A stretch of 62,731 bases of DNA, filler included, from Candidatus Rokuibacteriota bacterium (GTDB taxonomy: Bacteria; JAUVQV01; DATDCY01): assembly GCA_031406795.1 (NCBI GenBank). It is 4 parts of 4 records of this genome, joined end to end, with 100 filler letters (N's around TTAATTAATTAA, not from the genome) between each part and the next. Parts side by side here need not be neighbours in the genome. Positions count along the whole stretch, not along the records: positions 12,034 to 24,233 come from JANOHV010000092.1; 3 more parts are not named here. One strand, 5' to 3'. The first letter of the stretch is position 1; every line of letters starts with the position of its first letter. Both the position numbers and the translations under genes were made by a program. A model generated the notes under the pieces. The model was given only the letters and a program-made list of their open reading frames with translations, ran no database searches and had not been told where the DNA came from. This document shows positions 1-62,731 of the stretch, piece by piece.

Positions 1-270
1 CGCCTGCTCTTCGACCAGGACGCCCCAGGCGCCGCGCCGCAGCGCATCACCGACGAAGCGGTGGCCGTCGAGCACGACCCGCACCGGCTGCTCGCGCGGA
101 CCGGCCAGCGCGACGAACAACTCGCCGCGGGCGAGCGTGCGGCTGTCCGTCGAGACGCCCCCGGCCGCCGACCCTGCGGTCGGGCAGGCCCGCACCACTC
201 CGGCCGTTGCCGCGAGCACGTCCGTCACGGCGAACCGCGCTGCCGTCGCGGGCAACGTCACCGCGGACAT
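1..270 (-). CDS. murF: MurF, N-terminal part (truncated by window edge)
   Basis: Not in the ORF track. ATG at 270 after GGAGG reads MSAVTLP...GVSTDSRTLARGELFVALAG...DGHRFV, a Mur-ligase N-domain motif; follows murE. Confidence 0.85.
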   Translation of the reverse strand, partial: MSAVTLPATAARFAVTDVLAATAGVVRACPTAGSAAGGVSTDSRTLARGELFVALAGPREQPVRVVLDGHRFVGDALRRGAWGVLVEEQA

Positions 271-1742
271 CGGACCTCCTCGAGCGCGCGCCGCGCTTCT
301 TCACGGTCGGAAAATTGCCGGATCGCTCCGCCGACGATCTGGGTGTCCTCGTGACCCTTCCCCGCGATCAGCACCAGGTCCCCCGCGTCGCTCTCGCGAA
401 TCGCGGCGCGAATCGCCGCGCGCCGGTCCACGATCACCTGCAGCGCGGCCGCGCCCCCGCTCGCCCTGGCCCCCGCGGTGATCTGTTCCAGGATCGCCGA
501 AGGCTCCTCGCTGCGCGGGTTGTCGCTGGTGAGATACACGCGGTCCGCGAGCCTCGCGGCCGCGGCCCCCATCAGCGGCCGCTTCCCGCGGTCGCGGTCC
601 CCGCCGCAGCCGAGCACGACCGCGAGCCGTCCTGCGCAGAGGCTTCGCGCGACCCGCAGGGCGTTCTCCACCGCCTCCGGAGTGTGCGCGAAGTCCACCA
701 GCACCAGCGGCCCGGTTGCGGAGCCGACGCGCTCGAAACGCCCCGGCACCAGCGCGCAGGCCGCCACTCCCGTCTGCACCGCATCCCAGGACAGGTTGAG
801 CGCCCGCGCCGCGGCGGCGGCGGCGAGGATGTTCGCGACATTGTGCCCGCCGAGCAGGGGGGACGCGATCGGGAGGCGACGGCCCTCGGCTGCGATGACG
901 AAGCGCAGGCCGGCGGCGTCGGCGACGATGTCGACGGCGCGCACCGCCGCCGCTTCGCCCCGTCCATAGGTGACGACCCGGCCGGCGGCCGCCGCGACCA
1001 GGCGGGCGCCGAAGGGGTCGTCGATGTTGATCACGCTCACCCCCGGGGCGAACTCGCTGAAAAGCCGCGCCTTGGCCGCGCCGTACGTCTCGAGATCGTG
1101 GTGGAAATCGAGATGATCGCGGCCGAGGTTCGTGAAGACGGCGACGGCGAAGCGGCAGCCGATCAGCCGGTCGAGTTCGAGCGCGTGCGAGGAGGCCTCG
1201 AGCGCGGCGATCTGGACGCCATCAGAAACCATCTCGCGCAGCAGTCCCTGCAATTCGGGCGCCTCCGGCGTGGTGTTGGCCGCCGGGCATTCCCGCGCTC
1301 CCCAGCGGCAGAGAATGGTCCCGATCACCCCGGGAACTTGCCCCGCGGCGCTGACGATCGCCTCGAGAATCCAGGTGACGGTGGTCTTGCCGTTCGTCCC
1401 CGTGACCCCGACAAGCTGGAGGTCCCCCGTCGGGTGGTCGAAGAAACGGTCCGCCATCGCCCCGAGCGCGCGGCGCAGGTTCGCCGCCTCCACGAGGGCG
1501 ACTCCCGGGGGCGCGTCGGCGCCCTGCCCCGCTTCGACGAGCGCCGCCACCGCGCCGGCGGCCGCCGCGGCGCCGAGGAAACGGTGACCGTCGGCCTGCC
1601 GTCCGGCGAGCGCGGCGAACAGCGCGCCGGGGCGCACCGCCCGCGAATCGGTGGCGATTGCGCTGATGCCGGTCTGCGGCGCACCGCGCACGATACGCGC
1701 CGTCCCGCCGGCGGCCGCGACAAGCTCGCCGAGGCTCTTCAT
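258..1742 (-). CDS. murE: UDP-MurNAc-tripeptide synthetase MurE
   Basis: GTNGKTT P-loop, NTTP, EASSH, DHLDFH, DFAHTP and DNPR (meso-DAP specificity) motifs. Confidence 0.96.
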   Translation of the reverse strand: MKSLGELVAAAGGTARIVRGAPQTGISAIATDSRAVRPGALFAALAGRQADGHRFLGAAAAAGAVAALVEAGQGADAPPGVALVEAANLRRALGAMADRFFDHPTGDLQLVGVTGTNGKTTVTWILEAIVSAAGQVPGVIGTILCRWGARECPAANTTPEAPELQGLLREMVSDGVQIAALEASSHALELDRLIGCRFAVAVFTNLGRDHLDFHHDLETYGAAKARLFSEFAPGVSVINIDDPFGARLVAAAAGRVVTYGRGEAAAVRAVDIVADAAGLRFVIAAEGRRLPIASPLLGGHNVANILAAAAAARALNLSWDAVQTGVAACALVPGRFERVGSATGPLVLVDFAHTPEAVENALRVARSLCAGRLAVVLGCGGDRDRGKRPLMGAAAARLADRVYLTSDNPRSEEPSAILEQITAGARASGGAAALQVIVDRRAAIRAAIRESDAGDLVLIAGKGHEDTQIVGGAIRQFSDREEARRALEEVRCPR

Positions 1743-3484
1743 TCCCCGGCCTCCGGGAAAGCCCGCACGAGGAGCACCTGCTCGCGCGCCTCGGTGGGCA
1801 CATTGAGGTAGCGCAGCGTCCGCTGCACGACTTTCTGGAAGACCGGGCCCGCCACGCTGCCGCCGTAGTTCGCGCCCTTCGGTTCGTCGATCATGACCAG
1901 GACCACCAGCCGCGGGTCGCGCGCCGGGGCCACCCCGATGAACGACGCAAGGTACTTGTGCGACGAGTAGGTTTTCAGCAGCGGGTCGTACTTCTGTGCC
2001 GTGCCGGTCTTGCCCCCGATGGCGTAGCCTTCGACGGCGGCGGCCTTGCCGGTCCCCTCCTCGACGACGTGCACGAGGGTCTCGACGACCTGACGGCTGG
2101 TCTCGGCGGAGATCACCTGCCGCACCTTCTGCGGCTCGAAGCTCTTGAGCACCACCCCCTCCGGGCTCACCAGCTCACGCGCGACGCGGGGTCGCCAGAG
2201 CACTCCGCCGTTCACCGCGGCCGCAAACGCCGTCGCCATCTGCACCGGCGTCACGGAAATCTCCTGGCCGATGGCGACCGAGGCGATCGAGCGCCCCGAC
2301 CACCGGGACACCGGCCGCAACATGCCGATGGCCTCCCCGGGCAGGTCGATCCCGGTCTTGTCGCCGAAGCCGAAGGCCTTGAGGTACTGGTGGTATTTTT
2401 CCGCACCGACGCGCATGGCGATCTTTGTCGAACCGATGTTGCTCGACTTGCCGATGATGTCGTTCACGGCGAGCACGCCGTAGGGGTGCACGTCGTGGAG
2501 CGCCCCGCCCTGGAACGGCATGGAGCCGTTCTCGCAGTTGAACAAGGTCTCGCGGGTCACCACCCGCTCCTCGAGCGCCGCGGAGAGCAGGAAGGTCTTC
2601 ATGATCGAGCCCGGTTCGAGCGCGTCGCCGATGCTGCGGTTGCGCAGCGCAGCCTGGGTGCAGGCGGCCGGCTCGTTCGGGTTGAAGAACGGGACGTTGG
2701 CCATCGCGAGAACCTCGCCGCTGCGCGGGTCGAGCACGACGATGCTGCCGCCGGCGGCCCGGGCCGACTCGACGCCGCGCCCGAGTTCCTCCTGCGCGAT
2801 GAACTGGATGACTTCATCGAGCGTGAGCCGCAGCTCGTCCCCCTCGCGCAGCGCTTCCAGCGGCGGTCCGGAAACCATGATGTCCTTGCCGAAGGCGTCC
2901 TGCTCGGCCATGACGACGACTGCCGCGCGCGCGAGATCCCGGTCATACCCCAGCTCGAGCCCGGAGAGCCCCTGGCTATCCATCCCGGCGATGCCCAGGA
3001 CCTGCGCGCCGAACTCGCGCTGCGGGTAGAAGCGGCGGTTTTCCTTCCTGAACCCCACACCCTGCCAGCCCATCGCGGCGATGCCGCTCGAAACCGCCGG
3101 GGAGACCCGCCGCTCGAGCCAGACGAACGGCCGCTTCTTCTCGAGCTCCCGCGTGTACCGGGCTGCATTCTTGCCGGTGGCGGCCGCGAGGCGCTGGGCG
3201 ACGGCCCGCTTGTCGACGATCTGCGCGGGGACGCCGTAGACCGAGTCGACCTCGACGTCGACCGCCAGGCGCCGCCCCGCCCGGTCCGCGATGATGCCGC
3301 GCTTGGGGAGAAACTGGATTTCCTCGGCGAGTTGCTCGGCGGCCCGCGCGGAAAGCCGCTGATGCCCCGTCACCTGCAGCGAGAAGAGCCGGCCGATGAT
3401 GGCCGCGGCGACCAGCACGAGGCACCCGGTGATCAGCAAGATCCGGCTTCTGACCTGCCGGCGCAGCTGCCGCTCCATCGCCAT
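1739..3484 (-). CDS. ftsI: Penicillin-binding protein 3 / FtsI
   Basis: N-terminal TM, RGIIADR, EPGSIMK (SxxK), SSN, KTGTAQK motifs; dcw position. Confidence 0.93.
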   Translation of the reverse strand: MAMERQLRRQVRSRILLITGCLVLVAAAIIGRLFSLQVTGHQRLSARAAEQLAEEIQFLPKRGIIADRAGRRLAVDVEVDSVYGVPAQIVDKRAVAQRLAAATGKNAARYTRELEKKRPFVWLERRVSPAVSSGIAAMGWQGVGFRKENRRFYPQREFGAQVLGIAGMDSQGLSGLELGYDRDLARAAVVVMAEQDAFGKDIMVSGPPLEALREGDELRLTLDEVIQFIAQEELGRGVESARAAGGSIVVLDPRSGEVLAMANVPFFNPNEPAACTQAALRNRSIGDALEPGSIMKTFLLSAALEERVVTRETLFNCENGSMPFQGGALHDVHPYGVLAVNDIIGKSSNIGSTKIAMRVGAEKYHQYLKAFGFGDKTGIDLPGEAIGMLRPVSRWSGRSIASVAIGQEISVTPVQMATAFAAAVNGGVLWRPRVARELVSPEGVVLKSFEPQKVRQVISAETSRQVVETLVHVVEEGTGKAAAVEGYAIGGKTGTAQKYDPLLKTYSSHKYLASFIGVAPARDPRLVVLVMIDEPKGANYGGSVAGPVFQKVVQRTLRYLNVPTEAREQVLLVRAFPEAGE

Positions 3485-3493
3485 GGCGCTTCC

Positions 3494-3901
3494 CTAGTCC
3501 CGCCGCGCCGCAGTCAGCGGCAGCGGCGCCGCCTGGGCGAGCGGCACGCCGGCGCTCGCGCGCACCACGACCACCTGGCCCGCATCGGGAAAGACCATGC
3601 CCATGCGCCCGACAGCCTCTCGCTGAACGGTCGCCAGGTCTTGAATGCTCGCCAACTCCACCTCGAGACGCTCGCGCTCCGCCTTGACTTCGCGGAACCG
3701 GTTCTGGACGCGGTCGATCTCGTACCCCATCCGGATCACCTGGATGCCCTGCGTCACATAGAGCAGCAGTGAGCCGAGCAGGAACGAAGTCGCCAGCGCC
3801 CAGACGACCATCGCGCGCCGACTCAGGCGCGAACGCTCCCGGCGCACGCCGCCGTTGGTGATTTCGCTCCCGCACCACTCGCGCGGCAGGGCTTGGGGCA
3901 T
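3494..3901 (-). CDS. ftsL: Cell division protein FtsL
   Basis: Single TM followed by coiled coil and GMVFP; lies between rsmH and ftsI. Confidence 0.8.
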   Translation of the reverse strand: MPQALPREWCGSEITNGGVRRERSRLSRRAMVVWALATSFLLGSLLLYVTQGIQVIRMGYEIDRVQNRFREVKAERERLEVELASIQDLATVQREAVGRMGMVFPDAGQVVVVRASAGVPLAQAAPLPLTAARRD

Positions 3902-3916
3902 CCTCTTCCCTCTCTC

Positions 3917-4840
3917 TCAGGCGGCGCGGGCGATCGCCCGCAGTCGAGCCGAACGCGAACGTGGATTGCGCTGGAGTTCTTCGGCGCCCGGACGCTCGGG
4001 GCGCTTGGTGAGCACCGTGAATGCCCGGGGCCCCGCCGCCCGGCCGATGGGCGCCAGCGCGCGGAACGCCCGCTTTACGGCGCGGTCCTCGAGCGAGTGG
4101 TAGGCGATCACGCAGGCGCGGCCGCCGGGGGCCAGGATGGCGGGGAGCGCCGTCAGCAGCGCCGCGAGCGCCGCGAGTTCGCCGTTGACCGCAATCCGCA
4201 GCGCCTGGAACGTCAGCGTTGCCGGGTGGATGTGTCCACCCCGTGGTCCCCGGCCGCCGACGGCCCCGGCGACGGCGTTGGCCAGCTGCTGCGTCGTCAA
4301 TACGCCACCGCGCCCGCGCTCGTTGCAGATGGCGCGGGCGATGCGCCGGGATTTCCGCTCCTCCCCGTACAGGTAGATGATGTCCGCAAGCTCTTCCTCG
4401 CTCGCCGTCGCAAGCAACTCGAGGGCCGTGCCCGGCTCGCCGCGGTCCATGCGCATGTCGAGCGGAGCGTCGGAGCGGAAGGAAAAGCCCCGCTCTGGCA
4501 GGTCAAGCTGCAGTGACGAGAGTCCGAGATCGACCAGCAGCCCATCCACCGGCCCCCTCCCCGCGTTCGCCAGAATCGCTTCCACATCACCGAAATTGCC
4601 GTGCACCAGTTCGAACCTTCCCGCATAGGGCGCCAGCCGCGCCGCCGCCAGGCCCAGGATTTCCGTGTCGCGGTCGATGCCGAGCAGGAAACCGTCCGGC
4701 GAACTGCGCTCCAGCAGGACCGCCGCGTGCCCCCCCGCGCCGAGCGTGGCGTCCACCCAGAAACCGCCGGACCGGCAGCCGAGCGCGTTCACCGCCTCGG
4801 CGACCATGACCGGCTCGTGGACCGCGGCCGCCGGCTCCAT
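3917..4840 (-). CDS. rsmH: 16S rRNA m4C1402 methyltransferase
   Basis: HEPVM, DATLGAGGH, DLGLSS, PLDMRMD, HSLEDR and NPRSRSARLR motifs. Confidence 0.97.
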   Translation of the reverse strand: MEPAAAVHEPVMVAEAVNALGCRSGGFWVDATLGAGGHAAVLLERSSPDGFLLGIDRDTEILGLAAARLAPYAGRFELVHGNFGDVEAILANAGRGPVDGLLVDLGLSSLQLDLPERGFSFRSDAPLDMRMDRGEPGTALELLATASEEELADIIYLYGEERKSRRIARAICNERGRGGVLTTQQLANAVAGAVGGRGPRGGHIHPATLTFQALRIAVNGELAALAALLTALPAILAPGGRACVIAYHSLEDRAVKRAFRALAPIGRAAGPRAFTVLTKRPERPGAEELQRNPRSRSARLRAIARAA

Positions 4841-5281
4841 CTACAGCCCGAACTCGGAGAGCTTCGCCGCGATGGCTTCGAAGTTCTCCGTCGACTGCTG
4901 GTAGAAACTGTCCCACCGCGCCTTGCTCCAGACTTCGATGCGATTGGCGACGCCCAGCAGAACGACGTCTTTTTCCAGCCCCGCGTCCTCGCGCAGTGTC
5001 GGCGGGATCAGGATGCGCCCCTGCCGATCGACCGGGCACTCCTGCGCGCCGGAGAAGAAGTAACGCGTGAAAGCGCGCACGTCCTTCTGGAGCATGGAAA
5101 GCCCGCGGACTTTTTCCTCGAGCAATTCCCATTCGTCCGAAGGGAAGCCGGCGAGGCAATTGTCGAAATTCGTCAGGATCAGCGTCTCTTCGCGGTGTTG
5201 GGCGAGTAGTTCACGAAAGCGGGAGGGGACACTCAGTCGTCCCTTGGCGTCCAGCGTGTGCAGGTAGCGTCCCTTGAACAT
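4841..5281 (-). CDS. mraZ: Transcriptional regulator MraZ
   Basis: Two DxxGR repeats (DAKGR, DRQGR); first gene of the dcw cluster. Confidence 0.96.
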   Translation of the reverse strand: MFKGRYLHTLDAKGRLSVPSRFRELLAQHREETLILTNFDNCLAGFPSDEWELLEEKVRGLSMLQKDVRAFTRYFFSGAQECPVDRQGRILIPPTLREDAGLEKDVVLLGVANRIEVWSKARWDSFYQQSTENFEAIAAKLSEFGL

Positions 5282-5307
5282 GACCTTCCTCCGGGCTGGG
5301 CGGGCAT

Positions 5308-5332
5308 CCCACTAATCCCCACCTTATCCCAC
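5308..5332 (-). promoter_or_regulatory. MraZ-binding boxes (3 x GTGGG at 10-bp period)
   Basis: CCCAC at 5308, 5318 and 5328 on + strand, between the promoter and the mraZ start; matches the known MraZ operator layout. Confidence 0.85.
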
Positions 5333-5339
5333 TTCCCGA

Positions 5340-5368
5340 AGTGTAGTGCACGCGCACAGGCGTGTCAA
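5340..5368 (-). promoter_or_regulatory. sigma70 promoter of dcw operon
   Basis: TTGACA (5368-5363), 17 bp, TACACT (5345-5340). Confidence 0.75.
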
Positions 5369-5508
5369 GAAGAAAAATGATCCTGTAACACACTGATTAT
5401 TATGGATTACTTATTTGCAAGTGCCAAGTGGGGCACTTATTACGGCACTACTCTATGTCACAGCTGAATAAATATTCTTTAGCCTGATATTACACCTGTT
5501 CCCGTTAC

Positions 5509-5624
5509 GCCGATGAAAAGTGCATCTGCGGCGCTGGGCTTCGGGGTGGCGTGGAGGGGAGGTCTCCATCGGCGGAACGAGCACGATGGAGGTCCGCAGC
5601 GACAGGACCCCGCAGCCCGCACGG
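5509..5624 (+). repeat. Dispersed structured repeat family A, copy 1 (fused to a MITE left end)
   Basis: GGGGTGGCGTGGAGGGGAGGTCTCC...GATGGAGGTCCGCAGCG..CAGGACCCCGCAGCCCGCACGG recurs at 9501, 42830 and 60045(-). 5509-5548 resembles the MITE at 42625. Confidence 0.85.
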
Positions 5625-5663
5625 GCTATGGGGTCACCGAGAACAAAGGTTGTTGGAGTTATG

Positions 5664-6020
5664 TCAGCTGAGTTTTGTTATGCGATTGTGCTCGTCGACG
5701 AGCGCCACGCGCGGCAGGAAGCCGGGCAGTTCGGCATCCGCAAGAAGCGCGTAATTCGCGACGATGATCTTGTGGCCAATCTCCACCAGGTGGGCCGCAG
5801 CGCCGTTCACGCAGATGGTGCCCGTTCCCCGGGGACCGGCGATCGTGTAGGTCTCGAATCGCTGGCCTTGAGTGACGTTGTACACCTGGATCTGCTCGTG
5901 GGGCAGCAGACCCACCGCGTCCATGAGATCCTGGTCAATCGTCAACGAGCCTTCGTAGTCGAGGCACTTGTCGGTGACCGTTGCGCGGTGGATCTTGGCT
6001 CTGAGCATGATCCGCATCAT
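5664..6020 (-). CDS. panD: Aspartate 1-decarboxylase
   Basis: KIHRATVT, YEGS self-cleavage site, RFETY, NGAAA. Confidence 0.96.
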   Translation of the reverse strand: MMRIMLRAKIHRATVTDKCLDYEGSLTIDQDLMDAVGLLPHEQIQVYNVTQGQRFETYTIAGPRGTGTICVNGAAAHLVEIGHKIIVANYALLADAELPGFLPRVALVDEHNRITKLS

Positions 6021-7213
6021 CGATGGGCGGTCCCCTTCCCTGCAGTCGCCTTGCCCTTTACCGCAGGAACCGCCGCGGACTTCACCACGGGCTTCACCAC
6101 GGGCTTCATCACCGGCTTGGCGACCGGCATTGCCGCAGCCCCGGCACCCGGTTTGCCCGCGGGTTTCGCCGCGGGCTTCGCCGCCGGCTTGACCGTCGGC
6201 TTGACCGCCAGCTTCTCTGCGGAATCCGCCGCGGGCTTCGCTGCAGGTTTCGGCGTGGCCTGGGCCACCGTCTGCGAGCCGACACCCTCGGGCTTAGCCG
6301 CGGCGGGGGCCTTCGCCGGCTTCTTCAGATCGGCGCGCTGACTCAGTTCGCGCAAGTCAAAGAGCGTGTTGTCGATCAGGCGGGCGCGCCCGATGCGCAC
6401 CGCCAGCGCGACGAGGGTGCGGACCTCGATGGTGTCCAATTCGTGCAGCGTCTCCGGATGGCAGATCGAGATGTATTCGATCTCCGCACCCGGCTGGGCG
6501 CGGATCACTTCGCGCAGGTTCGAGGCGACCTTCGCCGCCGAACGCTCGCCCTTGGCCATGATCCGGGCGGCGACGTGCAGTGCCTGCTGCAGCGTCAGCG
6601 CCGCCGGTCGCTGTTCTGGGGTGAGATAGGCGTTGCGCGACGAGAGCGCCAGGCCGTCGGCCTCGCGCACGGTGGGCACGTCGAAGATCTCGACCTCGAA
6701 ATTCAGGTCGCGGGCCATCCGGCGCACGATCAGCAGCTGCTGGTAGTCCTTCTGGCCGAACCAGGCATGGTGCGGCTGGACGATCGCGAAGAGCTTGGCG
6801 ACCACGGTGGCCACGCCACGGAAATGCGTCGGACGCGCCCGGCCGCAGAGCCGCTGCGAAAGGTCGTCGACATCGACGTGCGTGCGGTGGCCGGGGGGGT
6901 AGATCTCGGAAGCGTCGGGGGTGAACACGGCTGCGACGCCGAGCTCCTGAAGCTTGGCGATGTCCCCGGCCAGATCGCGCGGATAGGCCGAGAGGTCCTC
7001 GCGCGGCCCGAATTGAAGGGGGTTGACGAAGATGCTGACGACGACCGTATCCGCCTTCTGGCGCGCCGCTCCGACGAGCGCGAGATGCCCCGCGTGAAGC
7101 GCACCCATCGTCGGCACCAGGGCGATCCTGGCCCCGCGCTTGCGGGCATCGGCGCTGAAACGGCGCATCTCGGCGATGCTCTTGACGACCTTAACCGTAG
7201 CTGTGTTCTTCAT
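6017..7213 (-). CDS. panC: Pantoate-beta-alanine ligase with Lys/Pro/Ala-rich C-terminal tail
   Basis: [46 protein letters not shown]; start taken at MKNTATV. Confidence 0.95.
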
Positions 7214-8021
7214 CAGGAAAGAGCCCTCCCCGTACCTCATCGCAGAACTGCCGCACTGCCCGGCCCGCCTCGTCGCCGCAGGCGGCGTACCTCTTCACAA
7301 ACTTCGGCCGGTGCCCGCCCCAGAGCCCCAACAGATCGTGGAGCACGAGCACCTGACCGCCGCACTCCGGTCCGGCGCCGATGCCGATCGTCGGCACGCC
7401 GAGGGCGGCGGTGACGCGCGCCGCCAGCTGCCGCGGCACCCCCTCGAGAACGACGCCGAACGCGCCGGCCTCCTCGAGGGCGCGGGCGCCGTCGATGATC
7501 TCGCGCGCCCGGTCCTCGTCGCGTCCCTGCACCCGGTAGCCGCCCATGGCGTGCACCGACTGCGGCGTCAAGCCGACGTGACCGAGTACGGGCACCCCCA
7601 TGGCGACGATCGACGCCACAGTTGCGGCGATTTCCGCCCCGCCCTCGAGCTTCACCGCCGCCGCGCCGCCCTGCTGGAGAAACCGCCCGGCATTGCGCCG
7701 CGCCTCCTCGGCGCTGATCTGGTAGGAGAGAAAGGGCATGTCGGCGACGACCAGCGCGCGGCGCGTGCCGCGGGCGACCGCCCGCGTGAACACGAGCATG
7801 TCGTCCATCGTGACGGGCAGCGTGCTGTCGAGGCCCAGGGCCACGATCCCGAGCGAGTCACCGACGAGCACGATGTCGACGCCGGCGTCGTCGGCGATCC
7901 GCGCGAGAGAATAGTCGGTCGCGGTAACCATGACGAGCCGCTCGCCGGCGGATTTCTTCGCGCGAAGCGTGGCGATCGTGACCTTCTCAGCGTTCATGCC
8001 GCCCCCCGTTCCCGCGGTCAT
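7191..8021 (-). CDS. panB: 3-methyl-2-oxobutanoate hydroxymethyltransferase
   Basis: [38 protein letters not shown]. Confidence 0.96.
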
Positions 8022-8668
8022 CTCTTCCCGACCGAGCGCGGCGGCGTGTAGTACTCGGTGCCGCGCTTGGCGCGCAGAATCTGGTTCGCCAGGTCGTCGA
8101 GATCGACCGGGTTCTGCACGAAATCGATCACGTTGGTGTAGATGACCAGCAGGGGCGTCGCTGAATAGTGGAAGAAGAAGTAGTTGTACGCCTGGTTGAG
8201 TTCCTCGAGATATTGCCGCGAAAGGTGCTTCTCATACGCGCGGTTGCGCCGGGCGATGCGCTCCACGAGAACTTCCGTGCTCGCCTGCAGATAGATCACG
8301 ACGTCCGGCACCGTGATCCGGGTCTTGAGCAGCCCGTAGATCTGCTCGTAGAGGGCCAGTTCGTTGTCGTCGAGGTTCAGATAGGCGAAGATCCGGTCGC
8401 GGTCGAAGAGATAGTCGGCGACGATGAACTGCTGGAACAGGTCCTGCTGGGCCAGCTCCTGCTGCTGGCGAAACCGGGAGAGCAGGAAGAACAGCTGGGT
8501 CTGGAAGGCATGCCGCTTCTTGTCGTCGTAGAACTGCGGCAGGAAGGGGTTCTCATCAGCCGCCTCGAGAATCTTCTTGGCTGAAAAGCGCTTGGCCAGC
8601 AAATTGACGAGGCTCGTCTTGCCGACGCCGATGGGCCCTTCGATGACGATGTACTTGCCCTTCTCCAT
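8018..8668 (-). CDS. Deoxynucleoside kinase family protein
   Basis: [11 protein letters not shown]-loop, [12 protein letters not shown]; common folK-dNK-panB context. Confidence 0.9.
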
Positions 8669-8700
8669 CGGCGACGAACTCACACCCATCCTCCCCGGCA

Positions 8701-9276
8701 CTACCGGTCAAACGTCACCCAGGCGCCCCAGGGCCTGACGCGCTCGCCGGACCCGAGCCCGGCAGCGATGTTCGACACCGCGCGCCGCAGACCCGGGTGA
8801 AGCACCCGGCCCGCAATCTCGGCAAGCGGTTCGAGCACGAACCGCCGGTTGTGCATCCTCGGGTGCGGGACGATCAACCCGCTCTCGTGGACCAACCTCT
8901 GCCCATAGAGCACCACGTCGATGTCGATGCGCCGGGGACCGTTGCGGAACGGGGTGCTCTTCCCCATTCGCACTTCGATCTTCTCGAGGCGATCGAGCAG
9001 GTCCCGTGGACCCAGGAGCGTCCTCAACTCCAGAACCCCATTTATGAATTTCCGTTGCGCAGTATAGCCCACTGGCGTTGTGGTGTAAAGGAGCGAGGCC
9101 CGGACGACCCTGATTCCGGGTTCCCGGGCGATTAAATCGAGTGCTATGCGGAGATTACCAGGCCGTCTGCCGACATTCGACCCAAGGGAGAGAAAGACGC
9201 GTTCCCGCCCGGTTCCCGGACGGCAACCGTCACCTCCCCGACATCCCACCGACGATGCGGCCGCTTTTCCGGACAT
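8701..9276 (-). CDS. folK: 2-amino-4-hydroxy-6-hydroxymethyldihydropteridine pyrophosphokinase
   Basis: SLGSN, GPRRIDID, PHPRM..RRFVLEPL motifs. Confidence 0.93.
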   Translation of the reverse strand: MSGKAAASSVGCRGGDGCRPGTGRERVFLSLGSNVGRRPGNLRIALDLIAREPGIRVVRASLLYTTTPVGYTAQRKFINGVLELRTLLGPRDLLDRLEKIEVRMGKSTPFRNGPRRIDIDVVLYGQRLVHESGLIVPHPRMHNRRFVLEPLAEIAGRVLHPGLRRAVSNIAAGLGSGERVRPWGAWVTFDR

Positions 9277-9500
9277 TGGAATATTCTAACACCTTGTTTT
9301 AAAATACATATAATCTTCTCTGCCCATACCTCGCCCCTCAGTCAACCGGGCAGGGCTTCCTTGTTAAAACTAAGGGCATCCGAATACGGACAGGGCTTGT
9401 CGCTTTCGGCACATGGGCGACGCTCCTCGTTCGGCGAATAGTCGCCCCTGCTCCAGTCAGGTCGGTCAAGTTGCGCGATCCTCCGGGCGGCAAGGTCGAA

Positions 9501-9608
9501 GGGGTGGCGCGGAGGGGAGGCCTCCGTCGGCGCACCGCAGGGAGTACCCGCTCGGGGGGCATAAACACGATGGAGGTCAGCAGCGTCAGGACCCCGCAGC
9601 CTGCACGG
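9501..9608 (+). repeat. Repeat family A, copy 2
   Basis: Same termini as copies 1, 3 and 4, with a longer internal loop. Confidence 0.85.
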
Positions 9609-9631
9609 TAACGACGGGCCCTGACGACGTG

Positions 9632-10804
9632 CTACAGGACTTTGCCGATCCGCTCCACCGCCTCCTCGAGGCGCGACACTTCGACGGACAGTGCGAAGCG
9701 AACATAGCCTTCGCCGTGAGCGCCGAAACCGTTTCCCGGGGTACAGACGACGTCCGCCTTCTCGAGCAGGAGGCCCGAGAAAGACTCCGACGTGTGGCCG
9801 GGGGGGACCTCGCACCAGAGGTAGAAGGAGGCCTGGGGCTTCTTCATCTTGAGGCCGAGCTTGCGCAGCCCGCGGTAGAGGACGTTGCGGCGTTTCTGGT
9901 AGAGCCGGCGCATCTTCTCGACCGGCTTCTGGTCGCCGAGGAGCGCCGCGATCCCCGCGTCCTGCACCGCGCCGAATGCGCCCGAGTCGATGTTGGCCTT
10001 GATGTGTCCGAGCCCCTTGATCACGCTGGCGTTGCCGACGACGAAACCGAGGCGCCAGCCGGTCATGTTGTACGTCTTGGAGAGCGAGTGGAACTCGACC
10101 CCGACTTCCTTCGCACCCGGGGCTTCGAGGAACGAAGGCGGCCTCGCGCCGTCGTAGTACATCTCGGAATAGGCAGCATCGTGGCAGACGACGACGCCGG
10201 TCCGCCTCGCGAAGTCCACGACCTTGCGGTAGAAATCCAGATCGGCCACCGCCGCGGTCGGGTTGTTCGGGTAGTTCAGGAACAGCAGCTTCGCGCGCTG
10301 CAGGGCTTCCTGCGGGATCGCCTCGAGGTCGGGGAGAAAATCGTTCTTCTTCAGCAGCGGCAGCATGTACGGCTCGCCGCCGGCGAGGAGCGTCGCCGCG
10401 CTGTAGACCGGGTAGCCGGGGTTCGGGACGAGCACGACGTCGCCCGGATCGACGAAGGCGAACGGGATGTGCCCGATCCCCTCCTTCGAACCGATCAGCG
10501 TCAGGACCTCCGTCGCCGGATCAAGGATGACGCCGAAGCGCTCCCGATACCACTGCGTGACCGCCGTGCGGAAGGAGAGCTTGCCCGTATAAGAAGGATA
10601 CTGATGGTTCCCCGGTTCGGCGACGGCGGTTTTGCCCTCGCGGACGATGTGCCTGAAGGTCGGCTGGTCGGGGTCGCCGATGGAGACGTCGATGAGGTCG
10701 GCGCCCTTTGCCTTGGCCTCGGCCTTCAGCGCGTCGATGCGGGCGAAGAGATAGGGCGGCAGCTTGGCGAGGTTGCGGGCGAGGCGAGGCGTGAAATCGG
10801 TCAT
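9632..10804 (-). CDS. dapL: LL-diaminopimelate aminotransferase
   Basis: LPPYLFA, IGSKEG, NYPNNPT, DAAY, FHSLSKTYNMTGWR; follows dapA-dapB; GGAG RBS before ATG 10804. Confidence 0.88.
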   Translation of the reverse strand: MTDFTPRLARNLAKLPPYLFARIDALKAEAKAKGADLIDVSIGDPDQPTFRHIVREGKTAVAEPGNHQYPSYTGKLSFRTAVTQWYRERFGVILDPATEVLTLIGSKEGIGHIPFAFVDPGDVVLVPNPGYPVYSAATLLAGGEPYMLPLLKKNDFLPDLEAIPQEALQRAKLLFLNYPNNPTAAVADLDFYRKVVDFARRTGVVVCHDAAYSEMYYDGARPPSFLEAPGAKEVGVEFHSLSKTYNMTGWRLGFVVGNASVIKGLGHIKANIDSGAFGAVQDAGIAALLGDQKPVEKMRRLYQKRRNVLYRGLRKLGLKMKKPQASFYLWCEVPPGHTSESFSGLLLEKADVVCTPGNGFGAHGEGYVRFALSVEVSRLEEAVERIGKVL

Positions 10805-10820
10805 GGGGTCTCCTTGAAGG

Positions 10821-11630
10821 TCATTTAAGGCCGAGCACATCCATCATGTCGTAGAGTCCCGGCACGCGGCCGACGACCCATTTTGCGGCGCGCACCGCCC
10901 CGCGCGCGAAGGTGTCGCGCGAATGCGCGCGGTGCGTGATCTCGATGCGTTCGCCGAGCCCCGCGAAGGTCACCGTGTGGTCGCCGACGATGTCGCCGCC
11001 GCGCACGGCGAAAATGCCGATCTCCTGGGTCGTGCGCTCGCCGACCATCCCCGAGCGCCCCGGCACGGCGACCTTGTCGAGATCGCGACCCAGCGTCTCG
11101 GCGATCACCTGAGCCATCTTCTTCGCCGTTCCCGATGGCGCGTCCTTCTTGAAGCGGTGGTGCGCCTCGACGATCTCGACATCGTACGAGTCGCCCAGCA
11201 CGGCGGCAATATCCCCGAGCACCTTGAAGAGCAGGTTGACCCCGACGCTCATGTTCGGGGCGTAAACAATCGGGATCTTCCGCGCGGCCTTCTCCAGAAC
11301 CGCCACCTGCGCCGCATCCAGACCGGTGGTGCCCAGCACCAGAGCCTTCCCCAGCTGCACGGCCAGCGCGACGTGCCGCAGCGAGGCCTCCGGCGCGGTG
11401 AAATCGATGAGCACGTCCCCGCGGGGCAGGACGAGTTCCATCCGCTCCTCGATCAGGACATCCTCGAGGCGGATGCCGGCCGTGATCCCGGCGTCGCAGC
11501 CGAGCGAAGCGTGCCCCGGGCGTTCGCAGGCCCCGGACAGCGCGATGCCCTGCTGCCCGTCGAGGGCGGCGATGATCCTCTGGCCCATGCGCCCGCCGGC
11601 GCCGGCGACGACTGCGCGAACCTGTTCCAT
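10821..11630 (-). CDS. dapB: 4-hydroxy-tetrahydrodipicolinate reductase
   Basis: GAGGRMG, IDFT, GTTG, EAHHRFKKDAPSGTA. Confidence 0.96.
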   Translation of the reverse strand: MEQVRAVVAGAGGRMGQRIIAALDGQQGIALSGACERPGHASLGCDAGITAGIRLEDVLIEERMELVLPRGDVLIDFTAPEASLRHVALAVQLGKALVLGTTGLDAAQVAVLEKAARKIPIVYAPNMSVGVNLLFKVLGDIAAVLGDSYDVEIVEAHHRFKKDAPSGTAKKMAQVIAETLGRDLDKVAVPGRSGMVGERTTQEIGIFAVRGGDIVGDHTVTFAGLGERIEITHRAHSRDTFARGAVRAAKWVVGRVPGLYDMMDVLGLK

Positions 11631-11641
11631 GTGCATTCCCC

Positions 11642-11933
11642 CTAGCCGCCGAGGAGGCCCGCGGCCCGCAGCACCCCGGCCAGCCGTTCCTGGTTCTTCT
11701 CGCTCATCGGGCACAGGGGCAGCCGGAACTCCGGCGCGATCTTCCCCATCAGCGCAAGCGCGGTCTTGACCGGAATCGGGTTGGTTTCCAGGAACATCGC
11801 GTCCGAGAGCGGCAGCAACCGGTAGTGCGCTTCGCGGGCGGCGCGGTAGTCCCCGGCGAAGAAGGAGTCGACAAGGGTCGCCATCAGGGCGGGCGCCACG
11901 TTCGACACGACCGAGATCACCCCCTTGCCGCCG
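11642..11933 (-). CDS. dapA: DapA, C-terminal part (truncated by contig end)
   Basis: GVISVVSNV...FLETNPIPVKTAL...RLPL. Confidence 0.92.
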
Positions 11934-12033
11934 NNNNNNNNNNNNNNNNNNNNNNNNNNNNNNNNNNNNNNNNNNNNTTAATTAATTAANNNNNNNNNNN
12001 NNNNNNNNNNNNNNNNNNNNNNNNNNNNNNNNN
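11934..12033. other. Artificial contig linker
   Basis: N run with central TTAATTAATTAA (stops in six frames). Confidence 0.98.
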
Positions 12034-12167
12034 CGCACCACGACGTCGAGCTGCACTATGTCGACCCCGGACGCCTGCTCTGCTTCGCCCGGGAGCGGCT
12101 TTCGCCGCGCGTGGTTCTGCGGGAAGACCTCGTTCCCGAGGGACTGCTGCTGTCAGTTTACCGCTGA
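12034..12167 (+). CDS. C-terminal fragment of a CDS, possibly class I SAM methyltransferase
   Basis: Reads HHDVELHYVDPGRLLCFARERLSPRVVLREDLVPEGLLLSVYR*; family call is weak. Confidence 0.4.
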
Positions 12168-12219
12168 TCGAACGGCCGCGGTGGCGGACTCCAAAACCGG
12201 CGCGGGCCGGCGGGGTGCT

Positions 12220-13431
12220 TCAGCGGGACTTGACCCAGCCTGCCAGCCGCCGCGCGGCCTCGTCCAGCGTCTCGTCGCGCTTGCAGAAACAGAAGCGCAC
12301 GAGCGAACGTCCATCCTCCGGGCGTGAGAAGAAACTCGGGCCCGGGACGACCGCGACCCCCGGATCGCGCACCAGCTCCAGCGCGAACGCCGTGGCGTCC
12401 AGCCCGGTCAGCCCGGAGATATCCGCCATGACGTAATAGGCGCCCGACGGCGGAAAGCACCGGAATCCCGCCTGTTCGAGCACCGGCACGAACCGGTCGC
12501 GCTTGGCCCGGTACAACTCGGCGAGGCCGCGGTAGTAGGAGTCCGGGAGCGACAGCGCCGTGATCCCCGCCTCCTGCAGCGGGGCGGCGGCCCCGACCGT
12601 CAGGAAGTCGTGCACCTTGCGGATCCCGGCGGTCAGCGCCGCCGGCGCAATCGCGTAGCCGATGCGCCAGCCGGTCACCGAGTAGCTCTTGCTCAGCCCG
12701 TTGATCGTGATCGTGCGCTCGCGCATCCCCGGCAGCGTCGCGATCAGCACGTGCTCGTGACCGTCGAAGAGGATGTGCTCGTAGATCTCGTCGGTGATCG
12801 CCAGGCAGTCGTGCTCGAGACACAGCGCGGCGATTTCTTCGAGCTCCGCGCGCGAGAAGACCTTGCCGGTCGGGTTGTTCGGCGTGTTCAGGATCACCGC
12901 GCGGGTGCGCGGGCCGAACGCGCGCCGCAGATCGACGGGGTCGTAGGCCCACGACCGCGCGCCACGCTCCCCCGTGATCGGCCGCAGCGGCACGAAGCGC
13001 GGCGTCGCGCCGCAGAGCACGGCGTCGGGGGCGTAGTTCTCGTAGAACGGCTCGAAGACGACCACTTCGTCGCCGGGGTCGACCACCGCCAGCAGCGCCG
13101 CGATCATCGCCTCGGTCGAGCCGCAGGTCACGGTGACCTCGCGCTCCGGGTCGATCTGCATCCCGGTGAACCGCCCGATCTTCGCCGCGAGCGCGTCGCG
13201 GAAGCCCTTCGCGCCCCAGGTGATCGCATACTGGTTGACGTCGCCGCGGATCGCGCGGCAGGCCGCCTCCTTGATCTCGTCGGGGCACGGGAAGTCCGGG
13301 AACCCCTGCGCCAGATTCACCGCGCCGTGCGCCAGCGCGTGCCGCGTCATCTCGCGGATGACGGACTCGGAGAACTGCCGCGCCTTGGCGGAGAGGCGCA
13401 CGGTGGTGGACGAATCCCGCATTGGTTCCAT
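12220..13431 (-). CDS. PLP-dependent class I/II aminotransferase (YbdL/KAT-like)
   Basis: NLAQGFPDF, NTPNNPTG, DEIYE, SKSYSVTGWRIG, VRFCFCK. Confidence 0.9.
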   Translation of the reverse strand: MEPMRDSSTTVRLSAKARQFSESVIREMTRHALAHGAVNLAQGFPDFPCPDEIKEAACRAIRGDVNQYAITWGAKGFRDALAAKIGRFTGMQIDPEREVTVTCGSTEAMIAALLAVVDPGDEVVVFEPFYENYAPDAVLCGATPRFVPLRPITGERGARSWAYDPVDLRRAFGPRTRAVILNTPNNPTGKVFSRAELEEIAALCLEHDCLAITDEIYEHILFDGHEHVLIATLPGMRERTITINGLSKSYSVTGWRIGYAIAPAALTAGIRKVHDFLTVGAAAPLQEAGITALSLPDSYYRGLAELYRAKRDRFVPVLEQAGFRCFPPSGAYYVMADISGLTGLDATAFALELVRDPGVAVVPGPSFFSRPEDGRSLVRFCFCKRDETLDEAARRLAGWVKSR

Positions 13432-13521
13432 GGCCGCGCATTGTACCCCAACGCGCCACCGCGATACACCGGACCGGGCATGACGGCCGCCGCCATCATG
13501 CGCGTCCGGCGACCTCGGCAG

Positions 13522-15048
13522 CTACGCCTCGGGGTCCGCGATGGTCCCCGCCTCGTGCTCCTCGAAAACCTCCTGTATCTGATCGATGCCGAATTCCACC
13601 GACATCGCCAGGTAAACGTGGATCGCCTGCCGGTAGCGCACGGCCTCCGGATCGCGCTTCAGGACTTCCAGGCTCGCGCGCCGCAATCCTTTGAGGGAGG
13701 CGACCAGTTCCTCGACGCGATACCCCTGCCGGTAACGGTGTTCCGCCAGCTCGCGGCAGTAGGCCATGAAACTCCCCTTGGTGCCCGCACGCACCGCCTC
13801 CATCAGGCTGCGGATGAGCAGGCCCGCCTGATACTCGCGTTCCTCGGCCCCCAGCTCGCGGAAGCGGGCCAGGGCGGGGTCCGCCCCCGGCCCCTCGAAA
13901 CAGCGGCGGAATTCTGCGGCGATCTCCTCCGCGTGGCGGCGAAAGAGTCGGAAGACGACGTAATTGGGGCGGATCTGATGATGCTCGAGCGCCTCGGCGT
14001 TGCGGCGCTTCCACTCCACCGGGTCGGAGCGCTTGTTCTCGATCATGTAGGGAACGCGGCTCAGGAGCCCGAGTCGCGGGTGCGGCTCCCACTCGAGAAT
14101 GCGCCGGGTGCGGCTCGCGTCCACCCACAGAAAGGTGTCGATATACCGCGCCATCCAGGGGCGCTCGAAGGGCCGCTCCCCCCGCATCCTGCCAACGAGG
14201 TCGTTGAGCGCCATCCCGGGACCGGCCAGCACGGCCGGGATCAGGATCGGCGTGCGGGGGCGTCCCGCGGCGTAAGTCGTCGCGGCCGTGAACAGCTCCC
14301 GGTGCGAGACGGCCCCGTCGGTGCTTGCGATCAGCGTGAGGGAGCGCTCGAGCACGTCCATCCGTTCAAGGACCCGCAGGACGAAGGACACCGCGTCGCG
14401 CACGTGCAGGTACGGGGTCGAGGTTTCCCCGCGCCCGCCGAGACACCGGGCGTTCCAGGCGTTGGAGAGCCAGGTCTCGAGAAAGAAGTAGAGCGGCGGG
14501 AACTCGCACCAGTCGGAGAAGAGCGCCCCGAAACGCACCGAGACCGTCGGGAAGTCGCGGGAGCGCTCAAAGACCAGCTCCTCCCCGACCCGCTTCGTCC
14601 GGGCGTAGACGTGGTCCCCGTCCGCCGGTGCGTCCTCGTCGAGCGGCGTGCGGTCGCGGCGCACGCGGGCCGCGCCGGCCGAGCTCGCGAAGATGAACCG
14701 CCGCAGGCCGAGGCTCCGGCAGGCGTCCAGCACGTGCCCGAGCCCGTCGACATTCGTGCGCTGGTACTCGGGATCCTCCTCGCCGGTGAAGTCGTAGTAG
14801 GCGGCGAGGTGGATGAACGCGTCGACGCGCCCCCCGGCGCGGATCTCGGCGAAGGTCTCCTCCACCGCGGCGGCGTCGCCGAGGTCGATCTGATGCCAGC
14901 TCATGTTCTCGTGATCGGGGACGTACGCCTCGGCACGGGGCCGTCGGTCGATCCCGACCACCCGCGCCCGGCCGAGAAGAGCCCCGACGAGCCGGCGGCC
15001 GAGAAAGCCGGACCCTCCGGTGACGATGACCCTCGGCAGTGCGCTCAT
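13522..15048 (-). CDS. Extended SDR (NAD-dependent epimerase) fused to a C-terminal helical domain
   Basis: TGGSGFLG, HLAA, YARTK (YxxxK); about 140-aa C-terminal extension. Confidence 0.85.
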   Translation of the reverse strand: MSALPRVIVTGGSGFLGRRLVGALLGRARVVGIDRRPRAEAYVPDHENMSWHQIDLGDAAAVEETFAEIRAGGRVDAFIHLAAYYDFTGEEDPEYQRTNVDGLGHVLDACRSLGLRRFIFASSAGAARVRRDRTPLDEDAPADGDHVYARTKRVGEELVFERSRDFPTVSVRFGALFSDWCEFPPLYFFLETWLSNAWNARCLGGRGETSTPYLHVRDAVSFVLRVLERMDVLERSLTLIASTDGAVSHRELFTAATTYAAGRPRTPILIPAVLAGPGMALNDLVGRMRGERPFERPWMARYIDTFLWVDASRTRRILEWEPHPRLGLLSRVPYMIENKRSDPVEWKRRNAEALEHHQIRPNYVVFRLFRRHAEEIAAEFRRCFEGPGADPALARFRELGAEEREYQAGLLIRSLMEAVRAGTKGSFMAYCRELAEHRYRQGYRVEELVASLKGLRRASLEVLKRDPEAVRYRQAIHVYLAMSVEFGIDQIQEVFEEHEAGTIADPEA

Positions 15049-15064
15049 CGGTGTTCCTTTCCTT

Positions 15065-15120
15065 CCTCGGCGGGGCGTTAAGCCGGGGAGTTTTTCAGCA
15101 ACGCCTTATAAGGGTTGGGC
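15065..15120 (-). mobile_element. Degenerate attC site of the glycosylase cassette
   Basis: GCCCAAC-CCTTATAAGGC-GTTGCTGA...GCTTAAC-GCCCC-GCCGAGG; R' has lost GTT. Confidence 0.55.
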
Positions 15121-15551
15121 AGTTTCCCCTTTTCCCACTCGGCTTGTGCACCCCGCTGTACCCGAAACAACGGATGCGGTTGTGGTCGTTTCACTGTTTC
15201 AAGATTCGCCCGCCATTGCGGATTGCGCACTCTCAGTTTCTCCATCAAATGACTCCATTCAAACTGAAGCTGGCCACGCGTCACATCGGACTGGCCTGAA
15301 GCCCGAGATCGACTGATCTTTCGACTATCAAAATGATAGCCGCGAGTCACCGCCTCAATGTGTACGATTCGCAGATATTCCGCAATGGCGCCGAGCGGTG
15401 AAGGTTGCTTCTGAAACCGAACGAGCTGGGAATGGTTGGCATACCCTCTCGTCTTTCCACTGAGCACTGCCTGAGCAAGAAGTCCTTCTCGCCACAGGGC
15501 AACCAGACCGGGCGGGTCAAGGTACTTCGGATGCAGACTCCAAATGCGCAT
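15078..15551 (-). CDS. Pyrimidine-dimer DNA glycosylase / endonuclease V family (cassette gene)
   Basis: MRIWSLHPKYLD..GLVALWREGLLAQAVL.G.TRGY.NH.QL.RF signature; lower GC than flanks. Confidence 0.85.
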   Translation of the reverse strand: MRIWSLHPKYLDPPGLVALWREGLLAQAVLSGKTRGYANHSQLVRFQKQPSPLGAIAEYLRIVHIEAVTRGYHFDSRKISRSRASGQSDVTRGQLQFEWSHLMEKLRVRNPQWRANLETVKRPQPHPLFRVQRGAQAEWEKGKLPNPYKALLKNSPA

Positions 15552-15573
15552 GGTTGTCGTTTACTCTTCTCGA

Positions 15574-15675
15574 GCACAACGTCGCAATGAATTGTGGGTG
15601 CGCCTTTACACCCGGATTGACAGAGTCCTTGTCCCGATAGCAGCCGTCGGCTCCATTGCCTTATAAGTGTTCGCC
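15574..15675 (-). mobile_element. attC site of the TA cassette
   Basis: R'' GGCGAAC, L'' AATGGAGC+CGAC, L' ATTCATT, R' GTTGTGC; starts 4 nt after the toxin stop. Confidence 0.75.
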
Positions 15676-15679
15676 GGTG

Positions 15680-15961
15680 CTATTTGCTTTTCAAATGTGT
15701 TTTCAAATCTCTGTAGTAATTTTGGTGCGGTCCGATCATTATCAACTCGAGGCTATCACTGCTGAAACGGTACGCAAGAAGATACAATTGGTTCATCAAA
15801 TTAAACTTATGGACAAAAATACCTCTCAGGTCGCCTTTCTTTTCAGTTCCGATAGAAGGATTTTGAATGATCTGATTAATTTCGCTATCTAGTTCTAGTT
15901 TTTCTGCTTTAGTAAGTTTTTGTACTCTTTTTTCAAATGACCTTGATTGATAGATTTTCAT
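15680..15961 (-). CDS. RelE/ParE-like type II toxin
   Basis: 93 aa, basic; IG.EKKGDL.G.FVHKF...LLAY...IGPHQNYYRDLK; AT-rich. Confidence 0.85.
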   Translation of the reverse strand: MKIYQSRSFEKRVQKLTKAEKLELDSEINQIIQNPSIGTEKKGDLRGIFVHKFNLMNQLYLLAYRFSSDSLELIMIGPHQNYYRDLKTHLKSK

Positions 15962-15967
15962 CAGGAA

Positions 15968-16195
15968 TCATCCGAATTGATATTCTGCCTTTTCGTTCTG
16001 ATCCAATTCTTCCAAACCGACCAAGATTTCTCTTATCAGATGGTAGGTTAAATCTGAGTTTTCTTCGGCGCACTTACCGATTGCTGCCCAGTGCTCAATT
16101 TGACCAGTCACCGAACGATGCTCAATCTTGCTGAATTTCCGTGCTTCATTTACCAACAGTTCAGATATTCTCACCGCGGTTGCCATTTTGCCCAC
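15968..16195 (-). CDS. ParD-like antitoxin
   Basis: AVRIS..LV..A......RS..GQIEHWA.IGK.AEEN.DL motif; directly upstream of the toxin. Confidence 0.85.
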   Translation of the reverse strand: MGKMATAVRISELLVNEARKFSKIEHRSVTGQIEHWAAIGKCAEENSDLTYHLIREILVGLEELDQNEKAEYQFG

Positions 16196-16231
16196 CTACT
16201 CTCCCTTTAAGATTTATGCCGTGCGCATAGC

Positions 16232-16257
16232 ATGCAACATTACATTGCATATTGCAA
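16232..16257. promoter_or_regulatory. Probable TA operator/promoter palindromes
   Basis: Overlapping ATGCAA-N7-TTGCAT and TTGCA-TAT-TGCAA about 40 bp upstream of the antitoxin. Confidence 0.55.
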
Positions 16258-16282
16258 CCTATCGTTTCCTTTTGTTCTTTCT

Positions 16283-16342
16283 GGCGAGTAGCGTTTAGCC
16301 GCGGGCGTGACCGTCATCTACAACGCCTTATAAGGGTCAGGT
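16283..16342 (-). mobile_element. Short attC site of the quinone-reductase cassette
   Basis: ACCTGAC-CCTTATAAGGC-GTTGTAGA-TGAC...GCTAAAC-GCTAC-TCGCC; arms nearly identical to the attC at 24453. Confidence 0.7.
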
Positions 16343-16938
16343 GATACTTTGGAATATCGCTCTGAAATTATGCACGAGATTTCGGCAAGCCAGGTTTTCC
16401 GTTCAGTCTCGGTGCTGGTCACGACAACACCAAAGGTTCTCCGATAGAAATCACTCACCCCGCAGAGATCGAATATGCAGTTCTTCCAGATGAGTTCCAA
16501 GGGGTCTCCAAATACGGACTGCTCTCTTTCTGCATTGGTGTTTGATGTATTGAAAACAGTGGCCGACCGAGCATTCAGGAGACCTCTTGGGACGCCTTCT
16601 CCCTTGTCCCCTTCAATGAACTCGTATGCAACCCCAGGTCGAATTACTCGATCAACCCATCCCTTTAAAATGGCTGGGGGTTGCCCCCACCAATTTGGGT
16701 GAATGATGACAATCCCTGAGGCGGTCGATATTTCGGAACAGTGCTTTTCAATATCAGGGGACAATGTGACATCCTTGGGAAGCTCGCCGACCGGCAAAAC
16801 ACAGTCGAACCGCTCTGCGTACAAGTCATGGAAATTGACCTTGTGGCCGTTTGCTTGGAGGACAGCAACGCAAGTAGATGCAATGGCGTGGTTGAAACTG
16901 CCGTTATCGGGGTGTGCTAGAACTACTGAGACCGCCAT
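16318..16938 (-). CDS. Flavodoxin-fold NAD(P)H-dependent oxidoreductase (cassette gene)
   Basis: LAHP...SFNHA, HDLY, HPNWWGQPPAILKGWVDRV; start trimmed to MAVSVV. Confidence 0.85.
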   Translation of the reverse strand: MAVSVVLAHPDNGSFNHAIASTCVAVLQANGHKVNFHDLYAERFDCVLPVGELPKDVTLSPDIEKHCSEISTASGIVIIHPNWWGQPPAILKGWVDRVIRPGVAYEFIEGDKGEGVPRGLLNARSATVFNTSNTNAEREQSVFGDPLELIWKNCIFDLCGVSDFYRRTFGVVVTSTETERKTWLAEISCIISERYSKVSPDPYKAL

Positions 16939-16952
16939 CTCTTCGGCATGCT

Positions 16953-19900
16953 TCACGCCGCCTTCCCCATGCCGAACAGCCTCTTGAACCGCCGCTGCAG
17001 CCCGTCGAAGTAGGTGTAGAAGACCGGCGTCACATAGAGCGTGATGAACTGCGAGAACGCCAGCCCGCCGACGACCGCCATGCCGAGCGGGCGGCGACTC
17101 TCGGCGCCGGCGCCCAGCCCGAGGGCGATCGGCAGCGTGCCGAAGAGCGCGCACATCGTGGTCATCATGATCGGGCGAAAGCGGATGCGGCAGGCCTCGA
17201 GGATCGCCTCCAGCGGCGCTTTCCCCTCCTTGCGCTCGGCCTCGAGCGCGAAGTCGATCATCATGATGGCGTTCTTCTTGACGACGCCGATGAGCATGAT
17301 CAGCCCGACGTAGCTGTAGACCGAGAGCTCCTGCTTGAACACCAGCAGCGTCAGCAGCGCGCCGAAGCCGGCGAACGGCAGCCCGGAGAGGATCGTCAGC
17401 GGGTGCACGAAGCTCTCGTAGAGGATGCCGAGGACGAGGTAGATCACCAGGATCGCCAGCACCAGCAGCGCCAGCATGCCGGCCTGCGACGCCTTGAAAG
17501 CCTGCGCGGTCCCGGTGAAATTCCCGGTGACGGTCGGGGGCAGCACGCCCCGGGCCGCGCCCTCGACCTGCTTGACGGCGTCCCCGAGCGCGACCCCGGG
17601 CTTCGCGTTGAAGGCCAGCGTGACGGCGGGCAGCTGCCCGGCGTGGTTGACGGTGAGCGGCCCGAGGCTCGCCCGCATCGTCGCCAGCGTCGAGAGCGGC
17701 ACCAGCTCGCCCTTCGCGGTGCGGATCGAGAGCAGGTCGAGCGCGGCGGGGTCGCGCTGGTATTCCGGCTGCAGCTGGAGGATCACCTGGTACTGGTTCG
17801 TCGGCGTGTAGATCGTCGAGACCTGCCGCGCGCCGTAAGCGTAGTAGAGGGAGTTCTGGATCTGCTCGACGCTGACGCCGAGGGCCGCCGCGCGGTCGCG
17901 GTCGATGTCGATGTTGACCTCGGGGTTCTTCAGCAGCAGATCGCTCGTCACGTCCTGCAGGCCCGGCAGCTCACGCAGCTTCGCCTCGAGCAGCGGCGCG
18001 ACCTGGTAGAGCTCGTCCAGGTCCTGCCCCTGCAGCGTGTACTGGTAGAGGCTCTTGCTCGAGGCGCCGGGAAGCCGGATCGTCGGGGGCACCTGCGGGA
18101 AGGCGCGGATGCCCGGGACCTGCGCCAGCTTCCCCCGCAGCCCCTCGACGACCTGGGATCCGCTCAGCGTGCGCTCCGAGCGGTCCTTGAGCTTGATGAA
18201 CATGCGCCCCTGGTTCGCGGTGCCGCCGCCACCGCCGCCGGCCGAGGACATGAACGACTCGATGTTGGGGTCCTTCGCGACGATCGCCATCAGCGCCTTC
18301 TGGTGCGGCACCATCGCCTCGAACGAGGTGCCTTCGGCGGTCTCCGTGATGATCGAAAGCCGGCCGGTGTCCTCGATCGGGAAGAGGCCCTTCGGGACGA
18401 GCTTGAAGAGCCAGACCGTCCCGAGCGTGATCGCGATCGCGATCGCCAGCGCCGTCCTGCGGTGGCGCACGAACCAGCCCAGGCTGCGCACGTAAATCCC
18501 GAGGAAGAATTCGTAGCCGCGCTCCGTGAACGCGAAGAACGCGCCGTGCCTGACGTCGTGCGAGGATTTGATGAACCGGCTGCACATCATCGGCGTCAAT
18601 GTCAGCGAGACCACGCCGGAGATCAGGATCGCCGAGACGATGGTGATCGAGAACTCGCGGAAGAGCCGGCCGATGACCCCGGGCATGAAGATCAGCGGCA
18701 GGAAGACCGCGGCCAGCGAGATCGTCATCGAGAGGATCGTGAAGCCGATCTCGGCGGCGCCGTCGAGCGCGGCCTGCATCGGCTTCTTGCCCATCTCGAC
18801 GTGGCGCACGATGTTCTCGAGCATCACGATCGCGTCGTCGACGACGAAGCCGAGCGAGAGCGTCAGGGCCATCAGCGAGAGGTTGTCGATGTTGTAGCCG
18901 AAGGCCTTCATGACCGCGAAGGTGCCCACGACGCTCATCGGCAGCGCGAGGCTGGGGATCACCGTGGCCGAGACGTTGCGCAGGAAGAAGAAGATCACCA
19001 GCACGACGAGCCCGAAGGTCAGCAGCAGGGTCCATTGGACGTCGTTCACCGACTCCTTGATCGATTCGGAGCGGTCGTAGAGCACCTCGACGCTCACGGA
19101 GGCCGGCAGCTGTATGCGCAGCGCGTCCAGGGTCTCGCGGACCGCCTTGGCCACGGCCACGGTGTTCGTGCCCGGCTGGCGCTGGATCGCCAGGATGACG
19201 CCCCGGCTCTCGGCGCCCCCCGTCGTGAACCAGGCGGCGGTCTTGTCGTTCTGGACGCTGTCGAGCACCTCGCCGACGTCCTCGAGCCGCACCGGCGCGC
19301 CGCCGCGGTACGCGACGATCAGCGAGCGGAACGCGCCGGCGTCCTCGAGCTGCCCGGAGGCGCGCAGCGTCAGCGCCTTCTCCGCCCCCCAGAGCGTCCC
19401 GGCCGGGATGTTCACGTTTCCCTGGCCGATCGCGTTCGAGACCTCGTCGATGCCGATCTGCTTCGCCGCCAGCCGGCGCGGATCGAGCTGGACCCGCACC
19501 GCGTACTTCTGCGACCCGAAGACCTGCACCTGGGCGACCCCCTGGACCATCGAGATTCGCTGGGCCATCAGGTTCTCCCCGTACTCGCTGAGCGTGGAGA
19601 GCTGCAGGGTCTTCGAGGTCAGCGCCAGGAACAGAATCGGGTCGTCCGCCGGATTCACCTTCTGGTACGACGGCGGCGTGATGTCCTTGGGCAGGCTGCG
19701 CATCGTCTGCGCGATGGCCGCCTGCACGTCCTGGGCCGCGGCGTCGTTGTCGCGGTCGAGGTTGAAGGTCAGCTCGATCGAGGTCGAGCCCTGACTCGAG
19801 GAGGAAGTCATCGAGTCGATGCCGGCGATGGTGGAGAACTGCTTCTCCAGCGGCGTGGCGACCGCCGAGGCCATCGTCTGCGGGTCGGCGCCGGAGAGCG

Positions 19901-20048
19901 AAGCGCGGACCTGGACGGTCGGGTAGTCGACGTTGGGCAAATCGCTCACCGGCAGGCTGCGGTAGCCCATGACCCCGAACATCACGACCGCCGCCATCAG
20001 CAGCGTGGTCGCGACGGGCCGGCGGATGAAGGTGCCGGCGACGTTCAC
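16953..20048 (-). CDS. RND efflux permease (MdtB/C-like, HAE1)
   Basis: FIRRPVAT, VATPLE, GFVVDDAIV, KKNAIMMIDF, RFRPIMMTT. Confidence 0.94.
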   Translation of the reverse strand: MNVAGTFIRRPVATTLLMAAVVMFGVMGYRSLPVSDLPNVDYPTVQVRASLSGADPQTMASAVATPLEKQFSTIAGIDSMTSSSSQGSTSIELTFNLDRDNDAAAQDVQAAIAQTMRSLPKDITPPSYQKVNPADDPILFLALTSKTLQLSTLSEYGENLMAQRISMVQGVAQVQVFGSQKYAVRVQLDPRRLAAKQIGIDEVSNAIGQGNVNIPAGTLWGAEKALTLRASGQLEDAGAFRSLIVAYRGGAPVRLEDVGEVLDSVQNDKTAAWFTTGGAESRGVILAIQRQPGTNTVAVAKAVRETLDALRIQLPASVSVEVLYDRSESIKESVNDVQWTLLLTFGLVVLVIFFFLRNVSATVIPSLALPMSVVGTFAVMKAFGYNIDNLSLMALTLSLGFVVDDAIVMLENIVRHVEMGKKPMQAALDGAAEIGFTILSMTISLAAVFLPLIFMPGVIGRLFREFSITIVSAILISGVVSLTLTPMMCSRFIKSSHDVRHGAFFAFTERGYEFFLGIYVRSLGWFVRHRRTALAIAIAITLGTVWLFKLVPKGLFPIEDTGRLSIITETAEGTSFEAMVPHQKALMAIVAKDPNIESFMSSAGGGGGGTANQGRMFIKLKDRSERTLSGSQVVEGLRGKLAQVPGIRAFPQVPPTIRLPGASSKSLYQYTLQGQDLDELYQVAPLLEAKLRELPGLQDVTSDLLLKNPEVNIDIDRDRAAALGVSVEQIQNSLYYAYGARQVSTIYTPTNQYQVILQLQPEYQRDPAALDLLSIRTAKGELVPLSTLATMRASLGPLTVNHAGQLPAVTLAFNAKPGVALGDAVKQVEGAARGVLPPTVTGNFTGTAQAFKASQAGMLALLVLAILVIYLVLGILYESFVHPLTILSGLPFAGFGALLTLLVFKQELSVYSYVGLIMLIGVVKKNAIMMIDFALEAERKEGKAPLEAILEACRIRFRPIMMTTMCALFGTLPIALGLGAGAESRRPLGMAVVGGLAFSQFITLYVTPVFYTYFDGLQRRFKRLFGMGKAA

Positions 20049-21388
20049 CGCGGCTTCTCCGGGGTCGATGCGCCGGCGCCCGCTTCAGGCTTGCCCGCCG
20101 CTGGCGCGGTCAGCCCGGGCTTGCACACCACCGGCGCGCCCGGCGTCAGGCGCAGCTGGCCGTCCGTGACCACGGTCTCGCCGGCGACAAGGCCATCCTC
20201 GATGAGCGTACGCCCCCCCACGGCCGCTCCAGGCGTGACCGGCCGGACCGAGACGCAGCTGGCGCCATCCACGACGAAAACGTAGGCGCCCTGCTGCCCG
20301 GTCTGCACGGCCTGCGAGGGGACGACCACGACCTTCTCGCGCGTCGTGAGAACCAGCGAGACATCGATGAACTGCCCTGGCCAGAGCGCGTGATCGGCGT
20401 TGTCGAATTCGGCCTTCAGCGCGATGGTGCCGGTCGTCTTGTCCACGGTGTTGTCGAGGAAGACCAGCCGCCCTTCGCGGGGCTGCGCGCCGGCCCCCGC
20501 GGGCGTCACGCGGACCTTGAGGGTTCCCGCGGCGCGGTACCGCTGCACCTCGGGCAGACGCGCCTCGGGCACGCTGAAGCGCACGAGCATCGGCTGGATC
20601 TGGTTGATGATCACCAGCGTGGCGTCGTTGGCTTTGACGAGATCCCCCTTCTCGACGAGCAGGCTTCCCGCCTGGCCGGAGACCGTGGCGGCGATGACCG
20701 TGTAGTCGAGCTGGAGCCGCGCATTCTCGACGGTGGCCTTGGTCGCCTCGGCCGCGGCGCGGGCGACGTCGAGCGCGGCCCGGCCCGCTTGCGCGGCGGC
20801 TTGCGCGGCGTCCCGCGCGGCGCGCGCGGCCTCGACGTTGGTCATCCGCTGGTCGTACTGTTCGCGGGCGACCAGCTCCTTGCCGACAAGCTCTTCGTAG
20901 CGCTTCGCCTGGCTCTCGGCGTTCTTCAGCTGCGCTTCGGCGTTGCGCACCTGGGCCTCGGTGTTCTGCGTCTGCGCCTCGGCGCTGCGCACCTGGGCTT
21001 CATCGCGCGCCAGATTCGCCTGGAGCTGCCGCAACGTCGCCTCCAGGGGCCGGCGGTCGAGACGGAAGAGCACCTGGCCCGCCCGGACCATCTCCCCCTC
21101 GCGCAAGCCGACCTCGATCACGGTTCCGGTGATCAGCGACCGCACCGGCGCGGACTGGATCGGCTCCACGCTGCCGAGCGCGCGCAGTTCGACCGGCACA
21201 TCCGCCTGCTCGGCGACCGCGGCGAGCACGGGAACCGGCGGCTTGCCCTTGGGCGCGCCGCCCGGAGCGGGGCCGGCGGCACCGGATTTCTCGGACTGCT
21301 TGCCGCAGCCAGGCAGTCCGGCGGCAGCCGCGCCAAGGGCGACCAGGAGCACTGCCATCGATCGTAGCCTCTTGGAGGATGACTTCAT
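20045..21388 (-). CDS. RND periplasmic adaptor (MdtA-like lipoprotein)
   Basis: LPGC lipobox, long helical hairpin, DNTVDKTTGT, LWPGQF. Confidence 0.92.
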   Translation of the reverse strand: MKSSSKRLRSMAVLLVALGAAAAGLPGCGKQSEKSGAAGPAPGGAPKGKPPVPVLAAVAEQADVPVELRALGSVEPIQSAPVRSLITGTVIEVGLREGEMVRAGQVLFRLDRRPLEATLRQLQANLARDEAQVRSAEAQTQNTEAQVRNAEAQLKNAESQAKRYEELVGKELVAREQYDQRMTNVEAARAARDAAQAAAQAGRAALDVARAAAEATKATVENARLQLDYTVIAATVSGQAGSLLVEKGDLVKANDATLVIINQIQPMLVRFSVPEARLPEVQRYRAAGTLKVRVTPAGAGAQPREGRLVFLDNTVDKTTGTIALKAEFDNADHALWPGQFIDVSLVLTTREKVVVVPSQAVQTGQQGAYVFVVDGASCVSVRPVTPGAAVGGRTLIEDGLVAGETVVTDGQLRLTPGAPVVCKPGLTAPAAGKPEAGAGASTPEKPR

Positions 21389-21504
21389 GCGTGTCCTTTC
21401 CGCGTTGCAGGCCCTTCGCGGGCCGTGTTCTCAACTCAGCGTATGAAAGTTATGAATTGTACTCCTTGCGTTTCGATCTTGCACAATCGACGGACCTCGG
21501 GTGG

Positions 21505-21663
21505 GTAAGCCTTCAGTGAAGTGAGGCAACTTTGTCCGTTCGTGGTGAGCCGTGAGCTTGACGAACGGTCGAACCACGAACGGGAAAGAGTCTTCATACA
21601 AACGCCCTTCGACGGGCTCAGGACGAACGGTACTGATCTGGCCACCGTTCACTGAAGGGTTAA
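21505..21663. mobile_element. 159-bp MITE with terminal inverted repeats and 9-bp target duplication
   Basis: TIRs TAAGCCTTCAGTGAA / TTCACTGAAGGGTTA (14/15); CTCGGGTGG at 21496-21504 and 21664-21672; internal REP-like palindromes. Confidence 0.8.
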
Positions 21664-21790
21664 CTCGGGTGGTGCCCGCGCCGTGCGCCGTGCGCCGGGA
21701 GGCGGGGAGGCGAGGTCCTCGTGGTCCCCCCCAAGCAGGGACCGGCGATCCGTGGGATAATCCCGGGCGTTATCAACAGGAGGCAGCTCC

Positions 21791-23452
21791 ATGAGCGCAC
21801 AGCGCACCAGGACGGTCTACGTCACCGGCCACACGACGCCGGACACGGACTCGGTCTGTTCCGCCATCGCCTACGCCTACTTCAAGAGCCAGACGGACCG
21901 GTCGCACCTGTTCACCCCGGTGCGCGCCGGCAAGCTCAACCACGAAACCGCGTTCGTGCTCGAGCGGTTCGGTGTCCCCGTCCCGGCGGAGATCGACAGC
22001 CTCGTCGCCACCGTCAGCGATCTGGTGCTCAAGCGCCCGATCACCGTCGGGGTCAACGACTCCGTGCAGGCGCTGGCACTGGTGATGCGCGAGCACGGGG
22101 TGCGCTCCGTCCCGGTGGTCGATGAGCGCGGACGGCTGGCGGGGGTGGTGGGGCTCAAGGATATCGCCGGCCACTACATGGAGAGCGTCGGCTTCTCGGA
22201 TCTGGCGAAGGCGCCGATCGATCTGGACATCCTCGTGAAGACCCTCGACGGGCTCGTGCTGGGCAACCCGCGGCAACTCTCCGTCCTCACCGGGCGGGTC
22301 CTGATCGCCGCGATGCAGCGCGCCACGCTGCTGCACCGCGTGCGCCCCGGCGATGTCGTCGTCGTCGGCGACCAGAACGACGTGCAGCTCGAGCTGATCA
22401 GGATGGGCTGCTCGGCGGTGGTCGTCGCCGACGGCGCACCCTGCGCGGCCGAGGTCGTCGCGGCGGCCGTCGCGCGGGGCGTGCTGCTGCTCTCCTCGCC
22501 GCACCCGGCCTTCGCCACCGTGCAGCTGATGACCATGGCCGAGCCGGTCTCCTCGATCATGACCGTCGCCTGTCCGACCGCCGGTCTCTACACGCCGATG
22601 GCCGAGGTGCGCTCGCGCATCGTGGAGTCCGAGTACCGATCCGTCGTCGTCGAAGACAGCGACCACCGCCTGATCGGCTTCATCACCCGGACGGATCTGC
22701 TGACGCCGGTGCGCAAACTGGCGATCCTGGTGGACCACAACGAACTCTCGCAGGCGGTCGACGGCGTCGAGGAGGCGGAGATCCTCGAGATCATCGACCA
22801 CCACCGCGTCGGCGACATCTCGACCACGGCGCCGATCTACGTCTACAACGACCCGGTCGGCAGCACCTGCACCGTCGTTTCGGGGATCATGCTGCTGCAC
22901 CAGACGCACCTCCCGCCGGAGATCGCCGGCATCCTGCTCTCGGGCATCCTCTCGGACACGCTGCTGCTGACGCTCTCGACGACCACCGAGCGCGATCGCG
23001 CGACGGCCGCCCGTCTGGCCGCGATCGCGGGCGTCGACATCCCCGCCTACGCCCGCGAGTTGCTGCACGCGAGCATCAACCTCGAGGGCAAGAGCGCCGC
23101 CGAGCTGATCGCGGCGGACTTCAAGGAATTCCTGATCGGCGGCAAGAAGCTGGGCGTCAGCCAGATGATGGCCCTCGACTGCGAAGAGATCGCCGCGCGC
23201 GAGCCCGAGCTGCTCGAGGAACTCGAGCGCCTGCGCGTGGCGGGCAAGTACGATCTGGCGGTACTGCTGGTGCTCAACCCGCTCGGCAAGAAGCAGGAGC
23301 GCATCCTGGTGCGGGGCGAAGCCTGGATGGTGGAGAAAGCCTTCGGCGTGGCCGTGTCGGCGGGCGCCTGCACCGTCCCGCGGGTGCTCTCCCGCAAGAA
23401 GGACTTCATCCCGGCGATCGGCCAGGTGCTCAGCCTGGGCCGGGGCCGCTAG
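21791..23452 (+). CDS. ppaC: Family II Mn-dependent inorganic pyrophosphatase with CBS-DRTGG-CBS insert
   Basis: GH..PDTDS, CBS pair, LVDHNE, IIDHHR, ILSDTL, DFKEF, SRKKDFIP. Confidence 0.9.
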   Translation: MSAQRTRTVYVTGHTTPDTDSVCSAIAYAYFKSQTDRSHLFTPVRAGKLNHETAFVLERFGVPVPAEIDSLVATVSDLVLKRPITVGVNDSVQALALVMREHGVRSVPVVDERGRLAGVVGLKDIAGHYMESVGFSDLAKAPIDLDILVKTLDGLVLGNPRQLSVLTGRVLIAAMQRATLLHRVRPGDVVVVGDQNDVQLELIRMGCSAVVVADGAPCAAEVVAAAVARGVLLLSSPHPAFATVQLMTMAEPVSSIMTVACPTAGLYTPMAEVRSRIVESEYRSVVVEDSDHRLIGFITRTDLLTPVRKLAILVDHNELSQAVDGVEEAEILEIIDHHRVGDISTTAPIYVYNDPVGSTCTVVSGIMLLHQTHLPPEIAGILLSGILSDTLLLTLSTTTERDRATAARLAAIAGVDIPAYARELLHASINLEGKSAAELIAADFKEFLIGGKKLGVSQMMALDCEEIAAREPELLEELERLRVAGKYDLAVLLVLNPLGKKQERILVRGEAWMVEKAFGVAVSAGACTVPRVLSRKKDFIPAIGQVLSLGRGR

Positions 23453-23999
23453 CCGGCGGCACGGCAAAGGCCAGGAGCCAGTAGCCTCGGTTCTCGAAAG
23501 CGAAGTCGCCCACCAGCGTCATTCCCAGCCCCTCGGCGTGGGACGCCAGCGAGTGAGGGTTGTCTTTGGCGATGAACAGCGTGCCGGCGTCGAAGTCTCC
23601 GGCAAGTTCGCGGCACAGCGCGTCATAGAGACCGCGCAGCACACCCTGGCCGCGGCGCACGCGCGCCACGCAGACGGGCCCGTACACGAAACAGCGCTGC
23701 GCGCTCAGTGCGAGCCCGAGAAACTGCACGTGGGGAAACCGCTCGATCATCGCCGCGAGCAGGAGGATGCGCCGGCTGAACGCCAGGGTCGACGCACACA
23801 GATAACCGGCGACGACCTCACCGTCCACGGCGGCCAGCACTGCCAGATCGCGCTCCATCTCCCCGAACTGCGCGGCGGTGAAGCGCACCGAAAGAAAGCC
23901 CTCCCGCCGCTGGCCGACGGTCAGGTTTTCGTGGAGATTGGCTTCCTGGAGCGCGAGCACTTTCGGCAGATGTCGTGCTCTGAGGCGCTGGTAAATCAT
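23430..23999 (-). CDS. GNAT-family acetyltransferase
   Basis: YGPVCVA...RGQG motif A; N..SLA.H..LG. Confidence 0.75.
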   Translation of the reverse strand: MIYQRLRARHLPKVLALQEANLHENLTVGQRREGFLSVRFTAAQFGEMERDLAVLAAVDGEVVAGYLCASTLAFSRRILLLAAMIERFPHVQFLGLALSAQRCFVYGPVCVARVRRGQGVLRGLYDALCRELAGDFDAGTLFIAKDNPHSLASHAEGLGMTLVGDFAFENRGYWLLAFAVPPASGPGPG

Positions 24000-24115
24000 G
24001 GCCGGGGGCGATTCTCCGGCGGCGACCGGGGATTGTCAAGACGCCGGTTCTTCTCCGGCGGGCGCCTTGACAAGACCTGCGCCTGAACAGAGAATCTCCG
24101 CGGAGGTACATTGCC

Positions 24116-24233
24116 GTGAGCTACCTTGAAAAGAATCTTCTCCTGGGGGAAACCGTCGACTACCGGGCGCACCTGCACCCGATCATCTTCCTGCTACCGG
24201 CCTTTTTCGGTCTGATCGGCCTCTCGTTCGTCG
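24116..24233 (+). CDS. Bacterial PH-domain membrane protein, N-terminus (truncated)
   Basis: GGAGG then GTG; reads MSYLEKNLLLGETVDYRAHLHPIIFLLP..., like bPH_2 protein N-termini. Confidence 0.6.
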
Positions 24234-24333
24234 NNNNNNNNNNNNNNNNNNNNNNNNNNNNNNNNNNNNNNNNNNNNTTAATTAATTAANNNNNNNNNNN
24301 NNNNNNNNNNNNNNNNNNNNNNNNNNNNNNNNN
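24234..24333. other. Artificial contig linker
   Basis: N run with TTAATTAATTAA. Confidence 0.98.
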
Positions 24334-24364
24334 ATACCCGCTCTGGATGCACCAGAGCACGCAT
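24334..24364 (-). CDS. Start of second integron cassette ORF (truncated)
   Basis: AAGGAG RBS, then ATG 24364 reading MRALVHPERV; downstream of attC R'. Confidence 0.45.
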
Positions 24365-24452
24365 GCTCTCCTTGGATCGCAGTGACGGAACACTGGGTTC
24401 AATCGGCCCTCCTGCACCGTTGAACTGTCTTGAGTAAGCGACCTCGTGTCGC

Positions 24453-24583
24453 AACCAACGTAGCGTTTAGCCGCAGGCGCGCTTGCCTGCCCGCCCTTAC
24501 ACATTGCTTCTTCACTCACCCTGGATTCAAAGGGCAGAAATGCAAGCGTGACTGTCGGCTACAACGCCTTGATTCCCTATTCC
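24453..24583 (-). mobile_element. attC site of the first integron cassette
   Basis: L'' GTT[G]TAGC pairs with L' GCTAAAC leaving one extrahelical base; inner arms CGCTTGC/GCAAGCG; R' GTTGGTT; R'' degenerate. Confidence 0.8.
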
Positions 24584-24921
24584 TCGACCAGATACTCTTC
24601 ATCACTGAGATCCAGCACCATGGTTAGAAACTCGACCTGAAACCATTGCTTGAATGTCTTGAGATCCCTCTTCTTTGGCCATGCGGATTCATCGGTAACC
24701 CAGCCAAACAACTCCTCCTCGAATATTTGTTTGAAGTTTTCCGCGACAACTTGATTCTTCTCCGAATCCGTTTCGTAGTCATGCACCAAATAGACGTTGG
24801 GTTCTTCACGAATTTTTTTGGTGGTAATGTCGCTGCTGCTGGCATCCACACTTCGAACCCACTCAACGAATGGTATCTTTGGCCTGACAATGATTGCAGC
24901 TCGATTCGCGATCATCCTCAT
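24577..24921 (-). CDS. Cassette-encoded hypothetical protein
   Basis: 114 aa, AT-rich, NRAAIIVRPK.PF..W...IFEEEL.GW..DE..WP..R....F..WF; bounded by attI and attC. Confidence 0.8.
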   Translation of the reverse strand: MRMIANRAAIIVRPKIPFVEWVRSVDASSSDITTKKIREEPNVYLVHDYETDSEKNQVVAENFKQIFEEELFGWVTDESAWPKKRDLKTFKQWFQVEFLTMVLDLSDEEYLVEE

Positions 24922-24938
24922 TTGTTCATCTTCCTAAA

Positions 24939-24960
24939 ATCTAACAGTCAAATAGAAGGG
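24939..24960 (-). mobile_element. attI core site
   Basis: CCCTTCTATTTGACT|GTTAGAT (GTTRRRY) 18 nt before the first cassette ORF, on the 5' side of intI. Confidence 0.65.
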
Positions 24961-25103
24961 AAGGCGGGGTGTGTAATGGCGCCACAACTGCAAATTCCAG
25001 TTGGGCGGGTTGCTGTAGTAATTAAATATGCTCGCGTGGCGTGTAGCACGGTCCTTGCTCTCCCTCTGCATCGCGGATCGGATTCGCCGGGAGGATCGCG
25101 ACG

Positions 25104-26462
25104 ATGGTAATGAGCATGGGAGAGCGGGTCAAGGGAAAATATCTCGACATTTCAACGATCTGGGAGGAGTTGTCGGCGGCGCTGCTCCGCGGTGGCATTG
25201 ACGCGGCGACCGCCGAGGTACGGGTGAATTGGGCCAGGAGTTTCTTGAACGGTTCGCCGAGTGTCCCCCTGGCGGACAGGTCAGCCGGCGACATCGACCG
25301 ATTTCTCGCTTCGCTCCTCGAGGTACGCAGGTTCGATGCACGATACCAGCAGCACGCTGCCGACGCGCTTCGGGTCCTGTATCGGGAAGTCCTGATGGTG
25401 CCCTGGGCGGTCGCGAAGGATTGGTCACCCGCAACCAGCGGCCCCGGAAGGCCGGTGGCCGCCGCTCAGGCCGCCCCGCGGCAGCACAGCGGCATGCTGC
25501 CGGATGCGCAGCGGGAGGCGATCGGGCGCCTGCGGACCGAAATCCGCACGCGCCACTACTCGCCGCGCACGGAGCAGGCCTACCAGCAATGGGCGGTGCG
25601 GTATCTGGCTTTCGAGCGGGGCCGCGCGGGCGATGCGCCGCGGGTGGTGCTGGTGCGGGAGTTCCTTGAGGAGCTGGCGACGGTCGGCAAGGTCGCCGCC
25701 AGCACGCAGAATCAGGCCCTGAACGCGCTGGCGTTCTTCTTCGAAAAGGCCGTCGGCGCACCCCTCGGCGCTATCGGAGATTTCGTCAGGGCCAAGCGCC
25801 CAACGCGGATTCCCGTGGTGCTTTCTCGCGATGAGGTGGCCCGTCTGCTGGCCGCCATCCCCGGCGTGTACCGGCTGATGGCGCAGCTCCTCTACGGCAG
25901 CGGATTGCGCCTGATGGAGTGCGTCACCCTGCGCGTGAGGGATCTGGACTTCGAGCGGCAGCAGCTGGTCATCCGTGAAGGCAAGGGGATGAAGGACCGA
26001 GTCACCGTGCTCTCGCGGAACCTCCAGAGACCGCTCCAGGAGCACCTCGGGCGGGTTCGGACCCTCCATGATCTCGATCTGAGCCGAGGGTACGGGGCAA
26101 CGGTGCTGTCGCCGGGGCTCGCGCGCCGGCAGCCGAACGCGCGTTGCGAATGGCTGTGGCAGTTCGTCTTTCCCGCCAGCCGCCTGATGGTAGACGGTGG
26201 CGACGGCGGTGTCGTGCGGCCGCACGTGCACGAGACGCTGCTCCAGCGAGCGGTGCGAGACGCCGGACGGCGGTCCGTGCTGACGAAGCCGGTCGGTTGC
26301 CACACGCTGCGGCACTGTTTTGCGACGCACCTGCTCGAAGACGGGTACGACATCCGCACTGTGCAGGAGTTGCTCGGACACGCCGATGTCTCGACGACGA
26401 TGATCTACACCCACGTCCTGCAGAAACCCGGGCAGCCGGTGCGCAGCCCGGCGGATCGCTGA
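25104..26462 (+). CDS. intI: Integron integrase with N-terminal extension
   Basis: RHYSPRTEQAY..W, STQNQALNAL, YGSGLRLME, GKGMKDR, integron-specific insert (GYG...LARR.P.A..EW.WQFVFP), HTLRH, LGH, TTMIYTH. Confidence 0.93.
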   Translation: MVMSMGERVKGKYLDISTIWEELSAALLRGGIDAATAEVRVNWARSFLNGSPSVPLADRSAGDIDRFLASLLEVRRFDARYQQHAADALRVLYREVLMVPWAVAKDWSPATSGPGRPVAAAQAAPRQHSGMLPDAQREAIGRLRTEIRTRHYSPRTEQAYQQWAVRYLAFERGRAGDAPRVVLVREFLEELATVGKVAASTQNQALNALAFFFEKAVGAPLGAIGDFVRAKRPTRIPVVLSRDEVARLLAAIPGVYRLMAQLLYGSGLRLMECVTLRVRDLDFERQQLVIREGKGMKDRVTVLSRNLQRPLQEHLGRVRTLHDLDLSRGYGATVLSPGLARRQPNARCEWLWQFVFPASRLMVDGGDGGVVRPHVHETLLQRAVRDAGRRSVLTKPVGCHTLRHCFATHLLEDGYDIRTVQELLGHADVSTTMIYTHVLQKPGQPVRSPADR

Positions 26463-26635
26463 CGGCTTGCGAATCCGCGAATATGCGGCAGCTGCCGGTG
26501 GTGAGCCGATGCTCTCGGGAAGTAGGACTGCAGGCGAAGGCCTTGAGACCAACAGGAATGGTCGGTGGTACAGTGGAGCCTCGGTGCGAAGATTGCCTCG
26601 GCCGTTCGAGGCGCCGGATGAGAGGGAGGCCCGTC

Positions 26636-27001
26636 ATGCCCGAGCACATCGCTTCACCGGTTGTCATTCAGGCAGCCGGCACGAAACCGAAACTCATCGA
26701 GGAATTCGTCGGCCGCGTCGTCTCCGGAACGGAAGGGGTCAGCGTCGCTCGGATGTGCAGTCCCGGGGGGTGGGCGGAGCCGGGGCAGACTCCGGAGTTC
26801 GACGAGTACTCGGTCGTCCTCAAGGGGATGCTGCGCGTTCAGACCAGGGGCGTCACGCACGACGTCTACGCCGGCGAGGCGGTCATCGTGCACCGCGGCG
26901 AGTGGGTGCGCTACAGCACGCCGCTGGCGGATGGTGCTGAGTACATAGCCGTCTGCACGCCGGCGTTCTCCCCGGAGCTGGTGCACCGGGAGGAAAGCTG
27001 A
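26636..27001 (+). CDS. Cupin-domain protein
   Basis: [41 protein letters not shown]. Confidence 0.8.
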
Positions 27002-27086
27002 CCTGGCGGCTCACCGGCGGCAGGTCGGGGCTGAACCGCCGCCCCGACGTGCGCTTGGGTCGAAAGTGGCGGGAGGAGAAGAGTCG

Positions 27087-27623
27087 ATGACGACACGTCT
27101 GGAGGTCCTCGAGGGCGACATCACCACGCTCGCCGTGGACGCAATCGTCAATGCGGCGAACTCTACGCTGCTCGGGGGCGGCGGGGTCGATGGCGCAATT
27201 CATCGCGCCGCCGGGCCGGAATTGCTCGATGAGTGCCGGCGCCTCGGCGGTTGCGCCACCGGACAGGCGAAGCTGACGCGCGGCTACCGGCTCCCGGCAA
27301 GGTACGTCATTCACGCGGTCGGGCCGGTCTGGCGCGGCGGGCGCTCGGGCGAGCCGGGTCTGCTCGCCTCCTGTTATCGGGAGAGCCTCCGCCTCGCCCG
27401 CGAGTACGGCGTGCGCACCATCGCGTTTCCGGCCATCAGCTGCGGCGTCTACGGGTACCCGATCGCATCGGCCGCCGCGATCGCGGTCGCCACCGTGAGC
27501 GCCGAGTGCGCCCGGCAGCCGGGGATCGAGCGAGCGTCGTTCATCTGCCACTCCAGGGCCGACGCGGAGGTCTACGCGGCGGCGCTCGCAGCGCACGAGC
27601 CCGGCGCCGGGGACCCGCCCTGA
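27087..27623 (+). CDS. Macrodomain O-acetyl-ADP-ribose deacetylase (YmdB-like)
   Basis: [40 protein letters not shown]. Confidence 0.93.
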
Positions 27624-28177
27624 CTCCGGCGACCCGCGTACGCTGCTTCGAGCCCATCGCGGACGAGGGCGCCACGCGCCTGATCCTGGGCAGCATGCCC
27701 GGGGCGGCGTCGCTGCGAGCCGGGCAGTACTACGCGCACCCGCGCAACCTCTTCTGGCGCATCCTCGGCGAGTTGCTCGGCCTGGACCCCGGGCTGCCCT
27801 ACGACTGCCGGACCGGGGCGCTGACCGCGGCGGGCATCGCGCTCTGGGACGTGCTCCAGTCCTGCGCGCGCGCAGGCAGCCTGGACTCCGCAATCGAGAA
27901 GGACTCGGTCGTGCCGAACGACTTCGCGACGTTTTTCGCGCGACACCCGCACGTGCGCCGGGTCTACTTCAACGGGTCGACGGCGGAATTGTCCTATCGG
28001 CGGTGGGTGTTGCCCCGATTGCCGCCGACGGCCGGGCCGCTGTTCTATGCGCGACTGCCGTCGACCAGCCCCGCGCACGCGGCGCTGGCTTTCAAGGAGA
28101 AACTTGCGGCGTGGCGGGTCGTCACGACCTGCGCCACGGGCGCCCGCCGGACCGCCTCACGGGGACGCCGGCGGTGA
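27620..28177 (+). CDS. Hypoxanthine/deoxyinosine DNA glycosylase (UDG family 6)
   Basis: [10 protein letters not shown]...[25 protein letters not shown]; start uncertain (CTG at 27620?). Confidence 0.85.
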
Positions 28178-28876
28178 CTCCCCTGCGTCCGGGAGCGGCT
28201 CCGTAGCCCAGCTGCCTCTGCGTGTCGGCAATTCGAGCGCCTGGGCGAGCTCGGCCAGGAAGCGTTCGCGCGGCCACTCGCGCGCGCCGAAGCGCTCGAG
28301 GTGTTCCGTGGCCACCTGACAGTCGATGAGCGTGATTCCCCAGAGCTGCAGCCGCCGTACGAGCGTCACGAAGACCGCTTTCGAGGCGTCGGGCGCGTGG
28401 GCGAACATCGATTCGCCGAAGAACGCCCCGCCGAGCGACACGCCGTAGAGCCCGCCCGCGAACCGGTCCCCCTGCCAGGCCTCCGCTGAGTGCGCGTACC
28501 CCAGCCGGTGCAGCCGCTTGTAGGCCCGGCGCATCTCCGCGGTGATCCAGGTCCCCTGCTGGCCGGGGCGCCCGGCCGCAGCGCACGCGTCGATCACCCG
28601 GCCGAACGCCGCATCGAAGGTGATCCTGAAGGTGCCGCGTCGCAGGGTGCGGCCGAGGCTGCGCGAGACGTGAAGCTCCGCCGCCCGCAGGACGAGCCGC
28701 GGGTCGGGCGAGTGCCAGAGGATCGGCTGTCCTTCTTCGTACCAGGGGAAGATGCCCATCGCGTACGCGAGCAGCAGCCGCTCGGGTGAGAGATCGCCGC
28801 CGACCGCGAGCAAGCCCTCCTCGGCAAGTTCCGGCGGCGGGAAGACCAGCCGCTCGTCGAGGCGGAAGACCGGCAC
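28157..28876 (-). CDS. aat: Leucyl/phenylalanyl-tRNA-protein transferase
   Basis: GGDL..ERLL.AY..GIFPW, GGLYG, FFGESMF, DASK, IDCQ. Confidence 0.96.
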   Translation of the reverse strand: MPVFRLDERLVFPPPELAEEGLLAVGGDLSPERLLLAYAMGIFPWYEEGQPILWHSPDPRLVLRAAELHVSRSLGRTLRRGTFRITFDAAFGRVIDACAAAGRPGQQGTWITAEMRRAYKRLHRLGYAHSAEAWQGDRFAGGLYGVSLGGAFFGESMFAHAPDASKAVFVTLVRRLQLWGITLIDCQVATEHLERFGAREWPRERFLAELAQALELPTRRGSWATEPLPDAGESPPASP

Positions 28877-28889
28877 GGCCGCAGCAGAG

Positions 28890-31181
28890 TCAGGACGCCG
28901 CAGGCGAAGCGGGCGCCGGCGGCGGCGCCGGGTCGACGGCGAAGGTCAGCCGCTCCCCGTCGAAGCCGATCGCCACGGCGCCGCCGTGCTCGAGCCCGCC
29001 GAAAAGCAGTTCATCGGCGAGATGGTCGCGCACTTCGGTCTGGATCAGTCGTCCGAGGGGCCGCGCGCCGTTCGCGGGGTCGTACCCGGCGCGGGCGAGG
29101 TGCGCGGTCGCCGCAGCGTCGAGCTTGATGGTCACGCGCTTCTCGGCCAGCTGCAGCTCCAGCTCCCGGATGAGCTTGACGACGATTGCCTCCATCACCT
29201 CGGGGCTCAGGTGGTCGAACGCGACCGTCGCGTCGAGGCGGTTGCGGAATTCCGGCGAGAACAGCCGCTCGACGGCCTGTTTCGCGCGAGCCGCTCCCTC
29301 CCGGGCGAGATCGGCGCCGAAGCCGATGGCCCCGGCGGCCGCCTCGCGCGAGCCGGCGTTGGAAGTCATGATCAGCACGACCTGCCGGAAGTCGGCCTTG
29401 CGCCCGGTGTTGTCGGTGAGCGCCGCGTGATCCATCACCTGGAGCAGGATGTCGAAGAGGTCGGGATGCGCTTTCTCGATCTCGTCGAACAGCACCACGC
29501 TGGCGGGCTGGCGGCGCACGGCGTCGACGAGCAGACCACCCTGCTCGAAACCGACATAGCCCGGCGGGGCGCCGATGAGTCTCGCCACGGCGTGCTTCTC
29601 CATGAATTCGCTCATGTCGAAGCGGTGGAACTCGCAGCCGAGCTGACGCGCCAGCTGGCGCGCCAACTCCGTCTTGCCGACGCCGGTGGGCCCCGTGAAC
29701 AGGAAGCAGCCGGCGGGGTGGTCGGGGTGCCCGAGGCCGGCGCGCGAACGCTTGATGGCGCGCACGACGGTGCGGACGGCCTCTTGCTGGCCGAAGACGG
29801 CGCCGCCGAGCGCCTCTTCGAGCCCGCGCAGGCGCTCCTTCTCCGAGAGCGTGACCTGCCGCTCCGGGATCCGCGCCATGCGGGCGATGACGCGCTCGAT
29901 CTCGGGGACGCCGACGATCGGCGTGGTCCCGGGGGCGCAGGCGAGGCGCAACGCCGCCCCGGCCTCGTCGATCACGTCCACCGCGCTGTCGGGAAGGCGC
30001 TGTTCGCGCAGGTGCCGACCGGCCAGGCGTACCGCCGTCTCGAGCGCTTCGGGGGCGTAGGTGACGCCGTGGTGCAGCTCGTAGCGCGACCGCAGACCTT
30101 CGAGGATCTGCAGGCACTCGGCGGGCGAAGGCTCCTCGATCGTGATCTTCTGCAGGCGACGGTGCAGCGCGCGGTCCTTCTCGATCTGCTTGTACTCGTC
30201 GAAGGTCGTCGCCCCGACGAGGCGCACCCGGCCCTGCGTGAGCACCGGTTTGAGCATGTTGGCCAGGTCCATCGTGCCGCCGCTGGTCGCGCCGGCCCCG
30301 ACCATCGTATGCAGTTCGTCGACGAAGAGGATCGGCTTGGGGCGCTTCTCGAGCGCCGCGATGAGAGCCTTGAAGCGCTCCTCGAAGTCGCCGCGGAAAC
30401 GCGTGCCGGCCAGCAGCGCCCCGCTGTCCAGCGCGAAAATCTCGGCTCCGCGCAGCATCTCGGGGGTGTCCTCGCCGCTCAGGCGCTGCGCGAGGCCCTC
30501 GACGAGCGCGGTCTTGCCCACGCCGGCTTCGCCCACGAAGACGGGGTTGTTCTTGCGCCGGCGGCAGAGCACCTCGAGCGCGCGGGAAATCTCGGGCAGC
30601 CGGCCGACCAGCGGGTCGAGATCGCCGGAGCGCGCCCGTTCCGTCAGGTTGACCGTGAAGGCCGCCAAGGGGTCGGCCACCGGGCGCGGCACCTCCCGGG
30701 CACCGTCGCCGTGCGCCTGATCGCTCCGCGGCGCCGGCGCGGCGCCGGGGACTTTCGCGACTCCGTGCGAGATGTAGTTGAGGACGTCGAGGCGGGTGAC
30801 GCCCTGGGCGTCCAGGGCCTGTGCGGCATAGGTCTTGGGCTGCGCCAGCAGGGCGGCGAGGACGTCGCCGACGCCCGCCTCCTCCCGCCCTGCGCTGGCC
30901 AAGTGCAGGATGGTCTGCTCGAGCACGCGACGAAAGGCGACGGTCTGGACCGGCTCGGACTCGCTGCCCTGCGCGAGCTTCTCGAGCGCCCGCTCCAGAT
31001 GGCTGGCCAGATCGGCACGCAGCCGGTCGAGGTCGGCGCCGCAGGCGCGAAGAATCTCCTCGCCCGACGGGTGGTGGGCCGCCGCGAAAAGCAGGTGCTC
31101 GAGCGTGAGGTGCCCGTGGCGCCGGTGAACCGCCTCCCGGTGCGCCAGGACCAGAACTATCTCAAGAGCCGCGCTGATCAT
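28890..31181 (-). CDS. clpA: ATP-dependent Clp protease ATPase ClpA
   Basis: RRRKNNP, two Walker A motifs ([16 protein letters not shown]), IGF loop, GARPL. Confidence 0.96.
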
Positions 31182-31193
31182 GTCATTCCCCGG

Positions 31194-31511
31194 TCATTCC
31201 TCTTCCATGCTGGCCCGCAGCGGGAAGCCCTGCTTTCGCGCCCGCTCATGGACCAGGGCGACCTTGGTCTCGGCGATCTCGTAGGGGTAGGCGCCGCAGA
31301 TCCCGAGCCCGTGCTCGTGCACGTGCATCATGATGCGGAAGGCCTCGGCCGGCGACTTGGCGAAAACCCCCTCCAGCACCTCGAGCACGAACTCCATCGT
31401 CGTGTAGTCGTCGTTGTGCAACAGCACCTTGTAGATGCGTGGCAGGCGGCTCTCGGTCTTCTGCTGTTCGAGGACTTGGCCGCCGGGGGTGCCGCCGGTG
31501 GATTCCGCCAT
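31194..31511 (-). CDS. clpS: Clp adaptor ClpS
   Basis: KVLLHNDDYTTMEFV, VHEHG, EIAETK, FPL. Confidence 0.95.
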   Translation of the reverse strand: MAESTGGTPGGQVLEQQKTESRLPRIYKVLLHNDDYTTMEFVLEVLEGVFAKSPAEAFRIMMHVHEHGLGICGAYPYEIAETKVALVHERARKQGFPLRASMEEE

Positions 31512-31569
31512 GCCAATCACCCTTTCGCTGTGCCGACGCCGGGCATACTCGGCGGCGCCGCGCGTCCTG

Positions 31570-32010
31570 TCAACCCCCGCAGACCGAGCGCGCCCAGGCA
31601 ACCAGCCCCGCGAGATCCATCGCACCCGACTGACGCGCGATCTCCTTGCCGCCCCGGAAGGCGACCAGCGTCGGGATGCTGCGGATGCCGAAGCGCGCGC
31701 CGAGCCCCGGCTCGGCCTCGGTATCGACCTTGGCAAGACGCATGCGCGGTTCGAGTTCGGCGGCGGCCCGCTCGAACGCCGGCGCCATCATCTTGCAGGG
31801 GCCGCACCAGGGAGCCCAGAAGTCAACGATCACGGGTAGGTCGCTCCGCCCGATCTGCCGGTCGAACGTCGCGCCCGTGACCGCCACCGGATGCCGCTGG
31901 AAGAGCGCGGCATGGCATGAACCGCAAGACGGACTTGCGTCGAGCCTTGCCGCGGGGACACGGTTGACCCCGGAACAACTCGGACAAACGACATGCACGG
32001 CCTGATCCAT
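31570..32010 (-). CDS. trxC: Thioredoxin 2
   Basis: CPSC...CGSC zinc finger plus WCGPC. Confidence 0.93.
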   Translation of the reverse strand: MDQAVHVVCPSCSGVNRVPAARLDASPSCGSCHAALFQRHPVAVTGATFDRQIGRSDLPVIVDFWAPWCGPCKMMAPAFERAAAELEPRMRLAKVDTEAEPGLGARFGIRSIPTLVAFRGGKEIARQSGAMDLAGLVAWARSVCGG

Positions 32011-32122
32011 GCTTTTTCTCCGGCGTTACCTGTTGCGCGCCCGCTGCATGTTCAATTGATGCGCCCGCAGCCCCGACGATGCATTCCGCCCGGTGCTATC
32101 ATTGCGCCGTGGAGTACGAAGG

Positions 32123-32833
32123 ATGATGGCGGATGTCGGGGCAGGGGAGATCGCCGCGCGCCTCGCGGAGGTGCGGGGGAGGATCGACCGTTGCGCGGTG
32201 CGGTCCGGCCGCACGCCCGGCGAAATCACCCTCGTCGCGGTCTCGAAGACGGTTTCCGCCGCCGTCGTCGCGGCGGCTGCCGCGGCCGGTCAGCGGATCT
32301 TCGGCGAGAACCGGGTCCAGGAAGCGCTCGGCAAGGCCGAGTTCCTCGGCCCAGGGCTGGAGTGGCACCTGATCGGGCACTTGCAGAGCAACAAAGCCAA
32401 GGCCGCCGTGCGGCTCTTCACCGTCGTCGAGTCGCTGGACTCGCCCGCGCTGGCGCTCGAACTCGACCGCCGCGCCGGCGAGGCCGGCCGGCGGCTGCGC
32501 GTTCTCGTACAGGTCAAACTGGCCGAAGAGGCGACCAAGAGCGGGGTCGCGCAGCAGGATGCGCCGGCGTTGATCGAAACCGTGGCGCGCCTGCCGAATC
32601 TCGAACTCGCGGGCCTGATGACAATTCCGCCGCCTCCCGGGATCCCCGAAGACTCCCGCCCCTGGTTTGGGCGCCTGCGCGGGCTGCGGGATCTCTGGGA
32701 CGGCGAGTGTTGTCCACGCGGAACCTTGCGTGAACTCTCGATGGGGATGAGCGCCGACTATGAAGTGGCGATCGAGGAGGGCGCGACGATGGTCAGGGTC
32801 GGGTCGGTGATCTTCGGCGGGCGGACCGCCTAG
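32123..32833 (+). CDS. yggS: PLP homeostasis protein YggS
   Basis: AVSK, FGENRVQE, WHLIGHLQSNK, GLMT, LSMGMS.D. Confidence 0.96.
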   Translation: MMADVGAGEIAARLAEVRGRIDRCAVRSGRTPGEITLVAVSKTVSAAVVAAAAAAGQRIFGENRVQEALGKAEFLGPGLEWHLIGHLQSNKAKAAVRLFTVVESLDSPALALELDRRAGEAGRRLRVLVQVKLAEEATKSGVAQQDAPALIETVARLPNLELAGLMTIPPPPGIPEDSRPWFGRLRGLRDLWDGECCPRGTLRELSMGMSADYEVAIEEGATMVRVGSVIFGGRTA

Positions 32834-33708
32834 TGCGCCGTGAGGGGGAACTTCTTGCTCCGCTTGTCGATGAGCTGCGGCGACTGAGCCGGTTCCTGCG
32901 CGGAGGTGCGCGGGGCGGCGTAGGTGAAGGCCTGCTGGGCGGAGGTCGTCTTCCGGGTGGGGTTGGCCGCTCCGCGCAGACCCTCGACGAAATAGTGGGT
33001 GAACACACCGTTGCGCAGCTGACTGCTCTCGCCGGGGGCGACGCCGTTTTGCGCGCCGGAGATGAAGACGTAGCCGGGACGCGCCAGCTCGTGGCTCATA
33101 CCGTCGACGCTGTGCGGGGCGACGGCCTTGCCGTTCCCGGCCCGCAGGATACATCTCTCCTTCTCCGAGGCGATCCCTGAGCGGGAGCCAGGCCCGCTGA
33201 AGCCGGCATCCAGAATGACCAGCACGTTGTTCGTCGGCAGTGCCGCAAGCAGCGACTCGATTGCGTCGTCGCTCAAGTCCCGCGCCGAGGAGGTGGTCAG
33301 GCCGTCGAAGGGCACGAGGTATTCCTCGAGGCCGTCGCCTTCGTCGAAGGGCGGTTGGTCGGGACCATAACTGCCGCGGCCCGAGAAGAAGAAGACGACC
33401 TGGTCGTCCGCGCCGACCCGCTTCGCGAGTCCCGCGAGCGCGGTCTTGATCCCGTCGCGCGTGGCGGAGCTGTTGGTGAGCAGGATGATGTTGTCGTTCT
33501 CCCAACCCTTGCTGCCGCGCAGCGTGTCGTAAAAATCCAGCGCATCCTCCTCGGCCCACTTCAGATTGAGCGCGGAGGACTGGTAGCTCGAAACCCCGAC
33601 GATGACCGCCCAGTTCTTCTTGCCGGAGTCGTCGTCGCTGTTGAACAGATCGCCGCACCCGGCAAGGAAAATCACGCTCAACAGCGCCATGATGGCCGTG
33701 GGGCGCAC
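32830..33708 (-). CDS. Caspase-like (peptidase C14) lipoprotein, catalytic dyad absent
   Basis: LAGC lipobox; WAVIVGV..Y, AT...I, FFFSGRG, ILDAGFSG, NGVFT. Confidence 0.8.
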   Translation of the reverse strand: MRPTAIMALLSVIFLAGCGDLFNSDDDSGKKNWAVIVGVSSYQSSALNLKWAEEDALDFYDTLRGSKGWENDNIILLTNSSATRDGIKTALAGLAKRVGADDQVVFFFSGRGSYGPDQPPFDEGDGLEEYLVPFDGLTTSSARDLSDDAIESLLAALPTNNVLVILDAGFSGPGSRSGIASEKERCILRAGNGKAVAPHSVDGMSHELARPGYVFISGAQNGVAPGESSQLRNGVFTHYFVEGLRGAANPTRKTTSAQQAFTYAAPRTSAQEPAQSPQLIDKRSKKFPLTAH

Positions 33709-33816
33709 GCATCTCCTGACCGTCGATATGCACATAGCTGTGCGGGATTGTACGAGTTTTGACGGCGGCAGGTCAAGGCCGCAATTCCGACAATAATCCC
33801 GGCCCGGCAAGCGGCT

Positions 33817-35052
33817 TCACGGCGGCAGCGGGACCAGCGTCGCGCCATCCTCGATCAGCAGAGCGCGCCGCGCGGACGGGGCCAGCAGGTCGGTGGCGGC
33901 GTTTATCGCGGACTCTACCGAGCCGAAGATCGGCAGCGGCAGGCCCCCCAGATCCGCAGGGCTCGGCGAGACCAGCCAGACGCGTCTGCCCGTGGCGGTG
34001 AAGCGGAGGAAATTCAAGAGCTTGTGGTCGCCGAGTCGGTAATCATCCGCTGAGCGCCGTTCTCCGGCGGCGAGCTTCGCCGGCGATTCGAGGAACTGGG
34101 TGAACGTCGCCGGCCCGAGGCCGGCGGGGCAGTCGGCGACCAGCACCAGAACGCCGCCGTCGGCGACCGCCGACTTCCAGTGCTCGAAGCCCTTGAGCGC
34201 CTGATAGAAATCCCGATCCAGCGGGTGATCGACGAAGCAGAGCACCAGCGAGGCCGGGCCGTCGATCCGCCGTCCGAAGAGCACCCGGCCGTGGGGAGCG
34301 AGGGCCCCGGGCAAGGTGTGCAGCGGACCCGCGTGACAGCCGCGAATCTGCCCGCCCGCGACGAGCGCGTTGACGCCGAGCGGTTCCGGGGCGCCTCTGG
34401 CGGTCAGCCGCGCGCGGAGCAGTCCGGCCGCCTCCTCGAGGTCCAGGTGCAGCGGGTTGTCCTCGAGCGCCCCGGCGACCGCTCCCGGCTCGAGAGCCAG
34501 ACGGTGGTTGGCGCGCATCGTCTCGAGGGAGCAGAGCCCGGGGACGAGCGACTTGCGCCCCCCCGTCCAGCCGGCGAAATAGTGCGGCTCGACCGAGCCG
34601 AGGCAGACCACGGCAGCCGGCCAGTCGAGCAGGCCGCTGATTTGCACCGGGGTGCCGCGGCTCGTGGTCCCGAGGTAGACGAGCGGATCCGAAGCCGCGC
34701 GGTGAATGTGGATGCGCGGCCGGACCCGATCGAGAAGGCCGCCGAAGATCTCGCGCAATTCGGGCTCGGAAGGCGGGGCGTGACAGCCGGTGGCGACGGC
34801 GATGCGCACGTCGGGTGAGCGCCAGTCGCAATCCAGCCGCCCCATCAGCCACGGGGTGGGGGTCGCGCGCTGGGCGTCGTTGACGACAACCAGCAGCGGC
34901 CCGGACGCCACCTCGATCGACCGGGGCGCCGGAAGCGGCTGCGGCAACGCCGCGGCCGTGGCGGCCGCGAGATGACGGGTCCGCCACCCCGGCGGAAAGA
35001 TGACCGGCATTTCCACGACGCCGCTGCGCAGCGCCCTGCGGATGCTGACCAT
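33817..35052 (-). CDS. LarA-family nickel-pincer racemase/epimerase homologue
   Basis: ND..R, ATG.H, GTTSRGTP, EPHYFAG.TGGRKS..PG, NH, YQ..K; start uncertain. Confidence 0.8.
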   Translation of the reverse strand: MVSIRRALRSGVVEMPVIFPPGWRTRHLAAATAAALPQPLPAPRSIEVASGPLLVVVNDAQRATPTPWLMGRLDCDWRSPDVRIAVATGCHAPPSEPELREIFGGLLDRVRPRIHIHRAASDPLVYLGTTSRGTPVQISGLLDWPAAVVCLGSVEPHYFAGWTGGRKSLVPGLCSLETMRANHRLALEPGAVAGALEDNPLHLDLEEAAGLLRARLTARGAPEPLGVNALVAGGQIRGCHAGPLHTLPGALAPHGRVLFGRRIDGPASLVLCFVDHPLDRDFYQALKGFEHWKSAVADGGVLVLVADCPAGLGPATFTQFLESPAKLAAGERRSADDYRLGDHKLLNFLRFTATGRRVWLVSPSPADLGGLPLPIFGSVESAINAATDLLAPSARRALLIEDGATLVPLPP

Positions 35053-35119
35053 CGATCGGGGCATGCGTGCCGGTATACCGCGAACCCGCCTGATTTGCCA
35101 GCCGGCCTGTTCCGGCCGC

Positions 35120-35335
35120 GATCCGCGCGCACGCGCGGATCCAGCAGCAGAGGAGGCATTTCAACCGCTGAAGAACCGGGTTTTCGTGCATGAAGCACGT
35201 TGTGGCAAAGGTCAAGCATCGATTGAAGCACGCATTGCGATCAGAAATGAGCAACGACTCGGTAAAATCCAGACCAGACGACAAGCCTGACGCCCCTGAT
35301 CCGCGCGTTACGCGCGTTACGCGCGGATCAGGGGC
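35120..35335. repeat. Two related palindromes sharing GATCCGCGCG/CGCGCGGATC
   Basis: 35120-35141 (10-bp arms) and 35292-35335 (17-bp perfect arms) in a divergent intergenic region. Confidence 0.75.
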
Positions 35336-35408
35336 CGGGTTTCCTCCGGATTCTGCTAGGATGAGGCTTTCGAGGGTCGGCGTCGGCGTCATTTCAGGGG
35401 GGAGCGGC

Positions 35409-36614
35409 ATGTACGATTTCTACAAGGACCTGATTGCGAAAAACGACTCGAAGATCGTGCTGCTGGTGATGGACGGGCTCGGCGGACTTCCCCGTGAAGC
35501 GGGCGGCAAGACCGAACTGGCCACCGCCCGCACGCCGAACCTCGATCGGCTGGCCGCAGTCTCCTCCTGCGGGCTGTTCGAGCCGGTGCTGCCCGGCGTG
35601 ACCCCGGGGAGCGGGCCTTCGCACCTGGCGCTCTTCGGCTACGACCCGCTGCAGTTCAGGATCGGCCGCGGCGTCATGGAGGCGCTGGGGGTGAACTTCC
35701 CCGTCGAGCGCGGCGACCTCTGCGTGCGGCTGAACCTCGCGACCGCCGACGCGCAGGGGGTGCTGCTGGACCGCCGCGCCGGTCGCCCGAAGGACGAGGA
35801 GACGGCGCGCCTGGCGGCGAAGCTGCAGGCGTCTGTCGCGGTGCCCGGCTACGAGATCTTCTTCCGGCCGGTGAAGGAGCACCGCGCGGCGCTCGTCGTG
35901 CGCGGCCCCGGACTGGCGGAAGGGATTCGCGACACCGACCCGCAGGTGACGGGGAAGCCGCCGCTGCCGGTGGTCGGCATCGATCCGCAGAAGACGAAAA
36001 AGACGGTCGAGGTGTTGTCTTCGATCGTCGCGCAGGCCGAGCGCGCGCTCGCGGACGAACCGAAGGCCAACCGGATGCTGCTGCGCGGCATCTCCTTCTT
36101 CCACCCGCTGCCGACGCTGGAGGAGCGTTTCGGGCTGCGCTGCTGCGGCATCGCCGCCTACCCGATGTACAAGGGGCTCGCGCGCCTGGCCGGCATGGCG
36201 GTGGACGACCGGCCGAAGACCCCCGCGGACCTGGTCGCCGTGCTCAAGGACCGCTGGGCGGATTTCGACTACTTCTTCGTGCACTACAAGTACACCGACT
36301 CCTCCGGCGAGGATGGTGATTTCGACCGCAAGGTGCGGATGATCGAGGAGTGCGACGCGCTCGTCCCGGCGATCGAGGCGCTGCAGCCCGACGTGCTCGC
36401 CGTCACGGGAGATCACTCGACGCCCGCGGTCATGAAGGGGCACAGCTGGCATCCCGTGCCGGCGCTGCTGCATTCGCGCTACTGCCTGGCCGACGGTCTG
36501 CCCGGCTTCGACGAGGTCCACTGCGCCCGCGGCACGCTGGGACAGCGCCCGACGCTGCACCTGATGGCGCTGCTGCTGGCAAACGCGCTGCGCCTCTCGA
36601 AGTACGGGGCGTAG
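35409..36614 (+). CDS. apgM: Cofactor-independent phosphoglycerate mutase (ApgM type)
   Basis: MDGLGG, TPNLD, TPGS, HYKYTD..GEDG, TGDHSTP, HSWHPVP. Confidence 0.92.
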   Translation: MYDFYKDLIAKNDSKIVLLVMDGLGGLPREAGGKTELATARTPNLDRLAAVSSCGLFEPVLPGVTPGSGPSHLALFGYDPLQFRIGRGVMEALGVNFPVERGDLCVRLNLATADAQGVLLDRRAGRPKDEETARLAAKLQASVAVPGYEIFFRPVKEHRAALVVRGPGLAEGIRDTDPQVTGKPPLPVVGIDPQKTKKTVEVLSSIVAQAERALADEPKANRMLLRGISFFHPLPTLEERFGLRCCGIAAYPMYKGLARLAGMAVDDRPKTPADLVAVLKDRWADFDYFFVHYKYTDSSGEDGDFDRKVRMIEECDALVPAIEALQPDVLAVTGDHSTPAVMKGHSWHPVPALLHSRYCLADGLPGFDEVHCARGTLGQRPTLHLMALLLANALRLSKYGA

Positions 36615-36717
36615 CAGGCGGCAGGAGCGCGACGGATCGTTTTTTCGGACAGGAGGGATTGCCATGGATATCATCAGCACGTCCGACATTCTCGGTCTGA
36701 ACCTTTCGGAACGTATC

Positions 36718-37221
36718 ATGCGCATCCTGCTTCTTGTCCTTGCTATCGTTGCCACCGTTGCACCGGCGCACGCTCAGGACGCGGCAACCGGCATCGCGAA
36801 AGATGCCGCGCGTGGATCGAAGACTGCGCTGTTGTCAGTCGATGCGCTGTGCGCGCAGCTCACGCTCGATGAGGTCACCGCCATCATGGGGAAAAATTTC
36901 GGGCGAAGGCCGGACACTGAACAGCTGTACCAAGTATGCAAATACGGCGACAGCCAGGAAAAGAGCAAGCTGCTGGTTCGCTATTTCTCGCTCGGCAGCA
37001 GCAGGTTGAAGGAAGCGAGCTGGCGAAAATTCGTGGAAGTCGATGCGAAAGGTCAGGTGATCGAGCGCGATGGCGTGCTGGTGAGCCATTTCCGCGGAAA
37101 CAAGTTCGGCACGGACAGCATCTGGTTCACGGATCGGCAGGGTCACGCACTGGAATTGAATGTCAATTCGGGCGTCACCGAGGATCAGGCGGTGGCGCTG
37201 GCGAAGGCAGCGATGGATTGA
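36718..37221 (+). CDS. Secreted hypothetical protein
   Basis: Signal peptide MRILLLVLAIVATVAPAHA; two Cys; lower GC than flanks. Confidence 0.65.
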   Translation: MRILLLVLAIVATVAPAHAQDAATGIAKDAARGSKTALLSVDALCAQLTLDEVTAIMGKNFGRRPDTEQLYQVCKYGDSQEKSKLLVRYFSLGSSRLKEASWRKFVEVDAKGQVIERDGVLVSHFRGNKFGTDSIWFTDRQGHALELNVNSGVTEDQAVALAKAAMD

Positions 37222-37227
37222 GGTCCG

Positions 37228-37748
37228 TTAATCCTTGAGGCTCGTGCCGATCACATTCGCCATTCCGAGGAAGGCGAAGATCGCCATGGTGTGGATGAGC
37301 ATCCAGGGCGTTTCGTCGGCGGGCATCAGAAAGTAGAAGCCGAAGCAGGACGAGATCAGCGCCAGGTAGGTGATCGCTCCCGCGATGTGGTTGTCGAACA
37401 ACCGCGCGCGCAGCTGCCAGAGCTGGTAGGGGAGGCCGACCAGCGGCAGCAACGCGACGAGCAGCGCGGTCGACGCCGAGCCGCTGGCGCGGTAGGACCA
37501 GAGCGTGAGCAGGCCCTGAAGCACGACGAATGCCGCGAGGAAGACCGGGAGATGCAGTTCGGGGCTCAAACGGGATGCTCCAGAACCCGGAAGCCTGCGC
37601 GGCGCGGTGAGATGCCGGCGAGCCGCTGTCCCTCGAGGACGGGCAGTTGACGGATGGCGTGGACGGCCATCAGCGTCGGGGTGAGATCCACGCTCTCGTC
37701 CCGCCGGATCGTGACGACTCGTGCTCTCATACGCCGCTCGGCCCTCAT
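37228..37748 (-). pseudogene. CBS-domain remnant followed by a start-less membrane protein remnant
   Basis: 37566-37748 reads VVTI......TLM..H.IRQLPVLEG.RLAGI; 37228-37560 has several TM-like segments with no clear start. Confidence 0.45.
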
Positions 37749-37882
37749 GGCAGGCTCGCCCGCATTCCTTGCGCCCCGGCCATCCGGAGCCGATTCTCAC
37801 GGCAGAGTATAGCGGCGGCTGCGCGGGAGGGTCAAGGAAGCTCCCGGCCCGGACGCGGCAGCGCCGACGCCCGTCCCGCCGA

Positions 37883-37911
37883 TTGACGGGTGCGGGAGGT
37901 GCCGGTAAGAT
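37883..37911 (+). promoter_or_regulatory. sigma70 promoter of xseA operon
   Basis: TTGACG, 17 bp, TAAGAT. Confidence 0.65.
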
Positions 37912-37957
37912 GCCGCACGCTCAGTCAGATTCGACCACAACGGCGGCGGGAGGGCAG

Positions 37958-39304
37958 ATGCCGGCGCACTCGGGCGGCACTCGGAGAATCTGGACGGTCT
38001 CGGAACTCAACCGCGCCGCGGGCGAGTTGCTCGAGGAGGCGTTCCCGCGCGTCTGGGTCGAGGGAGAGATCTCGAATTGGAAGGTCTACGGCTCGGGCCA
38101 CGCCTACTTTTCGCTCAAGGACGACGGGGGTCAGATCGCCGCCGTCCTCTTTCGCGCCGCCGCGAAGAACTTTCGCTTCGAGCCGCGCGACGGGCTCGCG
38201 GCGCTGGCCGCGGGCCGGGTCAGCCTCTACGGCCAGCGGGGTCAGTACCAGTTAATCGTCGACGAACTGGAGCCCCGCGGCAAGGGGGCGCTGCAGCTGG
38301 CTTTCGAGCAGCTCAAGGAGAAGCTGCAGAAAGAGGGGCTCTTCGACGCCGCCCGCAAGCGCGCGTTGCCGGCGCTGCCGCGGACCGTCGGCGTCGTGAC
38401 CAGCCCGACCGGCGCGGTGATCCGCGACATCATCACCGTGCTCGGCCGCCGCTTCGCCAACGTGCGGGTGCTCCTCAATCCGGTGCGCGTCCAGGGCGAG
38501 GGGGCGGGCGCGGAGATCGCGGCGGCGATCGCGGAGCTGGCCGGACGAGGCGATGTCGACGTGATCATTGTCGGCCGCGGCGGCGGTTCGATGGAAGATC
38601 TCTGGGCGTTCAACGAGGAGGTGGTGGCGCGGGCGATCGTCGCGTCCGCCGTCCCGGTGATTTCGGCGGTGGGTCACGAGACGGATTTCACGATCGCGGA
38701 TTTCGTCGCCGACCTGCGCGCACCGACGCCGTCGGCCGCCGCGGAGCTGGTCGTCCAGAGCAAGGCCGCCCTCGCCGCCCAGATCACGACGCTCGAGCGG
38801 CGGCTGCGCGCAGCCTGCAGAGTTCGCCTGCAGCGCGCGCGACACCGGCTCGACGCGCTCGCGGTGCACCGGATGATCAGCGACGGGCGCCGGCGCCTGC
38901 GCGACTTGGCGCAGGAGCTCGACGGCCTCGAAGGCGCCCTGCAGCGGGCGGGCGCCGAAAAGATCGCGGCACGGCGGCGCTCGCTCGAGCGACTCGGCGA
39001 GGCCCTCGCCCACCTCTCCCCGCGGGCACGCTGGGCGCTGCTGGGCGGCCGGCTGGCGAATGTCGGCGCGCGGCTCGAATCCGCCGCGGGGCGAACCCTG
39101 GCGGCGCGCCGCAATCGGGTGGCGGTGCTCGCGGGTACGCTCGACGCGCTCAGTCCGCTCGGCGTCCTCGGCCGCGGCTACAGCATCTGCCGGCGTCTGC
39201 CGGGCCTCGAGATCGTCAAGGACGCCGCCGCGGCGCCCGCGGGCAGCGAAGTCGAGGTCTTGCTGCACCGGGGACGCTTGTGGTGTACCGTGAAGGAAGA
39301 TTAG
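37958..39304 (+). CDS. xseA: Exodeoxyribonuclease VII large subunit
   Basis: WVEGEISN, SGHAYFSLKD, RGGGS.EDLW.FN, GHETD, RAPTPSAAAE. Confidence 0.96.
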   Translation: MPAHSGGTRRIWTVSELNRAAGELLEEAFPRVWVEGEISNWKVYGSGHAYFSLKDDGGQIAAVLFRAAAKNFRFEPRDGLAALAAGRVSLYGQRGQYQLIVDELEPRGKGALQLAFEQLKEKLQKEGLFDAARKRALPALPRTVGVVTSPTGAVIRDIITVLGRRFANVRVLLNPVRVQGEGAGAEIAAAIAELAGRGDVDVIIVGRGGGSMEDLWAFNEEVVARAIVASAVPVISAVGHETDFTIADFVADLRAPTPSAAAELVVQSKAALAAQITTLERRLRAACRVRLQRARHRLDALAVHRMISDGRRRLRDLAQELDGLEGALQRAGAEKIAARRRSLERLGEALAHLSPRARWALLGGRLANVGARLESAAGRTLAARRNRVAVLAGTLDALSPLGVLGRGYSICRRLPGLEIVKDAAAAPAGSEVEVLLHRGRLWCTVKED

Positions 39305-39338
39305 TGCGGGCGCTTCGCCCGTGAGACCATAGAGGCTT
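39302..39338 (+). repeat. 37-bp repeat family B, copy 1
   Basis: 32/37 identical to the reverse complement of 44621-44657; hairpin CGGGCG-CTT-CGCCCG; includes the xseA stop. Confidence 0.75.
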
Positions 39339-39463
39339 CTGCCTGATGATGCCGGAGTCGTGCCTTCCCGACCGACACGGATCCGATCCACAGGCGAGCT
39401 CGGCATTCTCGCGGACCACGCACCGGGTGTGGTGAAACATCAGCAGGAAGGAGAAGAGAGACG

Positions 39464-39832
39464 ATGGCGAAAAGGAAGGCACCGGTCGGGGCCGCGGCGC
39501 CGACATTCGAGGAGGCGCTCGCCCGGCTGGAAGCGATCGTGCGCGAACTCGAGGAGGACGAACTGCCCCTCGAGCGTTCACTCACCGTCTTCGAGGAGGG
39601 GGTGCGGCTCTCGCGCCTGCTCCATGAGCGGCTCAACGAAGCGGAGCGCAAGGTCGAGGTCCTGATGAAGAACGAGGACGGTGAAAAGGTCCCCGTGCCG
39701 TTTTCCGGCGGCGCCGAGGCCCTCCCCGGCGCAGCGGCCGACGCCGCGGACGATGCGGAGGATGACGACGAGGACGAGGACGCGACAGGCGGGACCCCGG
39801 GTGGGCATGGGCAGAGCGCACTCCCCTTCTGA
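39464..39832 (+). CDS. xseB: Exodeoxyribonuclease VII small subunit (acidic tail)
   Basis: FEEALARLE.IV..LE...L.LE.SL..FEEG. Confidence 0.93.
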   Translation: MAKRKAPVGAAAPTFEEALARLEAIVRELEEDELPLERSLTVFEEGVRLSRLLHERLNEAERKVEVLMKNEDGEKVPVPFSGGAEALPGAAADAADDAEDDDEDEDATGGTPGGHGQSALPF

Positions 39833-40736
39833 CGGCTGCGGCAGCGGTCCGGCAGCGGAGGCCGAGGCCTATCTGCGCGAGTCGTCCACCCGGGTCGAGG
39901 CGTATCTGGACCGGGTGCTCCCGGCGGTCGGCGGTCACCTGCCGCGACTCGCCGAGGCAATTCGCTACAGCGCCCTCGGGGGCGGCAAGCGGCTTCGCCC
40001 GGCGCTCGCCTTCGCCGCGGCGGAGGGCTGCGGCTTCGATCCCGCGCTGGCGCTGCCGGTGGCGGCGGCCGTGGAGATGATCCACACTTATTCGCTGATC
40101 CACGACGACCTGCCGGCGATGGACGACGACGACCTGCGCCGCGGGCGGCCGACTTCGCACAAGGTCTTCGGCGAGGCCCTGGCGATCCTCGCCGGCGACG
40201 CGCTGCTCACGCAGGCCTTCGAGGTCCTCGCCGCCGCGGAGACGATCCCCGCCCCCCGGCGGGTGGCGATCATCCGTGAGATCGCCGCGGCCGGCGGCGT
40301 CGCCGGGCTGGTCGGGGGCCAGGTCGCCGACCTCGAGGGCGAAGGACGCGACCTGGCGCTTCCCGAGCTGGAGTTCATCCACGCCCGCAAGACCGGCGCG
40401 CTGATCCTGGCGAGCGTTCGCGCCGGCGCTCTGGCCGCCGGGGCCGAGGCGGGGCAGATCGCCTGCCTCGCGGAGTATGCGCGCCGGGTCGGCCTGGGCT
40501 TCCAGATCACCGACGACCTGCTCGACATCGAGGGTGACCCCGCGTTCACCGGCAAGGGCACGGGGCGAGATTCGACGCACCGCAAGGCCACCTTCCCGGC
40601 GATTTTCGGGGTCGAGGCGTCCCGCAAGCGCGCGGACGAACTCATCGCCGAGGCGCTGGCGGCCATCGCCGCACTCGGCGCTGCGGCCGACCCGCTGCGC
40701 AATCTGGCGCGCTTCGTCGGCCGCAGGAAGCGCTGA
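39807..40736 (+). CDS. ispA: Farnesyl/geranylgeranyl diphosphate synthase
   Basis: GGKRLRP, HDDLPAMDDDDLRRG, KTG, FQITDDLLD. Confidence 0.93.
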   Translation: MGRAHSPSDGCGSGPAAEAEAYLRESSTRVEAYLDRVLPAVGGHLPRLAEAIRYSALGGGKRLRPALAFAAAEGCGFDPALALPVAAAVEMIHTYSLIHDDLPAMDDDDLRRGRPTSHKVFGEALAILAGDALLTQAFEVLAAAETIPAPRRVAIIREIAAAGGVAGLVGGQVADLEGEGRDLALPELEFIHARKTGALILASVRAGALAAGAEAGQIACLAEYARRVGLGFQITDDLLDIEGDPAFTGKGTGRDSTHRKATFPAIFGVEASRKRADELIAEALAAIAALGAAADPLRNLARFVGRRKR

Positions 40737-40737
40737 C

Positions 40738-42633
40738 GTGACCACACCGCTTCTGGCGCGGATCGAGGCCGGTGCCCCGATCGCCTCGCTCACTCACGAT
40801 GAGCAGGAGCGGCTCGCCGTCGAGATTCGCGAAACCATCATCGCGACGGTTGCCCGCACCGGGGGTCACCTGGCGCCCAGTCTCGGGGTCGTCGAGCTGA
40901 CCATCGCGCTCCAGGCGGTCTTCCCGACGCCCCGCGACCGGATCGTCTGGGACGTCGGCCACCAGTGCTATGCCCACAAGCTGCTGACCGGGCGTCTCGG
41001 GCGTTTCTGCACGTTGCGGCAGAGCGGCGGGATCTCGGGATTTCCGCGGCGCTCGGAGAGTTGCCACGACATCTTCGGCACGGGGCACAGCGGCACGAGC
41101 ATCTCGGCGGCCGCCGGACTGGCGGCGGCGCGCGACGCCTTGGGGGAGGATCACAAGGTAGTCGCCGTCATTGGCGACGGCTCGATGACTTCCGGCGAGG
41201 CCTTCGAGGCGCTCAATCACGTCGGGCACCTCAAACAGGACCTGGTCGTCGTGCTCAACGACAACGAGATGTCGATTTCTCCGAACGTCGGCGCGCTCTC
41301 GTCGTACCTCAACCGCGTGCTCACGGGTCACCTGCCGACACGGATGCGCGACGAATTCGTCAAGTTCCTGCGTTCGCTTCCCGGCGTCGGCGAGCAGGCG
41401 GCCAAGATGGCCAAGCGCGTCGAGGAGTCGGTCAAGGCGCTCATCGTTCCGGGCCTGCTCTTCGAGGAACTTGGTTTTCGCTACGTCGGCCCGATCCCGG
41501 GACACGAGTTGAAGAATCTCATCGAAACCTTCCGCAACGTCCGGGAACAATTCAAGAAGCCGGTCCTGGTGCACGTGATCACCAAGAAGGGCAAGGGGTA
41601 CGCGCCGGCCGAGCGCGACCCGGCCCGTTACCACGGCGTCGGTCCGTTCGACCCGGCGACCGGCGCGCTGATCGCGCAGCCCGCCGCCCCGGCCTACACC
41701 ACGGTGTTCGGCCAGGCCCTGGTGCGCGAGGCCGCCAGCGAGCGGCGCCTGATCGCGATCACCGCCGCGATGACGGACGGGACCGGGCTTGCGCCCTTCG
41801 CCGCCGCGTACCCGAAGCGCTTCTTTGACGTCGGCATCGCCGAGCAGCACGCGGTGACCTTCGCCGCCGGACTGGCCTGCGAAGGGCTGCGGCCCGTGGT
41901 CGCCGTCTACTCGACCTTCCTGCAGCGCGCCTTCGATCAGCTGCTGCACGATGTCTGCCTCCAGGCGCTGCCGGTGGTTTTCGCCCTGGATCGCGCCGGC
42001 CTGGTCGGCGACGACGGGGCGACGCACCATGGGGTATTCGACCTCTCGTATCTGCGGCAGATGCCGAACCTCGTCATCGCCGCGCCGAAGGACGAGGCTG
42101 AACTCGCGCAGCTGATCCGTACTGCGCTCGCGCACGACGGCCCGATGGCGCTGCGCTACCCGCGCGGCGCCGGCAGGGGCGTGGAGGTTCCCGAAGTCCC
42201 CGAACCGTTGCCCATCGGTTCGTGGGAGACGTTGCGACCCGGCGGCGATCTGGCGTTTCTCGCCGTGGGCTCGTGCGTCTACCCGGCACTGGAGGCGGCA
42301 CGGGAGCTCGAAGCCGAAGGCTGGCGCGTCGGGGTCGTGAACGCCCGCTTCGTCAAGCCGCTGGACGAAGCGCTGCTGGCGCAGACGGCCGCCGAGAACG
42401 CATTGCTGCTCACGGCGGAGGAGAATGTTCTCGCGGGCGGGTTCGGCGCGGCGGTGCTCGAGTATTTTGCGGAGCACGCACCCGGCGCCGTCCGCATCGA
42501 GCTGGCGGGGATCCCGGACGAGTTCGTCGAACACGGGACGCAGGCGGACCTGCGCGCGCAGTACGGGATCGATGCCGCCGGCCTGGCCGCACGCGCTCGG
42601 GAAATGCTCGAGGATAAACGTGACGGCCGCTGA
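40738..42633 (+). CDS. dxs: 1-deoxy-D-xylulose-5-phosphate synthase
   Basis: GGHL, WDVGHQ, GDG...NDN, GIAEQH, DRAG, DGATH; GTG start. Confidence 0.97.
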
Positions 42634-42768
42634 AAAGGGCCCATCTGCGGTGGTGCGCACCTTGCCCCCTGCGAGCCCCGCGAGTGGGGGGAGCCCTGCG
42701 GCGGGCACGAGCCCGCCTCAGTCGCAGCTTCGGGGTGCTGCCTTGCACCTGGACCCTTTTGAGCAGCC
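42625..42768. mobile_element. MITE with about 24-bp imperfect TIRs
   Basis: GGCCGCTGAAAAGGGCCCATCTGC / GCACCTGGACCCTTTTGAGCAGCC (19/24 inverted match). Confidence 0.7.
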
Positions 42769-42822
42769 TCTCCGCGACTGTAACGGCCGATGATAATGTA
42801 TCCACTGCCGTGGAGAATCTGC

Positions 42823-42940
42823 TGGCGGAGGGGTGGCGCGGAGGGGAGGTCTCCAGCGGCGGAGCGAAGCGAGGCCGATGGAGGTCCGCAGCGACCACCC
42901 CAGCGGCGGGGTGGCAGGCAGGACCCCGCAGCCCGCACGG
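42823..42940 (+). repeat. Repeat family A, copy 3
   Basis: Same conserved blocks as copies at 5543, 9501 and 60045. Confidence 0.85.
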
Positions 42941-42956
42941 GAACAGGCTCTGTGAT

Positions 42957-43754
42957 ATGAAAACGACGCGGCGGCTGGACCTGGTCCTCGTCGAGCGCGG
43001 CCTCGCGCCCAGCCGCGAGCAGGCCCGCGCGCTGGTGCTGGGCGGCCGCGTGCAGGTGGCGGGACTGCGGGTGGACAAGGCCGGCGCGGCGGTCGAACCG
43101 CAGGCGGCGATCGAGGTCGAGGGCGGGTTGCCCTACGTCGGCCGGGGCGGGCTCAAACTCGCGAGGGCGCTGGAGGAGTTCGAAGTCGCGGCAGCCGGCC
43201 TGGTCGCGGTCGACGTCGGCGCCTCGACCGGGGGCTTCACCGACTGCCTGCTCCAGCGGGGCGCGTCGAAGGTTTACGCGGTCGATGTCGGCTACGGGCA
43301 GCTGGCCTGGAAACTCCAGAGCGACCCGCGCGTGGTGCGGCTCGACCGTGTGAACATCAGGACGGCCACGCCGGCGCTGCTGCCGGAGCCGTGCGATCTG
43401 GCGGTGATCGATGTCTCCTTCATTTCACTGCGGCTCGTGCTGGTTCCGGCGCTATCGCTGCTGCGCGATGACGGGCAGGCGGTAGCGCTGGTCAAGCCTC
43501 AGTTCGAGGTCGGGCGGGGGCGCGTCGGCAAGGGAGGGGTCGTGCGCGATCCGGAGCTGTGGCGCGAGGTGCTCCTGGGCCTCGTCGACCACGCCGTTGC
43601 CGCGGGCCACGCGGTGAGCGGCTGGTGCGAGTCGCCGATCGCCGGGGCGGACGGGAATCGCGAGTTCTTTCTTCACATCGGCAAAGGAGGGGCAGGTGAC
43701 CGCAGCGCGTCCATCCGCAGCGCCATCCAAGCCTGGCGGCCCGACGGTCCTTGA
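42957..43754 (+). CDS. tlyA: TlyA rRNA 2'-O-methyltransferase
   Basis: RLD..LVERGL S4 domain, YVGRGGLKL, DVGASTGGFTD, DVSFISL, KPQFE. Confidence 0.95.
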   Translation: MKTTRRLDLVLVERGLAPSREQARALVLGGRVQVAGLRVDKAGAAVEPQAAIEVEGGLPYVGRGGLKLARALEEFEVAAAGLVAVDVGASTGGFTDCLLQRGASKVYAVDVGYGQLAWKLQSDPRVVRLDRVNIRTATPALLPEPCDLAVIDVSFISLRLVLVPALSLLRDDGQAVALVKPQFEVGRGRVGKGGVVRDPELWREVLLGLVDHAVAAGHAVSGWCESPIAGADGNREFFLHIGKGGAGDRSASIRSAIQAWRPDGP

Positions 43755-44613
43755 TCCGCCGCGGCGCGTCGGCATCGTCGGCAAGCCGCACCACCCGCAG
43801 ATCCGGCCGGTGGTCGAACACCTCGTGCGGCGCTTCGCGGCCCTCGGCGTGGCGCTGGTGATCGAAGAGCGCACCGCCGCCTGGGAGGACCTGGCGATCC
43901 CGCGCGTGGCGAGCCTGCTCGACGCGGGGCTCGACCTGATCGTGGTGCTCGGCGGCGACGGGACGCTGCTCTCGGTCGCCCGCACCGCCCAGGCCGAGGG
44001 CATCCCGCTGCTCGGGGTGAACCTCGGCTCGCTGGGGTTTCTCACCGAAACCGCGCTCGACCGGCTCGACCCGGTGATCGACGCGGTGCTCGCCGGCGGC
44101 TGCACCATCGAGGAGCGCACGATGCTCGAGGTCGAGGTGTTGCACGCGCAGCGCGCGCACGGCCCGTTCGTTGTGCTCAACGACGCGGTCATCAACAAGG
44201 CGGCGCTGGCGCGCATGATCGAGATGGAGGCCTCGGTCGATGGGGCCTACCTGACGACGTACCGGGCCGACGGGCTGATCGTCGCCACGCCCACGGGGAG
44301 CACGGCCTATTCGCTTGCGGCCGGCGGCCCGATCGTCTACCCGGACATGGAGGCGATCATCGTCACGCCGATCTGCCCGCACACGCTCACCAACCGCTCC
44401 CTGGTCGTCCCCGGCCGGGTGACGGTCGAGGTCAGGGTCCACTCGGGCGACCAGGACATCCACCTGACGCTTGACGGCCAGCTCGGCATCGAGCTGGCGC
44501 CGGCCGACCGCGTCCAGATCCGCAAGAGCGCTGCGCGCACCCGGCTCGTGCATTGCCCCGACCGCGAGTGGTTCAGCGTGCTGCGTCAAAAACTCAAATG
44601 GGGGGAGCGCTAA
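43696..44613 (+). CDS. nadK: NAD kinase
   Basis: GGDGT, GVNLG.LGFL, LND, DGLIVATPTGSTAYSLAAGGP. Confidence 0.96.
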   Translation: MTAARPSAAPSKPGGPTVLDPPRRVGIVGKPHHPQIRPVVEHLVRRFAALGVALVIEERTAAWEDLAIPRVASLLDAGLDLIVVLGGDGTLLSVARTAQAEGIPLLGVNLGSLGFLTETALDRLDPVIDAVLAGGCTIEERTMLEVEVLHAQRAHGPFVVLNDAVINKAALARMIEMEASVDGAYLTTYRADGLIVATPTGSTAYSLAAGGPIVYPDMEAIIVTPICPHTLTNRSLVVPGRVTVEVRVHSGDQDIHLTLDGQLGIELAPADRVQIRKSAARTRLVHCPDREWFSVLRQKLKWGER

Positions 44614-44672
44614 GTGCTCCAAGCCTCTGTAGTCTTGCGGGCGAAGCGCCCGCGCTATTGGGGGGAGCGCTA
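44599..44672 (-). repeat. Repeat family B, copy 2, flanked by 14-bp direct repeats
   Basis: TGGGGGGAGCGCTA at 44599-44612 and 44659-44672; family-B unit at 44621-44657. Confidence 0.75.
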
Positions 44673-44675
44673 GCG

Positions 44676-46382
44676 GTGCTGCGGGAGCTGCGGCTGCGCA
44701 ACGTCGCGATCGTTGAGCGGCTCGACCTGGAGTTCCCCGGCGGGCTGATCGCCCTGACCGGCGAGACCGGCGCGGGGAAATCGATCATCGTCGGCGCCCT
44801 CGGGCTGGCCCTCGGGGAGAAGGCGCGGCCCGAGCACCAGCGCGCCCCCGGGGAGGAGAGCGTCGTCGAGGCGCTGTTCACCGGCCCGCTGCCGCGCGGG
44901 GTCCGGGCGCGGCTCGAGGCCGCCGGCGTGCCGGCGGCGCAGGACCTGCTGTTGAGGCGCGTGGTGAGCCCGGGCGGGCGCAGCCGGGCCTTCGCGAACG
45001 ACACGGCGATCGCGCTGCCGACGCTCGAGGGGATCGGCCGCGAACTGGTGGACATCCACGGCCAGCACCAGCACCAGTCGCTGCTGCACGCGGAGACGCA
45101 CCTGGACTTCCTCGACGGGTTTGCCCGGCTGCCCGGCACCCGCGAGAACTACCGCGAAGCCTGGACGCGGCTCGATGGGCTGCGGCGCGAGCGCGAACAG
45201 CTCGAACGGCAGGAGGGCGAGCGCGAGCGGCGCCTGGAGTACTTGCGCTTCCAACACGAGGAGCTCGGACGCGCGGCGCTGCTGCCCGGGGAAGAGGAGC
45301 TTCTGCGCTCCGAGCGCGATGTCCTGCGCAACGTGGACCGGCTCGCCGGCGCCGTCGGCGAGGCCGAGGCGCTGGCCTATTCCGGCGAGGCCTCGGCCTC
45401 AGGCCTCGCCGGGGCCGCGACCCGCCGCCTCGCCGAGGCCGCGGCAGTCGACGCGTCGCTGCTGCCGCTGGCTGCGGCGCTCGCCGGGGCGCAGGCGGCG
45501 CTCGAGGACACCGGGCGCGAGTTGCAGGACTACCTCTCGCGGCTCGAGTCCGACCCGGCGCGGCTCGGGGAGATCGAGGATCGTCTGGCCCTCATCGCCC
45601 GCCTCAAGAAGAAGTACGGCCCGACGGTGGAGGCGACCCTCGCCGAGGCCGAGGCCGTACAGGCCGAAATCACGCGCTGGGAGCAGGGGTCGGCGCGGAT
45701 CGCGGAACTCGATCGGGAGGTCGCCGCCGCGCTGGCTTCGGCCGCCGCGCTCGCGGCTGAACTCTCCCGCGGTCGCGAGGCGGCGGGGCCCCGGCTCGAG
45801 AAGCGCATCCTCGCGGAACTGGCCGCGCTCGCCATGGGGGGCAGCCGCTTCGAGGTTCGCCTGCAGCGCGAGGAGGACCCGGCCGGTCTGCCCGGCGGCG
45901 ACGGCCGGGTCTGGCGGGCCGATGAGCGCGGCGTCGAGCGGGCGGAGTTCCTGCTCTCGGCCAACCCCGGCGTGGAACCGCGTCCGCTGGCGCGCGTCGC
46001 CTCGGGCGGCGAGCTCTCGCGGGTGATGCTCGCGCTCAAGACGGTGCTCGCCGAGGTCGACCGCGTGCCGACGCTGGTTTTCGACGAGGTCGACATCGGC
46101 ATCGGCGGCCGCACCGCGCGCACGGTCGGCGAGCGCTTGCGGGCCGTGGCGTCCGGGCGCCAGGTCTTCTGCGTCACGCACCTGCCGCAGATTGCCAGTT
46201 TGGCCCACGTGCAGTACACTATCGAAAAAAGTATCGTCGCCGGCCGGACGCGCGTGCGTGTACAGCGCCTTGACGGCCCGGGACGGGTGGCGGAGGTCGC
46301 CCGCATGCTTGGCGGGCGGGCGGTGACAGAGGCGACGCTGCACCACGCCGAGGAGCTGCTTCTCGGCGACGGGTCGGCGTGA
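44676..46382 (+). CDS. recN: DNA repair protein RecN
   Basis: TGETGAGKS, HGQH, ASGGELSR, FDEVD, THLPQIA. Confidence 0.96.
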   Translation: MLRELRLRNVAIVERLDLEFPGGLIALTGETGAGKSIIVGALGLALGEKARPEHQRAPGEESVVEALFTGPLPRGVRARLEAAGVPAAQDLLLRRVVSPGGRSRAFANDTAIALPTLEGIGRELVDIHGQHQHQSLLHAETHLDFLDGFARLPGTRENYREAWTRLDGLRREREQLERQEGERERRLEYLRFQHEELGRAALLPGEEELLRSERDVLRNVDRLAGAVGEAEALAYSGEASASGLAGAATRRLAEAAAVDASLLPLAAALAGAQAALEDTGRELQDYLSRLESDPARLGEIEDRLALIARLKKKYGPTVEATLAEAEAVQAEITRWEQGSARIAELDREVAAALASAAALAAELSRGREAAGPRLEKRILAELAALAMGGSRFEVRLQREEDPAGLPGGDGRVWRADERGVERAEFLLSANPGVEPRPLARVASGGELSRVMLALKTVLAEVDRVPTLVFDEVDIGIGGRTARTVGERLRAVASGRQVFCVTHLPQIASLAHVQYTIEKSIVAGRTRVRVQRLDGPGRVAEVARMLGGRAVTEATLHHAEELLLGDGSA

Positions 46383-46771
46383 AGGCCGGGGAGGCAGAGC
46401 TGATGGATTGTCGTTCCTGCGGTGTCGTGAACGCGCCGGGGCGCCGGTATTGCCGCGAGTGCGGCACGCGGCTCGGGCAGCCCTGTCCGGTCTGCCATTT
46501 CTTCAATGCCGTCGAAGACCGGCACTGCGGGGGCTGCGGTCACCGGCTCAAGGCCGGCGCCGGAGCGCTCGCCGCGCCTGCCGCCGTTGCGCCCGACTTC
46601 GCCCTGACGGATGCCGGGGACGCGGCTTTCGCCGCCCTGGGCAGCCGGGTCCCGCCAGCGCCGGTTGAAACCGGCATCGGCGGCCAGGGAGTCTCCCAGT
46701 CCGAGATCGACGGCTTGTTCGAAAACATTCTCGACGAGGAACCCGGCGAGGATGCGGAGGGCGGCGCGTGA
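46379..46771 (+). CDS. Double zinc-ribbon protein
   Basis: Four CxxC pairs (CRSC, CREC, CPVC, CGGC) and an acidic C-terminus. Confidence 0.75.
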   Translation: MKAGEAELMDCRSCGVVNAPGRRYCRECGTRLGQPCPVCHFFNAVEDRHCGGCGHRLKAGAGALAAPAAVAPDFALTDAGDAAFAALGSRVPPAPVETGIGGQGVSQSEIDGLFENILDEEPGEDAEGGA

Positions 46772-47247
46772 AGGCGGCGGCTGCCGCCGCCGTTGTCATC
46801 CGCAAGGCGATCATCGGTGACGTCGGCCGCATCCAGGCGCTCGTCAATCACTACGCCTCCAAAGAGACCATGCTCGGCCTCTCGCTCTCGGAGATCTACG
46901 ATCAGATCCGGGACTTCACCGTGGCCGAAGGCCCGCGGCGCACCCTCATCGGCGTCTGCGCGCTCCACGTCATCTGGGACGACCTCGCCGAGATCCGATC
47001 GTTGGCGGTCGACCCGAAAATCCGCCGCCGGGGCGTCGGCCGCTCCCTCGTCGAGCACTGCCTGGAGGAGGCGCGCGGCCTGCAGCTCCCCAAGGTGTTC
47101 GCGCTGACCTACCAGGCCGAGTTCTTCCGCCGGATCGGCTTCGAGCGGGTCGACAAGGCGGAACTCCCGCACAAGGTCTGGCGCGACTGTCTCAAGTGCA
47201 CGAAGTTCCCGAACTGCGACGAGACTGCGGTCCTGAAGATTCTCTAG
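46768..47247 (+). CDS. Short GNAT N-acetylglutamate synthase (ArgA-like)
   Basis: ALHVIW.DLAEIRSLAV, VFALTY...FF, LPHKVW.DC.KC.KF..CDE. Confidence 0.8.
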   Translation: MKAAAAAAVVIRKAIIGDVGRIQALVNHYASKETMLGLSLSEIYDQIRDFTVAEGPRRTLIGVCALHVIWDDLAEIRSLAVDPKIRRRGVGRSLVEHCLEEARGLQLPKVFALTYQAEFFRRIGFERVDKAELPHKVWRDCLKCTKFPNCDETAVLKIL

Positions 47248-47253
47248 GCCGAG

Positions 47254-48702
47254 ATGCCGGTGACAGCGGTCCCTCTGCGCGGAAAGCTCGAGGAGCACTC
47301 CTTCCTCGTCGTGCTGCGCGAATTGCTCCACGATCGGTGTGACGGTTGCCTGACCGTCGTGCGCGGCACGATTTCCCGGCGGCTCTACCTGCGCGGCGGC
47401 ATGATCGTCTACGGCAGCTCCACCGAGCGCCAGGATCGACTCGGCGAGATCCTCATCGCTCAGGGCAAGCTCTCGAAAGTCGATCACAAGAAGTACTGGG
47501 AGCAGAGCCAGGCCGGCAACCGACTGCTCGGCATCACCCTGGTGCTCAACGGCCGCATCACGCTGAGCGATCTGTATCAGGGTGTGACGGCGCAGGTAGT
47601 CACCATCCTCGACCGGCTCCAGCGCTGGCGCCAGGGCGAGTACGAATTCGAGGAGGGCCGGCAACCCGCCGCGGGGACCGTGCTGCTGCGCATCCCGCTG
47701 GCGCTGTATCTGCGGACGGATGCCGAGAAAAAACCGGCGAAGAAGAAGTCCGCGGGGAAGAAGCCCGCCGCGAAGACAGCGGCGGCGAAGACACCCGCGA
47801 AGAGGAAGCGTCCCGCGACGGTGCGCTCCACGAACGCGCCCGCCGCCGAGACGGCGCCGCCGTCGGCAGTCGAAGACGCCGGCAACGAGGAGCAGGCGCT
47901 GTTCGTTCCGGAGGAAATGGCGGGCGAGGAGGCGATCAGCGCCGAGGCGGCGCGCGAGATGGAGCGCGTCGGTGAAGTCTCGTTCCTGGTTCAGGAGCTG
48001 CGCAAACGCCTCGGCCAGAGCCCGCTCGAGCTGCTCGGCGTCCCGCCGGGGAGTGATCGCGCCACCGTCAACGCCGCCTTCCACCGCATCGCCAAGATTC
48101 TTCACCCGGACCGGATCCCCAAGGACCTTGCGCCGGAGTTGGCGCAGGAGGCCGACGAGGTCTATCGCGGCGTGGCCGCCGCGTCGCTGGCCGCCGAGGA
48201 GGAACTGCGTTCCAAGGCCGAGGCTGCGCCGCGCGTGACGCCGGAGGCGGCTCCGGGCTCTCAGCGGGAGCAGGCGGGTCGGGCGGAGAACGACCAGGCG
48301 CGGCGCTTCTTCGCGCAAAGTCGCGAGTGGATCGCCAAGCGCAACTACTGGCAGGCGGCGGATGCCCTGCGCCAGGCGGTGCGGCTCAAGCCCGCGGAGG
48401 CGATCTACCGCCAGTATCTCGGTCTCGCGCTGATGCAGACCAAGCGGCTGCACGAGGCGGAGGAGCACCTGCTCGAGGCGGCCCGGCTGGAGCCGAGCAA
48501 CGCCGCGCACCTCGTGAATCTCGGCCGGATCTACCGCGGCGGGCGGCTCTACAAGAAAGCCCGCGAGGCCTTCGAGCGGGCCCTGCGCATCGACCCGCGC
48601 GACGAGCATGCGCGCGACGAGCTCAGCGACCTGCCCGAAGAGCTGCCGAGCCGCAAGGCGGAGTCCGGCGGCCTCCTGAAAAAGCTCTTCGGCAAGGGTT
48701 GA
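47254..48702 (+). CDS. DUF4388-like + J-domain + TPR protein
   Basis: RLGEILI, W..G.YEF, Lys/Ala-rich linker, AFHRIAKILHPDR (HPD), C-terminal TPR-like helices. Confidence 0.75.
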   Translation: MPVTAVPLRGKLEEHSFLVVLRELLHDRCDGCLTVVRGTISRRLYLRGGMIVYGSSTERQDRLGEILIAQGKLSKVDHKKYWEQSQAGNRLLGITLVLNGRITLSDLYQGVTAQVVTILDRLQRWRQGEYEFEEGRQPAAGTVLLRIPLALYLRTDAEKKPAKKKSAGKKPAAKTAAAKTPAKRKRPATVRSTNAPAAETAPPSAVEDAGNEEQALFVPEEMAGEEAISAEAAREMERVGEVSFLVQELRKRLGQSPLELLGVPPGSDRATVNAAFHRIAKILHPDRIPKDLAPELAQEADEVYRGVAAASLAAEEELRSKAEAAPRVTPEAAPGSQREQAGRAENDQARRFFAQSREWIAKRNYWQAADALRQAVRLKPAEAIYRQYLGLALMQTKRLHEAEEHLLEAARLEPSNAAHLVNLGRIYRGGRLYKKAREAFERALRIDPRDEHARDELSDLPEELPSRKAESGGLLKKLFGKG

Positions 48703-48820
48703 GGACGGCCGCCGAGAAGGGCCGACCCGCGGCGTTCCCCGCACTCTGCTTCCGGTTGTGGACGGTACTCGACAGCGGAGTTACAGTATGGTAGATTTCC
48801 CCCCGTTGTTGAGAAGAACC

Positions 48821-48895
48821 GGGCGCTTAGCTCAGTGGAAGAGCACTGTCCTCACACGGCAGGGGTCACTGGTTCAAGCCCAGTAGCGCCCACCA
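48821..48895 (+). tRNA. tRNA-Val(CAC)
   Basis: Acceptor GGGCGCT/AGCGCCC + ACCA; anticodon arm CTGTC-CTCACAC-GGCAG; GGTTCAA T-loop. Confidence 0.95.
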
Positions 48896-48907
48896 TCGAC
48901 GCATCCG

Positions 48908-48937
48908 GGCCCCGTCCTCGAGCAGGGCGGGGCCTTT
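48908..48937 (+). terminator. Hairpin after tRNA, possible terminator
   Basis: GGCCCCGTCCT-N5-AGGGCGGGGCC followed by a short TTT. Confidence 0.45.
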
Positions 48938-48970
48938 GCATTGCGGCGGGTTGACGGAGGATCGTGACTG

Positions 48971-49954
48971 ATGCGCGAGCGGGTGTTGAGCGGCATGCGT
49001 CCCTCGGGGAAACTTCATCTCGGCCACCTGCACGGGGCGCTCGCGAATTGGCGTGAGCTTCAGGAGCGCTACGACTCCTTCTTCTTCGTCGCCGACTGGC
49101 ACGCGCTGACCTCGGAGTACGCCAAACCCGCGGCGATCAGGGAGAACGGCCGTCAGATGGTGCTCGACTGGCTGGCCGCCGGGATCGACCCGGCGAAGGC
49201 GGTCATCTTCGTGCAGTCGCAGGTCGTCGAGCATGCGGAGCTCCACTTGCTGCTCTCGATGATCACGCCGCTCTCCTGGCTCGAGCGCTGCCCGACTTAC
49301 AAGGAACAGCTCGAGCAGGTCAAGGACAAGGACCTGCACACCTACGGATTCCTCGGCTACCCCGTCCTCCAGACCGCCGACATCGTCATGTACCTGGCCA
49401 ACTGGGTGCCGGTCGGCGTGGACCAGTTGCCGCACCTGGAGCTGGCGCGCGAGATCGTGCGCCGCTTCCACTTCCTCTACGGCGAGGGGGTGCTCGTCGA
49501 GCCGCAGCCCAAGCTCACGGAGTTCCCGAAGATCCCCGGCACCGACGGCCGCAAGATGAGCAAGAGCTACGGCAACTCGATCTTCCTCTCCGACACGGCG
49601 GAGGAGACCGGCAAGAAGATCCTGCCGATGGTCACCGACCCGGCGCGCGTGCGCCGCACCGACCCGGGGGACCCCGAGATCTGTCCGGTGTTCACGCTGC
49701 ACCGCGTGTCGACGCCGGAGGGCGAGCGCGCCCGCCTCGCCGAAGGGTGCCGCAGCGCCGGCATCGGCTGCATCGACTGCAAGAAGACACTCATCGAAAC
49801 GCTCAACGAGTCGCTGGTGCCGTTGCGCCGCCGGCGCGCCGAACTCGCCGCCGACACCGGGCTCGTCGAGCGCATCCTCGCGGACGGGACGGCGCGGGCT
49901 CGCGCCGAGGCCGCCGTCGTGATGGCCGCCGTGCGCCGGGCCGTGCACCTCTAG
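48971..49954 (+). CDS. trpS: Tryptophanyl-tRNA synthetase
   Basis: SGMRPSG.LHLGH, GYPVLQ.ADI, VPVG.DQ..H, KMSKS. Confidence 0.96.
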   Translation: MRERVLSGMRPSGKLHLGHLHGALANWRELQERYDSFFFVADWHALTSEYAKPAAIRENGRQMVLDWLAAGIDPAKAVIFVQSQVVEHAELHLLLSMITPLSWLERCPTYKEQLEQVKDKDLHTYGFLGYPVLQTADIVMYLANWVPVGVDQLPHLELAREIVRRFHFLYGEGVLVEPQPKLTEFPKIPGTDGRKMSKSYGNSIFLSDTAEETGKKILPMVTDPARVRRTDPGDPEICPVFTLHRVSTPEGERARLAEGCRSAGIGCIDCKKTLIETLNESLVPLRRRRAELAADTGLVERILADGTARARAEAAVVMAAVRRAVHL

Positions 49955-49984
49955 CGTCCCCCCCAGTGGAGGGATGACCCCGCC

Positions 49985-50818
49985 GTGACCCAGACGACCG
50001 ACGCTTTCGACGAGAGCCCCCTGCGAGGACTGCCGGTGCGCCTGGCGCTCTTCGAGGGGCCGCTCGATCTGCTGCTGCACCTGTGCCGCGACAACAAGGT
50101 CGATATCAAGGACATCCCGATCGCCGCGATCACCGAGCAGTATCTGGCCTACCTGAACGTCATGCGCACGATGAACCTCGAGGTGGCGGGCGAGTTCCTC
50201 GTCGTCGCCGCCACCCTGCTGTACATCAAGTCGCGGCTGCTGCTCCCGGCCGATGAGTCGGCCGACGGCGACGAAGGTGAGGATCCGCGCCGGGAACTGG
50301 TGCAGCAGTTGATCGAGTACCAGCGCTACAAGGAGGCGGGCGTCGCGCTTCGCGCGCTCGAGGAGCGGCGCAGCAGCACGTTCACCCGCGAGAGTCTCGG
50401 CCCCGAGGGCCCGCCGCGGACGGACTACCCGCTGGAAGTCTCGCTCTTCGACCTGCTCGCGGCGCTGCGGCGCGTCATCGATCAGATGCCCAAGACCGAC
50501 TACGTGGAGATCGAGACCGAGCGGCTGAGCGTGGCGCAGCGCATCGCCGAGGTGCTCGAGCTGATGGCCGACGGCCGCGAGATGGCCTTCGAGGAGCTCT
50601 TCCGGAACTCGCGGGAGATCAACGACGTGGTCATCACCTTTCTCGCGGTCCTCGAGCTGGTGCGGCTGCGCCTGATCCGGGTCTGGCAGGTCGACGCGTA
50701 CGGCGCGATCCGCATCGTGACGGTGCCGACCGGGACTGAAGGCCTGGAGCCCGAGCTTTTCAGCGAGAGCGCCGGGTCCGAGAACGAGGAGCACAAGGAG
50801 GGGAATCACGGTGAGTGA
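49985..50818 (+). CDS. scpA: Segregation/condensation protein A
   Basis: FEGPLDLLLHL, EFLV.AA.L..IKSR.LLP, FLAVLEL. Confidence 0.95.
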   Translation: MTQTTDAFDESPLRGLPVRLALFEGPLDLLLHLCRDNKVDIKDIPIAAITEQYLAYLNVMRTMNLEVAGEFLVVAATLLYIKSRLLLPADESADGDEGEDPRRELVQQLIEYQRYKEAGVALRALEERRSSTFTRESLGPEGPPRTDYPLEVSLFDLLAALRRVIDQMPKTDYVEIETERLSVAQRIAEVLELMADGREMAFEELFRNSREINDVVITFLAVLELVRLRLIRVWQVDAYGAIRIVTVPTGTEGLEPELFSESAGSENEEHKEGNHGE

Positions 50819-51740
50819 AGAGACTCTGGATGGACAGCCGGGGGTGCCTGAGGAACAGGCGTCGCTGACCACGGCCGAGCCGCCGGCCGCGGCGGGCCGG
50901 GAGGTCGCTGACGGAGACGCCGGCGACGGCCCGGCCGGAGCGCGGGAAGAGCCTGCGCCGACCGTCGTCCCGAGGGACAGGGGCCTGCTCCAGGAGGTGC
51001 TTGAAGCGCTGATCTTCGTGCATCGCGGCATTCTGCCGCCGAAGACGGTGCGCGAAGTGCTCGGCGAGGAGTTCACCGCCGAGGAGATCGCGGCGGGGTT
51101 TGCGGCGCTGCGGCAGGACTACGAAGAGCGCGGCGGAGCGCTGACGCTGGTCGAAGTGGCCGGCGGCTACCAATTCGGCACGAGGACCGACCTCGCCCCG
51201 TGGATCAAGAAGCTCGATTTCTACGAACATCACCGGCACCTCTCGCGGCCGACGATGGAGACGCTGGCGATCATCGCCTACAAGCAGCCGGTGACCCGGG
51301 CCGAGATCGAGGCCATCCGCGGTGTGAACGTCGAGCGCATCGTGCGCAACTTGCTCGAGCGCAAGCTCGTGAAGATCCTCGGTCACAAGGATGTTCCCGG
51401 CAAACCGATGGTGCTCGGCACCACGAAGGAATTCCTTGAGTTATTTGGCCTGAACAGCCTGGCCGGCCTGCCGCCGCTCAAGGACTTCGTGGAGCCGCTC
51501 TCCTCGGAGGGCATCGACGAGGAGCTGCCGCTGCCGTTCATCGGCGGTGAGGCCGGTGAAGATGGCGGGCGCGCCGGCGAAGCAGGCGCTGCAGCGGCCG
51601 CGACGATCGAACAGGAGATGGAACATGGACCAGAGCTCGAAGCGGGGGACGGGGAGCCCGAAACCCCCGAAGCCTCGGACGACGACGCGGACGACCCGGA
51701 CGTCCCCGTCGCCGGCGCCGACACGAACGAAGCGGGCTAG
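50811..51740 (+). CDS. scpB: Segregation/condensation protein B
   Basis: LEALIF, AGGYQ, ETLAIIAYKQPVTRAEIEAIRGV, TT.EFL..FGL; acidic termini. Confidence 0.95.
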   Translation: MSEETLDGQPGVPEEQASLTTAEPPAAAGREVADGDAGDGPAGAREEPAPTVVPRDRGLLQEVLEALIFVHRGILPPKTVREVLGEEFTAEEIAAGFAALRQDYEERGGALTLVEVAGGYQFGTRTDLAPWIKKLDFYEHHRHLSRPTMETLAIIAYKQPVTRAEIEAIRGVNVERIVRNLLERKLVKILGHKDVPGKPMVLGTTKEFLELFGLNSLAGLPPLKDFVEPLSSEGIDEELPLPFIGGEAGEDGGRAGEAGAAAAATIEQEMEHGPELEAGDGEPETPEASDDDADDPDVPVAGADTNEAG

Positions 51741-51783
51741 CACCCCCGCGGACCGGGGGGCGAAGGCCGCTACCCCGGGGCCG

Positions 51784-52524
51784 ATGCGCCTGCAGAAATT
51801 CCTCTCCCGCAGCGGTGTCGCCTCGCGGCGCGCAGCCGAGGAGCTGATCCGCGAAGGCCACGTCAGCGTCGATGACCGCATTGTGTCCGAGATGGGGGTT
51901 TCGATCGACCCGGCGATCAACGTGGTCAAGGTCGACGGCCGGCCGGTGCAGACGCCGGAAACCTTCAGCTACTATGTTCTGGACAAGCCGCGCCACGTCG
52001 TCTGCACGATGGCCGACCCGGAGGGGCGCGCGACGGTCCGTAATCTGATTCCCGCCGAAGTCGGCCGCGTCTACCCGGTCGGCCGCCTCGACTACGACGC
52101 CGAGGGAGTGCTGCTGCTCACCAACGACGGTGACCTGGCCCACCGGCTGATGCACCCCCGCTTCGGCGTGGAGCGCACCTACCACGCCAAGGTCAAGGGG
52201 CGCATCGAAGACGCCGCGCTCGAGCGACTGCGCACCGGGGTCTACCTCGAGGACGGTCGGGCCCAGGCTGAGGACGTGCGGTTTCTGCGGCGCACGAGCG
52301 AGAACTCGTGGATCACGCTGACCCTGCGCGAAGGGCGCCAGCATGAGGTCAAGCGGATGTGCCTCGCCGCCGGGCATCCGGTGCAGAAACTGCGCCGCAT
52401 CTCGTATGCCGGGGTCGGCCTCGGCGGCCTCGCGCCGGGGGGGCTGCGCCACCTGACAACCGCGGAACTCGCCCAGCTGCGGCGCGCGGTGCGCGAGGGG
52501 GCCGGCGGGAAACCCGGCCGGTGA
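51784..52524 (+). CDS. rluB: RluB/RsuA-family pseudouridine synthase
   Basis: RLQKFL...G.ASRR, PVGRLD, LLTNDG, EGR.HEVKRM. Confidence 0.88.
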   Translation: MRLQKFLSRSGVASRRAAEELIREGHVSVDDRIVSEMGVSIDPAINVVKVDGRPVQTPETFSYYVLDKPRHVVCTMADPEGRATVRNLIPAEVGRVYPVGRLDYDAEGVLLLTNDGDLAHRLMHPRFGVERTYHAKVKGRIEDAALERLRTGVYLEDGRAQAEDVRFLRRTSENSWITLTLREGRQHEVKRMCLAAGHPVQKLRRISYAGVGLGGLAPGGLRHLTTAELAQLRRAVREGAGGKPGR

Positions 52525-54056
52525 TCAGGCGGGTCGGCCTGGCGCTGCTCGCGGCGGCCCTGGTCGTCGCGAGCTTTCCGCCCTTCGATCTCGGTCCGCT
52601 CGGCCTCGTGGCGCTGGCGCCGCTGCTGCTCGCGCTGGACGGCGCGCGCCGCCCGTTTCTGACCGGTTTCGGCACCGGGTGGCTGGCCTATACGGGGATC
52701 GCGTGGTGGGTCTACTACGCGATGGCGCATTTCGGCGGCATCCCCCCGTTCGTCGCGGTGCCGCTGATGCTGCTGATGAGCGCGATCATGGCGGCCTTCT
52801 GGGGGCTGTTTGCCTGGGCGCACGCCCGCCTGCGCCGGGGGTTCCCGCGGTTGCCGGATATCCTCATCGTCCCGATGCTGTGGACCGCATCCGAGTATCT
52901 GCGAGCGTTGCTTCCCGATCTGGAGTTCCCCTGGGCGCTCCTCGGCCTGAGCCTGTATCGCCATCTGCCGCTGATCCAGATCGCCGATCTCGGGGGGGTG
53001 TGGGCGGTGTCCCTGCTCGTCGCTCTCACGGGAGCCGGCGTGGCCTCGTTTGTGCGCGACCCGCGCGGCCACAACTGGGATGCCGGGTGGAAACCTCTGG
53101 CCGCCTCGCTCGGCGTCCTGGTGCTCTGCGGCTCGTACGGGCTACTTCGGCTCGGACAGCCGGCCGAAGGACGAAGCCTGCGCGTTGCGGTCGTGCAGGG
53201 GAGCGTGCCGCAGGATGTGAAGTGGGACCGCCGCTTCCGCGAGGAGACGTTCCGCACCCACGAGATGCTGACGCGGGCCGCCGCGGACGCCGGGGCGGAT
53301 CTGGTGATCTGGTCCGAGTCCGCGACGGCGTTCGTGTATCAGCGGGAGCCGGATTACCAACAGCGGCTGGCGGCGCTCGTCCGGGAAAGCGGCGCGTCGC
53401 TGCTGTTCGGATCCCCGGCATTCGAGACGAAAGACGGGGAGAGCTCGCTGCGCAATCGAGCCTATCTGCTCGGGCCGGACGGGCAGGTCGCCGGCTGGCA
53501 GGACAAGCAGCAGCTGGTGCCGTTCGGCGAGTTCGTCCCATTCAAGCGGTTGCTTTTCTTTGCCAGGCCGCTGGTGCAGGCGGTCGGGAGCTTCGAGCCG
53601 GGGGAGCGGCCGGTGGTGCTGTCGGTTCCCGGCGGCCGCTTCGGGGCGCTGATCTGCTACGAGGTGATTTTTCCGGATCTCGTCAGGCGTTTCGCGGCGG
53701 CGGGGGCGGAGTTGCTCGTCAACATCACGAACGACGCCTGGTACGAGCGCAGCGCCGCGTCGGAGCAGCAGTTCGCGAACCTGGTCCTGAGGGCGGTGGA
53801 GAACCGCCGGCCGATCGCGCGCTCCGCGAACACGGGGATCTCCGGATTCGTCGACACCCACGGGCGGATCCTCTCGGCATCGGAACTGTTCGTGCAGGGC
53901 CAGTACCGCGCGACACTGACGCTCTCGAACCGCATGACACTCTACACGTGCTGGGGCGACTGGCTGCCGCGGCTCTGCGTGCTGATCGCGATGGCGCTGC
54001 TGCTCGTCGCACGTTTCCACCCGGGTCTGTCGCAGCGCAGGAGACTTGAGAAATAA
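52521..54056 (+). CDS. lnt: Apolipoprotein N-acyltransferase
   Basis: Multi-TM N-half, WSES, K..LVPFGE, ICYE, TNDAW, RSANTG. Confidence 0.94.
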   Translation: MIRRVGLALLAAALVVASFPPFDLGPLGLVALAPLLLALDGARRPFLTGFGTGWLAYTGIAWWVYYAMAHFGGIPPFVAVPLMLLMSAIMAAFWGLFAWAHARLRRGFPRLPDILIVPMLWTASEYLRALLPDLEFPWALLGLSLYRHLPLIQIADLGGVWAVSLLVALTGAGVASFVRDPRGHNWDAGWKPLAASLGVLVLCGSYGLLRLGQPAEGRSLRVAVVQGSVPQDVKWDRRFREETFRTHEMLTRAAADAGADLVIWSESATAFVYQREPDYQQRLAALVRESGASLLFGSPAFETKDGESSLRNRAYLLGPDGQVAGWQDKQQLVPFGEFVPFKRLLFFARPLVQAVGSFEPGERPVVLSVPGGRFGALICYEVIFPDLVRRFAAAGAELLVNITNDAWYERSAASEQQFANLVLRAVENRRPIARSANTGISGFVDTHGRILSASELFVQGQYRATLTLSNRMTLYTCWGDWLPRLCVLIAMALLLVARFHPGLSQRRRLEK

Positions 54057-54178
54057 CTTAGCGGTCGTTGCGTCAGAACATTGACTTTCGCCGCCGGCGG
54101 CAGGAGACTCATTCCGATGGAGGACTCGGGACGCCAGATGGAACGCATGCACACGGGTTGTCCGTCTCCGGGAGGCGC

Positions 54179-54913
54179 ATGAAATTCCCGACGTCATTCG
54201 TGCCGGAGCGCAGGCTCGGCCCGGAGTTGATAGACCTCCCCTTGGAAAACTACACATTGGCGGAGTACGCCGGGAGCCTTGCGGACATCAGAAAGGTTAA
54301 CCGTTTTCTTGGCGACTATCGCGCGACGCTGAAGCATTTTTCATCCCTGCTGCCGGCCGACGCGAGATCCCTGGCCGGCCCGATCAGAGTGCTGGATGTG
54401 GCAACTGGCTCGGCCGATATCCCCGTGGCGCTGGTGAAATGGGCGCGCAGGCAGGGGATTTGTCTCGAAATGACCGCCGTCGACAACAACCCGGGCGCCA
54501 TTCGTGAGGCGGCCATTTTCACCCGGGACTATCCGGAGATTACCGTTGCCCGCGCCGACGGCTTCTCGCTGCCGTTCGAGGACGGGAGTTTCGACATCGT
54601 CTTGTGCAACAAGGTTCTGCATCATTTCAGCGAAGAGGATACGGTCAAGGCACTGCGGGAAATTGACAGGGTGGCCGCCATCGGCTATGTCGTCATGGAT
54701 CTCAGACGGAGCTGGGTGGCCTGGGCGCTCATTTCGATACTCACCAGGCTTTTCACCGGGAACAGGCTGACCCGGTATGACGGCCCGCTGTCGGTGCTCC
54801 GTTCATACACGGTTCCCGAGCTGGACGCCTTGGCCGACAGAGCGGGTCTTCGCGGCCGCAGGGTGATAAGAGAGCCGTTCTGGCGCATGGTGGTAACGGG
54901 GAGGAAGAACTGA
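54179..54913 (+). CDS. Class I SAM-dependent methyltransferase
   Basis: VLDVATGSAD, LPF.D.SFD, LHHF, DL.R, DGPLSV.R; GGAGG RBS. Confidence 0.88.
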   Translation: MKFPTSFVPERRLGPELIDLPLENYTLAEYAGSLADIRKVNRFLGDYRATLKHFSSLLPADARSLAGPIRVLDVATGSADIPVALVKWARRQGICLEMTAVDNNPGAIREAAIFTRDYPEITVARADGFSLPFEDGSFDIVLCNKVLHHFSEEDTVKALREIDRVAAIGYVVMDLRRSWVAWALISILTRLFTGNRLTRYDGPLSVLRSYTVPELDALADRAGLRGRRVIREPFWRMVVTGRKN

Positions 54914-54914
54914 A

Positions 54915-56024
54915 GTGAAGGAATATGGCTTGTCGGTCGCCACGAACTTCGATGACGGTCTTCTCGACGCCATTTCGGCCTATCCCGTAACGGAAGTCTT
55001 CGGCAAGCTCTCCTCCGATCCGGTCGGTGGGGGCAGGGCCTCCTTCATGCTGCCGGGGCTTTCGCGCAAGCGCTTCGAGAACCACGTCCAGGCGGCCAGA
55101 TCCAGGGGTCTCGGATTCAACTATCTCTTGAACCCGGCGTGTCTGGACAACCGTGAGTACACCAGGCGGGGCCAGAAGGAGATCGAGGCGCTCCTGGAGT
55201 ACATCGAGGGCGCGGGGGTGAGCGCCGTGACGATAGCGCTCCCTTTTCTTCTTCCCATCATAAAAAGGCGCCATCCCCGGCTGAAGGTCCGTGTCGGCGT
55301 CTACGCCCGGGTCGACGGGGTCGCGAAAGCCCGATTCTGGGAGGATGGCGGAGCTGATTGCATAACGCTCGAGTCGCTGAGTGTCAACCGCGACTTCGAG
55401 CTGCTTGCGGCTCTGCGCAAGACGCTCAAGCTGGAGCTCCAACTCATCGTGAACGCAAATTGCCAGCTTTTCTGTCCGCTTTCGGGCCAGCACATGGTGA
55501 ATCTCTCCCATGCCTCGCAGAAGGGCCACGCATCGAAGGGCTTCGTGATCGATTGGTGCGCGTTGAGGTGCTCCTACGACAAACTGAAGGACCCGGTGCT
55601 GTATCTGCGCTCCGAGTTCATCAGGCCCGAGGACCTCGGTCTTTACCTCGACCTGGGCTACGACTCTTTCAAGGTCCTGGAAAGGGGCGCGCCGACACCG
55701 GTGTTGACCAGGAGGGTCAAGGCCTATTCCGAGGGCCGGTATGACGGAAACCTGCTTGATCTCATTCAACCCTTCGGGTACAAGGAAAAGAGCGGTGCGT
55801 CCCTTCCGGGAACGCTGTTCACCAGGTGGAAGTATCTGTTCAGGCCGCGCACGGTCCGGCTGTCCGGGCTTATGAAACTCAAGAAGCTCGCAACCAGACG
55901 CGGCATGATCGCACCCCTTGCGGGCGAGCCTGTCCACATCGACAACTCGAAGCTGACCGGTTTCATACCCGGCTTCAAGGATCGGGACTGTCGCTCGACC
56001 GACTGCGGCGTCTGCGGCTGGTGT
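54915..56024 (+). CDS. U32 'peptidase' family Fe-S protein (truncated)
   Basis: GGGR, FNYLLN..C, NRDF, N..C...CP, WC...C, IRPED, FK..R, C-terminal C...C..C..C. Confidence 0.8.
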
Positions 56025-56124
56025 NNNNNNNNNNNNNNNNNNNNNNNNNNNNNNNNNNNNNNNNNNNNTTAATTAATTAANNNNNNNNNNNNNNNNNNNN
56101 NNNNNNNNNNNNNNNNNNNNNNNN
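56025..56124. other. Artificial contig linker
   Basis: N run with TTAATTAATTAA. Confidence 0.98.
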
Positions 56125-56497
56125 TCTGCCCTGGTGGCGCCGGCGCGCCCCGATTCTGTTCGGCAACTTCCTGCGCATGGCCGAGTGTGTCGGCCGATCG
56201 ACCTGACGACCCGCCTGACGCGGCCCGGGCGGGCCGCACATCGGGCGGGCAACCGTTCACTGAAGGAGGGGACGATGGATTTCTTCGAGAATCTATCGCC
56301 CCGCCGCGCTCGGGGCTGAAGAGCGCTGGTTCTCCGAGAACATACCAAAACAACTTTTTCGTTCAGATCAGGCCATCAAAGCTACCGCAAGGTTGTAATT
56401 GTTGAAACGCGCGACATTCGAGAATTTATTGATAATAGATAGTTTTAGCAGCAACATCAAGTCCTTACATCACTCCACGCACCGTCGCTCCCGTTGC

Positions 56498-56513
56498 TGG
56501 CACACGCCTTGCT
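56498..56513 (+). promoter_or_regulatory. sigma54 promoter of amtB-glnK-nifA
   Basis: TGGCAC-ACGCC-TTGCT, consensus -24/-12; AT-rich region upstream. Confidence 0.9.
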
Positions 56514-56559
56514 AACTCCCTCGCCAACTGACATATCACAACAACGGAGGGAGCGGCAG

Positions 56560-57906
56560 ATGGAAACGACGGTCGGCAAGGCACGAAGCAGCATTTTCCC
56601 CCTGATCTTCTTCCTCATCTTCCTCGGGATCACGGCTCTCGCCACCGTGGTCGCGGCGGCTGACGAGGCTCCCAAGGTCGACACCGGCGACACGGCGTGG
56701 GTGCTCATGGCCTCCGCACTCGTGCTGCTGATGACCCCCGCGCTGGCGTTCTTCTACGGCGGGCTCGTGCGCCGCAAGAACGTCCTCTCGGTGCTCATGC
56801 AGTGCTTCCTGATCATGTGCCTGATCTCGATCCAGTGGGTGCTCTTCGGCTACACGCTCTCGTTCGGGCCGGACATCGGCGGCTGGATCGGCGGGCTGGA
56901 CTGGTTCGGACTCAAGGGCGTCGGTCTGGAGCCGTTCGCCGGCTATGCCGGGACCATCCCGCACCAGGCGTTCATGATCTTCCAGATGATGTTCGCGATC
57001 ATCACCCCGGCGCTGATCATCGGCGCCTTCGCCGAGCGGATGAAGTTCGCGGCCTTCGCGGTCTTCGCGCTGCTGTGGGCGACCCTGGTCTACGACCCGG
57101 TCTGCCACTGGGTCTGGGGCATCGGCGGCTTCATGCGCAACTGGGGCGCGCTCGACTTCGCCGGCGGCACGGTCGTGCACATCAATGCCGGCATGGCGGC
57201 GCTGGTCGCGGCCATCGTGCTGGGCAAGCGCATCGGCTACCCGGACAACGTCGCGCCTCCGCACAACCTGCCCTTCGCGGTGCTCGGCGCCGGCCTGCTC
57301 TGGTTCGGCTGGTTCGGTTTCAACGCCGGCAGCGCTCTCGGCGCCGGCTCGCTGGCGACCAGCGCCTTCGTCGTGACCCACATCGCCAGCGCGGCCGCGG
57401 GCCTGACCTGGTCGCTGATCGAGTGGATGCGCCACGGCCGGCCGACCGTGCTGGGCATCATCACCGGCGCCGTGGCGGGGCTGGTCGCCATCACCCCGGC
57501 ATCGGGGTTCGTCACCCCGGTCAGCGCGATCTGGATCGGCATCGGCGCCTCGGTGCTCTGCTACCTCGCGGCGGTGATCCTGAAGGCCAAGCTCGGCTAC
57601 GACGACACCCTCGACGCCTTCGGAGTCCACGGCGTCGGCGGCATCTGGGGCGCGATCGCGACCGGCTTGTTCGCGACCAAGACCGTGAACGCCGCCGGCG
57701 CGGACGGCCTCTTCTACGGCAACCCGGCTCAGCTCTGGATCCAGGTCAAGGTGACGCTGGTAACCGTGGTCTGGGCCTTCGTGATGAGTTTCGTGCTGCT
57801 CAAGATCGTCAACGCCATCATGGGCGCGCGGGCAAGCGAGCACGAAGAGCGGGTCGGACTGGATCTGACCGGCCACAGCGAATCAGCCTACACCGTGCTG
57901 GACTGA
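56560..57906 (+). CDS. amtB: Ammonium transporter
   Basis: FYGG, FQMMFA, DFAGG.VVH, WFGWFGFNAGS, DD.LD.FGVHG. Confidence 0.97.
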   Translation: METTVGKARSSIFPLIFFLIFLGITALATVVAAADEAPKVDTGDTAWVLMASALVLLMTPALAFFYGGLVRRKNVLSVLMQCFLIMCLISIQWVLFGYTLSFGPDIGGWIGGLDWFGLKGVGLEPFAGYAGTIPHQAFMIFQMMFAIITPALIIGAFAERMKFAAFAVFALLWATLVYDPVCHWVWGIGGFMRNWGALDFAGGTVVHINAGMAALVAAIVLGKRIGYPDNVAPPHNLPFAVLGAGLLWFGWFGFNAGSALGAGSLATSAFVVTHIASAAAGLTWSLIEWMRHGRPTVLGIITGAVAGLVAITPASGFVTPVSAIWIGIGASVLCYLAAVILKAKLGYDDTLDAFGVHGVGGIWGAIATGLFATKTVNAAGADGLFYGNPAQLWIQVKVTLVTVVWAFVMSFVLLKIVNAIMGARASEHEERVGLDLTGHSESAYTVLD

Positions 57907-57918
57907 CACGAACCATAC

Positions 57919-57981
57919 GTAGGGGCGGGGTTCACCCCCGCCCATGTGGCAGGAACGGGAGGGGATGAACCCCTCCCCTAC
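57919..57981. repeat. GTAG-family REP doublet (REPIN)
   Basis: GTAGGGGCGGGGTTCACCCCCGCCC-N13-GGGAGGGGATGAACCCCTCCCCTAC. Confidence 0.8.
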
Positions 57982-58012
57982 TACGACAACGTTGGAGAAG
58001 GAGAAGACTTCA

Positions 58013-58354
58013 ATGAAATACATTATCGCGATCATCCAGCCGGACCGGGTGCAGGACGTCCTCGCCAAGCTCGAGGAGAAGGAGATCCACCTCGTCACCG
58101 TCTCCCAGGTACTCGGGCGCGGGCGGCAGAAGGGCATCGCCGAGGTCTACCGCAGCCACAAGGAGCCGGGCAACCTGCTCAAGAAGGTGAAGCTCGAGAT
58201 CGCCGTCAACCAGGAGTTCGTCGCGGCGACCATCGAAGCGATCACCTCCGGGGCGCGCAGCGGCCAGATCGGCGACGGCAAGATCTTCGTGCTCGATCTG
58301 GCGGAAGTCGTGCGGATCCGCCCCGGCGAGACCGGCGGGGTGGCGATCGGTTAG
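58013..58354 (+). CDS. glnK: PII signal protein (GlnK-like)
   Basis: MK.I.AIIQP, GRGRQKG, K.KLEI, G.IGDGKIFV, RIR.GE.G; follows amtB. Confidence 0.88.
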   Translation: MKYIIAIIQPDRVQDVLAKLEEKEIHLVTVSQVLGRGRQKGIAEVYRSHKEPGNLLKKVKLEIAVNQEFVAATIEAITSGARSGQIGDGKIFVLDLAEVVRIRPGETGGVAIG

Positions 58355-58451
58355 GCGGCCGCCCGCCGACGGAACCAACACCGGGGGGACGCACCTAGCG
58401 TGCGTCCCCCGCTTCATTCCGCGCGCTGCGCGGCGAGAGGAGAGAAGCGCG

Positions 58452-59981
<1,530 letters not shown>

Positions 59982-60044
59982 GCGATCTCCCGAGCGGAAC
60001 CGTCGCGAGGCACCCTGCCTGAAAGACTCCTGGTACCCGTCTAG

Positions 60045-60130
60045 GCGGCGGGGTCCTGGCGCTGCGGACCACCATCGACCTCGCTCCGCTCCGTCACTGG
60101 AGACCTCCCCTCCGCGCCACCCCTTCGCCA
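60045..60130 (-). repeat. Repeat family A, copy 4
   Basis: Reverse complement TGGCGAAGGGGTGGCGCGGAGGGGAGGTCTCC...GATGGTGGTCCGCAGCGCCAGGACCCCGCCGCC. Confidence 0.85.
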
Positions 60131-60349
60131 CTACAGTCTGAGAGCAACGCTTTCAATCTCTTGCAGCCTCACGCGTCGGTGCGGATCACCCTGAAGGGGA
60201 CACCACCGCTTCAGAGGAAAGCAGCACCATCCGCTGGGCACAAAATTGTCTTGTCACGACGTTCGTGTCGTACGGTCGCCGAATCAACGAGGCAAGCCGG
60301 AAGATCGGAACCACCCGATATCGTGAGGATATTCTCCACAAAAGCGTTG

Positions 60350-60365
60350 TGGCACGGCCGTTGCT
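60350..60365 (+). promoter_or_regulatory. sigma54 promoter of nifH
   Basis: TGGCAC-GGCCG-TTGCT, consensus -24/-12. Confidence 0.92.
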
Positions 60366-60372
60366 GTTGTAG

Positions 60373-62699
<2,327 letters not shown>

Positions 62700-62731
62700 G
62701 GCCTGCCCCCTGCGCTACCGAACGCCCGCCG

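Follow-up and report, generated by a model that had tools for sequence, protein, structure and literature searches.

The unpaired central spacer of attC sites is one of three structural features that set the efficiency and the orientation of cassette recombination. To our knowledge, the role of this spacer has so far been probed by engineered inversions or pairings in a few model sites. Clusters of attC sites without an integron integrase are termed CALIN in the nomenclature of IntegronFinder. The spacers of attC are given as 'usually five to six bases' per arm in an excerpt of one account (PMC5027507). An earlier note on a window of 62,731 nucleotides (the whole stretch of DNA analysed here, consisting of four contigs of a Candidatus Rokuibacteriota genome joined by N spacers) had described three consecutive sites with a longer spacer between R'' and L''. 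Searches of the attC literature on the central spacer yielded no description of such sites, and supplementary lists may contain long-spacer sites.

The predicted sites and their relatives share with canonical attC (the 59-base element, as in aadA7 and VCR) an NNNNAAC inverse core and a GTTNNNN core at the ends (of the three window sites, only site B has both), an imperfect L''/L' repeat, unpaired bases six pairs apart on the R''-L'' arm, 5 nt between L' and R', placement at the 3' end of cassettes without promoters and an R'' box complementary to the first bases of the site's own cassette. In contrast to canonical attC, the R''-L'' spacer here is 11 nt long (12 nt in one site) and contains a fixed palindrome-forming string, and the unpaired L'' base of the bottom strand is C, not G. 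Near-identical bodies across dozens of cassettes, and low-GC cassettes in a high-GC host, are also seen in the attC families of sedentary chromosomal integrons (VCR-type), but here one genome carries two length classes side by side whereas its congeners carry one. As in other CALIN, three consecutive attC cassettes occur with no intI on the contig and integrases of the genome could act in trans; the R' core, however, has been lost in two of the three sites. Naturally added unpaired bases on the R''-L'' arm are also known from attC sites with a third extrahelical base (oxa2, VCR2), which affects strand choice and efficiency according to the same excerpt (PMC5027507). In those sites one base is added inside the L stem, whereas six bases lie in the central bubble here.

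The cassette array and its three sites

The three attC sites lie within 1.3 kb, each closing one low-GC cassette, with a GC content of 0.42-0.56 in the cassettes versus about 0.70 in the flanks. The features of the locus are listed below; R1 denotes a covariance model built from 32 canonical sites of the congener G001, and the canonical reference AAC-CAGGC-GTTGTAG was taken from 76 congener sites and three sites beside intI on contig C235 of this genome.

16953..20048, minus strand: upstream chromosomal flank, AcrB/AcrD/AcrF-type RND pump gene (PF00873, 1059 bits)
16318..16938, minus strand: cassette 1 ORF, flavodoxin-like fold, NAD(P)H dehydrogenase type (Flavodoxin_2 PF02525, 7.7e-29)
16281..16342, minus strand: predicted attC site A, closing the flavodoxin-like cassette (from the sequence; R1 34.6 bits)
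16329..16334, minus strand: six extra bases CTTATA of site A, following spacer base 1 and preceding AGGC (against the canonical reference)
15680..16195, minus strand: cassette 2, ParD-like antitoxin and ParE-like toxin (Pfam)
16195-15968, minus strand: ParD-like antitoxin (ParD_like PF11903, 8.3e-18)
15961-15680, minus strand: ParE-like toxin (ParE-like_toxin PF15781, 2.9e-30)
15574..15675, minus strand: predicted attC site B, closing the ParD/ParE cassette (from the sequence; R1 9.3 bits)
15662..15667, minus strand: six extra bases CTTATA of site B (from the sequence and comparison with L038)
15078..15551, minus strand: cassette 3 ORF, pyrimidine-dimer DNA glycosylase (Pyr_excise PF03013, 1.2e-20)
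15065..15120, minus strand: predicted attC site C, closing the glycosylase cassette (from the sequence; R1 1.9 bits)
15107..15112, minus strand: six extra bases CTTATA of site C (against the orthologous G001 cassette without the insert)
13522..15048, minus strand: downstream chromosomal flank, NAD-dependent epimerase/dehydratase gene (PF01370)

The cassette island begins directly 3' of the stop codon of the AcrB-type gene, a flank with 89-91% nucleotide identity in three congeners, and the likely start of the cassette 1 ORF is the ATG at 16938. The epimerase flank is conserved in the congeners G001 and G003. The sites had been described as following AT-rich cassettes, which holds in that each closes a low-GC cassette, but the ORFs of the cassettes closed by A and C run into these sites and terminate inside them (A with ...PDPYKAL and stop, C with ...PNPYKALLKNSPA and stop). 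A conserved peptide, (D/N)PYKAL in sites A and C, was considered and rejected; in site B, and likewise in several public sites, the ORF stops before it.

The array contig is 12.2 kb long and contains no integrase among its scanned ORFs. Since the window consists of four joined contigs, the intI gene at 25104-26462 lies on another contig than the array. Thus, the three-cassette array between the AcrB-type gene and the epimerase gene is a CALIN, on a contig that extends only 3 kb and 7.9 kb beyond it, so that a distant intI is possible. G001 carries a different 5.7-kb array at the same AcrB/epimerase position, with at least six canonical attC sites on a contig that lacks intI; the position of the array is common to the genus and its cassette content is not. 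In one array, G001 has at least 51 family sites.

The three strings that the earlier note had read were found on the minus strand where it had placed them. In site A, the R'' box ACCTGAC (16342-16336), with GAC in place of AAC, is followed by CCTTATAAGGC (16335-16325) and GTTGTAGA (16324-16317). L'' GTT-G-TAG, L' GCTAAAC and GCTAC come after the 11-nt spacer, the central part is deleted, and the R' position reads TCGCCAG, the GT of GTT being gone. Alignment of this site to R1 skips 65 model positions (GCUAC--UCGCC), and intact relatives occur in the public loci L048 and L062. Site B has the boxes GGCGAAC (15675-15669), ACTTATAAGGC (15668-15658) and AATGGAGC (15657-15650), which are laid out as R'' GGCGAAC, the 11-nt ACTTATAAGGC, L'' AATGGAG, L' TTCATT, GCGAC and R' GTTGTGC; both core sites are intact in this site only. 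A similar body with a plain spacer is found in L038 (GGCTAAC-CAGGC-AATGCAG...GATTGCTAC-GTTGGGC).

Site C starts with GCCCAAC (15120-15114), CCTTATAAGGC (15113-15103) and GTTGCTGA (15102-15095). Its 11-nt spacer leads into a short L''/L' stem of seven pairs with a TT bulge (GTTGCTG...GGCTTAAC), then GCCCC and GCCGAGG, with no GTT. The right end of the site is the border with conserved chromosomal DNA, and homology to G001 resumes just past GGCTTAACGCCC. The same glycosylase cassette is plain in G001 (GCCCAAC-CAGAA-GTTGTAG), while its copies in L038 and L046 have the insert; homologues of this cassette show nucleotide identities of 92% (L038), 89% (L046), 85% (L092) and 85% (L079). An L' box, about 5 nt and an R' position had been proposed to follow each spacer. 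The 5-nt L'-R' interval was present in all three sites (GCTAC, GCGAC and GCCCC), but the R' core was found only in site B. Because site A lacks the GT of R' and the centre, and site C lacks GTT, the window array is probably frozen, and the ParDE pair may help to retain it.

The string CTTATAAGGC occurs in three exact copies in the window. Five matches were obtained on both strands of the window when up to one mismatch was allowed, versus 0.37 expected, and none of 100 shuffles gave five or more. The whole 4.1-Mb genome contains six exact copies, all on one strand and on two contigs.

The six-base variant within the attC family of the lineage

The canonical attC site of the host lineage reads NNNNAAC-CAGGC-GTT-G-TAGCCGAC ... 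L' GCGGCTA-AAC, spacer GCTAC, R' GTTNNNN, and in the family consensus GTT-G-TAGCCG-A pairs with CGGCTA-AAC. The extrahelical bases are on the R''-L'' arm, six pairs apart, and the L stem is retained when sites A and B are folded. Across the family, the unpaired L'' base (position 16) is G on the top strand and hence C on the bottom strand, where G is usual. The canonical bubble between the R and L boxes has two unpaired bases per arm (CA opposite AC). In the variant, CTTATA is inserted after the first spacer base of the R''-L'' arm, giving 11 nt and a strongly asymmetric bubble. An 11-nt R''-L'' spacer in place of 5 nt, produced by six extra bases, was thus confirmed at all three window sites, the R''-L'' arm being outside the 5-6 nt range in each. 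These three sites are very probably attC sites with a six-base insert. Cores of the form RYYYAAC/GTTRRRY are present in site B, in ten public sites and in three of four variants on contig C157 of this genome.

Canonical and variant sites coexist in this genome, with seven of each, one of the variants having 12 nt. Among 92 anchor matches in the G001 and G003 loci, 76 had AAC exactly 5 nt before L'' and none had it at 11-12 nt; the aligned G001 sites had a 5-nt spacer in 32 of 32 cases. The motif was absent from all 40 other relatives searched, three congeners included, and its absence from the three congeners indicates that the variant is not needed by the integron lineage. On contig C157, the bodies are nearly identical to canonical ones (C157:16374 to C235:45171, and C157:10369 to C235:43901), and three of the four variant sites have the full right half and the GTT core. 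The earlier note had suggested that standard covariance models may miss such sites; with R1, these four scored 91-94 bits (94 bits for the variants with matched bodies), compared with 106-115 bits for their canonical twins.

The exact pattern gave 67 matches at 65 loci in public metagenome and MAG contigs, about 20 of them clear family sites, which were found by the exact pattern and are therefore uniform by construction and no measure of the variant's share among all family sites. A complete right half with the GTT core was present in 10 of these 20. The variant is found on at least 15 different cassettes from many samples, which bears out its proposed recurrence across unrelated cassettes and extends it across contigs and samples. 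A distinct class of attC, as proposed earlier, is not what we found; the same bodies, and even the same glycosylase cassette, occur with the plain 5-nt spacer. By sequence, the variant is a length variant within the ordinary attC family of this lineage and not a separate family.

In five genomes, AAC followed by 6-9 free bases and GGCGTTGTAGC retrieved only the CTTATA type, one 12-nt derivative and the ambiguous C157:8772 (AAC-CGCCCAAGGC). In the 11-nt spacer of L079, CCATAAATGGC, T-A is replaced by A-T on both sides so that the palindrome is preserved, a single covariation with a chance expectation of roughly 7% by our own estimate. Family sites were located by nhmmer. Two loose regular-expression scans gave mostly chance matches, and a generic genome scan for AAC-spacer-stem-spacer-GTT was too noisy (29-57 matches per spacer length versus 23-37 when reversed). 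None of the three sites matched an Rfam family, the sole Rfam match in the window being a tRNA.

Integron integrases and the position of R''

Three intI genes in the genome exceed the TIGR02249 cut-off of 265 (402.5, 394.3 and 374.5 bits), none of them on the array contig. One lies in the window, on contig C255, together with an attC site.

25104..26462, plus strand: integron integrase gene on contig C255 (TIGR02249, 394.3 bits against the cut-off of 265)
24453..24577, minus strand: first attC of the C255 integron, with the family body and a 5-nt AAGGC spacer (R1 90.9 bits)

This first attC has R'' GGGAATC, with no AAC, and the attI core GTTAGAT is at 24945-24939. On C235, the three attC sites beside intI are canonical (GGCTAAC/AGCTAAC/GCCTAAC-CAGGC-GTTGTAGCCGAC...GCTAC-GTTAGCT/GTTAGGC), each R'' being complementary to the core before it at 7/7 positions. 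In two public loci, the variant lies next to an intI gene or remnant. L067 encodes an IntI with 78% identity to the C235 enzyme, and its first cassette beside intI begins at the attI core G|TTCGGC and ends with GCCGAAC-CCTTATAAGGC-GTTGTAG, its R'' being 7/7 complementary to the attI core. In L038, a variant-type cassette adjoins an intI remnant that is 89% identical to the IntI of contig C113. A tie of the variant to one integrase type was rejected, since it occurs beside both C235-like and C113-like IntI, which are 58% identical to each other, and the array of C235 is canonical.

The AAC heptamer upstream of the insert had been taken as R''. We scored its complementarity in 12 variant cases with a full preceding core, and it was 7/7 in eight: L023, L038 (twice), L046, L048, L052, L067 (against attI) and C157:13253. 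It was 6/7 in L042 and in window site C (GCCCAAC against the preceding GTTGTGC, as claimed), 4/7 in C157:16384 and 3/7 in L036. The R'' of site B, GGCGAAC, pairs with all five bases (TCGCC) left of the preceding core after site A, also as claimed. These results support the assignment of R'' to this heptamer. Under a 5-nt-spacer reading, with R'' as CCCTTAT or CACTTAT, complementarity to preceding cores was at most 3/7 where scored (all cases except L067, the second L038 site and window site C), and this reading was rejected.

Predicted folding and explanations for the insert

Each variant site was folded with a matching R'. All ten bottom strands modelled retained the L stem as well as the R box, whose pair probability was 0.94-0.99, and in silico removal of the insert gained only 0.3-3.2 kcal/mol. 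The mini-hairpin proposed for the palindrome is weakly supported and marginal at best; some predicted folds contain it as a stem of 2-3 bp, and the insert makes folding less favourable. In its array context, the short site C has as its minimum-energy fold a local hairpin, AAC-CCTTATAAGG-C-GTT, which sequesters R'' and L''; a local hairpin is also the minimum-energy fold of the top strand of C157:16850.

We favour, as the more probable reading, that these are family attC sites with an insert in the bubble, forming a CALIN, still usable by IntI in general and frozen in the window array, with the insert arising or being lost repeatedly or spreading by conversion. Once the bottom strand is folded, the extra bases would protrude as a loop on the same arm as the extrahelical bases. 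According to an excerpt of PMC5027507, the attC spacer is not contacted by the integrase; with the bases looped out, the R and L boxes could form and variant sites could stay usable by IntI. The balance tips slightly towards variant sites being competent for recombination with IntI, probably at an altered rate. The insert is common to several attC bodies and polymorphic in one cassette lineage, which points to repeated gain or loss or to short-patch conversion. Against use of the variant by IntI, the first cassette beside attI could have acquired the insert after integration.

The local hairpin of site C and the two sites without GTT mean that the insert might equally inactivate. It is possible, though clearly less likely, that the insert is a disabling lesion, the sites being decaying attC in which an enlarged, self-pairing spacer blocks folding or synapsis and the cassettes are fixed. 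The R' core is lost in A and C and the centre in A, a local hairpin is the minimum-energy fold of two sites, and no variant is seen among the 76 orderly canonical sites in two congeners. Spacer shape also counts in VCR mutants; mutations altering the shape of the unpaired spacer of VCR2/1 reduced recombination 27-fold to about 470-fold (part of PMC2727003), and by analogy the tripled spacer arm may be harmful. However, ten public variants and three of four on C157 have a full right half and GTT core, R'' matches the preceding core at 7/7 in eight cases, one of them a first cassette at attI, and the modelled energy cost is small. Dead sites would also hardly be found on at least 15 cassettes in many samples, unless conversion spreads the insert. 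A role outside recombination appears improbable, whether the insert is kept as a palindrome bound by a protein on double-stranded DNA, as a -10-like TATAAG for the next cassette or for its TAA stops. The palindrome is identical on both strands, the insert adds TAA in one further frame per strand, and the paired swap in L079 preserves the palindrome, but this is a single case with a chance expectation of roughly 7% and no binding protein is indicated. Scans of 14900-17100 found no sigma-70-type promoter-like sites and no terminator-like sites, and at sites A and C the ORF crosses the insert in its stop-free frame while that of site B ends earlier.

It is very improbable that a mobile element targeting the attC 5' end left the six bases behind as a footprint or target-site scar. 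IS1111-attC elements and group IIC-attC introns insert near this end (part of PMC3001079), group II intron-like ends interrupt family attC sites in contigs C210 and C133 of this genome and in L036, L046 and L091, and a site-specific process would fit the finding of one string at one position in attC bodies of four types. However, no element was found within the spacer, and the intron-like insertions are about 25 nt further in, past CACGCT. Intron loss is precise, and the canonical CAGGC lacks a TA or TTAA that would explain a duplication. IS1111-family elements are reported to add no target bases (part of PMC11187229). A rather unlikely reading is that the six bases are a sequence-specific module in the two-base bubble that spreads between attC copies and tunes recombination. 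Such a module might spread by short-patch conversion or by template switching between folded sites. It might serve as a further extruded loop on the arm with the extrahelical bases, or as a switch in which the local hairpin masks R'' and L'' as long as the site is not completely single-stranded. If true, the module would be a natural regulator of cassette mobility and would show that the integron synapse can operate with a bubble of about two by eight bases.

From its sequence, the variant is a recurring natural spacer-length form of a known kind of site, attC, and may be able to recombine. Matched attC bodies, and in one case a shared cassette, occur with and without the six bases and form a natural series for testing the asymmetry that an IntI synapse can accept. 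An active variant would mean that long one-sided spacers have to be permitted in attC search models and in rules for synthetic attC design; an inactive one would offer a simple route to the chromosomal fixation of cassettes. The identical insert across attC subtypes bears on how similarity among the attC sites within a host is maintained.

A six-base insert between R'' and L''

The three attC left ends that an earlier note had read on the minus strand of contig C254, closing cassettes 1, 2 and 3, were found at exactly the positions it named:

16342-16317, minus strand, site A: ACCTGAC-CCTTATAAGGC-GTTGTAGA
15675-15650, minus strand, site B: GGCGAAC-ACTTATAAGGC-AATGGAGC
15120-15095, minus strand, site C: GCCCAAC-CCTTATAAGGC-GTTGCTGA

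The decamer CTTATAAGGC occurred in three exact copies within the window. When one mismatch was allowed on both strands, five matches were obtained against 0.37 expected, a number reached in 0 of 100 shuffles. Genome-wide (4.1 Mb) there were six exact copies, three at these sites and three on another contig, C157. Using the sites as nhmmer queries, we recovered the same element on further contigs. On one of these, C235, the attI core beside intI is GTTAGCC and the next three attC read GGCTAAC-, AGCTAAC- and GCCTAAC-CAGGC-GTTGTAGCCGAC...GC(T/A)AC-, followed by GTTAGCT, GTTAGGC and GTGTGCG. Every one of the three R'' boxes is complementary to the preceding core at 7/7 positions, and these sites are a textbook attC array with a 5-nt spacer.

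Forty relatives were compared, including three congeners, one more genome from the order and another from the class, the lineage being thinly sampled. The L'' anchor GGCGTTGTAGCNGAC was counted 61 times in congener G001, 13 times in congener G003 and 13 times in the window's genome. In the G001 and G003 loci, AAC lay exactly 5 nt upstream of the anchor in 76 of 92 cases and at 11 or 12 nt in none, and most R'' were 7/7 complementary to the preceding core. AAC, AGGC, GTTGTAGC, GAC, GCTAAAC and CTACGTT were invariant in 32 aligned G001 sites, as was the unpaired G inside L'' (32/32). The motif AACNCTTATAAGGCNNTG was found in none of the 40 relatives.

Family-wide, the unpaired L'' base is a top-strand G (GTT-G-TAGCCG versus CGGCTA-AAC), hence a bottom-strand C, as seen in site A (window 16321), site C (15099), the first C255 attC (24561), L123 and L124. 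Bouvier 2009 terms a bottom-strand G at this position absolutely conserved (PMC2727003). Six pairs further along, the family's second unpaired base is a bottom-strand T, as usual. L123 and L124 are part of a single ~40-kb array (G001:C7:1-40000) that comprises at least 51 nearly identical attC and is a large sedentary chromosomal integron of a sparsely sampled lineage.

Two C157 variants have nearly identical canonical twins on C235 (C157:16374 with C235:45171, and C157:10369 with C235:43901), from which they differ solely by reading AAC-(C/A)CTTATAAGGC-GTTGTAG. Comparison with these twins bore out the earlier count of six extra spacer bases and reads them as CTTATA, placed 3' of the first spacer base; at C157:13253, seven bases (CCTTATAGAGGC) stand in place of six.

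The 11-nt and 5-nt readings of the variant spacer can be separated, since R'' should match the bases that open its own cassette, the final six of the core before it. The AAC heptamer was complementary at 7/7 positions in L023, L038 (two cassettes), L046, L048, L052, L067 and C157:13253, at 6/7 in L042, at 4/7 in C157:16384 and at 3/7 in L036. The 6/7 match claimed for GCCCAAC of site C was reproduced, and GGCGAAC of site B matched each of the five bases still present after site A. With a 5-nt spacer and the heptamer beside AAGGC taken as R'', complementarity was at most 3/7 in the scored cases (L067, the second L038 cassette and window site C being unscored). The earlier placement of R'' at the AAC heptamer is therefore right, with up to 7/7 complementarity against at most 3/7 for the alternative where scored.

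Cassettes with and without the insert

Exact copies of AACNCTTATAAGGCGTTG were found 67 times, in 65 public loci; because only exact copies were sought, the count carries no information on the variability of the insert or on the share of sites that have it. In 24 of the 67, an L'' differing from GTTGTAGCCGAC at no more than three positions came next; removal of one likely chance match and of three identical contigs that lack a right half left 20 clear family sites. The other 43 appear to be chance matches, which a pattern with 17 fixed bases is expected to give in collections of this kind. Of the 20, 10 have a complete right half together with a GTT core.

An integrase is present at two of these loci. 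The intI of L067, which shares 78% identity with its C235 counterpart, faces the attI core GTTCGGC, and the first cassette begins at this core and ends GCCGAAC-CCTTATAAGGC-GTTGTAG. L038 retains part of an intI (L038:1-400; 89% identity to the C113 integrase) ahead of a variant cassette; an attC right half interrupts the gene near residue 26, with attI and the integrase start lost. Two cassettes on lies the window's glycosylase cassette (92% identity), running from G|TTGGGC to GCCCAAC-CCTTATAAGGC.

This glycosylase cassette was found in three forms, with a CAGAA spacer in G001 (85% identity), with the CCTTATAAGGC spacer in the window, L038 and L046, and with an 11-nt CCATAAATGGC spacer in L079:755-790 (85% identity). 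In L079 a joint change from T-A to A-T is seen at palindrome positions 3 and 8, a single case with a chance of roughly 7% by a rough estimate. An in-frame TAA closes the L079 glycosylase ORF at this spacer. The G001 remnant of the flavodoxin-like cassette and the site-B-like body of L038 both have a CAGGC spacer. The same cassettes and bodies thus occur with and without the insert, which sits on four or more attC body types, all of them also known without it.

A short cassette start, GCGACACGAGGTCGCTTAC..., follows attC in window ~24334-24452 (minus strand), in C157 near 13090 and in L067:1-30. The start of C255 inside this cassette suggests a repeat-induced assembly break.

The window array and its surroundings

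The window is made up of four contigs:

1-11933: C253
12034-24233: C254, 12.2 kb
24334-56024: C255
from 56125: C258

The N-run joints at 11934-12033, 24234-24333 and 56025-56124 each carry a TTAATTAATTAA linker, and neighbourhood across them is artificial. The integron integrase at 25104-26462 is on another contig than sites A-C, so its nearness to them carries no evidential weight; no integrase was found on C254. The genome has three integron integrases (402.5, 394.3 and 374.5 bits; cut-off 265), with pairwise identities of 57-65%.

The three cassettes are AT-rich, as had been described (GC 0.42-0.56 versus ~0.70 around them), and encode a flavodoxin-like protein, a ParD-like/ParE-like pair and a pyrimidine-dimer glycosylase. 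The island extends from directly 3' of the stop codon of an AcrB-type pump gene to site C, and its other flank is an NAD-dependent epimerase gene. The view that the sites follow their cassettes did not fully hold for A and C, both of which overlap their own ORF ends. Likewise, an L', about 5 nt and an R' had been read after every site and were complete at site B only (L', GCGAC, GTTGTGC). The right end of site A is GCTAC-TCGCCAG, with the GT of GTT absent and the central part gone, and at site C GCCGAGG comes next. Only site B is intact in the window, so the three cassettes are probably fixed in place.

In G001, the AcrB and epimerase genes lie 5.7 kb apart on one contig, which bears no integrase. 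The gap (L091, G001:C4:36800-43200; compare window 15049-16952) holds a different low-GC array of at least six canonical attC. In the further congeners G002 and G003, these flanks stop at contig breaks or sit on separate contigs. The array position is common to the genus, with content differing per genome.

Folding, detection and origin of the insert

In the family consensus, obtained with R1, a covariance model derived from the 32 canonical G001 sites, the spacer GGC pairs with GC(T) and each arm has two unpaired bases. The insert falls exactly in this two-base bubble, on the R''-L'' arm, the arm with the extrahelical bases. In folds modelled as the excised cassette, with R' made to match R'', 10 of 10 variant bottom strands retained the R box (pair probability 0.94-0.99) and the L stem. 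Of the mini-hairpin suggested earlier, the predicted bottom-strand folds kept a one-sided loop or a stub of 2-3 bp, and removing the insert in silico gained 0.3-3.2 kcal/mol. For the short site C in its array context, a local hairpin AAC-CCTTATAAGG-C-GTT was preferred. Spacer shape and orientation are reported to alter the efficiency of VCR mutants 27-fold to ~470-fold (PMC2727003), and three spacer bases to be able to flip a hairpin between straight and kinked (PMC6393395). We infer that a variant attC would stay a substrate, and its recombination rate would probably be altered.

R1 detected 20 sites in the window's genome at E up to 1. By left end, seven were canonical, five variant, four other and three without a left half, with one unsorted; sites B and C, below the R1 threshold, bring the variants to seven. 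The canonical twins scored 105.9 and 115.4 bits versus 94.2 and 93.8 for their variant counterparts. In three of four C157 variants the match spans the uninserted length, so R1 seems to read the insert as a poor R'' and not as an insertion. Sites A, B and C scored 34.6, 9.3 and 1.9 bits, mainly because of different or truncated bodies. Rfam gave no match at sites A-C, its sole match in the window being a tRNA. Such variant sites might escape a generic model that carries less information.

A third left-end type, ...(G/T)ATC-AAG(G/A)C-GTT, lacks AAC in R'' at otherwise normal sites:

window 24453-24577, minus strand: site of the first cassette beside the window's own intI, whose attI core GTTAGAT predicts ATCTAAC
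C157:13682-13807: same left-end type
L052 near 934: same left-end type

No element was found seated in the spacer, and a promoter scan of 14900-17100 called no promoter-like site. IS1111-family elements are reported to add no bases (PMC11187229). Conversion between attC copies, recurrent gain, and an old insert with repeated precise loss all fit the data.

Intron-like sequences do break up sites of this family, ~25 nt further in. The left half is replaced in C210:2257-2376 and C133:22436-22560, and also in L036, L046 and L091 near 1850. Some replaced halves end ...GGGTGACCGCCG..TCTACCCGGAT, resembling a group II intron 3' end, and other sites are interrupted, after CACGCTTC, by a second shared sequence. 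The interrupting sequences are probably attC-targeting introns.

In the literature, with supplementary site lists outside the scope, we found no description of this motif or of attC sites whose spacer is long on one arm only. The variant bodies match the canonical C235 sites, and the proposed distinct attC class is not a new type of system. The variant series is a natural test set, of interest to integron specialists.

Follow-up and report, generated by a model that had tools for sequence, protein, structure and literature searches.

The integron locus

The window analysed here (the whole stretch of 62,731 nucleotides, filler included) consists of four contigs of a Candidatus Rokuibacteriota genome (GCA_031406795.1), which are connected by three joints of the form N44-TTAATTAATTAA-N44 at positions 11934-12033, 24234-24333 and 56025-56124. 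Contig C255 (24334-56024) carries on its plus strand intI (25104..26462, stop codon included), the gene of a long-form integron integrase of 452 amino acids, which was assigned from the open reading frame, the integron integrase model TIGR02249 and the match to the solved structure of IntI4 (2a3v). Since the contig begins at 24334, the cassette array is cut after 770 nt. The arrangement of an integron, with an attI-like core, cassette and attC divergent from intI, lies before the contig end. A putative attI core, GTTAGAT (24939..24945, minus strand), read within the attI-like sequence GACTGTTAGAT, lies 159 nt from the intI start and directly before the first cassette; the paralogous loci of this genome carry ACTGTTAGCC (contig C235) and CTGTTAGCG at the attI position. 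The open reading frame of the first cassette (24577..24921, minus strand) comprises 114 codons of low G+C content and its product has no Pfam family. The attC site of this cassette (24452..24578, minus strand, 127 nt) belongs to the attC family that is also found on contigs C235 and C157. A sigma-70-like, Pc-like promoter match directed toward the cassettes is found inside the first intI codons (25104..25132, minus strand); it is a consensus match only (TTGACC-17-TACCAT, 9/12), with one site found and 0.4 expected. On the other side of intI genes for a cupin-like protein, a Macro-domain protein and Leu/Phe-tRNA-protein transferase are located, and the neighbourhood of intI is a chromosomal setting.

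The locus on C235 contains the attI sequence ACTGTTAGCC followed by three cassettes, each with an attC site after it, of the form GCTAAC-CAGGC-GTT[G]TAGCC ... GGCTAAAC-GCTAC-GTTAGC. Upstream of its attI core, C235 has a pair of direct repeats, GACTGGATAA, at a distance of 25 nt. These repeats, TACGAC(T/G)G(G/T)ATA, are kept between C235 and L019, a related locus of another genome, despite a dS of about 0.86 for the adjacent gene. The attI region of C255 contains a single ACTGGAA upstream of the core.

The integron integrase model TIGR02249 (NCBIfam) scores 411 bits with the intI product at a cut-off of 265 and covers residues 141-452, corresponding to a nearly full-length match (model positions 3-314 of 315), while the N-terminal extension scanned with the same model yields 20.9 bits only. 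The 320-residue chain of IntI4 (2a3v) aligns through its residues 9-319 to residues 143-452 of the protein with an E value of 8e-77 and has no match before that, indicating that about 135 residues are extra. The catalytic domain (residues 239-439; 25818..26420, plus strand) is recognized by PF00589 (Phage_integrase) with 111 bits and contains the insertion specific for integron integrases, through which the 2a3v alignment passes. The catalytic residues R269, K294, H400, R403, H426 and Y435 are all found in invariant columns of a 14-sequence alignment. Judged by these matches, the product of intI is a genuine integron integrase. The first-pass annotation of this DNA had described an integron integrase of 452 residues with intact R-K-H-R-H-Y residues and an additional N-terminal SAM-like domain connected through a Pro/Ala linker, and it was right on every checkable point of this description. 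The gene thus presents itself as that of a functional-looking chromosomal integron integrase of a long IntI lineage, with putative recombination activity. In comparison with VchIntIA/IntI4 of Vibrio cholerae (2a3v) and other short integrases of the TIGR02249 type, the catalytic residues, the IntI-specific insertion and the orientation of the gene, divergent from attI and the attC cassettes, are the same; the roughly 135 additional residues, consisting of a second core-binding (CB)-type domain and a linker, have no counterpart in the protein of solved structure.

Domain organization of the long integrase

What is the nature of the additional residues? In the whole protein Pfam identifies PF13495 (Phage_int_SAM_4) twice and PF00589 once. 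When residues 1-135 are searched alone, PF13495 matches residues 22-101 with 32.5 bits (E 1.2e-7, gathering cut-off 27); the match to the normal N-domain (residues 142-221) scores 61.6 bits. The extension part of an alignment of 119 long forms (A4) was compared as a profile with the CB domain of the same proteins by hhalign, which gives a probability of 98.7 and an E value of 1.6e-16 over 87 collinear columns. A search of the PDB with a profile of 17 extensions from the source genome and named genomes (A5) hits two proteins of known structure, IntI4 through its CB domain (2a3v residues 10-88, E 2.2e-6) and lambda Int through its core-binding domain (2oxo; 1z1b residues 74-128; E ~1e-5). An AlphaFold2 model of the full-length protein, calculated with alignment A4 (mean pLDDT 88.2, pTM 0.69), contains four helices in the extension (residues 16-29, 34-50, 61-73 and 79-96; pLDDT about 94), which mirror the four helices of the CB domain (134-149, 154-172, 180-193 and 199-217) with a shift of about 120 residues. 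In a language-model atlas residues 1-112 lie near clusters named as SAM-like integrase N-domains (score 0.97), which is to be taken as a lead only.

The protein can thus be divided into an extra four-helix domain of the core-binding or SAM_4 type (residues ~15-105; 25146..25418), a Pro/Ala-rich flexible linker (residues ~106-133, SPATSGPGRPVAAAQAAPRQHSG...; 25419..25502), the canonical CB domain (residues ~134-221; 25503..25766), delimited by PF13495 and the predicted helices, and the catalytic domain, all encoded on the plus strand; the layout is therefore CB'-linker-CB-CAT. Within the linker, which is about 28 residues long, residues 111-127 have pLDDT values below 50, and among 119 long integrases its length varies from 5 to 67 amino acids. 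Prediction of a complex between the extension (residues 1-112) and the core (residues 128-452) as separate chains gave a score of 0.08 at a mark of 0.32, which speaks neither for nor against docking. By its sequence the extension is a second, diverged copy of the protein's own CB domain on a flexible tether. The CB-like fold is predicted from the Pfam match, from the profile comparisons by hhalign and against the PDB, and from the secondary structure that the full-length model shows. That the protein belongs to a lineage of long integrases with an extra CB-type domain is in our view practically certain.

To our knowledge, work on integron integrases has dealt almost exclusively with short, 'simple' enzymes, IntI1 and VchIntIA among them. 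Integrases longer by about 120 amino acids were noted earlier for a group within a clade of Deltaproteobacteria, clade 15, and called a 'gene fusion' (Nemergut et al., 2008, BMC Genomics 9:261, PMC2426708). In the parts of that paper dealing with these genes the added piece is not named, whereas it is assigned here as a homologue of the CB domain. Two sequential CB domains are also described for RitA ('recombinase in trio'), a simple tyrosine recombinase like the long integrases, and in the pertinent passages the tandem arrangement is said to be 'absent in all other YRs' and integron integrases are treated as simple CB+CAT enzymes (Smyshlyaev et al., 2021, PMC8138268); as tandem CB domains were stated there to be absent outside RitA, the long integrases had apparently not been registered. 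RitA differs in belonging to another recombinase subgroup and to a three-recombinase element and in lacking the IntI insertion. Membership in the RitA group was considered for the intI product, and no second or third recombinase gene was found beside intI on C255. A further comparison is offered by the arm-binding (AB) domain of lambda-type integrases, an additional N-terminal module that is attached through a linker and binds DNA at accessory sites in the vicinity of the core site (PMC8138268), which serves as working analogy for the mechanism of the extension. According to the section on these folds in the preprint of Smyshlyaev et al., AB domains combine beta-strands and a helix, whereas the extension of the long integrases is predicted to be all-helical, and in sequence the extension resembles the core-binding domain of lambda Int and not its arm-binding domain. 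Assignment to the AB domains was rejected, as the AlphaFold2 model has only helices in residues 16-104.

Distribution and phylogeny of the long form

In the source genome three proteins exceed the TIGR02249 cut-off for integron integrases, encoded on contigs C235, C255 (25104..26462) and C113, and all three contain the extension, in which they are 22-34% identical as compared to 47-55% over the whole protein. The supposition of the first-pass annotation that long integrases exist in databases proved correct: among the 120 best matches of a word-index search with the whole protein, 114 contain the extension as judged by a profile of the three paralogues, and the six homologues without it are 293-397 amino acids long. 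With the extension alone the word-index search found nothing but the protein's own truncated copy, because the extension is too diverged for shared 5-mers and a profile search is needed. Such a profile search with the extension in 1.84 billion cluster representatives retrieved 1068 clusters (50% identity) at E<=1e-3 and 196 at E<=1e-10, with the match almost always at residues ~10-105 of the protein. Many of these cluster matches are short fragments, as expected of genes at contig ends.

In a genome scan with one genome per species the best 80 loci of 591 confirmed relatives were inspected. The extension is present in frame at 17 of these 80 loci, is matched in another frame by tblastn at two (L021 and L038) and is probably present at L064 as well; overall, roughly one in four of these 80 best loci has the long form. 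Six short-form loci have long open stretches upstream and show one SAM_4 stretch each in Pfam. Pfam architectures under-count the long form, as becomes evident from the protein of Allochromatium palmeri DSM 15591 (L009), a cultured gammaproteobacterial strain, for which Pfam reports a single stretch although the extension profile scores its extension with 65.8 bits. In the phylum of the source genome five of the six species genomes in the collection match the extension, the source genome included.

A phylogenetic tree of the core (residues 140-452 only, 79 rows; L025, L036, L052 and L064 were left out because of incomplete cores) places all 22 long forms on one side of a single branch (SH-aLRT 99). 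Therefore, one change of state suffices to explain their distribution, and the long forms constitute a clade over several phyla and not a one-off. The long side comprises Gammaproteobacteria, Thermodesulfobacteriota, Nitrospira (Nitrospirota), Verrucomicrobiota, Fibrobacteraceae (Fibrobacterota) and the small phylum of the source genome, and the protein of C255 groups with its C113 paralogue and then with C235 and L019. When the tree was rooted with three Xer-like recombinases of the source genome, the free tree was rooted inside the long group, with long-branch warnings; the tree in which the long forms were constrained to group together scored better by 4.9 log-likelihood units and is not rejected (p-AU 0.556). 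Desulfuromonadaceae, Desulfobacterales and Desulfatiglandales are found in the long clade, in likeness to the deltaproteobacterial clade 15 as it is described in the relevant part of Nemergut et al. (2008), from which we infer that the two groups are the same; the long clade as found here reaches beyond Deltaproteobacteria into Gammaproteobacteria, Nitrospirota, Verrucomicrobiota, Fibrobacterota and the source phylum.

In the full-text literature searched no functional study of long integron integrases was found and the note of 2008 stands alone, at least as far as the accessible text of these sources goes, in agreement with the first-pass annotation, which knew of no assigned function for the extension. 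The integrase of C255 is a further member of the lineage noted in 2008, uncharacterised in the literature searched. New are the explicit evidence for the added piece as CB homologue, its single origin or single loss on the core tree, the purifying selection on the extension, the presence of three long paralogues in one genome of a rare phylum, and the canonical attC geometry beside long integrases.

Translation start and selection on the extension

Is the extension translated and maintained? A Shine-Dalgarno sequence, GGGAGG (25089..25094, plus strand), is located 9 nt before the ATG at 25104, and in both paralogues the start codon ahead of the extension likewise follows a GGGAGG, at a distance of 7-9 nt. 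Selection on the single domains was estimated from C235 (L001) and L019, the sole pair with unsaturated dS (0.86), with a dN/dS ratio that is highest in the extension (0.18, 81 codons) and lower in the linker (0.13), the CB domain (0.12) and the catalytic domain (0.10); in four further pairs dS is saturated and the values are unusable or doubtful. To judge from these ratios, the extension is coding and under purifying selection, which is somewhat looser than for the rest of the protein.

These data bear on two explanations that would deprive the extension of significance. The long form could be an annotation artefact, the true start being M131 (MLPDAQ, 25494), as the first-pass annotation had considered, and the frame upstream being open by chance in G+C-rich DNA. 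Long stop-free stretches do occur in high-G+C genomes, and 100-290 open codons without any domain are found upstream of the six short-form loci mentioned above. M131, however, is preceded by no Shine-Dalgarno sequence and nothing comparable to the GGGAGG before 25104, the Pfam match within the extension exceeds the cut-off, homologues in low-G+C genomes retain the extension, and the extension is under purifying selection; a downstream start is thus effectively refuted. Alternatively, the extension could be translated as the decaying relic of a duplication or fusion and have no present function. It is the least conserved domain, with 31% mean identity, and long genes are treated in the section on pseudogenes of Nemergut et al. 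(2008; PMC2426708). Against decay stand the dN/dS ratio of 0.18 over 81 codons at a dS of 0.86, the retention of an in-frame extension by 114 of the 120 best homologues and at 17 loci of named genomes from at least five phyla, some 17 positions of the extension conserved at 60-96%, and the high confidence of the fold prediction, all of which make a functionless relic improbable.

Geometry of the attC sites

C235, C157 and C255 (24452-24578) together provided twelve attC sites of one family. An R'' box is recognizable in five of the twelve, and in these the order is AAC-N5-GTT at both ends. AAC-N5-GTT is the usual R''-L'' spacing, and a fold with these boxes is the standard attC geometry. The nine sites of which both ends were found by pattern are 99-129 nt long. 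The bottom strands fold into hairpins in which a 3-nt unpaired spacer separates a 6-bp R box from an L box whose 3' arm contains two single-base bulges (-34.8 kcal/mol, z -4.1); C255's own site, in which R'' is degenerate with ATC replacing AAC, folds with -28.3 kcal/mol (z -4.9). On two arrays of the source genome Rfam reports no attC family at threshold. Integrases that are only 47-55% identical stand in this genome beside cassettes with near-identical attC sites. In other genomes the spacing is 5 nt in the few attC sites identified beside long integrases (L019, L014 and L038), where the L box was read from the actual pairing, and 4-5 nt at the short-integrase loci L069, L046 and L032. A strict motif scan (AAC-Nk-GTT ... 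AAC-Nk-GTT with L-box pairing and k of 3-12), applied to the DNA upstream of long integrases (57.7 kb) and of short ones (189 kb), found 14 sites, and 5 on the control strand, which are too few for a comparison of long with short forms.

The first-pass annotation had suggested that the duplicate domain could accommodate either attC sites with a long spacer or an unusual attI. An unusual attI would be compatible with the accessory role at attI that is favoured below. The sole hint of an adaptation to long spacers is the extrahelical base of the L box, which is usually a G and is a C on the bottom strand in the source genome (L'' GTT[G]TAGCC). The sites of the source genome speak against the suggestion through their AAC-N5-GTT order at both ends, their length and their standard fold, as does the 5-nt spacing beside the long integrases of L019, L014 and L038, with which the 4-5 nt at short-integrase loci compare in a cross-genome sample that is very small (14 matches in 247 kb). 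An adaptation to long spacers is therefore very improbable.

Possible role of the extra domain

What could a second CB-type domain contribute to recombination? The CB fold is a DNA-binding fold. The extra domain may act as a tethered accessory module that would add a second contact to nucleic acid, specific to the lineage, at attI or next to it, and this contact could help to assemble or bias the attI x attC synapse; the tether would be long enough for DNA one to three helical turns away from the core site. DNA binding is suggested by the basic character of the extension across the family, with a net charge of +2.5 +/- 2.6 as compared to +2.9 for the canonical CB domain, and by the conserved polar motif of helix 4, WQxxQAxxAL, which is found in the extension of 103 of 119 sequences and can be aligned to STQNQALNAL of the CB domain; extension and CB domain also have a hydrophobic skeleton in common. 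That attI would be the target is suggested by the rate of change, since the extension is the fastest-evolving domain (mean pairwise identity 31%, versus 47% for CB and 62% for the catalytic domain) and attI is the integrase-specific partner site, being recognized only by the cognate integrase while attC is common to integrases (PMC2095811). The direct repeats kept near the attI core between C235 and L019 point in the same direction. A large N-terminal MBP tag leaves the activity of IntI1 unaffected (PMC2095811), indicating that the N-terminus can carry an extra module. We regard this accessory role at attI as a possibility to be held tentatively; the explanation as a whole, a long-lineage integrase with an extra CB domain that serves as an attI-accessory module, is probable by a small degree.

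Several features count against an attI-reading function. The basic stretch RxRHYSxRTE of the CB domain, in which R148 is conserved at 96%, R150 at 88%, R155 at 85% and T156 at 100%, is lost in the extension. The extension of C255 is atypical in having a net charge of -1 and in containing V39, R40, R80, Y81 and H84 at positions that are W, Y, W, Q and Q in the family, and there is only one ACTGGAA upstream of the attI core on C255; the extensions of the nearest homologues (P0002-P0005) deviate too, and in this sub-lineage the function of the extra domain may be different or reduced. Direct repeats in attI1 are used by the short IntI1 as well, so that repeats at attI do not require an extra domain. 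The main rival is accordingly a domain that does not bind DNA and has a protein-protein or regulatory role, for example as an extra layer holding the tetramer or as a mask over the clamp of CB and catalytic domain until a substrate is encountered. Such a role would fit the absence of the DNA-facing basic motif, the acidic copy of C255 in a sub-lineage without the WQxxQ motif and the wide variation of the tether from 5 to 67 residues. It has to be set against the family-wide charge, which is like that of a true CB domain, and the polar residues that are conserved on helix 4 in register with the motif of the CB domain; in addition, the pTM of 0.69 and the disordered linker give no sign of fixed docking, which is weak evidence. 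A purely protein-directed role appears rather unlikely.

A bolder version of the attI-accessory reading would see in the long forms integron recombinases with a built-in second DNA reader for lineage-specific attI repeats (TACGACTGGATAA-like, as in C235 and L019), which we consider unlikely. If it were true, the second reader would tie each long integrase to its own attI platform, and the three long integrases of one genome would keep separate attI platforms and share one attC cassette pool. If the extension sets the choice of attI or synapsis, capture rules derived from short integrases would fail for many environmental integrons. P0211, a form of 583 residues with three CB-type domains, would under the reading of a second attI reader have gone one step further along this path.

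Three long-form integrases and a possible common cassette pool

The host genome (4.1 Mb) encodes three long-form integron integrases, one each on contigs C235, C255 (the copy in the window) and C113, with mutual identities of 47–55%. All three genes lie at contig ends and each of them adjoins an attI-like GTTAG site. Moreover, near-identical attC sites are found in cassettes at two of the three intI loci and on a further contig, C157, which suggests that the integrons of this genome draw on one common cassette pool. In attC sites at the C235 locus (L089; 901–1029, 1608–1706 and 2171–2299) and in one in the window (24452–24578), the base that bulges from the L box reads as G on the top strand (GTT[G]TAGCC), hence as C on the bottom strand that is recombined; a bulged G on the recombined strand is the usual case.

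The cassette arrays on C235 and C157 also contain group II introns, and group IIC introns that target attC sites are known. On C235 the intron region (L089, about 2285–3240) breaks the third attC site precisely at R', between …CTAC and GTGTGCG…. In the same locus, an ORF resembling a reverse transcriptase begins near position 2900. On C157 three group II intron domains were detected with Rfam, all on the minus strand (positions 4411–4489, 6408–6565 and 10740–10816 of the stretch L091).

The window consists of four contigs joined by N44-TTAATTAATTAA-N44 linkers (11934–12033, 24234–24333 and 56025–56124), and no feature is to be read across the joints. A GNAT-like ORF (23430..23999), for example, lies across such a joint from the integron and is not its neighbour. 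On a contig other than that of the integron, the window contains an island of low G+C content (15400–16800; 39–50% versus about 70% around it) with small minus-strand ORFs, in which a pattern search found no match to the attC pattern of the host genome.

Conserved sites upstream of attI and intI

Upstream of the attI core, direct repeats of the form TACGAC(T/G)G(G/T)ATA, followed by CCGCCACC...TAATCAACTGTTAG, are found in the C235 locus (L089, 505–545) and in L019, a related long-integrase locus in another genome (1700–1930, minus strand). The repeats are kept between these two loci and are candidate accessory binding sites for the integrase. In addition, reading by eye revealed a block, AAG(A)CC(A/G)TGCTA.ACGCC, conserved 40–50 nucleotides upstream of the intI start in all three host genes (window, about 25040–25060, minus strand; C235 locus, about 470–490; C113 locus L090, about 925–945), a possible promoter or regulatory site for these genes.

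Spread and possible further duplication of the core-binding domain

A search of the genome collection yielded matches to the extra domain in five of the only six species genomes by which the collection represents the host phylum, the host included, and one of the relatives, G003, has three matches. In the tree of integrase cores, the long integrases of Allochromatium palmeri DSM 15591 (L009), a cultured purple sulfur bacterium, and of a Fibrobacteraceae bin (L012) are close sisters with end branches of 0.059 and 0.081, respectively, a placement that points to recent transfer or to a binning error. The cultured A. palmeri DSM 15591 would lend itself to experiments.

Among the proteins retrieved with a profile of the extra domain, the 425-residue P0153 appears to be a relative that is either truncated or chimeric. 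The IntI-like P0211 (583 residues) contains three Phage_int_SAM_4 stretches ahead of the catalytic domain and would represent a further round of core-binding domain duplication.
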